Shown: piece after piece, positions 1 through 40,807 of the stretch
How positions within the stretch are numbered: the first letter of the stretch is position 1
Layout of the letters: each line of letters begins with the position of its first letter
Source of the DNA: Candidatus Woesearchaeota archaeon
GTDB taxonomy: Archaea > Nanobdellota > Nanobdellia > Woesearchaeales > UBA525
Assembly (NCBI GenBank): GCA_018221245.1
Contig: JAAOYH010000033.1
Coordinates: 1-40,807, forward strand
DNA: 40,807 nucleotides
Direction of reading: 5' to 3'
The notes under the pieces: model-generated
What the model was told of the DNA's origin: nothing
The model's database searches: none
What the model saw: the letters and a program-made list of their open reading frames with translations, nothing else
Position numbers and translations under genes: made by a program

Positions 1-38
1 CTGTTTCGTCATCACTACAAACCTCACGGGATTGTAGT

Positions 39-60
39 ACCTACACCTTCGGGTGTAGGT
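39..60 (+). other. Perfect 9-bp stem with UUCG tetraloop, followed by a T-rich tract. It could be a terminator of an upstream gene or part of a structured RNA.
   Basis: The sequence is acctacacc-ttcg-ggtgtaggt, followed by ttatctctctttc. No supported ORF covers it. Confidence 0.3.
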
Positions 61-113
61 TTATCTCTCTTTCTACTAACCTGGTCCGACGGGAGGAGTC
101 AATTTTTGCGTAG

Positions 114-123
114 TATTTATAAA
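114..123 (+). promoter_or_regulatory. TATA box of the PAN gene (leaderless-type spacing)
   Basis: The tatttataaa motif is centred about 27 nt upstream of the ATG at 146. There is no SD-like motif in between. Confidence 0.5.
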
Positions 124-145
124 CAGTTTTCCAGTCCGTCAGAAG

Positions 146-1294
146 ATGAGCACGAAGGCAGCAAAGGAATCTAATGATAAATTCCTACAAAATATCGCGG
201 CTATGGAAGAGGAGAACCAGCTTCTCAGACAGTCAGTTGAGCAGCTTCGTTCAGAGATAGACAGGTACAGAAATCCTGCGCTATTGGTTGCCGAACTCAT
301 CGACTTCACGGAAGACGATAGGGGCAAGAAAGCAATCATCCGCGTCCCAAACGGGAACAAGTTCCTAGTAGACATATCTTCTGATGCTGAGAATCTGAAG
401 CCCGGCAGCTCTATTGTCGTTGAGCAGAAGAATCTCACAGTCATTGATTCCGTGAACGAGGGTACTAAGTTTAACGTTGAGCAGTTCGTCATCATGAAAA
501 AACCAGATACGTGCTGGGATGATATTGGCGGCCTAGACGACCAGATTCTGGAGATCCAAGAAGTCATTGAGCTTCCTCTGAAGAAGCCTGAGCTATTCAA
601 GAAGGTCGGCATCCAGCCTCCAAAAGGCATCCTACTCTACGGCCCACCTGGCACGGGCAAGACGCTCATGGCCAAGGCCGTCGCTAGAAGCACGAACAGC
701 ACGTTCATAGAGGTTGTTGGTAGCGAGCTGGTTCAGAAGTTCATCGGAGAGGGTGCCAAGTTGGTGAAAGAGATTTTTGAGCTTGCACGTGAGAAGGCAC
801 CTGCTATCGTGTTCATAGATGAGATAGATTCTCTGGCTGCGAAGAGGATTGAGCTGGGAACATCTGGTGAGCGAGAGGTCCAGAGAACCTTCATGCAGTT
901 CCTTGCTGAGATTGACGGCTTCAACAACCTAGGGAATGTCAAGATTATTGGCGCCACTAACAGACGCGACATCTTGGACCCTGCAATCATCAGACCTGGG
1001 CGTTTGGACAGGCTTATTGAGGTTCCAACCCCTGATATCGAAGGCACCAGGAAGATATTCAGCATCCATACTCAGAACATGAAAATCTCCAAACTCGTCA
1101 AGAAAGAGAAGATTATGAAGCTCATAGAGGGTTATTCTGGCGCCGAGATCAAGGCTGTCTGCACTGAGGCTGGCTATTTCGCGATTAGAGAGAACCGGAC
1201 GACGATAAAGGAAAATGATTTCTTGGAAGCGATTAAGAAAGTGCAGCGTGAAGAGCTCATGGAAGGCCGTGACTACATGCAGATGTTTGGTTAA
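146..1294 (+). CDS. pan: Proteasome-activating nucleotidase (AAA+ ATPase, 26S Rpt-like)
   Basis: 382 aa. It has an N-terminal coiled coil (EENQLLRQSVEQLRSEIDRYR), an OB region, Walker A GPPGTGKT, Walker B IVFIDEID and second region of homology ATNRRDILDPAIIRPGRLDR. Confidence 0.95.
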   Translation: MSTKAAKESNDKFLQNIAAMEEENQLLRQSVEQLRSEIDRYRNPALLVAELIDFTEDDRGKKAIIRVPNGNKFLVDISSDAENLKPGSSIVVEQKNLTVIDSVNEGTKFNVEQFVIMKKPDTCWDDIGGLDDQILEIQEVIELPLKKPELFKKVGIQPPKGILLYGPPGTGKTLMAKAVARSTNSTFIEVVGSELVQKFIGEGAKLVKEIFELAREKAPAIVFIDEIDSLAAKRIELGTSGEREVQRTFMQFLAEIDGFNNLGNVKIIGATNRRDILDPAIIRPGRLDRLIEVPTPDIEGTRKIFSIHTQNMKISKLVKKEKIMKLIEGYSGAEIKAVCTEAGYFAIRENRTTIKENDFLEAIKKVQREELMEGRDYMQMFG

Positions 1295-2202
1295 CAAGTG
1301 TCAATGTCCATAACAACTCTGAACTTAAGACCTGCATCACCATCTAATCTTGTAGCCCTTATTTCTATATCTAAGTTTTCTATAATAGGAATATTTCCAC
1401 CTAACCAAGCAGTTACGTCTTCGGCGATTTGGGTATCATAAGTATATGATGATTCTTCAGAAGTAGGAATATTTAGTGTAAATGTTCCACCGGAGTCTCG
1501 TTTCACCTGTATAAGATTTGCCTCGTCATTTCCAGCCACATAAAACCATGCAGAAATTATATTTCCAGGGCCAACCAGTACCTCACGATGGTTGAACTTA
1601 ACATTGCTTTGAGGATTTGATTCATCTTTCCATGCCCACTTAGCGCCGGGCAGAGCAGCAGACCATTCATCAGGAACATCAGTCAATATGATTACAGGAT
1701 AATCTGTTCCGCCTTTTTCATAAGTGGTAGTCTGGCCACTCACCACTTCAACTTTCTTTATACATCCTTTCTCTTCAGGAACTGATAGCATCACCCCATC
1801 TTCAGTAGCATCGAACTGCAGGAAGACCTTTCCAGAATCAATGTAAGTTATATGTTGAGCATACTGACCTGTAAGAGGCACGTCAGAGAAGAACACTGCT
1901 TCTGAGACACCATTAATAGTATCATAAGCTATCACAACCTCAGAATTGTCGTAGGGATTGACGGTTACGTTAGTTATGCCCTCTGGAAATAGCACTTCAA
2001 TTGTCTCGCGACCTCCGGGACCATATACGTAAGTCTGCTCGGCAGTCTGTACGATCTGGTTTCCTATGGAGTCTATGACTGAGCTCATAGTTTGCGCTTC
2101 GGAGGTCTGTGTTTGGTAATAGAAGAGCCCGAGGGCCACAACCAGGAGACCTGCTGTAATGCCAATGATAAGTATATGCTCTACGCTGACCTGACCACGC
2201 AT
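1291..2202 (-). CDS. Class III (type IV pilin-like) signal-peptide protein with a large C-terminal globular domain
   Basis: The N-terminus is MRG|QVSVEHILIIGITAGLLVVALGLFYY. This is a short basic leader, a G/Q cleavage-type site, a DUF361-like QxSxE motif and a roughly 20-aa hydrophobic helix. The remainder is beta-rich and matches no family I recognise. Confidence 0.7.
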   Translation of the reverse strand: MRGQVSVEHILIIGITAGLLVVALGLFYYQTQTSEAQTMSSVIDSIGNQIVQTAEQTYVYGPGGRETIEVLFPEGITNVTVNPYDNSEVVIAYDTINGVSEAVFFSDVPLTGQYAQHITYIDSGKVFLQFDATEDGVMLSVPEEKGCIKKVEVVSGQTTTYEKGGTDYPVIILTDVPDEWSAALPGAKWAWKDESNPQSNVKFNHREVLVGPGNIISAWFYVAGNDEANLIQVKRDSGGTFTLNIPTSEESSYTYDTQIAEDVTAWLGGNIPIIENLDIEIRATRLDGDAGLKFRVVMDIDTC

Positions 2203-2224
2203 AGGGTTCTTCAGAAAATGTCAT

Positions 2225-2232
2225 TTTTAAAG
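2225..2232 (-). promoter_or_regulatory. TATA box of the pilin-like gene
   Basis: The minus strand reads cctttaaaaatg, centred about 26 nt upstream of the ATG at 2202. Confidence 0.45.
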
Positions 2233-2276
2233 GTTTGTCAGGGAAGATTCATAAACTAACTAAATACCCGTTCATC

Positions 2277-2347
2277 GCGCGCGATGACGAAGTGAACACC
2301 CTGGGAGCCTCAGGGCGATGACCATCGGATGTAACTGCCGAGCGCGC
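2277..2347 (+). ncRNA. Candidate k-turn RNA or degenerate C/D-box sRNA
   Basis: A GC-rich island sits in an otherwise AT-rich intergenic gap. Terminal stem gcgcgc (2277-2282) pairs with gcgcgc (2342-2347). A 3-nt bulge (gau) precedes tandem G.A/A.G pairs (G2286.A2341, A2287.G2340). The C-like box is AUGACGA (2284-2290) and the D-like box is CCGA (2338-2341). The internal AUGACCA (2318-2324) and GGGA (2303-2306) boxes leave 12- and 13-nt spacers. All boxes deviate from consensus. Confidence 0.3.
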
Positions 2348-2471
2348 ACTTTCTGTCCCATCGTGGTGACGAAATGACATATTCTACCAATAGTGAATTT
2401 CTCAGTCAAAAAAACATGAATAACGAATATAAACTCTCCTTCGAACACATTACCTGGTAACAGGGATCGGG

Positions 2472-3422
2472 ATGCAGTTAAGACAAAAGTTCTCACGAAC
2501 GCTTGCAACCTTATTGATTGCTGCGAGTGCTACACTTCCTCTGAGTGCCGCAAGCCTTGGAAAAGATTATCTCGTAAAAAACGCTATCGACGGAAAAGAT
2601 GTCTCTGTCATGATCAATCTTGACACAGGCAATATGATGGATATCACCTGTTACAATCCTGAAGAAGCAGGATGTGTCAAACATAAGATCGATAAGGATG
2701 GCACAACAAAAAAGGAGTTCATCCCTCCAAAATTCTCAAATCACGGAATAAACCTGGCAACAATCAAGATGATTGGCCTCGACCCAGAGAACAAAAGAAT
2801 GGCGATATGCCACTCTCACCCCTATATACAGGATGAAGAAACATCTCCAGAAATAGCACTTAGGAACAAGGCAGAGCGCATAAAAAAACGCGCTCCGTCA
2901 CCAAACGATATCAACTCGGCTTCACTCTTCCTCTTCAACTACCTGAGCGCCAGGGAATTAATAGGTGTAGAAGGCACTATCGAGAAATTCTGCATCATTC
3001 CTAGACAGGCTTGGGTCCCTGATTCAAAAGATAACGAAACAGTCTATGAGCCCATACAATTGACTAGAGATATTATCCAGTTCATGGCCAAAGAATACAT
3101 TGCTGGCCGGTTTAATAAACATCAAGAAGTTGTGGCACAAGGTGCTCCACAGGAACAAAACACATCTCCTAATTCAAAAGAATTCATCTCTGAAATAGCT
3201 GCGTTTAGCGAGTCAAAAGCTAAGGACTACTCTCGAACCCTGACAAGGTTCCAAGGGCAGAGCAATAATCTCATAAGAAAGGGGTTCACAGAAGATAGCA
3301 TATTCTCTAATCTGACAAAAGCAGTAGATAAACAGCTCAAGAAAGTCGAAAAACACAGACAAAAAGGGATAGAGCTGACTCCTCCGGCATATAGAATATA
3401 CACTGCCCCTAATCAACCGTAA
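2472..3422 (+). CDS. Secreted protein with a JAB/MPN (JAMM)-like metalloprotease signature
   Basis: The signal peptide is MQLRQKFSRTLATLLIAASATLPLSAAS. It has the motifs CHSHPY and APSPNDI (HxH ... SxxD), but these are separated by about 30 aa rather than the canonical 7-10. Confidence 0.35.
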   Translation: MQLRQKFSRTLATLLIAASATLPLSAASLGKDYLVKNAIDGKDVSVMINLDTGNMMDITCYNPEEAGCVKHKIDKDGTTKKEFIPPKFSNHGINLATIKMIGLDPENKRMAICHSHPYIQDEETSPEIALRNKAERIKKRAPSPNDINSASLFLFNYLSARELIGVEGTIEKFCIIPRQAWVPDSKDNETVYEPIQLTRDIIQFMAKEYIAGRFNKHQEVVAQGAPQEQNTSPNSKEFISEIAAFSESKAKDYSRTLTRFQGQSNNLIRKGFTEDSIFSNLTKAVDKQLKKVEKHRQKGIELTPPAYRIYTAPNQP

Positions 3423-4437
3423 TATCTACGCAAACTCTCCAAACCCTTGGAGCGTGCTGTCCTGCCTTGGCAAATTCGTACGAACCCATTTTCTTCCTAT
3501 TTCGTTCGAACGCATCCAGCAGCAAAGGAATTATTGAGTTGAACTCTCCTTCCTGTAAAAAAGCGTACAGGTGAATAACTGTGCCAGTCTTGCTCACAGA
3601 CAACACATCATCGAGGAACTCTATAGCTGAGCCCGGCAAAGGCATGGTGATTCTGTCGAAAGCCTCACCATTGGCCGCGAGCTTAGTGATTATCTCGTGA
3701 GCATCCCCCTCTAGGAGGCGAACATTTGTACACCTGTTCTTGGCCACGTTCTCCATTGCTAGTTCGTGAGCAGCAGGATTAATCTCTATTCCTACTATCC
3801 TATCTGCCTCCGAGTGATTGCTGAATAGAATAGGATAGGGACCAACTCCTGAGAAAAGGCACAAGATATCCTCCTCTGGCTTTATCTTCTGCAGAATCCT
3901 CCTTCTCTCCGTGGCCATCCTGATGCTATAGTACGCGTGCTCGACGTCAACCTTCAGCCTAACACCATTCTCTATCACTGTTGTTTCGCGAGTATCTTTC
4001 CCGGCGATACATGCCAATGGTTGCGTTCTATACTCTCCTTCTCTAATACCTGTCTTCTTCAGCACAGTTAAGATCTGCTTGTTCTGCGCCATAAGCGCTT
4101 CTCCTATCATTCGTTCCTTCGTAACGAGTTCAGGAGGTATCTCTAGTATGGCAATACTGCCTACGGAGTCGAACGCTGTCTTCAGGAGCACTAACTCCTC
4201 GTCAGATAGCTTACTTTTTAGCCCCTCTCTCAAAGATACCTTGAGATCTCTCTCCTCGCTCTGGAAATCTATAAACTCTATGTCGAACTCGAAAGGTGGC
4301 GAGAATTCTCTAGTCACAGGAAAAATTATGCCGTCGTCGGTCTTGACAGGCACGTATCCTTTCGCTAATAGGTCGTGCTCCAACAGATAGCCTTTTACTA
4401 TCTCGGCGTGCCTGAACGGCGCCTTTACCCCCAACAT
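3409..4437 (-). CDS. trm5: tRNA (guanine37-N1)-methyltransferase Trm5/Tyw2 family (Met_10 domain)
   Basis: 342 aa. SAM-binding block LCLFSGVGPYPILFS, IEINPAAHELAMENVAKN, and DRITMPLPGSAIEFLD (the NLP-type motif). Confidence 0.85.
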   Translation of the reverse strand: MLGVKAPFRHAEIVKGYLLEHDLLAKGYVPVKTDDGIIFPVTREFSPPFEFDIEFIDFQSEERDLKVSLREGLKSKLSDEELVLLKTAFDSVGSIAILEIPPELVTKERMIGEALMAQNKQILTVLKKTGIREGEYRTQPLACIAGKDTRETTVIENGVRLKVDVEHAYYSIRMATERRRILQKIKPEEDILCLFSGVGPYPILFSNHSEADRIVGIEINPAAHELAMENVAKNRCTNVRLLEGDAHEIITKLAANGEAFDRITMPLPGSAIEFLDDVLSVSKTGTVIHLYAFLQEGEFNSIIPLLLDAFERNRKKMGSYEFAKAGQHAPRVWRVCVDITVD

Positions 4438-4458
4438 GCAGATGTGAAGCGTCCCGCG

Positions 4459-4489
4459 ACTATAAGCGTTTCGAGAAATCTTTTATACA
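4459..4489. promoter_or_regulatory. Back-to-back TATA boxes for divergent trm5 and the uracil-5 methyltransferase gene
   Basis: gcttatagt on the minus strand (4459-4467) lies about 26 nt from ATG 4437. cttttataca on the plus strand (4480-4489) lies about 25 nt from ATG 4510. Confidence 0.45.
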
Positions 4490-4509
4490 AGAACGTCTCT
4501 CTTGGTGAA

Positions 4510-5868
4510 ATGGTGGAGCAGGGAGCGACTCTCCCTCTCTGGACAGGCAAAATAGAGGGCCTGACCCAAGAGGGGCTAGGGGTCGGGACGTCGATGGTTT
4601 CTCATGCTGGTAAGCAGCTCAAAAGACCTATTTTCGTTCCGTTCACAGTACCAGGTGACGTTGTCAAGGCAAAGATTGTCCAGCAACGCGGCAAGTACAG
4701 CTTTGCACAGCTCGTTGAGATTACACAGCCATCTCCCGACAGAGTTCCATCTCGCTGCCCTCACTACGGCATCTGTGGGGGTTGCAACCTCCAGCACGTC
4801 AAGTACGAGAAGCAGCTCGAGGAAAAATCTAGGCAGGTGGAGTATCTCCTAAAAAGAAAGGGTATCGAGCTCCCTAGCAAAGTCAAGATTTGGCCCTCTC
4901 GTAAGATGCAAAAGTACAGGTGGCGTTCTCGCATAGCAGTTCAGTTCACGAATGACGGAGTCACTGCCGGATTCAGGAAGTTCCGTTCTAGGGATATCGT
5001 GAAGGTGGAGAAGTGTTTCATTGTTGCATCTCAGATTGTGGAGCTGATAACAATCATTAACGATACTAAGATAGAGGTTCCTGCAGGTGAGGTAGAGGTT
5101 ACAGCAGTCGTTGGTGAGAAAGGCAAGGTAGGAATCCTGTTGCATCTTGACGAATTGCCTGAGGAATTCAGCTTTCCAGTGAGGTCGTTCTTCACAGATG
5201 TCTATGCTCGCCACCGTGAGCTGATAGGAAACCTGTTCTTTGAGCAGGACGGCAAGACTAAGACCATAGGTCAGGTCCAGTCTCACATATTCTATTCGGC
5301 AGGAGGCTGCAAATTCATGTTCCTCCCTGAGACTTTCATCCAGGCAAACGTGCTCACTAATGACCTGCTCATCAAGAGAACTATGGAGTTCCTCAAGCCC
5401 GGCAAGAAGGATGTCATCCTGGATCTATACGCGGGAATAGGGAACTTCTCGTTGCCTGCCGCAAAAGAATGTTCTAAGGTAGTCGCTGTCGAGCGCCATG
5501 CTGCTGCTGTAGCTGCTGGCGAGACTAACGCGCTCCAGAACGGCCTTGATAATGTGAAGTTCCTCCCAAAGACTGCGGAACGTTACTTGCACGAACTAGT
5601 TCAGGCAAGGAAAAAACCAAAGGATGAGTATCCTATATTCACCAAGCTTCTTGTTGATCCTGCTCGTGGCGGCCTGTCTGAGAAAGCTCGTAAGGAGATT
5701 CTCTCTCTAGGCATACCTTCCGTCGTGTACGTCTCTTGCAATCCTGTCACGTTGGCGGAGGATCTGGCTTTCTTGCAGCTCAAGTACAAGGTGACTAAAA
5801 TCCTGGGTGTCGACATGTTCCCTGATGTCAGTCATGTAGAGACAGTCGTGCTTTTAGAGCATAAATGA
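4510..5868 (+). CDS. RNA (uracil-C5)-methyltransferase, TrmA/RlmD (RumA) family with TRAM domain and Fe-S cysteines
   Basis: TRAM-like PFTVPGDVVKAKIVQQRGKYSFAQL, Cys cluster CPHYGICGGCNLQH, SAM fold LDLYAGIGNFSLPAA, and catalytic region VVYVSCNPVTLAEDL. The ORF opens at 4375, but that would overlap the divergent trm5 start. M46 at 4510 sits behind a TATA box, so I use it. Confidence 0.85.
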   Translation: MVEQGATLPLWTGKIEGLTQEGLGVGTSMVSHAGKQLKRPIFVPFTVPGDVVKAKIVQQRGKYSFAQLVEITQPSPDRVPSRCPHYGICGGCNLQHVKYEKQLEEKSRQVEYLLKRKGIELPSKVKIWPSRKMQKYRWRSRIAVQFTNDGVTAGFRKFRSRDIVKVEKCFIVASQIVELITIINDTKIEVPAGEVEVTAVVGEKGKVGILLHLDELPEEFSFPVRSFFTDVYARHRELIGNLFFEQDGKTKTIGQVQSHIFYSAGGCKFMFLPETFIQANVLTNDLLIKRTMEFLKPGKKDVILDLYAGIGNFSLPAAKECSKVVAVERHAAAVAAGETNALQNGLDNVKFLPKTAERYLHELVQARKKPKDEYPIFTKLLVDPARGGLSEKARKEILSLGIPSVVYVSCNPVTLAEDLAFLQLKYKVTKILGVDMFPDVSHVETVVLLEHK

Positions 5869-6107
5869 GATTTTGGAATTCTTATATGACAAATAATTTA
5901 TTTACACTATAGAAATAATATAAATATACAATATTGAAACAAATTATAAATTACCATATAGAACAAAAATAACGATTCTGAGAGTCATTGCTCAAAAATA
6001 CGCGTACAGAGCCTGAAACACCTGAAATTACAGCGTATAGCGATTATAAAACCTATCATAAACCATAAAAAGGAGACCCCACCACCTCAAAACTATAGGG
6101 GGTTGAT

Positions 6108-7502
6108 GTGGTAAACGATATCACAGCGCAAAAAGGACTACTCAGTAAGCTAGTCTCTACGCTCGAGGCGGTCGTTCCATACTCCGACGCGCTCTACTCA
6201 GAGCACCGCACTTCTGGCTTCGTAAAGGACAGTACAGGCATAGAGATGCACGCCGATGCAGACGTGGGCGTCAAGATTAGGGCATTCGACGGACGGAAGT
6301 TCCACGAAATATGCATCCATGGCTGGCAGCCAGACATTCTCCAGAAAGAGGTCCAATTACTAGCTAGGAAACTCAAGGAAGATATACCCTCCAAGAAGAT
6401 CACTCTCCAAGTAGATAAGAAACGCGTAGACAAGGATTTCTCTACAGAACCAGAAGAGGACTTTAGGGATGTTTCCATGGAGGATAAAGCAACCCTGATG
6501 GAGAACCTCCACAAGAAAGTCTCAGGGGACAAGGCATTCATAGAGTGCCAGATAGCACTCCGCGAGACTGAGGAACACAAGATATTCGTGAATAAGTTCA
6601 AGCGGCTTTCGTCCTCCTGGACGGGCTGCTCTCTCACAGTCATCCCGATAGTCAAGACCGACGATGGCACCACAAGAAGTGAGTTCTTCAGGAGATTCCG
6701 CAGTGGCTTCGAGGCAGCACGTGTGCCCGAAGAGAACCTTGATGCATTCCTAGAGAGGGCAAAGAAGCTCGCAAAGGCCAAAAGAATAGAACCGGGGGCG
6801 TACACTTGCGTGCTCTCTCCAATTGTATCTGGCCTTCTCGCACACGAAAGCTTTGGCCACGGCATGGAATCAGACACCATAGCCCACGGACGAGCAAAGG
6901 CAGCAGAATACCTCGGAAAACGTATCGCGCCAGCAAAGGTCACAATAGTCGAGGACCCGTCAATAGACGGAGCACACGGAAGCCTATTCTTCGATGATGA
7001 AGGGATGCTTCCACAACCTGTAAACCTTGTAGAGAGAGGCATCGTCCGCGATCCAATCACAGAAATCCTGAGTGGCTCCGCAGGAGGATTCAGGCGGAGC
7101 GCCAACGGCCGTGCAGAGGCGTTTGACAGGAAAGTGTATGCACGTATGACAAATACGTTCTTCGCGTCAGGAAAGGATACCCCTGAGAAGATGATTAAGT
7201 CAGTGAAGAACGGCATATACATTCATCAGGGCTCGGCAGGTATGGAAGATCCCAAAGGCTGGGGAGTCCAGATATCAGGATTACTCTGTGAGCGTATCAA
7301 GAACGGTAAGCTCACAGGAGAGATTTACGACGAGGTCACAATGGGAGGCTACCTCCCGGACATCCTGAAAAACATCAAGGCCGTAGGAAAGGATTTTGAG
7401 ATACAGGACGATGCAGGGTTCTGCGGGAAAGGTCATAAGGAGTGGGTGCGAGTTGCCTCGGGTGGACCGCACTTGCTAATAGAAAAGGTGGAACTCTCAT
7501 GA
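6108..7502 (+). CDS. tldD: TldD-family metallopeptidase
   Basis: 464 aa. It has a GTG start behind the SD-like tagggggtt and the diagnostic HESFGHGMESD (HExxxH) motif. Confidence 0.85.
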   Translation: MVNDITAQKGLLSKLVSTLEAVVPYSDALYSEHRTSGFVKDSTGIEMHADADVGVKIRAFDGRKFHEICIHGWQPDILQKEVQLLARKLKEDIPSKKITLQVDKKRVDKDFSTEPEEDFRDVSMEDKATLMENLHKKVSGDKAFIECQIALRETEEHKIFVNKFKRLSSSWTGCSLTVIPIVKTDDGTTRSEFFRRFRSGFEAARVPEENLDAFLERAKKLAKAKRIEPGAYTCVLSPIVSGLLAHESFGHGMESDTIAHGRAKAAEYLGKRIAPAKVTIVEDPSIDGAHGSLFFDDEGMLPQPVNLVERGIVRDPITEILSGSAGGFRRSANGRAEAFDRKVYARMTNTFFASGKDTPEKMIKSVKNGIYIHQGSAGMEDPKGWGVQISGLLCERIKNGKLTGEIYDEVTMGGYLPDILKNIKAVGKDFEIQDDAGFCGKGHKEWVRVASGGPHLLIEKVELS

Positions 7503-9118
7503 CTAAGAAAAAGCCCGTTAAGAAGAAGGTTGCTAAGAAAAAAACTGTGAAGAAGGTAAAGAAAAAGACACCTAAAAAGAAGACATACAAGAAGAAAGTT
7601 GTGAAGAAAAAGATTGTGGAGAAGGTCAAGAAACTAAGCCCCAGAACAAGGTCTAAGCTACGTGCAGAGAAAAAAGCCATAAAGAAAAGACTCAGGAAAG
7701 AGCTCGAAAAGAGCGTGGTAATACCTAATAAGCCTGTGAAAAAGAAAGTACGCGTATATCCCGTACTTCCTTTGGGGACGAGCAAAAGAGTGGATATGCT
7801 AGTACCCATACTCAAGCAGCTGGTCAAGGACAGCACCATCTCAGACTGGCGAATCAATCTTATCCACGTTAAAAAAGCGAACTTGTATGCGGGCAAGGCG
7901 TTTGAAATAGAGGATATTCTCGAAGCAGAGCGAGAGGACGTCACAGTCACTATCTACACCAGACATGACGACGGCACCATGGGAGAGGCCACAGCACCAA
8001 TCATAGAGACTAAGATCAGGGGAGCAAGGGATAGGATTATGCAGGCTATCAAGATAGCACCACACGCCCGAAGAAAAGCATTCAACCTCCCTGAGGCTGA
8101 AGACATAGAGATGCCTGAGTGTCACGACGAACCCATGCTGAAGACATTCCTTGAAGGTGAAGGCAGAAGCATTCCAACAGCAATATTGAAGGATTCCATT
8201 GACGCGCTCGACGGGCGCAGAAAAATAAAGGTGAACTCCTTCGAGATACTCTCAGGGGCCAGCACCAGCAGAATCCTCAACAGCAATGGTATAGACATAA
8301 GCTTCCACAAGACAAGCGTCCTCATAGAAATTATCCTTTCAGCAAAGGGAGAAGAAGGAGAACAAGAGTTCATCTACAGATCCAGAACAGTAAGTCCTGA
8401 CCAGCTGGACATTCACGCCACACTGAATAAGCTGGCAGACACTGCACACGACGCTTCTGAAGCAGTCGTTGCGGAACCGTTCGAGGGCGATGTGCTCCTT
8501 AGCGGACAAGCAGTCAGAGACTTCTTCACACCCGACGATAACGTGAGCACGATACTGATCCACACCTTTGCCAAGATGCATCTCCTAGGCATGTCAAAAC
8601 TCAGGATAGACGAGCCTCTAGGACAGTTCACAGGCGAGCCGTTCACGATAACCTCTGATCCTACTATACCTCGTGGGCTTCTCACTATGCCTGTGGATGA
8701 CGAAGGTACGCCCCTACACCCTGTGGAGGCCATCAGAACAGGTATATTCACACAACATATAGCCCCTGCATGGGAAGGCCAGACTCTTGGCGTACCCGTT
8801 ACAGGCGCGCTTTCGAACGTTCACGTAGCAGACGGTGCGTCCAGAGAAGAGCACCTGAGAGGTCTGAACTACGTGGAGATTGTGAGCTTCAGCTGGTTCC
8901 TGCCCGATCCTTACTCAGGAGATTTCTCCGCAGAAATCAGGCTCGGATACAAGTGGCTGCGAGGAAAGAAGACACCTTTCAAAGGTGGACACCTCACCGG
9001 AAACGTCTTCACCAACCTGCTCCATGCACGATTCTCCAAAGAGGTAGTTCAGATGGGCTCATACTACGGGCCGAGAGCGATGATGTTCAAAGACATGAAG
9101 ATAATCAAGCACGAGTAA
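7499..9118 (+). CDS. pmbA: PmbA/TldE-family protein with a lysine-rich N-terminal extension
   Basis: Its ATG at 7499 overlaps the tldD stop (ATGA). The C-terminal roughly 440 aa are PmbA/TldD-fold like and lack HExxxH. The first roughly 95 aa are K-rich. Confidence 0.75.
   Translation: MTKKKPVKKKVAKKKTVKKVKKKTPKKKTYKKKVVKKKIVEKVKKLSPRTRSKLRAEKKAIKKRLRKELEKSVVIPNKPVKKKVRVYPVLPLGTSKRVDMLVPILKQLVKDSTISDWRINLIHVKKANLYAGKAFEIEDILEAEREDVTVTIYTRHDDGTMGEATAPIIETKIRGARDRIMQAIKIAPHARRKAFNLPEAEDIEMPECHDEPMLKTFLEGEGRSIPTAILKDSIDALDGRRKIKVNSFEILSGASTSRILNSNGIDISFHKTSVLIEIILSAKGEEGEQEFIYRSRTVSPDQLDIHATLNKLADTAHDASEAVVAEPFEGDVLLSGQAVRDFFTPDDNVSTILIHTFAKMHLLGMSKLRIDEPLGQFTGEPFTITSDPTIPRGLLTMPVDDEGTPLHPVEAIRTGIFTQHIAPAWEGQTLGVPVTGALSNVHVADGASREEHLRGLNYVEIVSFSWFLPDPYSGDFSAEIRLGYKWLRGKKTPFKGGHLTGNVFTNLLHARFSKEVVQMGSYYGPRAMMFKDMKIIKHE
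7505..7633 (+). repeat. Degenerate 15-nt (pentapeptide KKKxx) tandem repeat, about 8 units, coding
   Basis: KKKPV KKKVA KKKTV KKVKKKTP KKKTY KKKVV KKKIV EKVKK, encoded by a purine-rich aag/aaa tract. Confidence 0.8.
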
Positions 9119-9149
9119 ATATATAAACGAAAGGGGGTTCTCCTGAGAT

Positions 9150-9311
9150 ATGCCACGAGACAGCAAGGTCAAGATGCCAAGCTCTAGTGCGGGAGTGCTT
9201 AGTTTCTATGATGAGGAACGCTCTACAATCATGCTGAAACCCCAGCACGTCGTGATTATGTGTGTTCTGGTAATAGTGTCAGTTCTAATCCTTACTTACT
9301 ACTTCAGGTGA
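9150..9311 (+). CDS. secG: Preprotein translocase subunit Sec61beta (archaeal SecG)
   Basis: This 53-aa ORF is not in the supplied track: MPRDSKVKMPSSSAGVLSFYDEERSTIMLKPQHVVIMCVLVIVSVLILTYYFR. It has the conserved SSAG(L/V)xxFYDE motif plus a C-terminal TM anchor, and the SD-like agggggtt lies upstream. Confidence 0.8.
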   Translation: MPRDSKVKMPSSSAGVLSFYDEERSTIMLKPQHVVIMCVLVIVSVLILTYYFR

Positions 9312-9315
9312 AACT

Positions 9316-9654
9316 ATGTTTCCAGGTATGAACCAACGGCAGATGAAGCAAGCGATGAAGCAGATGGGCATCCAGCAGGTGGAGATCGATGCCGTTCGTG
9401 TAATTATTGAGTGCCCTGATAAGAAGATTATCTTTGATACTCCTCAGGTGAGCACTGTTAACATGATGGGACAGAACATGTGGCAAATCGCAGGCGAGAG
9501 CCACGAAGAAGCCCTTGAGACAGCTCCTTCTATCGATGAGGAAGATGTCAAGACTGTGACTGATCAGACCGGCGTCTCTGAGGAGGATGCTAAGAAAGCC
9601 ATCGAGGACGCAGAAGGCGACCTCGCACAGGCTATAATGAACCTTCAGGATTAA
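9316..9654 (+). CDS. nac: Nascent polypeptide-associated complex protein (NAC plus UBA domains)
   Basis: NAC domain MKQMGIQQVEIDAVRVIIECPDKKIIF..PQV and C-terminal UBA-like VSEEDAKKAIEDAEGDLAQAIMNL. Confidence 0.9.
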   Translation: MFPGMNQRQMKQAMKQMGIQQVEIDAVRVIIECPDKKIIFDTPQVSTVNMMGQNMWQIAGESHEEALETAPSIDEEDVKTVTDQTGVSEEDAKKAIEDAEGDLAQAIMNLQD

Positions 9655-10073
9655 CGTCCAGAACTTCCGAACCCAGATTCTCCACGATGGGAGTCATCTA
9701 AATCAGATTCGACCACTTCTACTGTGTTGATTGGCTGCACGAGCAACTGTGCTATCCTATCTCCTTTCTTAATCTCGTACGATTCGTCTGTTGTGTTCAA
9801 GAGAACTATCTTCAGCTCCCCTCTGTAAGTGCAGTCAATAACTCCTGCCATTGTCTTTATTCCATTCTTTGCTGCCATTCCTGAACGGTCCCATACCAAG
9901 CCAACCATACCTTCAGGAACAGCAATGGCCAATCCCGTCGAGAACATACGTCGTTCTCCAGGTGAAAGAATATGGCTTTCGATAGTAGTTAAGTCAAGAC
10001 CTGCATCTCCAGGTCTTCCATATGATGGTAGCACCGCGTCAGGAATCAATCTCTTCACGTTGATTTTCATCAT
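9651..10073 (-). CDS. dut: Trimeric dUTP diphosphatase
   Basis: Motifs GDAGLDL, DRSGMA, GVIDCTYRGEL, GDRIAQLL and HRGESGFGSSGR. The start MMKINV at 10073 overlaps the upstream stop (TAATG). Confidence 0.9.
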   Translation of the reverse strand: MMKINVKRLIPDAVLPSYGRPGDAGLDLTTIESHILSPGERRMFSTGLAIAVPEGMVGLVWDRSGMAAKNGIKTMAGVIDCTYRGELKIVLLNTTDESYEIKKGDRIAQLLVQPINTVEVVESDLDDSHRGESGFGSSGR

Positions 10074-10486
10074 TAATAGCCCTTCATAATCTTCTCGCCT
10101 GCAGTTTCCCATTCCTCGACAAGTCTTGCAATACCTTCATACTCCTGAATGTGACCGATATCACTTGTGTCGTATTTCCTGTAGTCAATATAAACCCCTA
10201 TTCGTTCATTGCAATCCTCGTTTAATCTTTGCGGGGTGTATCTTTGTATGCGTCCTGAACAGTCATCGAAAGAAAATTCTACTACATTCTCTAATTCATC
10301 AATATTGTCTATATCTACAGGTCCTGCTTTTTTCTCTAGCTTCTCCATAAAATCATTGATTAATTCGTCTGAAGCTCCATGAGGAAGTTTCTCAGGTATA
10401 GGAAACCCTTGATATTCTTCAGGAATTCCTGGTGCTATTACTTCTCCATATATGCCTTGAAATACCACTTTTAGTCCTTTTTTCAT
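10073..10486 (-). CDS. Hypothetical acidic protein (137 aa) in the nrdR-dut operon
   Basis: The ORF is tightly packed between nrdR (9-nt gap) and dut (1-nt overlap). I recognise no motif. Confidence 0.55.
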   Translation of the reverse strand: MKKGLKVVFQGIYGEVIAPGIPEEYQGFPIPEKLPHGASDELINDFMEKLEKKAGPVDIDNIDELENVVEFSFDDCSGRIQRYTPQRLNEDCNERIGVYIDYRKYDTSDIGHIQEYEGIARLVEEWETAGEKIMKGY

Positions 10487-10495
10487 ATTTGTACC

Positions 10496-10945
10496 TCATC
10501 TTCTCCTCAACACCTCTCTTAATGCATCCTTGAAATCTTCCGGATCCTTGAAATCCAGATAGACTGAAGCGAATCTGATGTAGGCGACCTTATCGAGGCG
10601 TTTTAGCTGTTTCATGACAAGCTCTCCAAGAACTTTACTACTAACCTCTCCAGATTTTCGTTTCTTGATTTGCTCTTCAATTTTATCTAATGATTTTTCT
10701 ATCTGATCTACAGAAACAGGTCTCTTCTCACAAGCACGTAGTATTCCTCTGCGTAGTTTCTCTCTACTGAAGAGCTGTCTGGCCGAATTTGATTTCACGA
10801 CGAGAAAATTGGTGGCCTCCTGCCGTTCATACGTAGTAAAGCGTCTTGAACATTTTTTGCATTCTCGTCTTCTCCTGAGTGAGCCTTCAGTCTGTCTACT
10901 CTCCAGAACCCGGGTCTCATCCCGTTTGCAGAAGGGACAGCGCAT
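10496..10945 (-). CDS. nrdR: Transcriptional repressor NrdR (Zn-ribbon plus ATP-cone)
   Basis: MRCPFCKRDETRVLESR...RRRRECKKCSRRFTTYE (CxxC...CxxC ribbon) followed by an ATP-cone. The ATG at 10945 overlaps the upstream stop (TGATG). Confidence 0.9.
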   Translation of the reverse strand: MRCPFCKRDETRVLESRQTEGSLRRRRECKKCSRRFTTYERQEATNFLVVKSNSARQLFSREKLRRGILRACEKRPVSVDQIEKSLDKIEEQIKKRKSGEVSSKVLGELVMKQLKRLDKVAYIRFASVYLDFKDPEDFKDALREVLRRR

Positions 10946-11499
10946 CAGTCCTCCGGGAACTCGCCGAAGAAGATGCACTCTACCAACACATGCCCTTTAG
11001 ATGCATTCGTGTGGAATGCTCTGACTTGCGCAGTCGGGATGTGCTGATGGATATTGTCAATGATAAGGACCTTTGTCTCTCTATCCAGATCTCCCAGGAC
11101 GTGCACTATTGCATGCTTCACGTCCCCCATTGTGATGGTCCCATCTATTCTTGAAAGTGCTAGGCGTGCTGCAGAGCTGTCCACTCTGACGCTATGTGTG
11201 TTCCTGTCAAGATCTATCGCTGACGTTGTAGGAATATCCGCAGTGAAGACCCTATAGTCATTCTCTTGCTTGAGAAGTCTCTTTACAAGTGTCATCACCT
11301 GCTGGTTCGTTACAAACGTATCTGAGAATACAGCTTGGAGTTCCTGCGATACGAACTCTTCGTAGATTAGCTGGTCGTCAAGCCTGACTGATTCGAGAAT
11401 CTTCCTAAGTTCAGGAAGGGTCACTTTAGGATCCTTACTCTTTACATCCATTTGGAAAGAAGGCAAGTCTATTTTCACTCTGACGTATTCTCTATCCAA
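10945..11499 (-). CDS. Hypothetical protein (184 aa), first gene of the nrdR-dut operon
   Basis: It has a TTG start behind aggtggtggtg (SD-like). An alternative ATG exists at M17. I recognise no family. Confidence 0.5.
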   Translation of the reverse strand: MDREYVRVKIDLPSFQMDVKSKDPKVTLPELRKILESVRLDDQLIYEEFVSQELQAVFSDTFVTNQQVMTLVKRLLKQENDYRVFTADIPTTSAIDLDRNTHSVRVDSSAARLALSRIDGTITMGDVKHAIVHVLGDLDRETKVLIIDNIHQHIPTAQVRAFHTNASKGHVLVECIFFGEFPED

Positions 11500-11568
11500 A
11501 CACCACCACCTATCGTCTCAAGGTGTCGAGTCGTATTTATACTTATCCTCGACGGGATGTAGCTATTC

Positions 11569-11600
11569 CAATATATCTATATTGAAAATATATATTGTAG
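11569..11600. promoter_or_regulatory. AT-rich palindromes (NrdR-box-like) in the divergent promoter region
   Basis: caatata-tc-tatattg (11569-11584) is a 7-bp perfect inverted repeat. The adjacent aatatatattgt (11587-11598) reads ACAATATATATT on the minus strand. Confidence 0.3.
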
Positions 11601-11658
11601 AAAATAGTATCATTTTTGATACTTCAAGGTTTTTATAGGTGGTTTCAGTCCTGATACT

Positions 11659-11985
11659 ATGTACGGAATAGACACGCTCACACACGACAAATATAAACAA
11701 AGGATTGGACGCACCATCCCCCCAGAATATATGGCGCTCGGCGCAGCTTTTCTGGCCGTGTTCTCAACAGGCATAGCCATTGGTAGAAAGCTCTACAAGC
11801 AGGAAGAGCAACGCCAATCCCAAGTAGACGATGATCGCCTCATTGAAGACTTCGTTAACATACGTCATGCCAAACAAGTAAAGCGCCCATACGGCGATGC
11901 TTCCCAAGTAGGATGGGTCAGGCCCTGCAACGAGGAGCTAAAAGAACTACAATCTACGGAACTTAATGAAGGAGACTACGAATAG
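11659..11985 (+). CDS. Hypothetical single-pass membrane protein (108 aa)
   Basis: TATA-like ttttatagg lies about 25 nt upstream. It has one TM helix (YMALGAAFLAVFSTGIAIG). Confidence 0.45.
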   Translation: MYGIDTLTHDKYKQRIGRTIPPEYMALGAAFLAVFSTGIAIGRKLYKQEEQRQSQVDDDRLIEDFVNIRHAKQVKRPYGDASQVGWVRPCNEELKELQSTELNEGDYE

Positions 11986-12390
11986 AACCAGAATTATTAG
12001 CTGGGATCCTAGGCAGATAAGACAGTAGGCCTTGATAAGGAATAATTCTACCCACGTCAAGTAAACCTGGAAAAGTAGCATTACAGCCACAATTCCCGTA
12101 AGGTACTGCCAATAGTCCTTCTTAGTGAATGCAGTGATCTTCCTCACCAGGTTACGTTTCAGCACGAGCAACACTACAGCAAGATAGGCAAGCATCCCTA
12201 ACAACGCCACAGGAACCCCTAAAAAAGTAGCCCACGGACTCTTATTTACCTTATCACAGTTGATGTTTGCAGAGATATTACAGAAGCTGCTCGAGTCGGG
12301 AGAGTAGTGCAATGCAACACCATAGGCAGCTATCAGTGCCCCTATTACCGCGAGCACAACAATAACCTTCTCAAGGTTCTTCTTCGCCAT
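11947..12390 (-). CDS. Vitamin K epoxide reductase (VKOR) family disulfide-generating membrane protein
   Basis: Loop cysteines CNISANINC, the SPWATFLGVPVALLG motif, and the active-site CLIC (CxxC) in the last TM. I prefer the start at MAKKNLEK; the ORF opens at 12441. Confidence 0.8.
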   Translation of the reverse strand: MAKKNLEKVIVVLAVIGALIAAYGVALHYSPDSSSFCNISANINCDKVNKSPWATFLGVPVALLGMLAYLAVVLLVLKRNLVRKITAFTKKDYWQYLTGIVAVMLLFQVYLTWVELFLIKAYCLICLGSQLIILVLFVVSFIKFRRL

Positions 12391-12527
12391 CGATCGCGTT
12401 GTTGTACATAGGTATTTCTGCCTTCCGGTGACCAGGAACAATACGTAAAAGCTCCATTTTCACGAAAATACCCGGAACATTTATAAATATAATATACTAA
12501 AATGGCTACTAGCATACAGCGATAACG

Positions 12528-12953
12528 ATGTACAGTGACTACACAACTATAGAGGAAGCTGACGCCAGGCTCGGCCGCGTCAAGCCAATTCTGGAATCAG
12601 CCCGGAGACTAAAGAGAGAGATAGAGACAATCGCTGCAGGCTACGATTACGACGCTACACTGCTAGAGCATGAGAAGCCACGCCTCCAAGCCATAGCAGG
12701 ACGCCTCACCAGGAAACTAGAGGCACTAGAGGAGCTCGGCTGCTATGTCCGCGACCTGGACCTAGGCATAGTCGACTTCCTAACACAGTTCGAGAACCGC
12801 GACGTGTTTCTTAGTTGGAAACTCGGAGAGTCGCGAATAAGCCACTGGCACGAACTAGATGAGACATTTTCACAGAGACAAGGCATACTCGATTTAAACC
12901 AGCTGGCTCTCGATTTCGGATTCGAGACACCTTCTATGCAAGAGACAGACTAG
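12528..12953 (+). CDS. DUF2203-family protein
   Basis: N-terminal coiled coil, then LGCYVRDLDLGIVDF...RDVFLSWKLGESRISHWHELDETFSQRQ. This resembles the DUF2203 signature as I recall it from memory. Confidence 0.55.
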   Translation: MYSDYTTIEEADARLGRVKPILESARRLKREIETIAAGYDYDATLLEHEKPRLQAIAGRLTRKLEALEELGCYVRDLDLGIVDFLTQFENRDVFLSWKLGESRISHWHELDETFSQRQGILDLNQLALDFGFETPSMQETD

Positions 12954-13516
12954 TCTTCTGAGATATACACCAATGTTTCTTTAGATATTAGCTCGTAAAG
13001 CTCCATCACATCCTCGTTGCGCATCCTTATGCAACCGTGAGACGCAGGAGTCCCCAGAAGACCTTCTTCAGGAGTTCCATGAAGATAGATGAAACGATCG
13101 TAAGTATTCCAATTATGATCCTCAAGCCCATCTAGCCTAATAACTCTAGTCGTCACAACATCCTCTTCGATATCAGTTTCATCTGTATAGATTTTGGCAA
13201 TCTCTCCATTCCATTCGCGTGCATCCAGAATAGCTCCAAAGGGCACATCCTTGCCGTGAAAACTGCTGATGCCATGAAGACCGGTGGGCGTATGTCCTTT
13301 CCCTTCTTCTTCACCGAACCCATATTTAGAGGTAGAAATAAAGTATTCTCTCTGGACACGCTCCCCATCGTAAAGATACATTCTCTGCTCGGAGCCATCT
13401 ACATAGAGCAGTTTCTCTATAGCACCAGAACTTTTGTACGCGTCAGCTATCTCATCTATAGTTGCCGCCTGCAAAGGCATACATACGAGCAATCCCGCGA
13501 GCCATAGCTTTCGCAT
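12950..13516 (-). CDS. Secreted L,D-transpeptidase (YkuD domain)
   Basis: Signal peptide MRKLWLAGLLVCMPLQAA and catalytic motif HGTPEEGLLGTPASHGCIRMRNEDV (H...SHGC(I/V)R). Confidence 0.85.
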   Translation of the reverse strand: MRKLWLAGLLVCMPLQAATIDEIADAYKSSGAIEKLLYVDGSEQRMYLYDGERVQREYFISTSKYGFGEEEGKGHTPTGLHGISSFHGKDVPFGAILDAREWNGEIAKIYTDETDIEEDVVTTRVIRLDGLEDHNWNTYDRFIYLHGTPEEGLLGTPASHGCIRMRNEDVMELYELISKETLVYISED

Positions 13517-13546
13517 ACTAACAATAATACACCCCACCTTAAGAGA

Positions 13547-13852
13547 TTACTCCCATCTGCTGGCCAACTGCCTATCAACAGCATCAAACGCCTGCCTCAC
13601 AGCCACCAAGAAATCCCAATCATCTTTCCCCGCAGTCACAGTACCTCCAGGGTAGCTGACCCTGACATTGACTGCGTGCCTTGTTCTCTCACCAGTATCA
13701 TTATGCGCTTTCGCGTGCAGAATCACTTCGAAATCGTTCTTGATGTGATAGCCAATCCTGTCAAGATGCTTGTCAGTGAGAGTCTCTAGCTGGGATTGTA
13801 TAGAACGCTCAAGATTGACATCATCCAGGCCAACAAACCTGATTTCACCCAT
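13547..13852 (-). CDS. HPF/YfiA (S30AE, sigma-54 modulation protein)-like ribosome-associated protein
   Basis: 101 aa. The pattern IRFVG..V.L...I...L..L....DRI ... VNVRVSYPGG ... AFDAVDRQL parallels the bacterial HPF layout. Confidence 0.5.
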   Translation of the reverse strand: MGEIRFVGLDDVNLERSIQSQLETLTDKHLDRIGYHIKNDFEVILHAKAHNDTGERTRHAVNVRVSYPGGTVTAGKDDWDFLVAVRQAFDAVDRQLASRWE

Positions 13853-13929
13853 CCAGTGTGTTCAATATGTCCCAGCTTAAATAATTGGCCCTCAGAAACC
13901 ATTTTAACACCTGATTCATTCCTATAACC

Positions 13930-14721
13930 ATGCCAATACCTCTGGAGCCTAAAAGACCTGAAGATCATATCCACACTAAAGAGATGGATGAGAAACGCAG
14001 AACAGATAGTGTGCTCCAATCCGTGAAACGCATCATCGCAGTGCACTCTGGAAAGGGTGGCGTCGGAAAAACATTCCTGACAGTGAACCTCGCTTACGCT
14101 CTCGCTCACCAAGGACTAGATGTAGGAATACTAGATGCGGACATAGACTGCCCTAACGTTCCCAAGTTTCTAGGGATAGACTCAAGCATGTTCTTCTCTA
14201 AGAAGAAGAGATTTCTACCTGTGAACCACCAGGGAGTCAAGGTAGTTAGCATGGGGCTCACCCAAGATGATGAAGGATCCCCTGTACTAGTCAGAGGGCC
14301 AGTGAAGCACAGGATGGCTCTCGATCTTCTCACAAACACAGAGTGGGGTGCCCTAGACATGCTGATTATAGACATGCCTCCCGGGACAGCAGATGTTCCT
14401 CTCAGCCTGTTAGAGTTTGGAAACATAGAAGGCGTCATGTACGTAACAACACCTCAGAAGGACGCGCTGATGGATACCTTGAAGAGCATAAGAATGGGTG
14501 AACAGTTCGGAGTGAACGCCCTCGGCCTGGTAGAGAACATGTCAGGAAGCGTGTTCGGAAAAGACAAGGCAGTACAATTGGCTGAAGAGACTGGCATTCC
14601 TTACATAGGTACGATACCTCTTAGCGAGCAGATAATGCAGGAGAACGAGCGAGGAGATATTGCATTCATGCACCCTGACATGGAATCTGTAGCTAACAAG
14701 ATTATGGAGGCAATCAAATGA
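13930..14721 (+). CDS. Mrp/NBP35/ApbC-type P-loop ATPase (MinD/ParA superfamily)
   Basis: Deviant Walker A SGKGGVGKT, plus DADIDCPN and IIDMPPGTAD. The C-terminal ENMS region lacks the CxxC pair that is usual for the Fe-S carrier members. Confidence 0.8.
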   Translation: MPIPLEPKRPEDHIHTKEMDEKRRTDSVLQSVKRIIAVHSGKGGVGKTFLTVNLAYALAHQGLDVGILDADIDCPNVPKFLGIDSSMFFSKKKRFLPVNHQGVKVVSMGLTQDDEGSPVLVRGPVKHRMALDLLTNTEWGALDMLIIDMPPGTADVPLSLLEFGNIEGVMYVTTPQKDALMDTLKSIRMGEQFGVNALGLVENMSGSVFGKDKAVQLAEETGIPYIGTIPLSEQIMQENERGDIAFMHPDMESVANKIMEAIK

Positions 14722-15392
14722 GTTCAGAACAGTTTTACAGAGCTATGACAGAAGACACAGCTGCATGCGAAGACTACTGTGATCTGTTCAGCTCCCGAAC
14801 AGGCGCTCTTATCGAGAGCGTAATCTATACACCTACCTCTGACATTTATTTCAACCACCTGAGAAGCAACAGACCTCACCTGTTAGAGAAAGGGACACTT
14901 CTTCATTTTGGAGAGCCAGAACCAATAGCGATGTTTATGTACGATAAAGATCTCATAGGCACAAAGACACCTATAGAGATATGCATCACGTCAGGAGCAT
15001 TCCAGAACCTAAGACCTACTGCTGAGATTGAACTGGTGAGCACAGTATTGGAGTATCTACTCACAATGAGTATTCACACATACCACGGAATAAGACTACC
15101 CTCATCTGAAAAACTCTTCAACCCAGAGTTGAAGTCAGCCAATCCTCTGCTTGTCAAGGATTTTCTAATGACTTACGGTGCCTCAAACCACGCGCTCTAC
15201 GCTAGTAGCAGAAAGGAACTAATGAAAACTCCCACCATGGAACATTCCAGGACTCTTTTCAATCGTGCATATCTAGAAGCCTATATGATAGAACCCTCAT
15301 CTGACGTAGATGATAAGATAAAAAAAGGAATTCTTGCCAGGTGGCCACCATCTATTATGGAAGAGGTATTCGAAGATTTGGAAGTGAACTGA
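14718..15392 (+). CDS. Hypothetical protein (224 aa), probable inactive paralog of the next gene
   Basis: Its start overlaps the Mrp stop (ATGA). The segment EIELVSTVLEYLLTMSIHTYHGIR aligns with EQEILSCIVDHEYQHARDFRRGLR of the next protein. Confidence 0.5.
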   Translation: MSSEQFYRAMTEDTAACEDYCDLFSSRTGALIESVIYTPTSDIYFNHLRSNRPHLLEKGTLLHFGEPEPIAMFMYDKDLIGTKTPIEICITSGAFQNLRPTAEIELVSTVLEYLLTMSIHTYHGIRLPSSEKLFNPELKSANPLLVKDFLMTYGASNHALYASSRKELMKTPTMEHSRTLFNRAYLEAYMIEPSSDVDDKIKKGILARWPPSIMEEVFEDLEVN

Positions 15393-16030
15393 TGGGGGCG
15401 CAAGAATATCTCGACGATATTTTCTCTCGACATTGGTCTCGAAACGTCAAAAGACTCGTTTACAATCTTCACGGTTATGCTGCTCGAGAATACCTAGAAA
15501 GCCAATATCCTAAAGAAAAACCCCCTCATATCAATCAACTCTTAAGAGAAGATTTAACGAAGTGTAACACATTTATTCTCTGGACTAATGAAGATCTACG
15601 TTTCCGACGGAAAATGAATGTGTTCGTGAATGACAGTCTGCTATCTCTTCCAGAACAGGAAATCCTCAGCTGTATTGTCGATCATGAATACCAACACGCG
15701 CGTGATTTCAGAAGAGGACTTAGAACTGCTCAGTACATGAACTGGCAGGATCTCGAGTTCATCTCGGAAGAAGATTTCTGCTCGCTATCAGAGATGAATG
15801 CTGACGCACGACAAATCTGGACGGCACCAATAAGAGGAATTCTAAACACTGACACATACAAAAAAGCACATGTGAGGTTTCTCGAGACACATGAGATGCT
15901 CCAACAACGCTTAAGAGATGGGCAAAGGTTTGGTATAGAAGCTTATGTCGACTTCTATGCACCTTGGGCCGAAAAGCTCAAAAACCCAGAGCATACGCCT
16001 GACCCTAGATGGCTAAAACGGCTCTTATAA
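15392..16030 (+). CDS. Hypothetical protein with an HExxH zinc-peptidase-like motif
   Basis: The start MGAQEYL overlaps the upstream stop (TGATG). It carries the motif IVDHEYQHARD. Confidence 0.5.
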   Translation: MGAQEYLDDIFSRHWSRNVKRLVYNLHGYAAREYLESQYPKEKPPHINQLLREDLTKCNTFILWTNEDLRFRRKMNVFVNDSLLSLPEQEILSCIVDHEYQHARDFRRGLRTAQYMNWQDLEFISEEDFCSLSEMNADARQIWTAPIRGILNTDTYKKAHVRFLETHEMLQQRLRDGQRFGIEAYVDFYAPWAEKLKNPEHTPDPRWLKRLL

Positions 16031-16770
16031 CAGGCGCTAGCAGCGGCATTGGCAGATCAACAGCTCTTCTATTGGCAAGCGAAGGATACGACCTGGTTCT
16101 CGTCGGAAGGAACATGCGACGCCTGCGCGAAACTGAAAGAGAAGTTTCCAAGTTCGCTGTCGAATGCCTCGTGCGCCAGTGCGACGTGACTCGCGCTGTT
16201 GAAGTCCACAATACAGTGAACCATGCCTTGAAGAAGTTTTCTCGCCTAGATGTCCTGGTGAACAACGCAGGTTACGGAGTATATGGAGCTGCAGAGAGCA
16301 TGTCGCTCAAGAATATCAATGGCCAGATGCTCACGAACTATTTCGGTACAGTGCTCTTCATGAAAGAGTGCTTGGACGCTCTGAAAGAGACTGGTGGAAG
16401 CATCGTGAACGTTGCTTCAATAGCAGGTCTTACAGGATTTCCAAGGATGGCCGGATACGTAGCTTCGAAGCACGCAGTTGTCGGGTTTTCAGAGAGCCTC
16501 CACTACGAGCTGCTTGAAGAAGGAGTATCTGTGAGCTGTGTCTGTCCTGGAAAGGTTAAGACTGCTTTCTTCGATAATGAGAGTTTCAAGGATGTCCCCT
16601 GGGCAAAGACTGATTCTGGATTAGAACCCAAAAAAGTTGCTGATACCATCCTAAAAGCCATCAAAGAGAGGAAATTCCTCTACCCTATCCCCAAGAGAAC
16701 TGCGAGAAAGCTACTGTTCAAAGAAATCCTTCCTAAGCACTTTCTGAATAGACTTATGAAAAAGATGTGA
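16009..16770 (+). CDS. Short-chain dehydrogenase/reductase (classical SDR)
   Basis: TGASSGIGRS, NNAG, and catalytic S...YVASKHAV (YxxxK). Confidence 0.9.
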   Translation: MAKTALITGASSGIGRSTALLLASEGYDLVLVGRNMRRLRETEREVSKFAVECLVRQCDVTRAVEVHNTVNHALKKFSRLDVLVNNAGYGVYGAAESMSLKNINGQMLTNYFGTVLFMKECLDALKETGGSIVNVASIAGLTGFPRMAGYVASKHAVVGFSESLHYELLEEGVSVSCVCPGKVKTAFFDNESFKDVPWAKTDSGLEPKKVADTILKAIKERKFLYPIPKRTARKLLFKEILPKHFLNRLMKKM

Positions 16771-17115
16771 TTATAGCTCCTCTTCGGGGAGCATCTCTTC
16801 GAAGTTCTTCTCCATTATCTGTATGTCTCTCTGCTCCGCCCTAAGGGATACGAACATCATTATGAGACCAAAGACTGTCAGTCCGAAAAGTATGAAGACA
16901 GTCCACACGTACCAGATAGGATACTCTAGATTCAGTCTTACAATATTATCCACGAGTTCTGAGAGCAATGCGGATAATACTCCGAAAGAGACTGCAAATA
17001 CAAAAGTATAGTATAGTTCCTGCACCCTAGATATGTTCGATTTTTTGCTTCTGACGTGGCGGAGCCGTTGGATGAGCATCCTGCGTTCGAAAGGTTGCAT
17101 TCTTCTAGGCTGCAT
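16771..17115 (-). CDS. Hypothetical two-TM membrane protein
   Basis: It has two hydrophobic helices, and its stop codon directly abuts the SDR stop. The start codon is uncertain. Confidence 0.4.
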   Translation of the reverse strand: MQPRRMQPFERRMLIQRLRHVRSKKSNISRVQELYYTFVFAVSFGVLSALLSELVDNIVRLNLEYPIWYVWTVFILFGLTVFGLIMMFVSLRAEQRDIQIMEKNFEEMLPEEEL

Positions 17116-17145
17116 GGTCTAAAATCATCGTCGGGACTTAAAAAG

Positions 17146-17871
17146 CTACTGGTCGGCAGTTTCCCATAACTGGTTGAAGAGTTGAGTGAATGCCTTATTT
17201 AGAGATTTATTCTTTAGAAGTATAGCCACAGGCTCCCCCTCGTATAGATTGAAGCACACTTTGTCCTTGTAAACTAGGAAATTGAATGGAACGTTATGTT
17301 TTGGATCAAGATATCTGGTCTTCTCGAATGGCTTGTCATTTTTCTTTGGTGTTTCGTACAACAATGTTCTCTGCTTTATCTTCTTCCTGATGCGTTCCTG
17401 TTGGAAGAACTTTTTGTAGTGAGGTAAAACTTTTGAGAAATTTCCTATTCCGCCGAATATCAGTATCTCTTTGGCGTTCGAGAGTGCGTCATTGCTTACT
17501 GTTCTGATTCCTTTCCCGCCATAATAGACTTGGGCCACATCCTCTTTTTTTGCACATCTTTGCATCTCTCTTAGTTCTGGCATGGACTCTTTGAGAGCCT
17601 CTCGCGCTTTCTTGATTTGGTCCTCTTTTTCGCACAGGAGATGTGTCAGGTTCTCAGGATCTGTTGCAGAGTAATACTTCTTTTTTCCTTTCAATACGTA
17701 TGTCGCTACACCTTTCTCTACCAATCGTCCTACTAGGTGATATACAACACTGCTCTGGAAGCCAGTCTTTTTTATTAGTGGTCCTGTCGTCGAGCTTCCG
17801 AGCGCTAGCATCGCAAGATATAACTGTGCCTCGTTCTTCGTAAGACCGCATTCTTCGAAAAGTCCTCTCAT
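17146..17871 (-). CDS. TrmB-family transcriptional regulator
   Basis: The N-terminal wHTH is GLTKNEAQLYLAMLALGSSTTGPLIKKTGFQSSVVYHLVGRLVEKGV. Confidence 0.75.
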   Translation of the reverse strand: MRGLFEECGLTKNEAQLYLAMLALGSSTTGPLIKKTGFQSSVVYHLVGRLVEKGVATYVLKGKKKYYSATDPENLTHLLCEKEDQIKKAREALKESMPELREMQRCAKKEDVAQVYYGGKGIRTVSNDALSNAKEILIFGGIGNFSKVLPHYKKFFQQERIRKKIKQRTLLYETPKKNDKPFEKTRYLDPKHNVPFNFLVYKDKVCFNLYEGEPVAILLKNKSLNKAFTQLFNQLWETADQ

Positions 17872-17938
17872 ACTCTCCAGTTACTGGTGAGCGACTATTT
17901 AAACATATCTCCACCAACCACTGGAGTAGGTGATTAAC

Positions 17939-18538
17939 ATGAAAATCGGACTTGACTTTGACGGCGTCCTCGCAAATGCTGTCGAGATGAAAGTGCAGGC
18001 GACCTACGATCTTTTCGGAATCTATATTCCTCCAGCAAAGATGAAAAAAAAATTCATACTTGGAGAGAAATTACTCACAAACAAACAATACGAAGATATG
18101 CGTTGTCATATGTATGGCAGTCCCGAGTACCATTCTACTATGAGACCCGTAGATGGAATGGCTGAGTACATCAATAAATTATGGATAGGAAATACATTCA
18201 GAATTATCACATCAAGGAACGCTGAATGGGGTCACCTTGCCCAAGAATGGTTATGGAATCAAGGCGTAAAAGATATCCCCCTATACACAGTGAATAGAGC
18301 ACCAAAGACTGAACGTGCCGAAGGGCTCGATGTATTCATTGATGATGATATCAAGAAACTAAAGGAGCTTAAAGATACTGTAAAGCACAGATTCCATTTT
18401 ATATGGCCTCACAACGAGCACGAAATAAACAAAAAAGTCGCTGAGCCCGTAAAATCGTGGGAAGAGATTTATGGAAAAATATTAGAAATCAAAAAAGACA
18501 AAGAATTCAAAGATAGACAAGCAGGGAGATGGAGATAA
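17939..18538 (+). CDS. HAD-superfamily hydrolase, 5'(3')-deoxyribonucleotidase-like
   Basis: Motif I is GLDFDGVL and motif IV is VFIDDD. The SD aggtga lies 6 nt upstream of the ATG at 17939. Confidence 0.65.
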   Translation: MKIGLDFDGVLANAVEMKVQATYDLFGIYIPPAKMKKKFILGEKLLTNKQYEDMRCHMYGSPEYHSTMRPVDGMAEYINKLWIGNTFRIITSRNAEWGHLAQEWLWNQGVKDIPLYTVNRAPKTERAEGLDVFIDDDIKKLKELKDTVKHRFHFIWPHNEHEINKKVAEPVKSWEEIYGKILEIKKDKEFKDRQAGRWR

Positions 18539-18540
18539 TT

Positions 18541-19254
18541 CTAAGCATATCCTTTTTTTTCTATCTCTTCTGCCAACTCCTTCCCTCCGGAACGCACTAT
18601 CTTTCCCTCCTTGAACACATGGACCTTGTCCGGAATGACATACTCGAGTATCCTGTTGTAGTGTGTAATCAATAATACTCCTTGATCTTTCATCTTGTTA
18701 ATTCCGTCCGCCACTATTTTCAAAGCATCCACGTCAAGGCCCGAGTCTGTCTCATCTAGAATTGCTATCTTAGGATTAAGCATTAGCATCTGGAGTATCT
18801 CCATTCGTTTCTTCTCTCCACCAGAGAACCCTTGGTTGAGGTATCTGGTTGCAAATGAGTCATCAATCTTGAACTCGTCTAATTTTTCTCTCAATAGCTT
18901 ATGGAACTCTACGACATCGTAATCATTATCTGAAATTTCGTTGACAGCTGTTCGTAAAAAACTTTCTACCGTAACACCAGGTATCTCTACAGGATACTGG
19001 AAACTCAAGAACAGACCTTTCTTTGCTCGCTTGTCAGGCTCCATCTCTGTTATGTCTTCTCCGTCGAGAAAAATCTGTCCAGATGTAACTTCATACTTCG
19101 GATGCCCCATCAAAACGTTAGCCAGGGTTGATTTTCCTGAGCCGTTCGGGCCCATTATCGCATGCAACTCTCCTGATTCTATCACCAAATTGACTCCTTT
19201 GAGAATCTCTTTCCCATCTACGTTAGCATGCAAATCCTTAATCTCTAGTTTCAT
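18541..19254 (-). CDS. sufC: Fe-S cluster assembly ATPase SufC
   Basis: GPNGSGKST, the ABC signature FSGGEKKR and Walker B ILDETDSGLD. Its ATG overlaps the sufS::sufU stop (ATGA). Confidence 0.95.
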   Translation of the reverse strand: MKLEIKDLHANVDGKEILKGVNLVIESGELHAIMGPNGSGKSTLANVLMGHPKYEVTSGQIFLDGEDITEMEPDKRAKKGLFLSFQYPVEIPGVTVESFLRTAVNEISDNDYDVVEFHKLLREKLDEFKIDDSFATRYLNQGFSGGEKKRMEILQMLMLNPKIAILDETDSGLDVDALKIVADGINKMKDQGVLLITHYNRILEYVIPDKVHVFKEGKIVRSGGKELAEEIEKKGYA

Positions 19255-20843
19255 CTTAAGGCCTCCTGTACTGTCCTCAGTCCTAGAAGCGCGCACTTCA
19301 TCCTGACTGGGCCGATAGGTATTCCGAGCAGGGATGTAACATATTCTCTGCCCTTTTCACCTGACAGAGTTAGTATCTCATCAGTCTTCTTTCCCTGCAG
19401 CTTCTTGGTGAGCATACTCATCGCTGCCTGGCTTATCGCGCAGCCCTTTCCTTGGAACGCTATGTCCTTGATCTTTCCTTCGTCGACGATAACTGATACT
19501 TCTAACTCATCTCCACAGAACGGATTTCTCTCCATCTTTGTCGCTGTTGGTTCTGGGATAATTCGTTTATTCCTTGGCTTTCGCGCGTGCTCCCTTATGT
19601 TTTCAGCGTGGAGTATTTGTTCTTCTGAAAGGTTTCCCTCTCCCACCTGATCAGGATTGAAAACACCACCAGTCTTTACGTAAATCTCCAGAGCTTCTAT
19701 TAGTCTATCCAAATCTTCTTTCTCTGTATAGATTCCTATGCTTGCTCTCGTACTGGCATCTAGACCTAGCTCCTGGCAGTGCAACGGTTCTGCACAGTGG
19801 TGTCCCGCTCTGATGGCTATGTCCTGCTTGTCTAGGAACTCTGCTATGTCGTGAGGGTGTGCGTCCATTGTGAACGTGAAGATTCCTGTTCTTTCTTTTG
19901 GACCTAGAAGTGTCACTCCTTCCAGTTTTTCGAATTGACCAAGAAGGCGCTTGATCAGTTTATTTTCGTGTTCCTGCATCTTTTCATATCCTATTTCTAG
20001 AATGAACTCAGCTGCACTTCCGAGTCCTATAGCTCCTGCAATGTTTGGAGTTCCTGGCTCAAATTTATGTGGTGGTTTCGTGAACGTGGTCTGTTTTATC
20101 GTTACTTTCTCTACCTGTTCTCCTCCCCATGATGGCGGTTCCATCCTATCTAGCAAGTCCTTGTTGCCGTACAGGACGCCGATACCTGTAGGCCCGTACA
20201 TCTTGTGCCCGCTGAACGCGTACAGATCAGCTCCTAATTCTTTAACATCTACTGGAAGATGTGCTATTGCCTGCGCTCCATCCACTAATACTATAGCTCC
20301 ATGCTGATGCGCAATGCCTGCCAGCTCTTTCACGGGATTGATTGTTCCTAATACATTAGATACGTGCGTGAACGCTACAATTCTTGTATCGTTGTCTATC
20401 AGCTCTCTGGCTTTCTCCATGTCGAGCATCTGCTTGTTCTCTGTGAGTGGGATTGTTCGTAATTCCAAACCCTGTTTGTGCGCAAGCTGCTGCCAAGGTA
20501 TTAGGTTTGCGTGGTGCTCCATTGTTGTTATCACGATGTTACCTGAGTCGAATGTCGGGATTAATGATCTTGCTGCGAGGTTTATCGATGCAGTCGTTCC
20601 CGACGTGAAAATTATCTCTTCTGGCGATGCGTTGATTAGTTTTGCCACAGATTCTCTTGCGTTCTCATAACGTTCCGTGGCCTGCTCTCCAAGCCTGTGG
20701 ATAGCCCGATGCACGTTAGAGTAACCGTCTTCGTAGAACTCCAGGATTGCGTCTAATACTTTGTCGGGTTTCTGGCTGCTAGCTGCAGTGTCTAGGTAGG
20801 CCAGGTCAGGATTAGCTTTGAAGATGGGGAACAGTTCTTTCAT
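19251..20843 (-). CDS. sufS: Cysteine desulfurase SufS fused to a SufU/IscU-like domain
   Basis: The SufS part has FSGHKMYGPTGIGVLYG (PLP Lys) and RAGHHCAEPL (catalytic Cys). The C-terminal roughly 120 aa have NPFCGDE, GKGCAISQA and RMKCALL (U-type scaffold cysteines). The start MKELFPIF overlaps the sufD stop. Confidence 0.9.
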   Translation of the reverse strand: MKELFPIFKANPDLAYLDTAASSQKPDKVLDAILEFYEDGYSNVHRAIHRLGEQATERYENARESVAKLINASPEEIIFTSGTTASINLAARSLIPTFDSGNIVITTMEHHANLIPWQQLAHKQGLELRTIPLTENKQMLDMEKARELIDNDTRIVAFTHVSNVLGTINPVKELAGIAHQHGAIVLVDGAQAIAHLPVDVKELGADLYAFSGHKMYGPTGIGVLYGNKDLLDRMEPPSWGGEQVEKVTIKQTTFTKPPHKFEPGTPNIAGAIGLGSAAEFILEIGYEKMQEHENKLIKRLLGQFEKLEGVTLLGPKERTGIFTFTMDAHPHDIAEFLDKQDIAIRAGHHCAEPLHCQELGLDASTRASIGIYTEKEDLDRLIEALEIYVKTGGVFNPDQVGEGNLSEEQILHAENIREHARKPRNKRIIPEPTATKMERNPFCGDELEVSVIVDEGKIKDIAFQGKGCAISQAAMSMLTKKLQGKKTDEILTLSGEKGREYVTSLLGIPIGPVRMKCALLGLRTVQEALR

Positions 20844-21562
20844 GCGAACCTCTTGAGCAGCTCTTCTTTGACTTCCTGTGAGTGCTCTCCCATCTTGTCC
20901 AATACTTCGTCGAAGAATCCGTTGATTACCAGTTTCACTGCCACATCCTGAGGTATGCCTCTGCTTTTGAGGTAGAATAGCTTCTCTTCGTCCAATTGTC
21001 CTATCGAGACGCCGTGACTGCATCTTACGTCTTCGTTTTGTATCTCTAGATTTGGCTCTGCGTCCATCCTTGCTTCTTCTGATAGTAATAGTGTGTCTTC
21101 TTTCTGGTATGCATCGCAGTTTTTTGCGTTTGGAGCTATCCTTATTGTGCCAGAGTATTCTCCGTGGCTCTCGCAGAGCATAACTGCTCTAGTTAGCATG
21201 TTGCTTGTGGTGTGACTGGCCTTATGATCCATCTCGCTCGTCACCTTGAACTTGTCCGTGCCCGTTCCGAACAGAACACTGTGGAATTCCGCATCGGCTC
21301 CTTCGCCTTCTAAAGAACTGTGGGTGTGGCTCTCTCCAGTCCCGTGTGCTGCGTCCACCCAGAGAATTGTTGCGTCTTTTCCTAATAACGCTTTTCTAGT
21401 TGCATTTCCCGTCGTGAGACTGAAGTACTTGACTTTTGCATTAGGTTTTAGAGTTAGATTTATTGAGTACTTTCCTTCTCCTCTTTCCATTATCAGGAGC
21501 TCTTCGTTTTCCTTCACTTCTAGAGTTAGGTTTTCGCCGTTTTTTGGTTCGAGAAGTTTCAT
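20840..21562 (-). CDS. sufD: SufD-like Fe-S assembly protein (short form)
   Basis: 240 aa. C-terminal SufB/D signature EPNLEIQNEDVRCSHGVSIGQLDEEKLFYLKSRGI. Confidence 0.85.
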   Translation of the reverse strand: MKLLEPKNGENLTLEVKENEELLIMERGEGKYSINLTLKPNAKVKYFSLTTGNATRKALLGKDATILWVDAAHGTGESHTHSSLEGEGADAEFHSVLFGTGTDKFKVTSEMDHKASHTTSNMLTRAVMLCESHGEYSGTIRIAPNAKNCDAYQKEDTLLLSEEARMDAEPNLEIQNEDVRCSHGVSIGQLDEEKLFYLKSRGIPQDVAVKLVINGFFDEVLDKMGEHSQEVKEELLKRFA

Positions 21563-22974
21563 CCTATACTCCCCTCCATCTCTAGCTCTATGAGTTTGTT
21601 CAGTTCTACCGCATATTCTAAGGGTAGCTCTTTCACAATCGGTTCAATGAATCCTGAGACTATCAGTTGCTTTGCCCGCTCCTCGGATAATCCGCGAGAC
21701 ATCAGGTAGAATATCTCTTCCGTGCCTATCTTTCCGACAGTTGCCTCGTGTGCAACATCGACCTTGTTATTCAACACTTTCATCGTCGGATATGTGTTAC
21801 TGGTGCTGTTCTCTCCTACTAATAGAGCGTCGCATTCTACCGATACTTTGCTGTTAATTGCGCGAGGCATGACTTTCACCAGTCCTCTGTAAGTTGAAAT
21901 GCCTCCATCTTTGCTGATTGATTTTGCTGTGATTGTACTAGACGTGTCTGGTGCTGCGTGTATGACCTTGCTGCCAGTATCTTGGTTTTGATTCTTATCT
22001 GCAAAAGCTATTCCTAGTGAATCTGAACGTGCTCCTCTTCCTACTAATACAGAGCAAGGATAGAGCATAGTTACTCCACTACCCAAATTTCCGTTTATGA
22101 ATTCTATCAATCCGTTCTCCTGAACAATAGCTCTCTTGGTGTTCAGGTTGTATGTGTTCTTGCTCCAGTTCTCGACGGATGAGTATCTGACCCTTGCATT
22201 TTTCATCACATGTATTTCCACACACCCCGCGTGCAATGCAGAAGTTCCATATTGAGGGGCACTGCACCCTTCAACATAAGAAATTTCGCTGCCTTCGTCC
22301 GCTATGATTAGTGTATGCTCGAACTGCCCGCCTAATTCCACGTTCATTCTGAAGTATGCTTGGAGAGGTATCTTCACTTTGACATTCTTAGGTATGTAGA
22401 TGAACGTCCCTCCAGACCAAACGGCAGCGTGGAGCATGACAAACTTGTGATCGTTAATGGGAACGCATGATGTCATGAAGTATTTCTTTACTAAATCAGG
22501 ATACTTCTTCACTGCTGTGTCCATGTTGGTGAATACAACTCCTTGGTCTTCCCATTCCTTTTTCAGGTTGTGATAGACTACTTCACTATCATACTGTGCG
22601 CCAACACCTGACAATGACCTCTTCTCTGCTTCAGGGATACCTATGCGCTCGTATGTCTCTCTAATCTCATCAGGTAGATCTTCCCATTTGGTAGTCTCTT
22701 TTGCGTTGGGCTGGACGAAGAACTTTATCTTGTCCATGTCTTTGATTAAATTAGAAAGATCAGGTCCCCACTCAGGGAACCCTGTCTCTTGGTAGAGCTT
22801 CAGTCCTTTCAGACGTTTCTCTAGCATCCACTCAGGCTCTTCTTTGGATTTGCTGATATATCTGACAACATCTTCAGTGACCCCTGGAGGCGCCTCGTAG
22901 GCAGGCTTGTGCTTATCGGCGTGGTCGTACCTCTCACGGTCTATCTTGAACTCCTGCATGAGGGGAAGGCTCAT
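21559..22974 (-). CDS. sufB: Fe-S cluster assembly protein SufB
   Basis: 471 aa. Signature EATVGKIGTEEIFYLMSRGLSEERAKQLIVSGF, plus full-length SufB-like layout. Confidence 0.95.
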   Translation of the reverse strand: MSLPLMQEFKIDRERYDHADKHKPAYEAPPGVTEDVVRYISKSKEEPEWMLEKRLKGLKLYQETGFPEWGPDLSNLIKDMDKIKFFVQPNAKETTKWEDLPDEIRETYERIGIPEAEKRSLSGVGAQYDSEVVYHNLKKEWEDQGVVFTNMDTAVKKYPDLVKKYFMTSCVPINDHKFVMLHAAVWSGGTFIYIPKNVKVKIPLQAYFRMNVELGGQFEHTLIIADEGSEISYVEGCSAPQYGTSALHAGCVEIHVMKNARVRYSSVENWSKNTYNLNTKRAIVQENGLIEFINGNLGSGVTMLYPCSVLVGRGARSDSLGIAFADKNQNQDTGSKVIHAAPDTSSTITAKSISKDGGISTYRGLVKVMPRAINSKVSVECDALLVGENSTSNTYPTMKVLNNKVDVAHEATVGKIGTEEIFYLMSRGLSEERAKQLIVSGFIEPIVKELPLEYAVELNKLIELEMEGSIG

Positions 22975-23327
22975 TTAAAGCAGACATCACACCCTTTGGG
23001 GATGCCATCCTCTAGCTGTTCGTGAATTTTGCAGATGAGCCTCTTGTCCTTGACTTTCGCTATGATCTTCTGAGTCTCCTTGATCATGCTCTGCGTGTCT
23101 GTTATCCTCTTCGCAGCCTCTGTTAGAGCCTCTTTGACCTCATCAGGCAGTTTGACATGCTTTCCACGCTTCTTGGAGAAATACTGGCTCACGGCAGCCT
23201 CTGTGACGCCCAAGAGCTTGGATATCTCTTTTCCTGACTTTCCCTGTGCCCTCATGGCTACCGCCAGTTCCTTCCTTATCGTCGGAAGGATGTAGAATAC
23301 TTCCACTTCCTGGGGTTGTAATAGCAT
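22971..23327 (-). CDS. Small HTH regulator with a C-terminal Cys triad, first gene of the suf operon
   Basis: The HTH is sigma-70 region-4-like (GKSGKEISKLLGVTEAAVSQYFSKKRG). The C-terminus is LICKIHEQLEDGIPKGCDVCFK. Its stop overlaps the sufB start. Confidence 0.6.
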   Translation of the reverse strand: MLLQPQEVEVFYILPTIRKELAVAMRAQGKSGKEISKLLGVTEAAVSQYFSKKRGKHVKLPDEVKEALTEAAKRITDTQSMIKETQKIIAKVKDKRLICKIHEQLEDGIPKGCDVCFK

Positions 23328-23382
23328 CGTCTTAACTATGGTTAATCCCAGGTCGTTTAAAAAAGTTACTTAGAAGATAAAG

Positions 23383-23403
23383 AAAAAATAGAAAAAAAAG
23401 AAA
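23383..23403 (-). terminator. Oligo-T tracts ending the five-gene envelope cluster
   Basis: The minus strand reads tttcttttttttctattttttc, immediately after the stop at 23405-23407. Confidence 0.5.
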
Positions 23404-23404
23404 T

Positions 23405-24376
23405 TTACTCGCTTGGTACGCTCTGTACAATCAGCGGCTGCTCAATGAACTGTCCGTACCTATATGTGGTCTGGACGGTCATCACGTCAGTATACACCCT
23501 AGTCGAGGTGCTACTACCCGTAATGGTACAGGTGACTGTCTGAGGGCTTCCTGCATACAGAGTTATTACTCCACGGTTGGAGTTGCCTAGCCTTCCACAC
23601 TGAACAATTGCGCTTGGGTCTTCCATCTTGACGTCGACCTCAATCTTGTACTTGTTCGTGTTTCTGAAGCTTGGGTCACAGTCCTCTCCTGGCTCGCGGC
23701 CGAAAAACTCTCCTGGGCCTACGTGCTGGAGCTGGAAGTTTGCCTGTATCTTGCCCGAGTTGAGCGGGTTCTGGTTCACAGATGTGATGTGGATAGGTCC
23801 TCCAGAGTTGTGGACGAACTCTCTTGCGCCCGTAAGGGTACAGATTGTGCTGTCCTGGACATTCTCAATGATATCTGCCTTGAAGCACAGTTGAGTAGTT
23901 GCCCAGTTCTGGTAGTCGTAACAAGTCGTTCCTCTCAGGGTGAAGATGTCGCTACCACGGAGCTTGCCCTGGTAGTTCAGCCCATCAAAGATGAAGCTAG
24001 TGACGAGACCGCCGATGATAGTCCCGTCAAAGTTCTTCTGGGAACCCAAGAGGGACTCTTGGAGTGTCGCGTGCATCGCCGAATCTGAAGTGCCGAATGT
24101 AGACGGGTTGATACCCTCTATCTTGGCAGTCATATACGGGTTGTCTGTTCCAGGTCCAACATCTGCTTCTCCAACGTTTTCAGCTACGATGTTAAGCCCG
24201 AATGGGAAATTTCCACCGTCGTAGACTGCTGGAGGCGGCATGCCTTCCTGCAAGTACAGGTTAAGCGCGATGTTTCCGCCAATGAACGGACTCACGCGCG
24301 GGTCCCTAGATTGGGGAGCACAGCTCGCCAATAGAAGGAGTGCGATGATCATGGGAATGATGTAGTTCGGCTTCAT
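23405..24376 (-). CDS. Envelope-cluster protein E: lipobox-type secreted protein, paralog-family member
   Basis: MKPNYIIPMIIALLLLAS|C (LASC lipobox). Family motifs: IVAENVGEADV, TTCYDYQNWATTQLC, SGGPIHITSV and TTYRYGQFIEQPLIVQSV. The ATG at 24376 sits behind the SD gggtga; the ORF opens with GTG at 24385. Confidence 0.7.
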   Translation of the reverse strand: MKPNYIIPMIIALLLLASCAPQSRDPRVSPFIGGNIALNLYLQEGMPPPAVYDGGNFPFGLNIVAENVGEADVGPGTDNPYMTAKIEGINPSTFGTSDSAMHATLQESLLGSQKNFDGTIIGGLVTSFIFDGLNYQGKLRGSDIFTLRGTTCYDYQNWATTQLCFKADIIENVQDSTICTLTGAREFVHNSGGPIHITSVNQNPLNSGKIQANFQLQHVGPGEFFGREPGEDCDPSFRNTNKYKIEVDVKMEDPSAIVQCGRLGNSNRGVITLYAGSPQTVTCTITGSSTSTRVYTDVMTVQTTYRYGQFIEQPLIVQSVPSE

Positions 24377-24418
24377 GTCTTTCACCCTTGTGTTTCCTCA
24401 TAAAAAGCTTTTCGGTTT

Positions 24419-25753
24419 TTAAACTACGCGTTTGATTGTGACTTGGCGCATCTGCACCTCACTATATCCGTACCAAAGTTCCACCACTAGAGGTGACTGG
24501 TAGGCTGATTTTATTGAAGTGAATTGTATAGGATACGTGCAAGTGGTGCTTCCTGCCTGTGTGTTCGGGTCCAGCCTTATAGGGTTCGGATAGCAAGATA
24601 TACCTTCTCTTCCTCCACGACCTATGAGGCCTATGCTTCCTACACGAACATCACCGACGTAAACTGTGTTCTTGTGCTCCAACGTGACGCGGCCAGGATA
24701 GTACGGGCTGCATCTCTCTAGTTGCCCTGGATCCCACACTGTTCCTCTGCCTATGTTCTTGACATTAATTCTGAATATGATTTTTCTCGGGGAATTCTCT
24801 TGTTCTATGCTTGTTATTCCAACAGGAGCTCCATTTCCGCCATTCCAGGTCCTGCTCCTTGGATAGCATACCTTCCTGACGTCATCGAAAGGCGCAGGAT
24901 CTATGCATACTACTGGATCGGCGTAGGTCGTGTAGAGATAGCAGCTAGTCATCATGAACGTCTGCTGTGTCTGGTCTAACCCTATAGGCCAGTCCACTAT
25001 GTGCCCGTTATAGACTAGGAAATCCGATTCTCCTCCTGGGAACTCGTACGTATCTCCTGCCAAGAGGAACTCTATCCCTCCGTTTATGTTGAAGTTGATG
25101 CCTGATAGGATTTGGATTAATAGTATTCCGTTCTGGTACCACTCCACATTCGCATATAGGTCTCCAACGTTTATCCAGAAGAAGTTCTCCCCATATGATG
25201 AGTCATAACCAACGCTGAAATCCACGTTGTCTGATGGCCACCAGTTTTTGCTAAAGCGGTCGCCTATGCCCCGGATGAGGTCTGCGATGCTGTCGATCCT
25301 TATGCTCGTTCTGTCGCCCGCTATGACTTCTGTGCCGTCGCACCTGACGATCACACCGTACTCTCCAAACCCTATATTGCCCAAACCTATACCGCAAGCA
25401 CCCACGCCCCCATCCCTGATAGGGATTTCGTCGAACATTATCATGTTTGGATCGTAACCAGAGATGTAAATACCTCCTCGGCTATAGCTCGCTCCTTTAT
25501 TCCATAGCTCAACACCCAATGTGAAGTCGTTAGCAGATGTATCTTGTGCTCCATAATAGTAAAGTCTCGTCGGGAAGCTTACGTATCTGGCCTGAATGCC
25601 ATCGCTACCCTTATAGTATTTCGCGTACTCGTTAATTCTGCTGTTATTGTTTCTTCCACCCCACCAAGTACAACCCGAGAGCATGAGCACACAGAGCAAG
25701 AGTGCCACGACCATCGTTCTCGTCTTCACCACGTCGATATCTCTCCTTGTCAT
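24419..25753 (-). CDS. Envelope-cluster protein D: lipobox-type secreted protein, paralog-family member
   Basis: MTRRDIDVVKTRTMVVALLLCVLMLSG|C. Family motifs: GVELWNKGASY, MTSCYLYTTYADPVVC, GGNGAPVGITSIEQ, RINVKNIGRG and ELWYGYSEVQMRQVTIKRV. The ORF opens with TTG at 25786. Confidence 0.7.
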   Translation of the reverse strand: MTRRDIDVVKTRTMVVALLLCVLMLSGCTWWGGRNNNSRINEYAKYYKGSDGIQARYVSFPTRLYYYGAQDTSANDFTLGVELWNKGASYSRGGIYISGYDPNMIMFDEIPIRDGGVGACGIGLGNIGFGEYGVIVRCDGTEVIAGDRTSIRIDSIADLIRGIGDRFSKNWWPSDNVDFSVGYDSSYGENFFWINVGDLYANVEWYQNGILLIQILSGINFNINGGIEFLLAGDTYEFPGGESDFLVYNGHIVDWPIGLDQTQQTFMMTSCYLYTTYADPVVCIDPAPFDDVRKVCYPRSRTWNGGNGAPVGITSIEQENSPRKIIFRINVKNIGRGTVWDPGQLERCSPYYPGRVTLEHKNTVYVGDVRVGSIGLIGRGGREGISCYPNPIRLDPNTQAGSTTCTYPIQFTSIKSAYQSPLVVELWYGYSEVQMRQVTIKRVV

Positions 25754-25767
25754 GTTTTTAAATGTTG

Positions 25768-27486
25768 CTAGACCCACTGCTCCCAAGGCTTATTATTCAT
25801 GTGGGATCTGATAGTATCATAGTATTGTTGAGTCTTTACAGGATCGTTTCCGTTGTATCTCTTGATAGCTGTTGGCCAATCACCATACTGACCGTATAGT
25901 CTCTTAAGATACCTTGCACCATAATCAACGTTGTAGGAAGCTTCCTGTTCTCCTTTCGTGATATTATATGAAGGATGGTAATCTTCGTGAATCTGCAGTA
26001 TACCATGCGCCTTGCCCCCATCATTAGAACCTGAGGGCCAATTGTCCCAAGTACTCTCTTGGTATGCAATCGCCTTGAGTACGTCTTTAGGAAGGCTATA
26101 TCTCTTCTCCAAGATTTCAAGAAGTGAATTGATTTGTTGCTTGCTTGGGTCAGGCCCAACATTCGGAACCCTGGTCCCATCAGGCGTCATGATTGAGAAC
26201 AGCTCACCCTCAGATACTACAATCCGTTCGTCAGTACAACACTCCAGTGCATCAGGACAGTATCCTCCTGCAAAGCACCTGTTTGAGCCCTTAAGCTGTA
26301 CGCACCTGTCGAATGTGCAGGCACAGCTGAAATCGCTATTGATACCTCTAAGTTCAGAGGGAGCCTCATCAGGATGCTCAGCATAATACCTGCACTCTGT
26401 GTAAGCATATCCTTGATCGTCTTTTACAATATCATCTCCTCTGTACATGTAACCAGTATATTGTCCATCTGCGTAGACATTTAACTCAGGAATCACAGGC
26501 CTCTGGGTTCCTGGAACTCTGACTATCTCTAAATCCGCGGTTGCAGTAGTAGTATAGATGTATGACAAGTTCACTACAAGCGCCGTGACGAAGTTCTGTT
26601 TTCTCTGGTAAATTGGGTTGGTCAATTCATTCACAGGGACTGAGCACCTGACCTCTCCAGTTCCCATGTGCAACTTTACGAACTCGCTAGGCTGGCATTC
26701 AAGAGGAGTATCAAGAAGCCATGCTTGCACTCTGACTGTGTTGATTTCATCAGGAGATATGTCCTTTAGGAAACATGCAGTAGACATCTCGAGCCCATCA
26801 TGACCTATTATTCTACCCTCACCAACATCCTTCATGTGAATCACAAAGTGTGGCCTAATGCTCTCTATACCAAGAAGAGTATCAATAACTGGGAAGGACA
26901 TAACCTCTATGTAATTTATCGCTATTGGCGCACCTTGACCGCCCGAAAAACTTATGTCAACTTGGTTACAGGCCTGCTGTCTCGCGCCATCAGAATATAT
27001 GTCTGTGTTGATGCATACCTCAGCCCCTGCGGTTGTTGTGTATCTGTAACAAAGGCTAGTTATTATCTGTGTCGTGGGGCTCTCACGGGCACCATATATG
27101 GGCTTGACTGCGAAGCTGCTCTCGATAGGTATTGAAAACAATCGCTTATCTCCTATTGGGAATGATAAACTCTTGCCAGGTATGCTCTCATGATCCTGGT
27201 CAAGCGATAGGAAATCAAAAGGATAGTTGATGTTCTCCTGTACATATAGAGGGTCGGACGCGAAGCGGAGAATCATGTCGTCGTACAGCACGTCTCTCGC
27301 GCCCTCATTTGTTATCTCCACCTTGACTGGGAAAAGCGTTGCTTCGTATACCTTTTCAGGAGGTGCGTTCTCTGCGAACTCAATGACAAGACCCTCTGTG
27401 CCCTTGTACTTGACGAAATCTAGATTTCTTGGTCCACAAGCAGTCATAAAGAGAAGCAAGACTATGATTGCAAACACGTATTTCAT
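25768..27486 (-). CDS. Envelope-cluster protein C: paralog-family domain, Cys-rich linker and C-terminal SLT lytic transglycosylase domain
   Basis: MKYVFAIIVLLLFMTA|C. Family motifs: VEITNEGARDV, SLCYRYTTTAGAEVC, GGQGAPIAINYIEV, HMKDVGEG and LSYIYTTTATADLEIVRV. The linker carries 9 Cys. The SLT motifs are AIAYQESTW (catalytic E-S), GILQI, YGARYLKRLY and AIKRYNGN. Confidence 0.8.
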   Translation of the reverse strand: MKYVFAIIVLLLFMTACGPRNLDFVKYKGTEGLVIEFAENAPPEKVYEATLFPVKVEITNEGARDVLYDDMILRFASDPLYVQENINYPFDFLSLDQDHESIPGKSLSFPIGDKRLFSIPIESSFAVKPIYGARESPTTQIITSLCYRYTTTAGAEVCINTDIYSDGARQQACNQVDISFSGGQGAPIAINYIEVMSFPVIDTLLGIESIRPHFVIHMKDVGEGRIIGHDGLEMSTACFLKDISPDEINTVRVQAWLLDTPLECQPSEFVKLHMGTGEVRCSVPVNELTNPIYQRKQNFVTALVVNLSYIYTTTATADLEIVRVPGTQRPVIPELNVYADGQYTGYMYRGDDIVKDDQGYAYTECRYYAEHPDEAPSELRGINSDFSCACTFDRCVQLKGSNRCFAGGYCPDALECCTDERIVVSEGELFSIMTPDGTRVPNVGPDPSKQQINSLLEILEKRYSLPKDVLKAIAYQESTWDNWPSGSNDGGKAHGILQIHEDYHPSYNITKGEQEASYNVDYGARYLKRLYGQYGDWPTAIKRYNGNDPVKTQQYYDTIRSHMNNKPWEQWV

Positions 27487-29276
27487 CTGACTCTCACCAC
27501 CGAGCTCTCTTCTATAGTATACTTGTAGTGTGCTACGGCGATGAAGCTCCTCATGACCTTGTCGCCTAGATTTGCGAGGTTCATGGCTTGCTGGGAGTCA
27601 TCTATACCTAGCTTGCATGTTATGCTAGTGAATCCTGTTATTGGCCCCGTCTCCAGATTCGTGAAAATGTAGTTAGTATAGTCTGGATCATTCTCGTCCT
27701 GTTCCTGGCCACACACTTCATAGTTGTCTTTACAACGATCACAATCATATACGTAGAACGGTCTCGGGACCTTGAGCTCGTACTTATCTACCTTGTTTAG
27801 ACTGCCACCTCCTCTTTGAGGGTCTAGCATTATCCCTATCCTGGTCCCTTCTGGTAAGTAAGGGTCTTCCTGGATTATCCTAATAGGCTGCGGCGTCCCA
27901 CCCATACCAAGAGATACTGGACCTGAAGTGTATATCGCCTCGGGCTCTGCATCTATGTCTAATTCTTTCCTGACGTCTAATCCTTGTCTCGCCATGTTTC
28001 TCACACGCTCGTCATCCACAAAAGTGTATGTGATATAAGACCATGTCTGGAATGGGAATGTGGCCTGGGCTTTGGCTCTGTAGTTCCCTTTCTGGAAAGG
28101 CTTCAGGAATGTGCATTCGAAAGTCCCGGATGTTCCGTAAGGAATATCTAGGATTATAGGATCAGGCACTGCTTCCTGGATATCGCGACCTTCCACCACA
28201 CATGTAGGCATTACCCGGACGCTATCGCTCTCCTCCAAGAATGACTTGGCATACACGCTACCATAGAGCACCACAGTACTCGTGTTCGTGAACTCAGGGT
28301 CTATAGTCCTGAAATTCTCTATTACCACCCCCATTTCCCCTTTGGAATTCTTCTCTACTCTCCCTGTATAGTATGCTCCTGGATTGAGTGTCTGGTTGTA
28401 TACATCATAGATGTTGTCTCCTAAAGAGTTGAACTTCTCCCACAGAAGGGTCCACATCCCAGTCACAGGATTTACAGTATTCTCTGCAGGGTCAAGCCAG
28501 TCAGGCATGAGGTCTACCCCTGTGCCAGTAGCAGCAGACATGAATACAATTATCAGAGGGATAGCAACTACAACAAATATATAGATTCTGAACGCCTTCG
28601 CAGCACCCTCTTTTTCTTGAGCGATTCTCTGCCAGAAATATACAGGCCAAATGGGGATGTATAGTGCTACAAACCCAGAAACGATATTGACTGCATCATA
28701 CGACTGATAAGTACTTGTAATCTCTGGAAGGATATACACCATAGCAGCGAATAAAGATATACCTACCAAGCTCTGAACACGCCTCTCTCCAGATACAAAG
28801 AACCAGGCAATAGCAATTGAACCTGACATCGCGATATAGACAGGAAGCATTAGCAACTTAGGAGCACCTGAAAAGATATACACCAACATATGAGCCATCA
28901 ATGCTATGAAAAAGAACAGCTCCGCCAAGGACATAGTATCCTTGCTAGACTTCTTGCCTTTACCCCCTCCCCCTTTCCTTGTGAGTGTTGCAGTTCCAGG
29001 TGTAGCGCCTGGAGTTACTCCGCGCTTCAGGCTATCCTCCATTGCTTTTGCCCGTCTCTCTTCTGCTATTGCCTGCCTTTCTGCAGCATCTGCTAGTCTA
29101 CTTTCGCCTTTTGCTTCTGAAGCCTGAGATCTTGCCATACTTTCTTGGGCATTGCTATTCCTATGGAGTTCCTCTTCTATCTCTCTTTGAAGTTTCTTCT
29201 CATACTCCTCAGCCGCTTTCTCCTTCTCGTCGGCCTCTTTAATCTTCTTGTCGAAATCGTCAGGCAAGCCTACCAC
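27483..29276 (-). CDS. Envelope-cluster protein B: cytoplasmic charged coiled coil, five TM helices and an extracellular paralog-family domain
   Basis: The first roughly 120 aa are E/K/A-rich and end in GGGGKGKKSSK. Five hydrophobic helices follow. The C-terminal roughly 320 aa carry VVIENFRTIDPEF, the TSGPVSLGMGGTPQPIRIIQ motif and AHYKYTIEESSVVRVR. It has a GTG start, and its stop overlaps the start of gene C (ATGA). Confidence 0.65.
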   Translation of the reverse strand: MVGLPDDFDKKIKEADEKEKAAEEYEKKLQREIEEELHRNSNAQESMARSQASEAKGESRLADAAERQAIAEERRAKAMEDSLKRGVTPGATPGTATLTRKGGGGKGKKSSKDTMSLAELFFFIALMAHMLVYIFSGAPKLLMLPVYIAMSGSIAIAWFFVSGERRVQSLVGISLFAAMVYILPEITSTYQSYDAVNIVSGFVALYIPIWPVYFWQRIAQEKEGAAKAFRIYIFVVVAIPLIIVFMSAATGTGVDLMPDWLDPAENTVNPVTGMWTLLWEKFNSLGDNIYDVYNQTLNPGAYYTGRVEKNSKGEMGVVIENFRTIDPEFTNTSTVVLYGSVYAKSFLEESDSVRVMPTCVVEGRDIQEAVPDPIILDIPYGTSGTFECTFLKPFQKGNYRAKAQATFPFQTWSYITYTFVDDERVRNMARQGLDVRKELDIDAEPEAIYTSGPVSLGMGGTPQPIRIIQEDPYLPEGTRIGIMLDPQRGGGSLNKVDKYELKVPRPFYVYDCDRCKDNYEVCGQEQDENDPDYTNYIFTNLETGPITGFTSITCKLGIDDSQQAMNLANLGDKVMRSFIAVAHYKYTIEESSVVRVR

Positions 29277-29328
29277 CTCGTTCGAAGAAATTCCTCACCT
29301 CATGTGTGATAGGATAATTCATGCATAC

Positions 29329-30597
29329 TCATACCAGCTCGATCCTCAGTTCAGATATGTCCAAACGGTCTATATGCGGAATCACCTGAATCGTGTTCGG
29401 CCCCGGATTCAGAATCGCAGGGTCGATGATTGCCTGGTAGTAGATATCCTGGGTGCTGAAAGACTGAACAAAGCCATCTATGATGACCTCTCCTGATTTC
29501 ACATTTCTATAATCCGCGAACCTCATCGTCAGGCGGATGAACCGTTCTCCCGCATCTACGATATCAAACATATCTCTTGGCAAATTGAAGTAGTAGACAG
29601 GATAGTCATTCTCAGTCATCTCCACGACAACCTTGATTCTGTCAACTACATACTGTCCTCCATCCGAGGCGAACAGCAGGCGGTTCTCACCTTCCCTGAG
29701 GAAGTCTTTAGGAATATCTGTAGTGAATCTTATTCCGCAATCGATGAACCCTGTGTAGAGCAGATTAGGAATTACCCTGCTCATATTGTACTCATCACGT
29801 ACCATGCGCGAGTTCATGTGTATCGTGAGTCTTCCTGAGTTCCTAGGGTCACAATCTGGGACGAACTCTAGGCGAGCCTGCTCGTATCCTGCTATCTCAC
29901 GCTCCTGGATGCTGAATGTCTGCTCACTCACAGAGCCAGAAGTGTCTATTAGGTCTCCGCTAATCAGTATGTTATGAAGGATGTACGTGTTCGGTTGCCA
30001 GAAAGCTATCCCAACATCTGTAGTCCTAAATGTAAGCTTGTTGTCCCCGTCCTGGATATAATCCAGAGGAAGAGGTATGGGCTGAGGAGTTCTCTCTCTC
30101 ACAGGCCGCTCGTAGAGAAGATTGCCGTTCAGGTAGACTGCTAGAGCACCGTACCCTGACTGGTCTACGTTGAAGCTCAGTAAGTAGTTACGCCCCGCCG
30201 CTTTGTTAGCACGAAAGGATATGTCCAGGTCTCTCCTGGCGAATACGCCATTCTTCACGATTGCCGTGTCTATACTCTGTATCTCCTGGGTCATCACCCG
30301 CGTGAATATCGTCGCGCTTGGAATCGAATGTTCCATCACAGGGGATTTGAGAAGCCTCAAGGAGCCCGGTGTCTCGGTCATGATGAGCACAGATCCATAG
30401 TTGACTGAGTTATACCCTCCCGTGTATCCTGAGTTCCAATTGTTGAACCCTCCTGATCCATCCTCACCGAAAAGCAGTGCGTTTCTATCCTCTGGAGACA
30501 GGAAAAGAAGGTATAGGATAATGAGTCCCGCGATGGTCGCGACGAGAACCGCTGCGCCGGATGCATTTTGTGCTCGACGAGAGAGCTGCCTAGTCAT
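29329..30597 (-). CDS. Envelope-cluster protein A: N-terminally anchored protein with three tandem beta-sandwich (lectin-like) repeats
   Basis: MTRQLSRRA|QNASGAAVLVATIAGLIILYLLFL is a signal anchor and possibly a class III signal. Three roughly 100-aa repeats each end in GxNxL/IxF/V plus a hydrophobic strand: DGDNKLTFRTT..YILHNILISG; EGENRLLFASDGGQYVVDRIKVVV; PGPNTIQVIPHIDRLDISELRIELV. Confidence 0.65.
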   Translation of the reverse strand: MTRQLSRRAQNASGAAVLVATIAGLIILYLLFLSPEDRNALLFGEDGSGGFNNWNSGYTGGYNSVNYGSVLIMTETPGSLRLLKSPVMEHSIPSATIFTRVMTQEIQSIDTAIVKNGVFARRDLDISFRANKAAGRNYLLSFNVDQSGYGALAVYLNGNLLYERPVRERTPQPIPLPLDYIQDGDNKLTFRTTDVGIAFWQPNTYILHNILISGDLIDTSGSVSEQTFSIQEREIAGYEQARLEFVPDCDPRNSGRLTIHMNSRMVRDEYNMSRVIPNLLYTGFIDCGIRFTTDIPKDFLREGENRLLFASDGGQYVVDRIKVVVEMTENDYPVYYFNLPRDMFDIVDAGERFIRLTMRFADYRNVKSGEVIIDGFVQSFSTQDIYYQAIIDPAILNPGPNTIQVIPHIDRLDISELRIELV

Positions 30598-30620
30598 AGC
30601 TCAAATCCGGCCAAGCGGCA

Positions 30621-30630
30621 TATATAAATA
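30621..30630. promoter_or_regulatory. Single shared TATA element between divergent gene A and pelota
   Basis: The tatataaata motif is centred 28-29 nt from both ATG 30597 (minus) and ATG 30654 (plus). The intergenic region is only 56 nt. Confidence 0.5.
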
Positions 30631-30653
30631 TTTCTCTTTGTTTTCCTCGATAG

Positions 30654-31691
30654 ATGAAGATTCTGCAAAGGGATTGGAAGCAGGGTCGCGTCAAGCTGAT
30701 GCCCGAGACCGGTGACGATCTCTGGTACCTCCACACCCTTATTGACGATAAGGATAGGGTAGAGGGTCAGAGCGAGTACAAGTTCAAGCTCGGTTCGGCA
30801 GACAGCAAGGTACGCGTCGTGAAGAAGCGCGTCTGGGTAGCCATCCAGGTCGCACGTAACGAGTTGGAAGGCTCTTCTCTTAGGATATCCGGCGACGTAG
30901 TGGACGGCTCAGAGGATGTTCCTAGAGGAAGCCATCACGGCCTCGATATCTCTGTAGGTACCGAAATCACACTCGTAAAGGACAGATGGCTGGATTTCCA
31001 CAAGGAGAAGCTTGACGAAGCTGTGAAGAGCGCAAGGCTGAAGACCCTTCTCGTGCTTTTCGACAGGGAGCGCGCATTATTCTTCCTATTGACACCTAGC
31101 GGACACAAGAAGCTCCTGGACATCAAGGGAGACATCCCCAAAAAAGGCCTTGACGAGAAGAAGCAGCACACGTTCTACAATGATATAGTACAGCACCTGG
31201 AATCGCTGGATGCACGCCATAAGAGCAGCCGAATCGTTGCAGCGAGCCCGAGCTTCTGGAACGAGTACCTGAAGAAAGAGCTCAAGGGAGATATATCCAA
31301 GAAAGTCATTTTCACATCCGTGAGCGGAGCAGAAGAGGCAGCCATTCCTGAACTTCTCAAGAGACCTGAGCTCCAGAAGGCTCTAGACGGCGAGCGCTCA
31401 GCCAGGGAAGCCATAATGGTAGAAGAGCTCATGGAAGCGCTCGGCAAGGACAAGCTAATCTATGGGCATGACGATCTCAAGAAAGCCATCTCTGAAGGCA
31501 ACATAACATCACTCACAGTCACAGAGCATGAGATTTCCAAGAGGCGTGACTCGGGAAATTTCGAGGAGCTGGAAGAGCTGATGAAAGCTGCTTCGGATGT
31601 GGGCGCGTCTGTCCATCTTCTGAGCACTGAGCACGCCATGTCTAAGATAGACGGGTTAGGAGGCGCCGTCGGCGTAAAGCGATGGCAATAG
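30654..31691 (+). CDS. pelA: Pelota (Dom34) ribosome-rescue / no-go decay factor
   Basis: 345 aa. The N-terminus is MKILQRDWKQGRVKLMPETGDDLWYLHTLI, and the central and C-terminal domains are eRF1-like. Confidence 0.9.
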   Translation: MKILQRDWKQGRVKLMPETGDDLWYLHTLIDDKDRVEGQSEYKFKLGSADSKVRVVKKRVWVAIQVARNELEGSSLRISGDVVDGSEDVPRGSHHGLDISVGTEITLVKDRWLDFHKEKLDEAVKSARLKTLLVLFDRERALFFLLTPSGHKKLLDIKGDIPKKGLDEKKQHTFYNDIVQHLESLDARHKSSRIVAASPSFWNEYLKKELKGDISKKVIFTSVSGAEEAAIPELLKRPELQKALDGERSAREAIMVEELMEALGKDKLIYGHDDLKKAISEGNITSLTVTEHEISKRRDSGNFEELEELMKAASDVGASVHLLSTEHAMSKIDGLGGAVGVKRWQ

Positions 31692-32530
31692 AGGATCTCG
31701 TCAAGCTTGTGAAGTCCAAAAAGGAGCTTGAGAATCTGGATGACCAGTACGTGCAGGAAAAGTTAGAGAGATATTTCGAAGCACATCCTAAGATCCTGGA
31801 GAAACTGGCAGCCAGCAAGACTATTGAGCAATTCACGCGAAGCAAAGTGTACAAAGAGATGCTGAAACATCTCAGAAAATCTCTAAGGACCGTCTACGGG
31901 GTATTCCAGAAAGGCGACAGATACGGGCTCCTGAATATGATTGCTAAAGAATCTGACCTTGATAGGCAAAAAATGCTGGTTGGGGAACTCTTGCAGACTC
32001 ACACCAGCACAAAAGAACGCCTCGCGGACTACTACATAATCTACAAAGAGCTATCTGAAAGATTGCCCGCCCCTAACATAGTAATAGATCTTGGCTGTGG
32101 ACTCAATCCACTCAGTCATCAGTACATGGAACGTCATGGCTGGTCTCCCAAATGGATAGCAACAGATATCAGCACAGCCGACATGGAGTTCTTGCAGACA
32201 TGTTTCGACACACTTGACATTCCTGGAAAGACTCTGAGACTTGACCTTACAAAGGACTACGAGAAAATAAAAAATCTCAAAGGCGACGTCACGTTCCTGT
32301 TCAAACTATTGGATTCTTTAGAAGAAGTAGAAAGACACATCAGCTACAAGATATTCGACAACATCACTACGCCTTACATCGTAACTAGCTTTCCAACCAG
32401 GTCTCTAGGGGGTAAAAAAACAATAGCAAAAGCATCCAGGACTTGGTTTGAGCGATTATTGAAGCGTAAAAATCTGAAGTGGGAAACCTTCAACACAGAG
32501 AATGAGCTGTTCTATGTGATTAAAACTTGA
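31682..32530 (+). CDS. FmrO/Rmt/ArmA-family 16S rRNA (guanine1405-N7)-methyltransferase homolog
   Basis: The blocks HTSTKERL, VIDLGCGLNPL, FLFKLLDSLEEVER, TSFPTRSLGGKK and ELFYVIK match the conserved blocks of RmtB/ArmA as I remember them. The gene overlaps the pelota stop by 10 nt. Confidence 0.7.
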   Translation: MAIEDLVKLVKSKKELENLDDQYVQEKLERYFEAHPKILEKLAASKTIEQFTRSKVYKEMLKHLRKSLRTVYGVFQKGDRYGLLNMIAKESDLDRQKMLVGELLQTHTSTKERLADYYIIYKELSERLPAPNIVIDLGCGLNPLSHQYMERHGWSPKWIATDISTADMEFLQTCFDTLDIPGKTLRLDLTKDYEKIKNLKGDVTFLFKLLDSLEEVERHISYKIFDNITTPYIVTSFPTRSLGGKKTIAKASRTWFERLLKRKNLKWETFNTENELFYVIKT

Positions 32531-33407
32531 TAAATCCAAATATCAGATGATGATCCGAGCCGTACAATCCTTCCTTATTCCCCACCACTTCTCCCGACGA
32601 GAAAATATCATCCAGACCGAACTTAGAATTCGGAAAAACACTATCAAATCTTAGGTTGAGCTTTTTCAATCCCGATTCCAAATACCTCGAAGAGGTAGGA
32701 TTGAAATCACCCCCAACAATAACAAAGTCATCATTCTGTGCATCCACCATCTTCTCAAGATGTGCATACTGTTGCTTTCTCAACCATGGCGGTGACCAGG
32801 GCTCAAAGTGAATGTTGTAGATTCCAACAGTGCCAGTCTCAGTTCGTAATTTAATATACGGAAGGGAGCGTTGTACTGTAGCTATGTTTCCTAATGGTTT
32901 GTTGTTCATCTCCGGAAGAGGAAAGACCTTCCGGTCCATAGCAGGGTGTCTTGTTGCAGTAAGCATCCCATAACTTCTGTCCTTCATTGAACCCTCTTTT
33001 TTCTCCGTGTGCGTCGGAACATACAGCAGATCATATCCATCCAGGTATTTCTTGAGGCTTTCTTTCTTCCAGAAATCTAATGGGACCTCTTGCAGTAATA
33101 GCACGTCTGGCTTATGGGTCTCAAGATAATTCGAAAGTGCTGAAACTACCGCGTTCTCATTTACTGATCTCCAGATGTTCCAAGAAATTACTTTCACCTG
33201 ATCCGGAAAAAAACCATAGCTTAACGCACCAGGAATGAAGTTCCAATCATCAGGAATGTTGACTGGCAAGTTTTTTCCAGTCATATACCTGTACTGAGCC
33301 TGAGATACACCTGTGATTGCACGCTTTACCGTCGGCAAAGTTGATAGCGAAGCTAACCCTATAGTCCCTGCCAGCACGGCCGCCGCCCATCTCTTTCGCG
33401 AAGACAT
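32520..33407 (-). CDS. Secreted or anchored endonuclease/exonuclease/phosphatase (EEP) family protein
   Basis: N-terminal hydrophobic signal, then WNIW, LLLQEV, GGDFN and the C-terminal GSDHHLI motif. Confidence 0.75.
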   Translation of the reverse strand: MSSRKRWAAAVLAGTIGLASLSTLPTVKRAITGVSQAQYRYMTGKNLPVNIPDDWNFIPGALSYGFFPDQVKVISWNIWRSVNENAVVSALSNYLETHKPDVLLLQEVPLDFWKKESLKKYLDGYDLLYVPTHTEKKEGSMKDRSYGMLTATRHPAMDRKVFPLPEMNNKPLGNIATVQRSLPYIKLRTETGTVGIYNIHFEPWSPPWLRKQQYAHLEKMVDAQNDDFVIVGGDFNPTSSRYLESGLKKLNLRFDSVFPNSKFGLDDIFSSGEVVGNKEGLYGSDHHLIFGFIKF

Positions 33408-33433
33408 AAGATAAAAATAAAAAAAAGAATGCC

Positions 33434-34243
33434 TTACTTGGCCTTTACTTTCTTCATCTCTTTCCAGGCCAGATCAAAGAGCTGTTCCAGAGCAGATGAA
33501 AAGAACGGCGTATTAATCCAGATGCCCACGTCATAAGTTGGGTGAACATCCTGATCATCCATCACCATGAAGACGACTTCCTTGCCGTCTACAACAACGA
33601 AACGCGCATTAACCTTGGCGTCACGTACTTCAGCGATGCCCTCGAGCTCCTTCGCAGCCTGCTGCAGCTCTTTGGTCATCGGCGCTGCCAGACGAACCTT
33701 TACGCCCCGCTTCGCGACATCCTTGAAAGTCTGCTTTAGACCCTCGATCTTCCTGAGAAGACCAGAACTCGTGCTCACCATAGTGACGCTCTTCTCAGCC
33801 GACCTGATTGTCAGTTCGAGATGGTTGTACAGATTGTGCCGTCCGCGTAGACTGCCTGAAAGGTCAGTCGGATCCACGAGCTCAACCCCTGTCTTGTGCA
33901 GGTTCCTCAGCTCATTGATTACATCCGTCTGCTTCAGATTATCGAGACGCTTCACAGCAACATCTGCATCGTTGCGCACATTTTTCTTGACGCGCTCCAC
34001 CACTTCGTGAGGGTCGACCGCGATGTATTTGATAGGCTTGCCTATCTTCATCACGATAAAGCCCTTCTTCTCGAGCGATTCCAGCACGTCATAACTGCGG
34101 CTGCGGGGGACATTGGCTATGTCACTTAATTCTCCCGCTGTTGACACCCCCCTGGACAACAGCGCGGTCCAAATCTTTACCTCATAAAGATTAAGACCAA
34201 AGTATCTCCTAAGTTTCGACAAAAAGTCGTCCCTAACAACCAT
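33434..34243 (-). CDS. TrmB-family transcriptional regulator
   Basis: wHTH LNLYEVKIWTALLSRGVSTAGELSDIANVPRSRSYDVLESLEKKGFI. The SD gggaggt lies upstream. Confidence 0.8.
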   Translation of the reverse strand: MVVRDDFLSKLRRYFGLNLYEVKIWTALLSRGVSTAGELSDIANVPRSRSYDVLESLEKKGFIVMKIGKPIKYIAVDPHEVVERVKKNVRNDADVAVKRLDNLKQTDVINELRNLHKTGVELVDPTDLSGSLRGRHNLYNHLELTIRSAEKSVTMVSTSSGLLRKIEGLKQTFKDVAKRGVKVRLAAPMTKELQQAAKELEGIAEVRDAKVNARFVVVDGKEVVFMVMDDQDVHPTYDVGIWINTPFFSSALEQLFDLAWKEMKKVKAK

Positions 34244-34409
34244 ATTGTTCTACCTCCCAAAATGGGATTACTCACCCCTTTCTGATGAAACAGAACGATG
34301 ACTACTTTAAATAAGTTACTGGTGTTCATTATAAGCCAGAGTGACCTATATGAATAACTGGACAATGCTCAACCAGAAAGTTTAACAAGTCAGAAACGAC
34401 TCTAGAAAT

Positions 34410-35234
34410 GTGGAGAAACTCGAGCACGATATCGACAAGGTCCTGACGGATAGACCGTTCTCATCAAAGATGGAGATTGGGGATCTGAAACCCATCTCTG
34501 CTGATAACGCCATTAGCTGTGAGGCTTTTTTCGTTAAAACTAAAGATGGCCAGGAGTTCAAGTTGAGGGATTGTGGTACTGTGGAAAGGGCCAAGATGAT
34601 AGAAAAGATAGTGCGAAAAGTGCCAAAATACTTCCCAAAATTCTTGGGGAGAGATGGAGAATACGTCCTTTTCGAGAAACTGAAGAGTTTCAGGGATATC
34701 ACGAACGAAGAGCTGAGAGCGAACACCCGTCAGCTAGGAAGGCTTTGTGCCGAAATCAACAATATCGAGTCAGAAGGACAGAACAGACACATACATTTTT
34801 TCGAGAAACAAATTACAGATTTGTTGGACAGGAGCGAGATCGACAAGAAGTCCCACGATAAAGCAAAGAGACTGCACAAACATCTTCTTTCAAAGATTGA
34901 TGTACAATTAGCTCTTGAAGTATTCGACCTTCATGGCGGGAACATAATGATCAACGACAAGAGCAAGTTGATTTTTGTCGACGATGGAGGGATTGAGCAC
35001 AGAGTCAAGGGAATGGGCTTCGCAAAGCTGTGCAGCGTCATAGATGAGAAAGCCGAGAAAGAGTTCGTGGAAGGGTACAAGGAGATAGAAGACGGATCCC
35101 ATCTCACCGGAGACTATATGAAATTTGTCCATCTCATCGAGGTTGTTCGTTCTCTGGCGTTCAAGACCCGCAGAGGCACGGCCCCACACATCGTTCCCTC
35201 CGAACGCGATAGGTTCTACAAGCTGATAGAATAG
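34410..35234 (+). CDS. Protein-kinase-like fold phosphotransferase (APH/choline-kinase-like)
   Basis: The catalytic-loop-like VFDLHGGNIMIN matches the APH pattern hgDlhpgNil, and it is followed by LIFVDDGG (DFG-equivalent). The start is GTG and uncertain. Confidence 0.5.
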   Translation: MEKLEHDIDKVLTDRPFSSKMEIGDLKPISADNAISCEAFFVKTKDGQEFKLRDCGTVERAKMIEKIVRKVPKYFPKFLGRDGEYVLFEKLKSFRDITNEELRANTRQLGRLCAEINNIESEGQNRHIHFFEKQITDLLDRSEIDKKSHDKAKRLHKHLLSKIDVQLALEVFDLHGGNIMINDKSKLIFVDDGGIEHRVKGMGFAKLCSVIDEKAEKEFVEGYKEIEDGSHLTGDYMKFVHLIEVVRSLAFKTRRGTAPHIVPSERDRFYKLIE

Positions 35235-35304
35235 TGTCTACACTGAATAGTCGTTCTACCCGACGACAGCAACATTTAAGAACTCTTTGTGAGTCTTACC
35301 TTGT

Positions 35305-36852
35305 ATGGGGGTTGTGAGTGAAGAGATTCTGGCGCGACTGCATCCTTTAGAGGTAAAGGTCTTACCACACCTGAAAGATGGCATTCTTCTCTCGACATTG
35401 GCTAAAAATGCGAAACTCCAAGAAGTAGAGGCGATGCGCGCATGCCAGTGGCTGGAGAACAAGAAAGCTCTAACACTAGAACAGGCCACAACTCACACTT
35501 TAACACTAGACGTCAACGGCAAGAAAGCCATCAAAAAAGGCATGCCAGAGATGCGCTTCCTTCTCGCCATAAAGAAGACCGCAAAGACTCAGGATCAGTT
35601 GGAAAAAACAGGCCTTGACAGACAAGAGATAGGAGTCAGTATCGGATTGTTGAAGAAAGCAGGCCTTCTCAATATGAAAGGGAAGAAGTTTACAATAACT
35701 GCAAAAGGCAAGAAGCTCGATGCAAAGAAATCACCCGAAATAATAATTCTAAAGAAACTAGGAAAATCCAAGAGCCTAGAAACTCTTCCTGCGAAAGATC
35801 AAGAACTAGTAAAAAATCTCAGAAAAAGAAGACAATACCTAATCATAAAAGAGCACAAAGGTAGAAAAATCAAGCTCACTGAACTAGGCAAAGAACTCGC
35901 AAAGACAGATGTAAAGAAGCTCAAGTTCGAAGAAAGGATAACAAAAGAAGACTTGGAGACAGGAGCCTGGAAGAAGAAAAAATATAGGGCCTACGATGTT
36001 TCTGTTAATGTTCCTTCAATTCCGCAAGGAAAGTTACACTTCGTACAAGAAGCCATAGATTACATCAGAAAAATCTGGGTGGAGATGGGCTTCGAAGAGA
36101 TGACTGGAGACATGTGCCAGTCAGCATTCTGGGATTTGGATGCATTGTTCGTCCCGCAGGATCATCCCGCAAGAGAGGTCCAAGACACATTCTACTTATC
36201 ACATCCTGAAAAAACCAACTTCGATAAAATTGCGTTCGAAAGAGTAAGAGACGTGCATGAAAACGGCGGCAACACAGGTAGCAAAGGATGGGAGTATGAT
36301 TACAGCAAGGAAGAGGCAGAACAATTATTGCTAAGGACCCACACAACAGTTCTATCAGCACAGACTCTCTGGAAAATCAGAAACGGAGAAGCGAATCTTC
36401 CTGGAAAATATTTTTCTGTCAGTAAGGTCTTCCGCAATGAAAAACTAGATTGGAAACATCTGTTCGAGTTCCACCAGGTTGAGGGAATCGTCGTCGATAA
36501 AAACGTAACTTTCGCGCAACTCATAGGATATCTGAAGATCTTCTTCGCGAAGATGGGTTTCGAGAAAATCAGGCTGCGCCCTCATGAGTTCCCCTACACG
36601 TACTGTTCCGTTGAGGTGGATGTTTGGAATGATAGGAAGCAGCAGTGGATAGAGTTAGGCGGAGCAGGAATCTTCAGGCCTGAAGTGACCAAGACACTTA
36701 TAGGAGAAGAGATCCCTGTGCTTGCTTGGGGTCTTGGAATGGAAAGAATAATAGTGGAGTACTTTGACATCCATGATCTCCGAGACCTATACCGTAATGA
36801 TATCAAGCAATTAAGAGAGATGAAGCGCTTCATCAAATATTCCCAAGCTTAA
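35305..36852 (+). CDS. pheS: Phenylalanine--tRNA ligase alpha subunit (archaeal type)
   Basis: 515 aa. N-terminal wHTH repeats are followed by the class II core: FVPQDHPAREVQDTFY, LLRTHTT, FRNE, FHQVEG and GAGIFRPEV. Confidence 0.95.
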   Translation: MGVVSEEILARLHPLEVKVLPHLKDGILLSTLAKNAKLQEVEAMRACQWLENKKALTLEQATTHTLTLDVNGKKAIKKGMPEMRFLLAIKKTAKTQDQLEKTGLDRQEIGVSIGLLKKAGLLNMKGKKFTITAKGKKLDAKKSPEIIILKKLGKSKSLETLPAKDQELVKNLRKRRQYLIIKEHKGRKIKLTELGKELAKTDVKKLKFEERITKEDLETGAWKKKKYRAYDVSVNVPSIPQGKLHFVQEAIDYIRKIWVEMGFEEMTGDMCQSAFWDLDALFVPQDHPAREVQDTFYLSHPEKTNFDKIAFERVRDVHENGGNTGSKGWEYDYSKEEAEQLLLRTHTTVLSAQTLWKIRNGEANLPGKYFSVSKVFRNEKLDWKHLFEFHQVEGIVVDKNVTFAQLIGYLKIFFAKMGFEKIRLRPHEFPYTYCSVEVDVWNDRKQQWIELGGAGIFRPEVTKTLIGEEIPVLAWGLGMERIIVEYFDIHDLRDLYRNDIKQLREMKRFIKYSQA

Positions 36853-36876
36853 TCCCACTGGACATTCTCCCACAGA

Positions 36877-36886
36877 CGATATAAAC
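36877..36886 (+). promoter_or_regulatory. TATA box dedicated to the LAGLIDADG gene
   Basis: The cgatataaac motif is centred about 25 nt upstream of the ATG at 36907. Confidence 0.4.
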
Positions 36887-36906
36887 TCCACAATTCTCTA
36901 TTATTC

Positions 36907-38079
36907 ATGACCTTCAATCTGTTCGATTTGCACTCGAAAACTGACGTCCCAAGAAGCTGGATTTGGGTAGAAATAAGAAGTGAAATACTTAGAAAAAAAT
37001 ACCTGAAAGCTCTTGAGAAATCAACCCAAAAAGTGCTCGCTACAGAAATTGCTAAAAATCTTTTCTGTGGTTTGAGCACCATTGAAAAGCATCTCATCAG
37101 ACTGAAATCAGAATGTACATCCATTCCTCTGCCTGTTCTCATCGAACTGTGCACGCTCTTAGACATTTCATCACGAACAGCTAACACCTGGATGTTGAAC
37201 CTATTCTCGAATCCCGATAAGACAGGTAAGAAAATCAAAGCAATGAAGAAATGCTCACACACATTCGCGAAAATCGTAGGCGCATTTCTTGCAGATGGAT
37301 ACATGCAAAAAGAAAGGTACACGTACAGATTAAAGTTGACAGATGGAGAAGAAACATCGGTAAAAGCATTTGAGTCATGGATTAGAGTAACATTTGGCAT
37401 CTCAGGAAGGGTCTACTACTGCAGACAGAATAACATGTGGTATTGTTGGTTCACAAGCAAAATCATAGGCAGATACTTTGAGAATATTTTCGACATAAAA
37501 CCAGGTGCCAAATCAAGTATCGTTAAGAAGCCAGAACTCATTCGTACGAGAGAACAAGAACGGGCTTTTGTTCTAGGTTTTCTGATGTTTGATGGAGGTG
37601 TAAAAACATCAGGAATGGTTGCCGTGACATCGAAAAGCAAAATGATTATAGATGATATCGAGAAGATACTGAAAAAGAACTGTATAAACGTGAAGAAAAC
37701 TTACAGTCCAGTAAAAGATGCTTTCTTGTTGGAGTCAAGGAGTGGAAGAGACAAGGAACAACTCAAAAAATGGCTGAGATACTTCGAACCAGGCACAAGA
37801 AAACATAAAGCATTACAGTTTTTCATCGATGGATCATACTTGGAGCGGGGGGAACTACAGGAAATTTTTCCCATCCACTATCGCGCACGCGTATCAATCT
37901 CATTAATACACTCCATTCTTCAAAAAAAATCCGGGACTGTGGAGGATATTGTTTCAGTATTAAAGAAAAAAGACATCTTTGTCAGTAAGAACACACTCTA
38001 CAAATACCTATATCTTCTCAACAAGGCTAAACTCGTTAATAAATCTCCTAGAGCGCCAGTCATCTATTCTATAGGGTAA
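36907..38079 (+). CDS. Free-standing double-motif LAGLIDADG homing-endonuclease-like protein flanked by HTH/wHTH domains
   Basis: The two LAGLIDADG motifs are FAKIVGAFLADGYM and RAFVLGFLMFDGGV, about 95 aa apart. There is an N-terminal HTH (VLATEIAKNLFCGLSTIEKHLIRL) and a C-terminal wHTH-like segment (TVEDIVSVLKKKDIFVSKNTLYKYLYLL). Confidence 0.75.
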   Translation: MTFNLFDLHSKTDVPRSWIWVEIRSEILRKKYLKALEKSTQKVLATEIAKNLFCGLSTIEKHLIRLKSECTSIPLPVLIELCTLLDISSRTANTWMLNLFSNPDKTGKKIKAMKKCSHTFAKIVGAFLADGYMQKERYTYRLKLTDGEETSVKAFESWIRVTFGISGRVYYCRQNNMWYCWFTSKIIGRYFENIFDIKPGAKSSIVKKPELIRTREQERAFVLGFLMFDGGVKTSGMVAVTSKSKMIIDDIEKILKKNCINVKKTYSPVKDAFLLESRSGRDKEQLKKWLRYFEPGTRKHKALQFFIDGSYLERGELQEIFPIHYRARVSISLIHSILQKKSGTVEDIVSVLKKKDIFVSKNTLYKYLYLLNKAKLVNKSPRAPVIYSIG

Positions 38080-38120
38080 AGTATTTATACACGAGCTGCG
38101 GGCCCTATTTAGGGGGTTAT

Positions 38121-39773
38121 ATGGTCAGCATCATTCTGAACAAGCAAAAACTTCTGAAAGAGATTGGAATCGAGCAAGAATCAGATGATCTCATTCACCA
38201 GATAGCCATGATGGGCGTAGAAGTCGATGAAGTGACTGATGATGCCCTTACAGTTGATATCACACCAGATAGACCTGATTTACTGAGCCAACCAGGCTTC
38301 ACCAGAGCATTATCTTCATTCCTAGATGTGAAGACAGGACTTAGAAACTACACCGTCACAAAGAGTAAGCTGAAAGTGCGAGTAGATTCTTCAGCGAAAG
38401 ACATCCGGCCGTACACAGCATGCGCAGTAGTCAAAAACTTGAAACTGAACGATGAACTCTTAAGAGAAATCATAGATCTTCAGGAAAAACTACACATCAC
38501 GTTCTGCAGGAACAGGAAGAAGGCAGCGATAGGAGTCTATCCTATGGAGGCCATCAAAGGCAACATCACGTTCAAGGCATTGCCACCAAACAAGATCAAG
38601 TTCAGGCCATTAGAATCTACCAAGCAGATGACCGCAAAAGAGATTTTAGAAAAGCATCCGAAAGGCAAGGAGTTCGCTTATCTACTAGAAGGACTGCCAA
38701 TGTATCCGCTCTTTGTCGACGGCAAGAACAATGTCCTAAGCATGCCGCCAGTAATCAACAGCCACAGCACAGGCAAGGTCACTGAAAAAACAAAACAAGT
38801 GTTCATAGAGGCATCCGGACACGATTTCAAGACTTGTCATGACATCATCAGAATAATATGCGCTGCTTTAGCAGATATGGGTGCCACCATCCAGACAGTT
38901 GATGTGATCTACAGCGGAAAACCAGTAGTGACTCCAGACATGTCACCAACTAAACAGGAGTTCTACCGCTACTATGTGAACAGAAGATTAGGAACAGAGC
39001 TGAAGAAAGAAGATCTGTCACCACTGCTTGCTAAGATGGGTCTAGGATTCCAAGATGGCAGGATAAGAGAGACTCACTACGCACTCATACCTCCTTACAG
39101 AGTCGACTTCTTGCATCAGATAGACGTAGTAGAAGATCTTGCTATAGCATTAGGCTATGACAATATCAAGCCGGTCCTGCCCGACGTGAACACTGTCGCC
39201 AGCGAATCTCATACGACTCTTTTTGCAGACAAGATCCGGAGCATCTTGGCAGGACAGCTGATGCTCGAAGCGAAGAACTATCATCTGATGAACAGTTCCT
39301 TCCAGAAGAGCATCAAAGAAGAAGATGTGGTAACGCTCAAGTCATCTGTTTCTGAAGAACACGATTCACTAAGGAAGACAATATTGCCAGGACTACTCCA
39401 AACACTAACCAGAAACAAGATCCATGAGTACCCACAAATGCTGTTCGAGTTAGGAAGAGTCTTCGCACCCGCAAAAAACGCAGTGAATGAGAGTGAAGGC
39501 TTAGGAATAGTTCTAGCCGGCGAGACAGACTACACCAAAATCAGACAGTCTGTTGATGCATTATTATTATCTCTCGGCCTCAAGGGAGAGTATGTCCCTG
39601 CCGACGATGGCAGGTTCTTGGCAGGCAGGTGTGCGCACCTATTAATCAAAGGCGAAGAGGTCGGCGTTATCGGGGAAGTCAACCCAAGAGTTCTAGAGCT
39701 TTCAGAATTGGTTGTTCCAGTAGCTGCAGCGGAGCTCAATTTGGACCTGCTTCAAGATACGCCGCTCGAATAA
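38121..39773 (+). CDS. pheT: Phenylalanine--tRNA ligase beta subunit (archaeal type)
   Basis: 550 aa. The layout is B3/4- and B5-like (DITPDRPDLLS, IPPYRVDFLHQIDVVEDLAIALGYDNI). TATA tatttatac and SD agggggtt lie upstream. Confidence 0.9.
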   Translation: MVSIILNKQKLLKEIGIEQESDDLIHQIAMMGVEVDEVTDDALTVDITPDRPDLLSQPGFTRALSSFLDVKTGLRNYTVTKSKLKVRVDSSAKDIRPYTACAVVKNLKLNDELLREIIDLQEKLHITFCRNRKKAAIGVYPMEAIKGNITFKALPPNKIKFRPLESTKQMTAKEILEKHPKGKEFAYLLEGLPMYPLFVDGKNNVLSMPPVINSHSTGKVTEKTKQVFIEASGHDFKTCHDIIRIICAALADMGATIQTVDVIYSGKPVVTPDMSPTKQEFYRYYVNRRLGTELKKEDLSPLLAKMGLGFQDGRIRETHYALIPPYRVDFLHQIDVVEDLAIALGYDNIKPVLPDVNTVASESHTTLFADKIRSILAGQLMLEAKNYHLMNSSFQKSIKEEDVVTLKSSVSEEHDSLRKTILPGLLQTLTRNKIHEYPQMLFELGRVFAPAKNAVNESEGLGIVLAGETDYTKIRQSVDALLLSLGLKGEYVPADDGRFLAGRCAHLLIKGEEVGVIGEVNPRVLELSELVVPVAAAELNLDLLQDTPLE

Positions 39774-40661
39774 TCACTTCTTGCGCTTCCTCTTAGATTT
39801 CGCGACCTTCTTCTTGATGCGTTTCCTGCTCGTTATGAACTCGTACGTCCTGAAGATGAACAGTACCACCACGACGAACATCGAGAGGAATATCATGTAA
39901 GTGACGAAGTCTATCACTACATCCAGAACCGTTACAGATGGTGGGGGCATAGTGCCAGGTGACATTGTTGGAAGCACGAAGAGCGCCTGGTACGGCACAA
40001 GAATTACCAATAGGACCAAGAACGCCAATAGGAACATCAGTAGGCTGATGAAGATTACCGTGAGCGTCTGCATCACGTACTTATTAGCCAGTTTGAAGCT
40101 TCTCTTGATGGCTGCCCAAACGCTAAGATCTTCAAATACCAGGCTAGCCTCACCCCATAGAAGCCAATAGAATACCAACAGGAGTGTAGAAAGGAAGAAG
40201 AACACCAGCCAAGCTATCTGTAATCCTGAAAGCGTAAGCGGAGCCTGCATCACACCTGATGGGTCAGCCACTACACTGAATAGGAAGGGCATCATCAGCA
40301 AGGATATCAATATCCATCTTATGGCCACGTATCCTGTGAATCTCATCCCGTACCTCTTTGCGCCTGGCCAGAACTCACTCAAAGTGGTAGAACCATCCTG
40401 GATAGCGTTTCTGGCCATTGCGTAGAAGCCTGCAGAGAAGAATCCGTTCAGTATCACGAAGACTATCAGCTCCACTATGAACATGACCGAAGCTATGGTT
40501 GCCATGTTTGCTCCTGCACCCGCCAGGATAGCGCCGCTCAGAAGCCCGAATAGCATGCTGACCAAGAATATGGCTACGAGCTTTAGTATAGTAATACCAA
40601 TCAATGCAGGACTGTGCCAGAACTGCTTGAAGGATAGATGGAGTCTTTCTCTGTGTCTCAT
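39774..40661 (-). CDS. Polytopic membrane protein with a polybasic C-terminal tail
   Basis: It has about 6 TM helices and the tail SRKRIKKKVAKSKRKRKK. I prefer ATG 40661; the ORF opens with TTG at 40703. Its stop abuts the pheT stop. Confidence 0.5.
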   Translation of the reverse strand: MRHRERLHLSFKQFWHSPALIGITILKLVAIFLVSMLFGLLSGAILAGAGANMATIASVMFIVELIVFVILNGFFSAGFYAMARNAIQDGSTTLSEFWPGAKRYGMRFTGYVAIRWILISLLMMPFLFSVVADPSGVMQAPLTLSGLQIAWLVFFFLSTLLLVFYWLLWGEASLVFEDLSVWAAIKRSFKLANKYVMQTLTVIFISLLMFLLAFLVLLVILVPYQALFVLPTMSPGTMPPPSVTVLDVVIDFVTYMIFLSMFVVVVLFIFRTYEFITSRKRIKKKVAKSKRKRKK

Positions 40662-40699
40662 ATGAAGCGTAAAAAAAAACAGGAATAAAAAAGCTTCGC

Positions 40700-40807
40700 T
40701 CAATCGTAGACTGTGCTTCTCTTACCTATTCTGAGAACAATTATTCGTTTCCCTTTTATTATCACGTCCACAACTGCACGGTATTTTCCTATTCTGAGTC
40801 TCCAAAG
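40700..40807 (-). CDS. RelE/ParE-family toxin, C-terminal fragment (truncated by the window edge)
   Basis: The minus-strand translation is LWRLRIGKYRAVVDVIIKGKRIIVLRIGKRSTVYD*. This matches the RelE/ParE C-terminal pattern lR(v/i)GdYR(v/a)iy.i......i.vl.(v/i)g.R..vY. Confidence 0.55.
   Translation of the reverse strand, partial: LWRLRIGKYRAVVDVIIKGKRIIVLRIGKRSTVYD

Follow-up and report, generated by a model that had tools for sequence, protein, structure and literature searches.

A conserved five-gene Woesearchaeota cluster predicted to encode paralogous double beta-sandwich lipoproteins, one with an exchangeable C-terminal tail

Introduction

In Sus-like and Csc/WxL gene sets, several surface-anchored tandem beta-sandwich proteins are encoded together, sometimes with a hydrolase, and have been proposed to bind glycans. 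Archaeal S-layer proteins also commonly contain Ig-like beta-sandwich domains, and known S-layers consist of one or two proteins. Family-1 lytic transglycosylases are recognized by a catalytic Glu in an E-S motif and by GLMQ-like and AYNxG-like motifs. DUF2272 is a family of the papain-like NlpC/P60-CHAP group that includes a Tse1-type peptidoglycan amidase (PMC10318531). In Woesearchaeota and Pacearchaeota, SLT-bearing extracellular proteins have been proposed to act on bacterial walls (Castelle et al., 2021; PMC8204110).

Here we describe a cluster of five genes, A-E, in a window of 40,807 nucleotides (the whole stretch of DNA that was analysed) from a Candidatus Woesearchaeota contig, a provenance that agrees with the DPANN setting assumed in an original prediction made from the sequence alone.

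Results

Layout and conservation of the cluster

The original prediction placed five co-directional ORFs on the minus strand at 23405-30597, and its gene coordinates and junction spacings, as well as the lack of long internal T-runs, hold on re-examination. The features of the cluster, in the order of transcription, are:

30621..30628, minus strand: TATA box TTTATATA, putative operon promoter, position read from the sequence
29329..30597, minus strand: gene A, 422 aa, an ORF with an N-terminal motif, a TM anchor, and three repeats
27483..29276, minus strand: gene B, 597 aa, an ORF with a GTG start (594 aa in the NCBI annotation)
25768..27486, minus strand: gene C, 572 aa, predicted lipoprotein with lipobox Cys17, from the ORF, the invariant Cys17, and paralogy
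25849-26112, minus strand: SLT lytic transglycosylase domain of C, aa 459-546, Pfam PF01464
24419..25753, minus strand: gene D, 444 aa, predicted lipoprotein (LSGC, Cys28), from homologs, invariant columns, and an AF2 model
23405..24376, minus strand: gene E, 323 aa, predicted lipoprotein (LASC), from the ORF, the junction sequence, and hhalign
23359..23399, minus strand: putative oligo-T terminator block (T8, T6, T6), read from the sequence

The junctions are +52 nt (A/B), -4 nt (B/C, an ATGA overlap), +14 nt (C/D), and +42 nt (D/E), and no run of six or more T residues was found anywhere within the 7.2-kb A-E unit. The predicted promoter and terminator are both recognizable at its ends. TTTATATA lies ~24 nt upstream of the ATG of gene A, within a 56-nt divergent spacer that A shares with pelota; this distance implies a leaderless or near-leaderless transcript, and the start of the unit fits a leaderless archaeal promoter. 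At the other end, the T8, T6, and T6 runs all lie no more than 46 nt past the stop codon of E. Given the tight junctions and a single TATA box and oligo-T block, A-E are probably co-transcribed as a single operon, in which the ATG of E at 24376 is preceded by a Shine-Dalgarno-like GGGTGA motif. As predicted, all five products appear to be exported or membrane-anchored, through TM helices in A and B and a lipobox in C, D, and E.

The five genes also co-occur in related genomes: all of them stand in the order A-B-C-D-E in 41 of 75 related loci, and no locus has them reordered, the remaining loci being broken by contig ends or having B below threshold. Such recurrence of five genes in the same order is more than chance. 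Housekeeping genes (suf genes, pelota, FmrO, TrmB, and pheS/pheT) flank the cluster, a neighbourhood that recurs in relatives, and there is no break in GC content. The cluster has been seen so far only in Woesearchaeota/Nanoarchaeota, for which vertical inheritance is the best explanation.

C, D, and E are paralogous predicted lipoproteins

By BLASTP, C, D, and E match among themselves with 53, 41, and 34 bits, and all-versus-all hhalign of their family profiles gives probabilities of 99.6-100%: 100% for C-D (E 5e-46), 99.8% for C-E (E 4e-28), and 99.6% for D-E (E 5e-25). By sequence, these three proteins are clear paralogs, and the single shared domain proposed for them is borne out. The proposed lipobox-like signals are likewise upheld. 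A lipobox, defined as [LVI][ASTVI][GAS]C, is assigned as MTAC in C, LSGC in D, and LASC in E, and the more permissive [LVIF]xxC is found near residue 22-25 in 50 of 54 C, 65 of 66 D, and 69 of 70 E orthologs; the Cys is nearly invariant across the orthologs and strictly so in the C and D alignments. The near-universal lipobox Cys, together with invariant Cys pairs, indicates that C, D, and E are probably lipoproteins located outside the membrane.

The shared double beta-sandwich domain occupies aa 18 to about 330 of C (nt 26497-27435), where a Cys-rich stalk (aa about 355-425) lies beyond it. D, the best-conserved subunit (191 homologs, 37-62% identity), carries the domain with an insertion at aa about 118-230 and has nine invariant Cys, and E is its minimal form. 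The C/D/E domain family comprises 2210 clusters at 50% identity.

Searches of Pfam, NCBIfam, and PDB sequences returned no match for A, B, D, and E or for the first 330 aa of C, so the earlier view that the shared domain lies outside known families, the SLT domain excepted, stands at the level of sequence. When models of D and B were compared using Foldseek, no specific known fold emerged and the resemblance was to generic Ig-like folds, the best matches for both being tandem Ig-like domains with TM-scores of about 0.1-0.3 and 6-10% identity. The AF2 model of D (pLDDT 84.9) has two beta-sandwiches and matches only generic folds in the PDB (TM 0.12-0.16). Far down the list for D is a WxL-interacting protein (rank 40, probability 0.30). 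The modeled shared domain is thus two generic Ig-like beta-sandwiches, and because this tandem fold is generic, it says nothing about function.

B is a membrane protein whose ectodomain is probably related

B begins with an E/K-rich, predicted cytoplasmic region (aa 1 to about 110). Its AF2 model (pLDDT 80.8) has five TM helices (aa 117-250, nt 28527-28928) and, after a linker helix, two beta-sandwiches that form a predicted extracellular ectodomain (aa about 303-597, nt 27486-28370) with conserved Cys, invariant in the ortholog alignment. The positive charge of the loops is consistent with an N-in/C-out topology. While the predicted E/K-rich N-terminus and five TM helices are thus retained, the statistics do not establish B as a member of the shared-domain family: with the B family profile, hhalign gives a weak 9% probability (E 0.0035) against C and a similarly weak 8.5% (P 0.004) against the merged C/D/E profile. 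This weak alignment is nonetheless collinear over 236 columns, spanning the whole domain and pairing the motifs listed in the original prediction. The models of B and D have the same two beta-sandwich layout, with a long central and a long terminal strand in both, and their Foldseek match lists overlap, those of B being tandem Ig/FnIII domains only. On the basis of the collinear alignment, the like models, and the overlapping lists, it is probable but not proven that the B ectodomain is a fourth, divergent copy of the C/D/E domain. B matched no transporter family in Pfam or in Foldseek.

The tail of C is modular

The SLT domain that had been read at the end of C, behind the Cys-rich linker, scores well above the Pfam gathering cut-off (37.2 bits against 21.3; E 2.4e-9). 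YQES (E-S), GILQI (GLMQ-like), and RYNGN (YNxG-like) motifs can be read in the tail, which also resembles phage lytic tail proteins in PHROGs; by these sequence features it is a genuine SLT lytic transglycosylase domain.

The same position is occupied differently in related loci. Besides the window, SLT tails are found in L007 and L009, DUF2272 in L004 and L009, and 3D in L062 and L008, and in L069, a distant second copy of the cluster, the tail is Peptidase_M23. Within the clade of the window, the tail is always a peptidoglycan-directed enzyme, its type changing among SLT, 3D, and DUF2272, and together the tail types are predicted to cover both the glycan and the peptide bonds of murein. To judge from these domain assignments, C ends in a modular tail, with the type of hydrolase swapped among relatives, a feature that is new here. 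A recognized hydrolase is present on only eight of the 54 C orthologs, most lineages having the Cys-rich stalk alone; the core function of the cluster must therefore be something other than breaching walls.

A is an anchored triple-repeat protein

A has a single TM anchor (aa 15-33) and an N-terminal [KR][KR][GA]Q-x-A-[ST] motif, present as the strict pattern in 27 of 56 family members, followed by three beta-rich repeats at about aa 120-215, 216-328, and 329-422. That these are homologous, as had been proposed for an anchored triple-repeat protein, is supported by hhalign (R1-R2 97%, R2-R3 92%, and R1-R3 64%). A few A orthologs have weak, sub-threshold Pfam matches to CBM-like, BetaGal_ABD2, and CBM_35 families, signals of a CBM- or galactose-binding-like kind, which suggests that A may bind glycan.

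Discussion

The explanation that we favor, at roughly even chances of being correct, is that A-E encode a lineage-specific cell-envelope complex or scaffold that, in this clade, displays murein hydrolases. B would be the membrane base, with its N-terminus in the cytoplasm, its five TM helices in the membrane, and its ectodomain outside; C, D, and E would be lipid-anchored copies of one disulfide-rich double beta-sandwich module, and the four proteins would assemble outside the membrane, against its outer face, as a hetero-oligomeric scaffold. A, held by its N-terminal helix, would contribute three carbohydrate-binding-like jelly-roll repeats, and C would extend its Cys-rich stalk and offer, at the tip, a position where the cargo can be swapped. 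For this organism and its near relatives, that cargo would be a peptidoglycan-cleaving enzyme, here the SLT lytic transglycosylase, and the complex so equipped would keep a murein hydrolase on the outside of the archaeon to act on any bacterial wall that it touches. We infer both that the five products assemble into one complex and that a bacterial partner provides the wall on which it acts. As the original prediction suggested, A might conceivably serve as an adhesin and B as a signal subunit. The idea of action on a partner's wall, part of the original prediction, is favored by the consistently peptidoglycan-directed yet varying tails of the clade, but conservation of the cluster does not extend to the SLT domain, and with most C orthologs lacking a hydrolase, cleavage of a wall is not what the cluster is for at its core. 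It is also conceivable, if unlikely, that A-E form a hitherto unrecognized, lineage-defining host-contact machine of Woesearchaeota/Nanoarchaeota, a transmembrane complex in which the cytoplasmic coiled coil of B is linked to an extracellular four-paralog scaffold. It would dock onto a partner cell through A and open the partner wall with the exchangeable cargo of C. Were this so, the cargo type would indicate which kind of host the archaeon has, murein hydrolases marking bacterial ones.

Other readings account for part of these observations. If the Ig-like lipoproteins and B tiled the surface as a structural cell wall or S-layer-type scaffold, with the hydrolase tail an unrelated add-on, the frequency of Ig-like beta-sandwiches in archaeal S-layer proteins, the lineage-wide occurrence of the cluster in a housekeeping region behind a strong-looking TATA box, and the lack of an enzyme in most orthologous clusters would all be expected. 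However, there are only 0-2 N-glycosylation sequons per protein and no S-layer family match in Pfam or NCBIfam, D is 40-60% identical among distant genomes, which is above usual S-layer conservation, and five genes with a near-1:1 operon logic contrast with S-layers of one or two proteins; we consider this arrangement improbable. We are equally doubtful that the cluster serves to capture and degrade surface glycans for feeding, following a Sus-like logic in which polymer would be bound by A and the lipoproteins and the C tail would digest detrital peptidoglycan and not the wall of a living partner. No transporter lies in or beside the cluster in the window and the relatives inspected, B fits no transporter family, and the enzyme is absent from most clusters, even though tandem beta-sandwich lipoproteins with a lipoprotein hydrolase recall SusE/F/G, A orthologs have weak CBM-like matches, and the C tails between them address glycan bonds as well as peptide bonds in murein.

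The conserved [KR][KR][GA]-Q-x-A-[ST] motif of A, followed by ~20 hydrophobic residues, resembles the KG|Q prepilin sites of methanogen pilins, as it might if A-E served a type IV filament-like structure as an accessory module. This is very unlikely: between the Gln of A and the hydrophobic core lie six or seven residues that are small or polar, Pfam Class_IIIsignal does not match A, and Pfam searches of A-E, the flanking genes, and the orthologous loci found no TFF ATPase, platform protein, or prepilin peptidase, the components that define TFF systems (bioRxiv 10.64898/2026.04.22.720090). An origin as a mobile-element or virus-derived cassette, such as an entry or lysis module, recommends itself through the match of the SLT tail to phage lytic tail protein families, but that tail is the only part of A-E with PHROGs matches. 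Relatives were found neither in IMG/VR nor, at E<=1e-3, in BFVD, there were no PADLOC hits, the cluster stays at one chromosomal position, surrounded by housekeeping genes, throughout the lineage, and its GC content shows no break, so that this already disfavored origin is scarcely credible.

The A-E operon is a candidate for specific surface machinery of the abundant, uncultured Woesearchaeota. The peptidoglycan-hydrolase tip that is exchanged within one clade points to bacteria, not archaea, as the cells with which some of these archaea interact, and the type of C tail could act as a genomic marker of partner type. Defining the A-E families would also better annotate thousands of "hypothetical" DPANN proteins.

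Comparison with described systems

The top Foldseek matches of D and B include the integrin alpha thigh/calf, Vibrio RbmA, MSCRAMM ClfB, and PrgB Ig-like domains. A succession of two beta-sandwiches is typical of adhesins and of matrix scaffolds, and the likeness of D and B to these proteins is one of fold class, not family membership. As a co-encoded, surface-anchored beta-sandwich set, A-E resemble SusE/SusF/SusG of Bacteroidota and the Csc/WxL proteins of lactobacilli and enterococci. In contrast to those systems, they come from a single-membrane archaeon and include no SusC/D-type transporter and no WxL or LPXTG motifs, and homology to Sus or Csc/WxL proteins was not detectable in Pfam, NCBIfam, or PDB sequences.

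Within the same lineage, the proteins of fam00969 (Module 98; Castelle et al., 2021; PMC8204110) are, like C, exported SLT-type proteins with a proposed bacterial-wall target. However, they are single giants of up to about 3000 aa (PMC8204110), whereas in C the SLT domain is a small, interchangeable tail within a five-gene operon. Phage lytic tail proteins, VirB1-type transglycosylases of T4SS, and polymorphic amidase effectors of T6SS such as Tse1 belong to machines from which A-E differ in having no secretion ATPase or injection apparatus, and the carrier part of C, an archaeal lipoprotein, is related to theirs neither in sequence nor by any specific fold. What C has in common with them is a wall-cutting domain borne on a structural carrier, with hydrolase classes (LT, M23, and NlpC/P60-like) exchanged at the same position.

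Operon structure and genomic setting

The five genes of the proposed cell-envelope operon lie on the minus strand, in the order A-B-C-D-E:

29329-30597, minus strand: gene A, 422-aa ORF
27483-29276, minus strand: gene B, 597-aa ORF with a GTG start
25768-27486, minus strand: gene C, 572-aa ORF
24419-25753, minus strand: gene D, 444-aa ORF
23405-24376, minus strand: gene E, 323-aa ORF

The ORFs and junction sequences match the gene layout of the original prediction, with intergenic distances of +52, -4 (ATGA), +14 and +42 nt at A/B, B/C, C/D and D/E, respectively. Gene A and the divergent pelota gene share a 56-nt spacer containing a TTTATATA box at 30621-30628, ~24 nt 5' of the ATG of A, a position that fits a leaderless archaeal promoter. 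There are no runs of six or more Ts inside the 7.2-kb unit, and runs of T8, T6 and T6 are found within 46 nt past the stop codon of E.

Outside A-E, the window carries housekeeping genes: a proteasome-type AAA ATPase, tRNA methyltransferases and TldD/PmbA; an Mrp/NUBPL ATPase and sufC/B/D/S-U; and pelota, an FmrO methyltransferase, TrmB regulators and pheS/pheT. GC content runs across the window without a break, and searches for tRNA genes and Rfam families in it came back empty. Some flanking ORFs merit separate description:

36907-38079, plus strand: 390-aa ORF with a LAGLIDADG_3 match (E 7e-7), between pheS (35305-36852) and pheT (38121-39773)
32520-33407, minus strand: 295-aa Exo_endo_phos family protein with a hydrophobic N-terminus (MSSRKRWAAAVLAGTIGLASL...)
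22971-23327, minus strand: small HTH protein, Sigma70_r4_2/HTH_23-like, with a C-terminal Cys cluster (CKIH...CDVC), between the terminator of E and sufB
19251-21023, minus strand: 590-aa ORF as listed, overlapping sufD by 184 nt

The LAGLIDADG ORF may be a free-standing homing-endonuclease-like gene inserted into the pheST pair. The Exo_endo_phos protein is possibly a secreted or anchored nuclease or phosphatase, and such an enzyme would be suited to scavenging of nucleotides by an archaeon with a reduced genome. The HTH protein probably regulates the suf operon rather than belonging to the envelope cluster. The 590-aa ORF probably starts at an internal MKELFPIF; its product would then be a SufS cysteine desulfurase that carries a SufU/NifU-like segment at its C-terminus.

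Distribution and synteny

Scanning a single genome from each GTDB species yielded 74 related loci; three more were added through two D homologs and two duplicates were removed, leaving 75 for analysis. The original prediction had made its case depend on co-occurrence of the five genes in related genomes, and A-B-C-D-E is complete and in order in 41 of the 75, the remainder being ended by contig edges or having a B too divergent to score. No rearranged gene order was seen among the 75. Pelota lies divergently upstream at 22 of the 50 loci with sufficient flank, and the pelota-FmrO-TrmB-pheS-pheT neighborhood is found again in relatives. The window's D has an exact match in a hypothetical protein from a Candidatus Woesearchaeota archaeon. 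A word-indexed search returned 191 D homologs, those named being all Woesearchaeota, Nanoarchaeota or Nanobdellota, and an exhaustive profile search with the double beta-sandwich module shared by C, D and E returned 2210 clusters at 50% identity (1614 at E<=1e-10); among ten of these clusters sampled, the four named ones are from Woesearchaeota or Nanoarchaeota. As judged from these sequences, A-E is a core, vertically inherited operon, and it appears confined to the Woesearchaeota/Nanoarchaeota lineage.

Many loci whose D is 40-60% identical (L004, L005, L010, L011 and others) come from records labeled 'uncultured Methanosarcinales archaeon' and have gene content matching Woesearchaeota; the labels are probably automated mislabels. 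At L028, L030, L034-L036, L049, L052, L057 and L074, A is ~560-600 aa long and lies ~2.3 kb from C, and the gene that occupies the position of B between them reaches no more than the threshold score against the window's B.

Some genomes carry an additional paralog of E or D, and two loci each are present in four assemblies (L023/L068, L026/L069, L056/L074 and L041/L077); in the second clusters at L068 and L069 the A-B spacing is longer and E was not detected. In one sub-lineage (L001, L012, L013, L015, L017, L025, L038, L039 and others) a second E directly follows the first, giving A-B-C-D-E-E2 (the second E lies at 12443-13477 in L001 and 12474-13496 in L012), and at L022 and L027 a second D lies ahead of D. 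These extra copies show that the paralogous lipoprotein subunits do not come in a fixed number.

Paralogous lipoproteins C, D and E

BLASTP comparisons among C, D and E gave 53, 41 and 34 bits, and the all-versus-all hhalign comparison proposed in the original prediction, run with family alignments from related genomes, confirmed their kinship with probabilities of 100% for C-D (E 5e-46), 99.8% for C-E and 99.6% for D-E. By these scores, the three are paralogs. Each begins with a signal peptide with a terminal lipobox, as had been anticipated, and the motif is kept in 50/54 C, 65/66 D and 69/70 E orthologs; the alignments of C and of D show no exception at the lipobox Cys. Nine cysteines never vary in D, a pattern that fits a disulfide-bonded protein outside the cell. 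In the AlphaFold2 model of D (pLDDT 84.9), two beta-sandwich domains come after a signal helix, and a Foldseek search of the PDB matched only tandem Ig-like modules (integrin alpha legs, PrgB Ig domains, cohesin dyads) at TM-scores of 0.12-0.16, so the resemblance is one of fold class, not of family. Among ten superfamily members of atypically great length, a Pfam scan picked up FnIII in one and nothing else.

When all five proteins were searched against Pfam, NCBIfam, PHROGs and PADLOC, only the SLT tail of C was matched, the rest being sub-threshold noise, and a PDB sequence search with the A, B and D family profiles likewise yielded nothing above such noise; the original observation of no known family beyond SLT holds across these searches. 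We found no description of the A-E operon in the literature. The protein families are undescribed and large, and the fold of the shared domain is generic.

The membrane subunit B and the repeat protein A

B opens with a variable-length N-terminus rich in E/K. Next come five helices (aa 117-250), whose positively charged loops are positioned as in an N-in/C-out protein, then a helix modelled at low confidence, and finally an ectodomain that is rich in beta structure and carries conserved cysteines. The original prediction assigned this ectodomain to the C/D/E family. Profile statistics do not establish this (hhalign probability 9% with C; 8.5%, P 0.004, with C, D and E merged into one profile), but the B-CDE alignment is collinear across the full domain and pairs motifs of the original prediction: TW-YVTYTFVD with CY-Y-T---VCID, GPV-IGM with GAPVAIT, and a terminal Y-Y strand in both. 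The model of B (pLDDT 80.8), built on a shallow alignment (homolog searches listed at least 9 and at least 22 proteins), contains two beta-sandwiches with long central and terminal strands as in D. Its Foldseek matches in the PDB are generic tandem Ig-like or FnIII only (TM 0.1-0.3), and the list overlaps that of D, with integrin legs, RbmA and protein 4.2 among the matches. Because of the collinear motifs, the two-sandwich model and the overlapping Foldseek lists we favor homology, and regard membership of B in the family as probable but unproven. Among the five subunits, B evolves fastest by a wide margin.

In hhalign comparisons A shows no relationship to B-E (probability at most 0.5%). It has a single N-terminal TM helix and three homologous repeats (hhalign 97%, 92% and 64%), in agreement with its earlier description as an anchored triple-repeat protein. 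In a few A orthologs, models for CBM-like, BetaGal_ABD2 and CBM_35 domains match below threshold, which would fit a jelly roll of the galactose-binding-like kind. Ahead of the hydrophobic helix there is a conserved [KR][KR][GA]-Q-x-A-[ST] motif, followed by LFLxPx[DE]R, that looks like a prepilin-type (class III) cleavage site.

A modular hydrolase tip on C

The SLT domain that had been noted at the end of C spans aa 459-546 (Pfam E 2.4e-9, above the gathering score), retains the E-S (YQES), GILQ and YNGN motifs, and matches phage lytic tail protein families in PHROGs. All C orthologs except two have a Cys-rich segment (10-40 Cys) beyond the shared domain, the shortest C tail is 80-95 aa, and recognised domains past the Cys-rich segment are present in 8/54.

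Recognised tail domains of C orthologs
SLT: window, L007, L009
DUF2272: L004, L009
3D domain: L062, L008
Peptidase_M23: L069 (C of the second cluster copy, distant genome)

The 3D domain is an MltA/YuiC-type transglycosylase module and M23 a lysostaphin-type endopeptidase module. DUF2272 is papain-like, within the NlpC/P60-CHAP-amidase group, and includes a Tse1-type peptidoglycan amidase (PMC10318531). PDB sequence searches with the L004 DUF2272 tail and the window's C tail gave nothing useful. Every one of the window's closest relatives (D identity 50-61%) has an enzyme-type C tail, of differing class. One position on C thus hosts interchangeable murein-directed enzymes in one clade and none in most lineages, a modular arrangement that is a new finding here. 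The interchangeable tails support a murein-directed activity for this organism's complex, and the enzyme-free tail of most lineages shows that the conserved core function is not wall cleavage; the wall-breaching role originally proposed gains support in the window's clade and is not supported as the core role of the cluster.

A model for A-E

What the analysis shows of A-E is only their anatomy, paralogy, conservation and domain content. The simplest model to fit this is a hetero-oligomeric scaffold anchored in the membrane. B would form its base, C, D and E would be lipid-anchored paralogous modules, A would be a repeat-bearing, possibly glycan-binding component, and the stalk of C would serve as a cargo arm; we infer the assembly of A-E, glycan binding by A, and the target.

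Exported, anchored proteins of this kind might instead build a structural S-layer-like envelope, against which speak the few sequons, the unusually high conservation and the five-gene design, or a Sus-like complex that feeds on murein or glycans from detritus, against which speaks the lack of a transporter nearby. The prepilin-like motif of A would suit an accessory of a type IV filament-like structure; the Pfam class III model does not match A, and since the defining ATPase and platform are missing from the locus we considered this reading without adopting it, keeping the motif as a lead. A viral or mobile origin was rejected: A-E has no relatives in IMG/VR and no PADLOC matches, the D model found only generic tandem Ig-like or FnIII folds in BFVD and nothing there reaching E 1e-3, and PHROGs matched the SLT tail only.

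We think it rather unlikely that A-E is a genuinely new host-contact machine. The modular tip on C provides a concrete clue, open to testing, that Woesearchaeota may have bacterial partners. For giant SLT proteins found in these lineages, Castelle et al., 2021 (PMC8204110) put forward a similar idea; their account does not describe the A-E operon. In kind, A-E is best likened to surface-anchored multi-subunit adhesion or hydrolase-display complexes.

Follow-up and report, generated by a model that had tools for sequence, protein, structure and literature searches.

Why would an archaeon equip what looks like a surface lipoprotein with a domain of the kind that cuts bacterial murein? The question is raised by gene C on the minus strand of the window, the 40,807-nt stretch of DNA analysed here, which stems from the ~0.84-Mb, 74% complete genome of a Woesearchaeota/Nanoarchaeota-like DPANN archaeon. 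Woesearchaeota and related DPANN are abundant and uncultured, and for some of them murein transglycosylases are the main clue to an association with bacteria. Gene C is organized as follows:

25768..27486, minus strand: gene C, a 572-aa lipoprotein-like carrier with a C-terminal GH23/SLT domain (open reading frame, Pfam SLT, AF2 model)
27436..27486, minus strand: predicted signal peptide and lipobox, aa 1–17, ending F-M-T-A-C17 (model helix, Cys17 conservation)
26497..27435, minus strand: carrier core, aa 18–330, all-beta, with six conserved Cys and an SGGQGAPIA motif (pLDDT 95–98)
26230..26496, minus strand: linker and 8-Cys knot, aa 331–419, ending CCTD (Cys positions, homologue alignment)
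26146..26229, minus strand: flexible spacer between knot and catalytic domain, aa 420–447 (pLDDT, alignment)
25771..26145, minus strand: GH23/SLT domain, aa 448–572 (Pfam, phmmer, conservation, model topology)
25849..26112, minus strand: Pfam SLT envelope, aa 459–546 (PF01464)
26056..26058, minus strand: codon of the predicted catalytic Glu477 in the E-S motif (aligned with the Glu of 3mgw, conserved in 91 of 94)

A GH23/SLT domain with intact catalytic motifs

The profile search proposed along with the original prediction places the domain well above the cut-off (PF01464, SLT; E 2.4e-9, 37.2 bits against 21.3), and a six-frame search of the genome locates the same stretch at 25849..26112. Exhaustive phmmer with the last 140 aa of protein C retrieves 782 relatives at E<=1e-3, of which 93 reach E<=1e-10, so the match is not due to chance; a word-indexed homologue search with a 160-aa C-terminal piece gave no matches. 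PF01464 is the only domain in the Pfam scan of protein C, and neither LysM nor SH3, PG_binding or similar wall-binding domains accompany it; scans against NCBIfam, PDB sequences and Rfam/tRNA models added nothing further.

The four motifs of the family-1 SLT signature that had been read from the sequence are present in the order described and within 25771..26145, namely AIAYQES (aa 472–478, nt 26073..26053), GILQI (aa 495–499), YNVDYGARYLKRLY (aa 518–531) and AIKRYNGN (aa 540–547). The catalytic Glu holds up in a proper alignment, as Glu477 falls opposite the catalytic Glu of the goose-type lysozyme 3mgw and is conserved in 91 of 94 members of the subfamily, along with Ser478 (92), Gly495 (93), Gln498 (90), Tyr544 (91) and Asn545 (89). 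Motif II, G-[LIVM]-[LM]-Q, corresponds to G495-I-L-Q498 and motif III, Y-N-x-G, to Y544-N-G546. In the full-length model the region forms helices between aa 449 and 570 at pLDDT 75–95 with a helical lysozyme-like topology, the loop aa 481–494 being modelled with low confidence. A domain-only AF2 model built from a 6-sequence alignment is poor (pLDDT 56); its top Foldseek matches are all GH23 enzymes, at the weak level of E>=0.17 and TM 0.25–0.38, and count as corroboration only.

Protein C thus resembles the family-1 lytic transglycosylases (Slt70, MltE, MltF, EtgA; PF01464) in its E-S, G-x-x-Q and Y-N-x-G motifs, while the identity to solved lytic transglycosylases is 13–24%. The best PDB sequence matches of the domain are goose-type lysozymes (GH23; 3mgw, 4g9s) at E 0.007, with which the subfamily has in common the block ES...GD-G-x-G-x-G-x-MQ(I/V)-x-x-x-x-H. 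D489, conserved in 76 of 94 subfamily members, aligns with the second acidic residue of the g-lysozymes, so that the domain combines this g-lysozyme-like residue with SLT motifs; unlike in goose-type lysozymes, His500 stands where their third acidic residue would be, a position with Asp or Asn in 65 of the 94. Judged by its sequence, the domain is a genuine murein glycosidase of the GH23/SLT type, and all its catalytic motifs are intact. It may work as a lytic transglycosylase or cleave murein by hydrolysis in the manner of a g-type lysozyme, as both fit.

A predicted lipoprotein carrier ending in a Cys knot

The N-terminal 420 aa of protein C constitute the carrier, composed of lipobox, all-beta core and Cys knot ending CCTD, and the AF2 model of the full-length protein has a mean pLDDT of 88.1. 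The N-terminus is modelled as a helix (aa 2–16) followed by Cys17 in M-T-A-C, in agreement with the lipobox pattern [LVIM]-x-[GAS]-C. None of the 11 closest homologues lacks this Cys, and among 60 family members its conservation is at least 90%. The label of surface lipoprotein given earlier agrees with these features, and protein C is probably lipid-anchored at the cell surface. Conservation of the lipobox Cys suggests that it is tethered rather than released.

The six conserved Cys of the core are residues 146, 158, 173, 238, 264 and 281. The core is paralogous to proteins D and E encoded downstream (BLASTP; C versus D E 1.5e-8, C versus E 4.6e-5). A specific fold relative was sought and rejected, as Foldseek against the PDB returned only generic Ig-like/adhesin beta-sandwiches at TM<=0.15 (integrin legs, CNA, AgI/II, a sialidase CBM and the AglB C-terminal domain).

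The original prediction had the catalytic domain tethered through a 9-Cys linker; a Cys-rich linker indeed exists, with a count of eight, at positions 365, 388, 390, 395, 404, 410, 416 and 417, and the SLT domain is devoid of Cys. None of the eight varies among the 11 closest homologues, and most of the region is modelled at pLDDT 84–96; it probably forms a disulfide-rich knot. In the spacer that follows, pLDDT drops below 50 at aa 422–431, and length and sequence vary in the homologue alignment.

Catalytic cassettes are exchanged behind the knot

Among close relatives the carrier is followed by SLT, 3D (PF06725), Muramidase (PF11860), DUF2272 (PF10030), SLT plus DUF2272 or no cassette at all, in every case attached after the same CC(T/A)(D/E) knot. 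Cassette types are interleaved on the carrier tree, the starred branches of which force at least three changes for SLT, at least two for 3D and at least two for DUF2272; the cassettes have therefore been exchanged repeatedly. Each of the four catalytic families acts on murein; DUF2272, a papain-like domain of the NlpC/P60-CHAP group, is classed with amidases of cell walls and peptidoglycan (PMC10318531).

A conserved five-gene surface cluster

Gene C is embedded in a cluster of five genes, the other members of which are:

29329..30597, minus strand: gene A, 422 aa, no Pfam match (conserved upstream of B)
27483..29276, minus strand: gene B, 597-aa membrane protein, without SLT in this genome (synteny)
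24419..25786, minus strand: gene D, paralogous lipoprotein with lipobox LSGC that shares the carrier core (open reading frame, BLASTP, synteny)
23405..24385, minus strand: gene E, bare-core paralogous lipoprotein with lipobox LASC and 7 Cys (open reading frame, BLASTP, synteny)

With membership taken to require a C/D/E-homologous core next to homologues of A and B, gene order and strand being preserved, tblastn finds A–E syntenic in about 40 named loci (L007–L050, L052–L056). Gene A keeps its place upstream of B in some 30 related loci, at 22–59% identity, and the core genes of relatives are mostly gene E-like, with ~310–330 aa. Five B homologues of 699–847 aa from other lineages carry a C-terminal Pfam SLT, and an SLT is found on protein B in 8 of 44 named loci. 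Across the order, 144 of 151 sampled genomes possess the carrier core family and 95 of 151 an SLT domain. As most genomes have the cluster without a recognizable hydrolase on C, its primary role need not involve murein.

A probable foreign substrate

The pelota/aRF1-type, TrmB, Trm5/TYW2 and archaeal PheRS genes on the same contig are archaeal housekeeping genes and rule out contamination by a bacterial contig. Neither Mur ligase, PBP transpeptidase, SEDS nor GT51 genes were found in the 74%-complete genome, and so far as this completeness allows, a substrate of the archaeon's own is rejected; such absences are weak evidence at that level of completeness. Since the contig is archaeal and no murein-synthesis genes were found, the most economical reading is that the substrate is foreign and bacterial, in support of the original prediction that an archaeon has no such substrate itself and that the target is probably foreign. 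This reading is strengthened by the other domains that relatives carry behind the knot, likewise acting on peptidoglycan, by the B homologues with SLT in other lineages and by a 1336-aa Amidase_2 + Peptidase_M23 + SLT protein of the same genome.

The gene for the latter is one of three further SLT genes besides gene C, and the SLT of protein C has no BLAST similarity to the others. Collectively, the several murein hydrolases of the genome cover glycan, amide and peptide bonds. Another of the SLT genes adjoins an archaeal RFC small-subunit-like gene, as judged from the translation. Neither an immunity gene nor a phage context is apparent in the window.

Proposed contact-dependent murein cleavage and its alternatives

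We give about an even chance to the reading that protein C is a surface-tethered, contact-dependent murein cleaver within the A–E envelope cluster. The lipobox Cys after the signal peptide would anchor the protein, and the all-beta core, common to the paralogues D and E, would build it into a surface structure from which the disulfide-rich 8-Cys knot and the flexible spacer hold out the GH23 glycosidase. On contact, this head would cut the MurNAc-beta-1,4-GlcNAc bond of bacterial peptidoglycan and locally open the wall of an attached bacterial host or prey cell, with breaching or feeding as the presumed purpose. The catalytic head would be an exchangeable cassette, placed on protein B in some relatives. 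A more far-reaching proposal, which we hold only tentatively, is that A–E form a host-contact organelle of Woesearchaeales-type DPANN in which B or C is armed with interchangeable murein-cutting heads for breaching bacterial walls.

Alternatively, the tethered glycosidase might, together with the other hydrolases, digest free peptidoglycan debris or necromass for uptake of amino sugars and peptides, leaving living cells unattacked. A small genome (0.84 Mb) dependent on others, the range of murein bonds covered by its hydrolases and the recycling 'shunt' proposed for DPANN (PMC9723730) would be in line with such nutrient scavenging. It is nevertheless rather unlikely, as neither AnmK nor a gene for glucosamine-6-P isomerase/deaminase was found in the 74%-complete genome, and a predicted lipid-tethered enzyme in a conserved surface cluster fits action on contact better than bulk digestion.

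Unlikely, too, is a released antibacterial weapon, whereby protein C would be shed or cleaved to act as a diffusible bacteriolytic enzyme against competitors, as do the bacteria-killing haloarchaeal PGHs. Archaeal PGHs with killing activity do exist (PMC12352652), and the diversity of cassettes recalls the arms-race diversification of lysins and bacteriocins, but the conserved lipobox Cys and the lack of a Pfam cell-wall-binding domain in protein C argue against release, as does a carrier core that has paralogues in the neighbouring structural proteins D and E and belongs to a conserved, operon-like cluster.

That the GH23 fold has been re-purposed for a non-murein glycan, be it a surface glycan of the archaeon itself, chitin or pseudomurein from a partner methanogen, is quite improbable. 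Activity on chitin oligomers is known for some GH23 enzymes and g-type lysozymes, and methanogens have been suggested as partners of Woesearchaeota, but the alternative cassettes at the same junction include DUF2272, 3D and N-acetylmuramidase, and the genome encodes a MurNAc-L-Ala amidase and M23 peptidase fused to SLT. Pseudomurein itself, with beta-1,3 links and no MurNAc, is lysozyme-resistant. A catalytically dead SLT fold that merely binds glycan strands for adhesion is very improbable, for although attachment is suggested as one possible role by Castelle et al. (2021) and His500 replaces the Asp/Asn of 65 of 94 subfamily members, Glu477-Ser478, G-x-x-Q and Y-N-G are intact and conserved across the carrier clade.

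Relation to known murein-degrading systems

Murein transglycosylases aimed at bacteria have already been published for such archaea (Castelle 2015/2021, Vigneron 2022, Strock 2025), and the idea of a bacterial target for Woesearchaeota is not new (PMC8204110, PMC9723730, PMC12352652). In the available parts of this literature no description was found of the carrier with its exchangeable cassettes, of their interleaving, of the link to the A–E cluster or of an SLT on B elsewhere.

Like the lipoprotein Mlt enzymes, protein C is predicted to be extracytoplasmic and tethered. Unlike in the family-1 lytic transglycosylases, its host is an archaeon in which no murein-synthesis genes were found, and its SLT is fused via a Cys knot to an archaeal beta-rich carrier. 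The large DPANN lytic-transglycosylase proteins (fam00969), as described by Castelle et al. (2021), agree with protein C in lineage, in the bacterial type of the catalytic domain and in the proposed bacterial target, but reach up to 3000 aa compared with a 572-aa lipoprotein on a different carrier; the 1336-aa SLT protein of the genome fits that description better. The accessible portions of the published accounts of these large proteins contain no mention of cassette exchange or of a link to the five-gene cluster.

Archaeal modular PGHs, among the owners of which Nanoarchaeota are prominent, are likewise bacterial-type enzymes aimed at bacterial walls (Strock et al. 2025, PMC12352652). To be included there, a protein had to combine a catalytic domain with a wall-binding domain, both from Pfam; protein C, with PF01464 only, falls outside this definition and, as it lacks a wall-binding domain, would have been left uncounted. 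The examples assayed there are secreted haloarchaeal enzymes, whereas protein C is predicted to be tethered. As in modular phage endolysins and polymorphic toxins, swappable heads of glycosidase, muramidase or peptidase type are joined to a constant part for targeting or anchoring, closely related protein C carriers bearing different heads; unlike there, the constant part is a chromosomal archaeal envelope lipoprotein.

Significance and origin of the SLT domain

Murein transglycosylases of these archaea can now be linked to one particular surface cluster of five genes, which is nearly universal and whose catalytic head has been swapped between glycosidase, muramidase, 3D and peptidase types. 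The A–E cluster is consequently a concrete candidate for contact machinery, and cluster plus cassette type could serve as a marker for predicting host wall chemistry from genomes. Protein C and its relatives represent a class of archaeal murein hydrolases that is missed by surveys requiring a canonical wall-binding domain and, if active, would constitute a pool of disulfide-stabilized antibacterial lysins. Should the organelle reading be true, A–E would represent the first molecular apparatus to be defined for episymbiosis or predation of archaea on bacteria, and the hosts' wall type would be reflected in the repertoire of cassettes.

With regard to the origin of the catalytic head, trees of the SLT domain are poorly resolved and place the carrier SLTs in one or two groups, with the B-position SLTs apart from them on long branches. 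The named members of the protein C SLT subfamily are few and bacterial (three Vulcanimicrobiota, two Armatimonadota). A bacterial origin of the carrier SLT is likely, and an SLT may have been transferred from B to C. One 2.9-kb contig with an SLT of the subfamily is binned as Nitrosotenuis.

Domain identity and architecture of protein C

Protein C, a lipoprotein-like member of the envelope cluster A-E on the minus strand of the window, consists of a carrier of about 420 aa and a C-terminal SLT/GH23 head, and the evidence on it is entirely computational. An AlphaFold2 model with a 60-sequence alignment as input (mean pLDDT 88.1) gives the following layout.

25768..27486, minus strand: protein C ORF, 572 aa, with the SLT domain at its 3' end
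aa 2-16: N-terminal helix, with Cys17 of the lipobox M-T-A-C directly behind it (AlphaFold2 model and alignment)
aa 20-325: all-beta core, pLDDT 95-98, with six conserved Cys
aa 345-420: small Cys-knot module ending in CCTD (AlphaFold2 model)
aa 422-431: spacer of low model confidence (AlphaFold2 model)
aa 449-570: helical GH23 domain (AlphaFold2 model)

The four SLT motifs of the original prediction are all present, in the order claimed and inside the coordinates given there, with AIAYQES at aa 472-478, GILQI at aa 495-499, YNVDYGARYLKRLY at aa 518-531 and AIKRYNGN at aa 540-547. The Pfam SLT model PF01464 matches aa 459-546 above its gathering cut-off (E 2.4e-9, 37.2 bits; cut-off 21.3), a six-frame genome search independent of the Pfam protein scan lands on the same stretch, and the closest PDB sequence matches are the goose-type lysozymes 3mgw and 4g9s (E 0.007), to the catalytic Glu of which Glu477 is aligned. 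An exhaustive phmmer search with the last 140 aa against 1.84 billion cluster representatives returned 782 relatives at E<=1e-3, 93 of them at E<=1e-10, and the functional positions are almost invariant in this subfamily (n=94): Glu477 in 91/94, Ser478 in 92/94, Gly495 in 93/94, Gln498 in 90/94, Tyr544 in 91/94 and Asn545 in 89/94. These independent searches, together with the conservation, establish the SLT observation as real, far beyond chance; solely the linker had been miscounted, as it holds eight Cys (365, 388, 390, 395, 404, 410, 416, 417) and not nine. The subfamily retains a goose-lysozyme-like block, QES-W...DGG-x-x-G-x-MQI...H (D489 in 76/94, H504 in 90/94), and by its sequence protein C may act as a lytic transglycosylase or as a hydrolytic muramidase; in both cases the MurNAc-GlcNAc bond would be the one cut.

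All of the 11 closest homologues keep Cys17, and across 60 homologues its conservation is at least 90%. Searched against the PDB with Foldseek, the core yields only generic Ig-like/adhesin-type beta-sandwich arrays (TM<=0.15), so that no solved structure stands out as a specific relative of the carrier. Modelled apart from the rest, knot plus SLT domain give a poor model (pLDDT 56), whose top Foldseek matches, with weak E-values, are nevertheless all GH23 enzymes, namely EtgA, MltF, Slt, phiKZ gp144, MltC, Slt70, MltE and g-type lysozymes.

Exchange of cassettes behind the Cys knot

Among full-length homologues the carrier is 39-58% identical, and divergence starts behind the knot CC(T/A)(D/E), where different domain types, here called cassettes, are found.

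Cassettes behind the knot (P, homologous proteins; L, related loci)
SLT: P0002-P0005, P0027, L008, L010
3D domain, PF06725: P0007, P0010, P0167
N-acetylmuramidase, PF11860: P0008
DUF2272, PF10030: P0009, L007
DUF2272 together with an SLT of another, classical type, in a single protein of 1142 aa: L011
None: P0006, P0011

The literature assigns DUF2272 to the papain-like NlpC/P60-CHAP-amidase group and compares it to the Tse1 amidase (PMC10318531), so that every head, be it SLT, 3D, muramidase or DUF2272, comes from a murein-acting family. In a maximum-likelihood phylogeny of the carrier part, branches with different cassette types are intermixed.

Small, strongly supported clades of the carrier tree, with their support
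SLT + 3D + none: 95/96
DUF2272 + muramidase: 100/100
SLT + SLT + (SLT-b plus DUF2272): 100/99
DUF2272 + SLT: 94/91

The starred branches of this tree force at least three changes for SLT, at least two for 3D and at least two for DUF2272. Cassettes have been exchanged repeatedly at one junction of the carrier, and this pattern argues strongly that action on peptidoglycan is the selected function and not an accidental property of one fold.

The 1142-aa carrier homologue (L011:3866-7291, Candidatus Woesearchaeota UBA10207, DUGD01000057.1) is a cassette protein with two heads; it contains about 240 aa of inserted low-complexity sequence, the Cys knot at aa 643-695, the classical SLT at 735-875, DUF2272 at 999-1124 and more Cys-rich stretches within and behind the SLT. 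More distant C-position carriers bear Cys-rich C-terminal extensions of 100-400 aa with up to 29 Cys and without a Pfam match (L013:3989-5638, L018:3959-5593, L019:3983-6229, L014:1366-2745, L033:1433-2644), and these may represent additional cassettes or binding modules not yet recognised as such.

Conservation of the envelope cluster

The downstream lipoproteins D and E are paralogous to protein C (BLASTP, E 1.5e-8 and 4.6e-5, respectively), and tblastn with the five window proteins shows the order A-B-C-D-E to be constant across 44 named related loci, the closest of which (L007-L011) show 54-65% identity for A, D and E. By carrier profile, the core family is present in 144/151 genomes sampled from the order (112/115 among those of high quality), usually in three copies per genome. 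In most genomes the C-position gene codes for a bare lipoprotein with 7 Cys (about 310-330 aa); a cassette on C is confirmed in 4/44 named loci, while a fifth (L009) ends at a contig edge. By coordinate comparison, at least 11 genomes have an SLT match directly upstream of their first core gene and on its strand; the five retrieved each contain the full cluster, with a B homologue of 699-847 aa (597 aa in the window) whose C-terminal part is an SLT domain (E 1e-8 to 2e-13). Such a fusion of B is present in 8/44 named loci. With SLT on B in some lineages and on C in that of the window, the cluster has thus been armed repeatedly with a murein-glycosidase domain. At one locus (L054:3240-5042, G062:C40) an extra 600-aa ORF without a Pfam match separates the C-like core gene from the D-like one.

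The records of protein C relatives are titled Candidatus Woesearchaeota, Nanoarchaeota or Nanoarchaeia, the taxon labels being record titles. TPA bins titled 'uncultured Methanosarcinales archaeon' share the cluster with the Woesearchaeota- and Nanoarchaeota-titled records (L007, L009, L012, L018-L020, L024, L030, L032, L033, L045), including the closest relative of the window, L007; on these bins the label looks like a placeholder or misassignment.

Murein synthesis and the origin of the SLT domain

Among the genes on the contig are archaeal housekeeping ones (pelota/aRF1-type, TrmB, Trm5/TYW2, PheRS alpha and beta of archaeal type), and the assembly to which it belongs comprises 0.84 Mb in 94 contigs with 74% completeness and 0.65% contamination. 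Mur-ligase, PBP transpeptidase, SEDS (FtsW/RodA) and GT51 transglycosylase genes were not found, weak negatives in a genome 74% complete; on this evidence the archaeon would make neither murein nor pseudomurein.

SLT domains occur in 95/151 sampled genomes of the order, and the window's genome holds four SLT genes, protein C and the following three.

Contigs C11 and C40: SLT gene split across both, adjoining an RFC small-subunit-like gene (judged from translation)
465-aa lipoprotein with SLT
G000:C76:12397-16533 (locus L051), ORF 127-4134: 1336-aa protein with Amidase_2 (aa 217-385), Peptidase_M23 (468-557) and SLT (about 650-790)

The last would let a single archaeal protein address three different kinds of peptidoglycan bond and is probably one of the 'large LT proteins' of the DPANN literature. 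BLAST detects no similarity between the SLT of protein C and the other three, which sets it apart as a subfamily of its own. Outside the carrier family, the closest relatives of this SLT are proteins of about 250 aa (41-49% identity) with Met/Gly/Gln-rich N-termini, and the few named ones are bacterial (Vulcanimicrobiota/Xenobiia, Armatimonadota). The SLT-domain trees, in which the B-position SLTs stand apart on long branches, are poorly resolved; a bacterial origin is likely, and the carrier clade may have acquired the domain only once. In P0013, P0017, P0023, P0031, P0041, P0044 and P0050 (about 220-300 aa) the N-terminal half is of extreme Met/Gly/Gln-rich low complexity (e.g. MMQMMQMM runs), and these nearest bacterial relatives show no obvious signal peptide, which is unusual for a wall hydrolase.

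A proposed contact-acting wall glycosidase and the alternatives

The best-supported reading is that protein C is a surface-anchored, contact-acting GH23 enzyme directed at the bacterial wall. The protein would be anchored by lipidation at the archaeal surface within the A-E structure and present a disulfide-stabilised, flexibly tethered head, which upon contact would cut the glycan strands of a bacterial wall and open it locally, possibly for attachment, bridging or feeding. The sequences show what the domain is, that its motifs are intact, that cassettes are exchanged, that the cluster is conserved and that the 74%-complete genome yields no murein-synthesis genes; lipidation, disulfide bonding, activity, a bacterial target and the purpose of the cut are inferred.

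Alternatively, the enzyme might scavenge wall debris, against which speaks, as weak evidence, that neither an AnmK nor a NagB gene was found in the 74%-complete genome. A released bacteriolytic weapon fits poorly with the conserved lipobox and with the structural paralogy of the carrier with D and E. Peptidase-type and muramidase cassettes at the same junction and the Amidase_2/M23 fusion speak against a re-purposing of the SLT domain for another glycan. The intact catalytic residues argue against a merely binding role of the fold.

The foreign bacterial wall proposed as the target in the original prediction is thus supported as a probable substrate, though the idea itself is not novel, as the general claim of archaeal transglycosylases aimed at bacteria is already published (Castelle et al.). 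'Vampiristic' Woesearchaeota with GH23 and pore-forming toxins have been proposed (Vigneron et al., 2022; PMC9723730), and archaeal peptidoglycan hydrolases, in which Nanoarchaeota are rich, have been reported to kill bacteria (Strock et al., 2025; PMC12352652). A literature search did not find described the lipoprotein carrier, the cassette exchange behind the Cys knot or a link between SLT domains and an envelope cluster of five genes that is near-universal. Only proteins with a Pfam wall-binding domain entered the census of Strock et al. (2025; PMC12352652); a Pfam scan finds no such domain on protein C, so that the family would have escaped that survey.

Other genes in the window

Immediately downstream of the envelope cluster lies a suf operon (19251-23327, minus strand) encoding a 118-aa HTH protein, SufB, a SufD-like protein and a 590-aa SufS-NifU/SufU fusion (Aminotran_5 + NifU_N). 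Directly after the pelota-like gene, a 282-aa homologue of the FmrO-family 16S rRNA methyltransferases, better known from aminoglycoside resistance, is encoded at 31682-32530 on the plus strand (PF07091, E 2.4e-28), and a free-standing 390-aa LAGLIDADG-domain ORF (36907-38079, plus strand; PF14528, E 7e-7) is located between the PheRS alpha and beta genes.

Follow-up and report, generated by a model that had tools for sequence, protein, structure and literature searches.

The open reading frame overlapping the 3' end of pelota in a 40,807-nt stretch of a Candidatus Woesearchaeota archaeon contig (JAAOYH010000033.1; the window) encodes a true FmrO/Arm/Rmt-family protein, intact and with both domains of the family. 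From its sequence, the product is predicted to be an intrinsic, non-essential 16S rRNA methyltransferase of the m7G1405 type and not an acquired resistance gene, a reading that we consider probable, though well short of certain. A native ribosome-modification enzyme is the most likely explanation because the gene is old, vertically inherited and located in ribosome-related operons.

The first-pass annotation had assigned the product to this family on conserved blocks of RmtB and ArmA. All five of these motifs are present, in the same order (Table 1), and the Pfam search that it proposed bore out the assignment: PF07091 (FmrO) matched over profile positions 4-255 of 255 with 99.7 bits (E 2.4e-28), the gathering threshold being 27 bits. 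The sequence of Sgm (PDB 3LCU) matched residues 27-281 with an E value of 3.3e-25; given these two E values, the resemblance is therefore far above chance. When a profile built from 30 archaeal homologs was compared with the PDB, Sgm (2.6e-40), RmtF (3e-33) and RmtC (1e-32) were recovered. The NCBIfam equivalog NF000466, "Rmt family 16S rRNA (guanine(1405)-N(7))-methyltransferase", scored 154.1 bits, under its cut-off of 250 bits, and the models specific for RmtA-H scored 50-74 bits against cut-offs of 500-550.

Table 1. Features of the pelota-methyltransferase region; ORF coordinates are from the ORF listing of the window.
Feature	Residues	Nucleotides	Strand	Basis or remark
TATA-like element atatataaata		30620..30630	+	~25-30 nt 5' of pelota ATG; sequence reading
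Pelota (aPelota/Dom34-type ribosome-rescue factor)	345 aa	30654..31691	+	TIGR00111, Pfam eRF1_1/2/3
10-nt overlap of methyltransferase ATG (31682) with pelota 3' end (TAG 31689-31691)		31682..31691	+	sequence
FmrO/Arm/Rmt-family SAM-dependent 16S rRNA (guanine-N7) methyltransferase homolog	282 aa	31682..32530	+	ATG start, single ORF
Helical N-terminal (30S-docking) domain	1-105	31682..31996	+	AF2 model, alignment to RmtC/RmtB/ArmA/Sgm-type proteins
HTSTKERL	107-114	32000-32023	+	first of the named motifs; SAM-binding motif
Motif I, IDLGCGLNPL	135-144	32084-32113	+	SAM-binding loop; D136, G138, G140
LFKLL	206-210		+	third of five named motifs
K208 codon	208	32303..32305	+	RmtC K204 equivalent
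SFPTRSLGGK	236-245	32387-32416	+	fourth of five named motifs
SFPTRSLGGKKTI		32387..32425	+	RmtC K236 plus Loop237-246 equivalent (R240, K245/K246, I248)
ELFYVIK	275-281		+	last of five named motifs
EEP-family gene		32520-33407	-	between methyltransferase and TrmB-family regulator
TrmB-family regulator		33434..34243	-	Pfam TrmB and Regulator_TrmB

In the AF2 model of the protein (pLDDT 91.9), residues 3-104 form helices and precede a seven-stranded alpha/beta domain; this is the layout of the family, with its helical N-terminal 30S-docking domain and C-terminal class I Rossmann fold. A Foldseek search with this model ranked m7G1405 methyltransferases in all of the first 16 places (full-length Sgm, RmtF, RmtC, RmtB and ArmA), after which the matches dropped to generic methyltransferases with TM scores of 0.46 or less. 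The best structural match, Sgm, covered both domains (TM 0.77/0.83).

The SAM-binding and catalytic residues align with those of the family, as the earlier annotation had anticipated, in an alignment of 60 archaeal homologs and 21 bacterial sequences. S109 and R113 correspond to S107/R111 of RmtC and S104/R108 of Sgm, which contact the carboxypropyl group of SAM (PMC10288597, PMC2896518); the former position is Ser in 59 of the 60 archaeal homologs and the latter Arg in all 60. T110, D162 and D188-L189 are likewise retained (Sgm T105, D156 and D182-L183; D162 is RmtC D160), with D136 invariant (60/60) and an Asp or Glu conserved at position 162 over the archaeal homologs. The residues that address the target base are all present. 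K208 is the counterpart of K204 in RmtC, a lysine whose conservation is universal and which touches N7 of the flipped G1405 (PMC10288597); the position is Lys in all 60 archaeal and all 21 bacterial sequences; F75 takes the place of the aromatic stacker Y60 of RmtC (Phe or Tyr in 60/60 archaeal homologs), and R240 supplies a basic residue at the position of RmtC K236. No basic residue aligns with RmtC R211, but there is, as in Sgm, an arginine three positions further on (R218). Compared with the bacterial enzymes, the loop that distorts h44 is short by one residue, and its replacements are conservative (K245/K246, with Lys for RmtC R241, and I248, with Ile for M245).

The N-terminal domain holds a KSKKEL loop motif (residues 12-17), K62, R65, R69, Y72 and F75, as well as an archaeal-specific insertion of ~20 aa in N1 (residues ~36-55 in the alignment). 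When five acquired enzymes were included in a multiple alignment, the SKKY loop motif fell on KSKKEL, which refuted an HMM-PDB alignment that had put RmtC K20/Y21 at residues 36-38. Three of the docking residues nearly universal in the bacterial N1 (K20, Y21, K47, R50 and H54 in RmtC) are retained, as K14 (K20), K62 (K47) and R65 (R50). The other two, H54 and Y21, are essential in RmtC (PMC10288597) and are replaced by R69 and L16. The H54 position is Arg in 44 and His in 10 of the 60 archaeal homologs versus His in 21/21 bacterial sequences, and the Y21 position is Leu in 39, Tyr in 10 and Phe in 7 of the archaeal sequences. Since 10 of the 60 still have His, Arg and His look interchangeable at the H54 position within the archaeal clade.

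The upstream gene is a pelota by TIGR00111 (cut-off 177.65 bits), for which it scored 180.8 bits, and the overlap of 10 nt with the methyltransferase reported for its stop was confirmed, the TAG beginning 7 nt after the ATG. This operon-type junction suggests translational coupling. Overlapping or closely abutting pelota-FmrO junctions recur in related genomes, and the two genes are probably co-transcribed. The TATA-like element 5' of pelota is probably the promoter of this transcription unit; no comparable AT-rich element was found by reading the 80 nt 5' of the methyltransferase ATG. The TrmB-family regulator is conserved beside FmrO in the pelota-linked clade (69-81% identity in related loci); in the genus of the window it is inverted and parted from the methyltransferase by the EEP-family gene. 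Because the GC content (0.43-0.48) is within the local range, there is no sign of recent acquisition. An APH-like kinase had been reported nearby (34410-35234), and we considered it as evidence of a resistance island. It was discarded: PF01636 gave no hit, the only Pfam match was a sub-threshold ABC1 (E 0.039), and a sequence search of the PDB was blank.

The FmrO gene is carried by 228 of the 400 high-quality genomes of the phylum, a Woesearchaeota/Nanoarchaeota-type DPANN lineage (229/401 overall), and by 65 of the 201 genomes of the same order; it was not found in the control model archaea. The gene is dispensable, since ~43% of the high-quality phylum genomes lack it. Among the sampled genomes, presence or absence is uniform within GTDB families. 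In an unrooted gene tree of 60 sampled archaeal sequences and bacterial enzymes, 58 of the archaeal copies form one clade (support 98/98) with all bacterial enzymes outside. GTDB family labels change 12 times on this tree, the minimum possible, compared with a mean of 34 after shuffling; gene tree and GTDB families match perfectly, with no signal of exchange in the sample. A root on the archaeal side is compatible with this unrooted tree.

The FmrO gene usually lies directly 3' of pelota or of the KH (Dim2-like) gene in an aIF1A-RIO-KH ribosome-biogenesis cluster. The pelota-FmrO order was seen in 16/40 loci of the same order and in 32-35 of 80 named loci, and aIF1A-RIO-KH(Dim2/Pno1-like)-FmrO in 10/20 loci of other orders and 14 of the 80 named loci. 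This synteny is kept across GTDB families and orders, and the RIO-KH-TopoVI-B cluster occurs both with and without an inserted FmrO. The aIF1A-RIO-KH cluster was not found in the window's own incomplete assembly and is present in genomes of the same genus. In distribution, tree, neighbours (pelota, aIF1A-RIO-KH, TrmB regulator, TopoVI-B) and composition, the gene does not resemble an acquired resistance gene. Some homologs are fusions of 460-490 aa, whose second domain we considered as a Kam/NpmA-type m1A1408 methyltransferase; this was rejected, the domain having only generic Methyltransf_11/25 matches and no specific PDB relative.

Conservation of the G1405 region had been proposed as a check on the target. 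No 16S rRNA gene was found in the assembly of the window's own MAG (74% complete), so closed genomes of relatives were inspected instead. Their 16S rRNA has G1405-C1496, A1408, A1492/1493 and U1495, and the target sequence GCCCGUCA...AAGUCG is present together with the h45 GGGGAA loop. The region is thus conserved in relatives, but the check does not discriminate, because the target sequence is identical in carriers and non-carriers of FmrO.

Based on these results, we propose that the methyltransferase would be expressed from the pelota promoter, its translation coupled to that of pelota, and that its helical N-terminal domain would dock on the host's own assembled small ribosomal subunit. 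The base equivalent to G1405, at the top of helix 44, would then be flipped into the Rossmann-fold active site, with F75 stacking on it and K208 at N7. The m7G so made would be a modification of the decoding centre. Ribosomes insensitive to 4,6-disubstituted deoxystreptamine aminoglycosides would result as a side effect, which would not be why the gene is present.

The closest known proteins by sequence and structure are Sgm of Micromonospora zionensis (PDB 3LCU/3LCV) and the producer-type Kgm/Grm/FmrO enzymes, which share the two-domain layout. At ~25% identity to these, the archaeal protein differs in the extra ~20 residues of N1, in the Arg that replaces a conserved His and in the Leu found in the first loop where Tyr is conserved; moreover, the producer enzymes are found in antibiotic biosynthetic contexts, whereas the window gene is in an archaeal ribosome-factor operon. 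The plasmid-borne enzymes of Gram-negative pathogens (RmtC, RmtB, RmtD, RmtF and ArmA) have the same Pfam family and fold but are mobile and sporadic. Housekeeping N7-guanine methylation by class I SAM enzymes exists in Bud23/WBSCR22-Trm112 (eukaryotic 18S rRNA m7G1575/1639) and RsmG (bacterial 16S m7G527). These belong to unrelated subfamilies that modify other nucleotides and are functional analogues only of the role proposed here.

A family member in an archaeal chromosome is not as unexpected as the first-pass annotation implied. In 2010 Husain et al. reported NEQ545 of Nanoarchaeum equitans as the "first archaeal ortholog" in the Arm family; its C-terminal motifs are perfectly conserved, and its helical N-terminal domain has diverged (PMC2896518). 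Like the window protein it is a DPANN member of the family; by its published description, it is without one N-terminal helix, unlike the window protein and its clade, which have additional helical residues. A search with the short-type archaeal sequence L029 returned no named N. equitans match. IMG annotation already gives names to many proteins of the archaeal clade. In literature searches on FmrO and archaea, Woesearchaeota 16S methyltransferases, and DPANN and aminoglycosides, we found neither a description of the clade nor an account of the lineage-wide distribution and operon links of archaeal FmrO. Divergent homologs of resistance-type rRNA methyltransferases, the "grm-like" genes, are described in CPR, bacterial hosts that are ultra-small and genome-reduced like that of the window gene; their authors argue that aminoglycoside resistance is not the main origin of these genes, and a tested grm-like protein did not change MICs in E. 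coli (10.64898/2026.07.13.738296).

Several observations count against the main reading: the NF000466 score (154 vs 250), the replacements of H54 and Y21, the ~20-residue excess in N1, the shortened h44-distorting loop with its replacements of R241 and M245, the absence of the gene from ~43% of high-quality phylum genomes and the negative result with the CPR protein. The docking domain could have re-aimed a conserved core at another 16S guanine, at a pre-30S assembly intermediate or at another RNA. The H54 and Y21 replacements, the N1 insertion and the shorter loop all concern parts that position RmtC on h44/h45, which, with the score under the equivalog cut-off, would suit such re-targeting. 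The linked RIO kinase and Dim2/Pno1-like KH proteins act on immature subunits, and a methyltransferase that works ahead of maturation would suit this linkage; Sgm and RmtC, by contrast, require the mature 30S (PMC2896518, PMC10288597). We nevertheless think re-targeting unlikely, if worth serious attention, given that the KK loop motif is kept along with K62, R65, the aromatic F75, K208 and the loop residues of basic or hydrophobic character, the fold matches Sgm across both domains, relatives conserve the G1405 region and the rRNA surface used for docking, and His persists at the H54 position in 10/60 archaeal sequences. With the m7G1405 chemistry unchanged, the gene could instead have been selected as an intrinsic resistance trait, protecting against aminoglycosides from actinomycetes or other producers. 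All characterised members of the family confer resistance (PMC2896518, PMC10288597), the catalytic residues are conserved, and the patchy presence, with 43% of genomes lacking the gene, suits an accessory, environment-dependent trait. On the other hand, presence tracks GTDB family exactly in the sample without sign of exchange, the operon partners are pelota or aIF1A-RIO-KH and not resistance or mobile genes, and neither Pfam nor a sequence search of the PDB identified the supposed kinase nearby as an APH. Furthermore, DPANN archaea are regarded as fermenters, and aminoglycosides depend on a respiratory membrane potential to enter cells, an argument made for CPR (10.64898/2026.07.13.738296) that we extend to them by inference. 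Selection for protection is thus, in our judgement, quite improbable.

A recent transfer of a bacterial resistance gene, or a direct environmental source of clinical ArmA/Rmt, is very hard to reconcile with the data. In its favour, the acquired enzymes are flanked in the unrooted tree by the archaeal clade on one side and the chromosomal producer-type clade on the other, two archaeal sequences on long branches (L028 and L029) join near them, and Husain et al. grouped NEQ545 with the pathogen enzymes (PMC2896518). Long-branch attraction is likely for the two sequences, since no others in the tree have branches as long; the main archaeal clade contains no bacterial sequence (98/98), synteny holds from one GTDB family or order to another, and composition is unremarkable. 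The window protein is 25-30% identical to the acquired enzymes, none of which nests in the archaeal clade. The "evolutionary reservoir" offered earlier as one of three roles is not supported for the clade of the window gene. Among those roles, housekeeping is clearly the best supported, by its lineage-typical, vertical occurrence and its linkage to pelota or aIF1A-RIO-KH(Dim2). A broader history can be sketched, which we regard as speculative and distinctly doubtful: the Arm/Rmt family might have begun, or long served, as a housekeeping enzyme of small-subunit maturation, m7G1405 being native to DPANN, the gene moving from the aIF1A-RIO-Dim2 operon to behind pelota, and the bacterial resistance genes descending by ancient inter-domain transfer.

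To our knowledge, m7G1405 methyltransferases have been described solely from aminoglycoside producers, which they protect against their own product, and from plasmids that confer resistance; we know of no organism with m7G1405 as a normal ribosome modification. Here, an archaeal phylum keeps a diverged branch of the family, catalytically intact by its residues and inherited vertically in operons of ribosome rescue and biogenesis. Its natural Arg and Leu variants at the H54 and Y21 positions would be informative on how the family recognises the 30S subunit. For resistome surveys, "rmt/armA-like" matches from groundwater and sediment may largely represent this archaeal housekeeping-type clade and not the source of clinical genes. 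If activity at G1405 holds true, the FmrO/Arm/Rmt family would have a housekeeping role, and many DPANN archaea would be intrinsically insensitive to 4,6-DOS aminoglycosides.

The methyltransferase ORF that follows pelota is as the first-pass annotation described it, and the five motifs claimed for its product are present in the same order (HTSTKERL, IDLGCGLNPL, LFKLL, SFPTRSLGGK and ELFYVIK). Its assignment to the FmrO family was borne out by an HMM search with PF07091, which matched over the whole model at 99.7 bits (cut-off 27). By sequence, the solved structure nearest to it is that of Sgm, a producer-type m7G1405 methyltransferase (E 3.3e-25, residues 27-281), followed by the acquired enzymes RmtB, ArmA, RmtC and RmtF at about 1e-13; with a profile of 30 archaeal homologs, the Sgm match strengthened to 2.6e-40 and the RmtC match to 1e-32. 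AlphaFold2, run on the alignment of these 30 homologs, gave a confident model (pLDDT 91.9, pTM 0.83). When this predicted fold was compared with the PDB using Foldseek, the best 16 matches were all m7G1405 methyltransferases (Sgm, TM 0.77/0.83); after a drop in score, generic class I methyltransferases followed with TM no higher than 0.46. The NCBI curated Rmt equivalog model gave 154 bits, under its cut-off of 250; judged by this model, the protein belongs to the family but is no certified equivalog. We place much more confidence in family membership than in the functional reading proposed below.

Features of the window around the methyltransferase gene
Feature	Position	Strand	Description
TATA-like element atatataaata	30620-30630		upstream of pelota; sequence inspection
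pelota	30654..31691	+	TIGR00111 180.8 bits (cut-off 177.65); Pfam eRF1 domains 1-3
pelota TAG stop	31689-31691	+	within first codons of the methyltransferase gene
methyltransferase ORF	31682..32530	+	282 aa, ATG start; ORF listing of the window
EEP-family gene	32520-33407	-	endonuclease/exonuclease/phosphatase family (PF03372, 55.9 bits)
TrmB-family regulator	33434-34243	-	neighbour of the methyltransferase, beyond the EEP-family gene
kinase-fold protein	34410-35234	+	at most an unclassified kinase-fold protein

Because of the position of the pelota stop, the two genes overlap by 10 nt, as had been claimed. Inspection of the upstream sequence revealed no element before the methyltransferase start comparable to the TATA-like one that precedes pelota, a pattern that would fit a single transcript for both genes.

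We then consider how the gene is distributed. Its nearest homologs, with identities of up to 60%, were found in MAGs labelled Woesearchaeota, Nanoarchaeota, Nanoarchaeia or Pacearchaeota, as were 80/80 of the best 80 loci among GTDB species representatives. The family is present in 65/201 genomes sampled from the same order and in 229/401 genomes of the phylum (228/400 high-quality), and absent from 14/14 control genomes, four model archaea among them. GTDB families are almost always uniform in having or lacking it (41/42, 13/13 and 11/11 vs 0/10 and 0/8). In a maximum-likelihood tree, 58 of the 60 archaeal sequences, a group delimited after the tree was seen, lie on one side of a branch with an ultrafast bootstrap of 98 and an SH-aLRT of 98; the opposite side takes in all 16 of the chromosomal bacterial homologs together with the five acquired enzymes. 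Mapping the GTDB families of 47 sequences on the tree takes 12 changes, as few as 13 families allow (shuffled mean, 34), and GC across the gene (0.43-0.48) is within the local range. Family-uniform presence, the archaeal clade, minimal label changes and ordinary GC are thus the signature of an old, vertically inherited gene, lost in some lineages, and not of a recently acquired resistance gene; that it is not an acquired resistance gene is, again, held with much higher confidence than its function.

Two Nanoarchaeia sequences, L028 (G242:C15) and L029 (G460:C1), are of a short, bacterial-like N-terminal type with an SRKY/SKKY motif and no insertion. The tree joins them near the acquired enzymes and not to the main archaeal clade; as no other branches in it are as long, this placement is unsafe. 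Genome G242 carries both archaeal types, and L028 has lost the HxSTxER and SFPTRSLGG motifs, which may mean an inactive or neofunctionalised protein. Many MAG records with Woesearchaeota-type loci are titled 'uncultured Methanosarcinales archaeon' (L071, L072, L074, L086 and about 20 more); these titles look like pipeline mislabels, and one belongs to the window's own genus (L072, G421 contig C50).

In most lineages the neighbours of the methyltransferase are ribosome-related. In the window's part of the order, a divergent surface-protein gene is followed by pelota, the methyltransferase and a TrmB-type regulator. The pelota-linked arrangement was found in 16/40 same-order loci and 32/80 named loci, with pelota within 600 nt in 3 more, and the junctions mostly overlap or abut although the methyltransferases are no more than 33-57% identical. 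Other orders of the class have aIF-1A (PF01176), a RIO kinase (PF01163) and a KH protein of the Dim2/Pno1/Krr1 type (PF00013, PF21800, PF22891) ahead of the methyltransferase on the same strand, often with topoisomerase VI subunit B downstream (10/20 loci from other orders; 14/80 named loci). Pelota-linked genomes keep RIO-KH-TopoVI-B with no methyltransferase between KH and TopoVI-B, indicating that, in the course of the phylum's evolution, the gene has been part of two different ribosome-related operons. Late maturation of the small subunit is where RIO kinases and Dim2/Pno1 work, and pelota deals with stalled ribosomes; guilt by association suggests a role for the methyltransferase on the small subunit. 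The RIO-KH(Dim2)-TopoVI-B site lacking FmrO (L158, L159 and L160, compared with L026, L027, L043, L044, L118 and L138) offers a clean presence/absence site for dating the relocation of the gene.

Several other neighbours deserve mention. The TrmB-family regulator keeps 69-81% identity between GTDB families whose pelota proteins share only 35-57% and whose methyltransferases share 33-57%, and it is a neighbour of the gene in L007, L008, L010, L011, L014, L018, L020, L048, L051 and L055 as well; such conservation is unusually strong for a 'sugar regulator', and these archaea may use the protein as a general chromatin or transcription factor. The convergent EEP-family gene, whose 3' end overlaps that of the methyltransferase by 11 nt and whose product has, judged by eye, a hydrophobic N-terminal segment, is inserted between FmrO and TrmB in just two loci, the window and the related L078. 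Reading the kinase-fold protein as an APH-like kinase found no Pfam APH hit and no PDB sequence match; its only match was sub-threshold, to the ABC1 atypical kinases (E 0.039). In the large GTDB family f94 (L052, L056, L061-L064, L130) an RNase D-like 3'-5' exonuclease with an HRDC domain (PF01612 + PF00570) follows the methyltransferase, another RNA-processing link, and the divergent upstream gene is unannotated, without a Pfam hit, its product appearing to have an N-terminal membrane segment. Fused homologs of 460-490 aa (L065:1986-3371 (-) in G457, of the window's GTDB family; P0051, P0068, P0076, P0078, P0082, P0085) bear a C-terminal, generic class I methyltransferase domain (Methyltransf_11/25) for which no specific PDB relative was found. 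A stand-alone copy of this domain (L013:2209-2868 (-)) is convergent to and adjoins an FmrO gene; the pair may form a two-enzyme rRNA modification module.

The first-pass annotation had pointed to the G1405 region of the organism's own 16S rRNA. The assembly (a 0.84-Mb MAG, 74% complete) holds no 16S gene, and the region proved conserved in five closed or near-closed relatives, three with the gene and two without. In these, the top of helix 44 reads GCCCGUCAAA ... UUAAGUCGUC, with G1405-C1496, A1408, A1492, A1493 and U1495 all present, and the h45 loop, GGGGAACCUGCGG, has the E. coli sequence. Hence the substrate exists in the relatives, and it does not differ between carriers and non-carriers. 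All five Woesearchaeales 16S sequences (L021-L025; G016, G097, G085, G025, G158) have A1409-U1491 instead of the usual C1409-G1491, next to the aminoglycoside pocket and irrespective of FmrO presence. Changes to the 1409-1491 pair alter aminoglycoside sensitivity in bacteria.

The structural paper on Sgm (PMC2896518) and the cryo-EM study of RmtC on 30S (PMC10288597) supplied the residue roles, which were located in the window protein through a multiple alignment that comprised 60 archaeal and 21 bacterial sequences.

Catalytic and SAM-binding residues (roles from PMC2896518, PMC10288597)
RmtC / Sgm residue	Role	Window residue	Archaeal homologs
S107 / S104	SAM carboxyl	S109	59/60
R111 / R108	SAM	R113	60/60
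D134 (RmtC)	motif I	D136	60/60
D160 / D156	SAM ribose	D162	D or E throughout 60
D182-L183 (Sgm)	adenine	D188-L189	nearly invariant in 30-sequence alignment
K204 (RmtC)	contacts N7 of G1405	K208	60/60
Y60 (RmtC)	stacks between SAM and G1405	F75	F or Y throughout 60

The SAM-binding and catalytic residues all align, and, judged by residue conservation, the catalytic core is intact. The RmtC docking residues K47 and R50 are matched by K62 and R65. Departures from the bacterial enzymes cluster in the regions responsible for positioning on the 30S subunit. Arg69 replaces His54, which RmtC cannot do without (PMC10288597); this position is His in 21/21 bacterial sequences, and Arg in 44/60 and His in 10/60 archaeal ones. 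Tyr21 is replaced by Leu16, the first helical subdomain has about 20 extra residues (~36-55), and the h44-distorting loop, shorter by one residue, has Lys and Ile at the positions of RmtC Arg241 and Met245. The main rival reading is that this altered docking domain redirects the conserved core to a different site or to a subunit that is still immature, which we regard as unlikely.

On balance, the best-supported reading, which we consider probable, is that of a predicted intrinsic, non-essential 16S rRNA methyltransferase that would act on the organism's own small subunit in the manner of Sgm and RmtC. Among the three roles offered by the first-pass annotation, inheritance and the ribosome-gene operons favour the housekeeping type. 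Protection against aminoglycosides would follow from m7G1405 anyway, but as the primary role it is improbable, given inheritance bound to lineage, operons shared with ribosome genes, the lack of a supported resistance neighbour and fermentative ultra-small cells with probably poor aminoglycoside uptake (an argument from a CPR preprint, 10.64898/2026.07.13.738296). We find no support for this clade as a reservoir of clinical genes: the acquired enzymes fall outside the archaeal clade and share 25-30% identity with this protein.

In 2010 Husain et al. listed NEQ545 of Nanoarchaeum equitans as the first ortholog of the Arm family from an archaeon, and described its catalytic motifs as conserved, its N-terminal domain as diverged and its function as unknown (PMC2896518). 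IMG, too, already names many of these archaeal proteins; archaeal membership of the family is therefore not new in itself. In the searchable literature we found no description of how large the archaeal clade is, of its strictly vertical inheritance, of the operon links to pelota and the aIF1A-RIO-Dim2 cluster, or of the consistent H54->R / Y21->L / N1-insertion signature. Together, these make the question of whether m7G1405 is somewhere a native modification directly testable.
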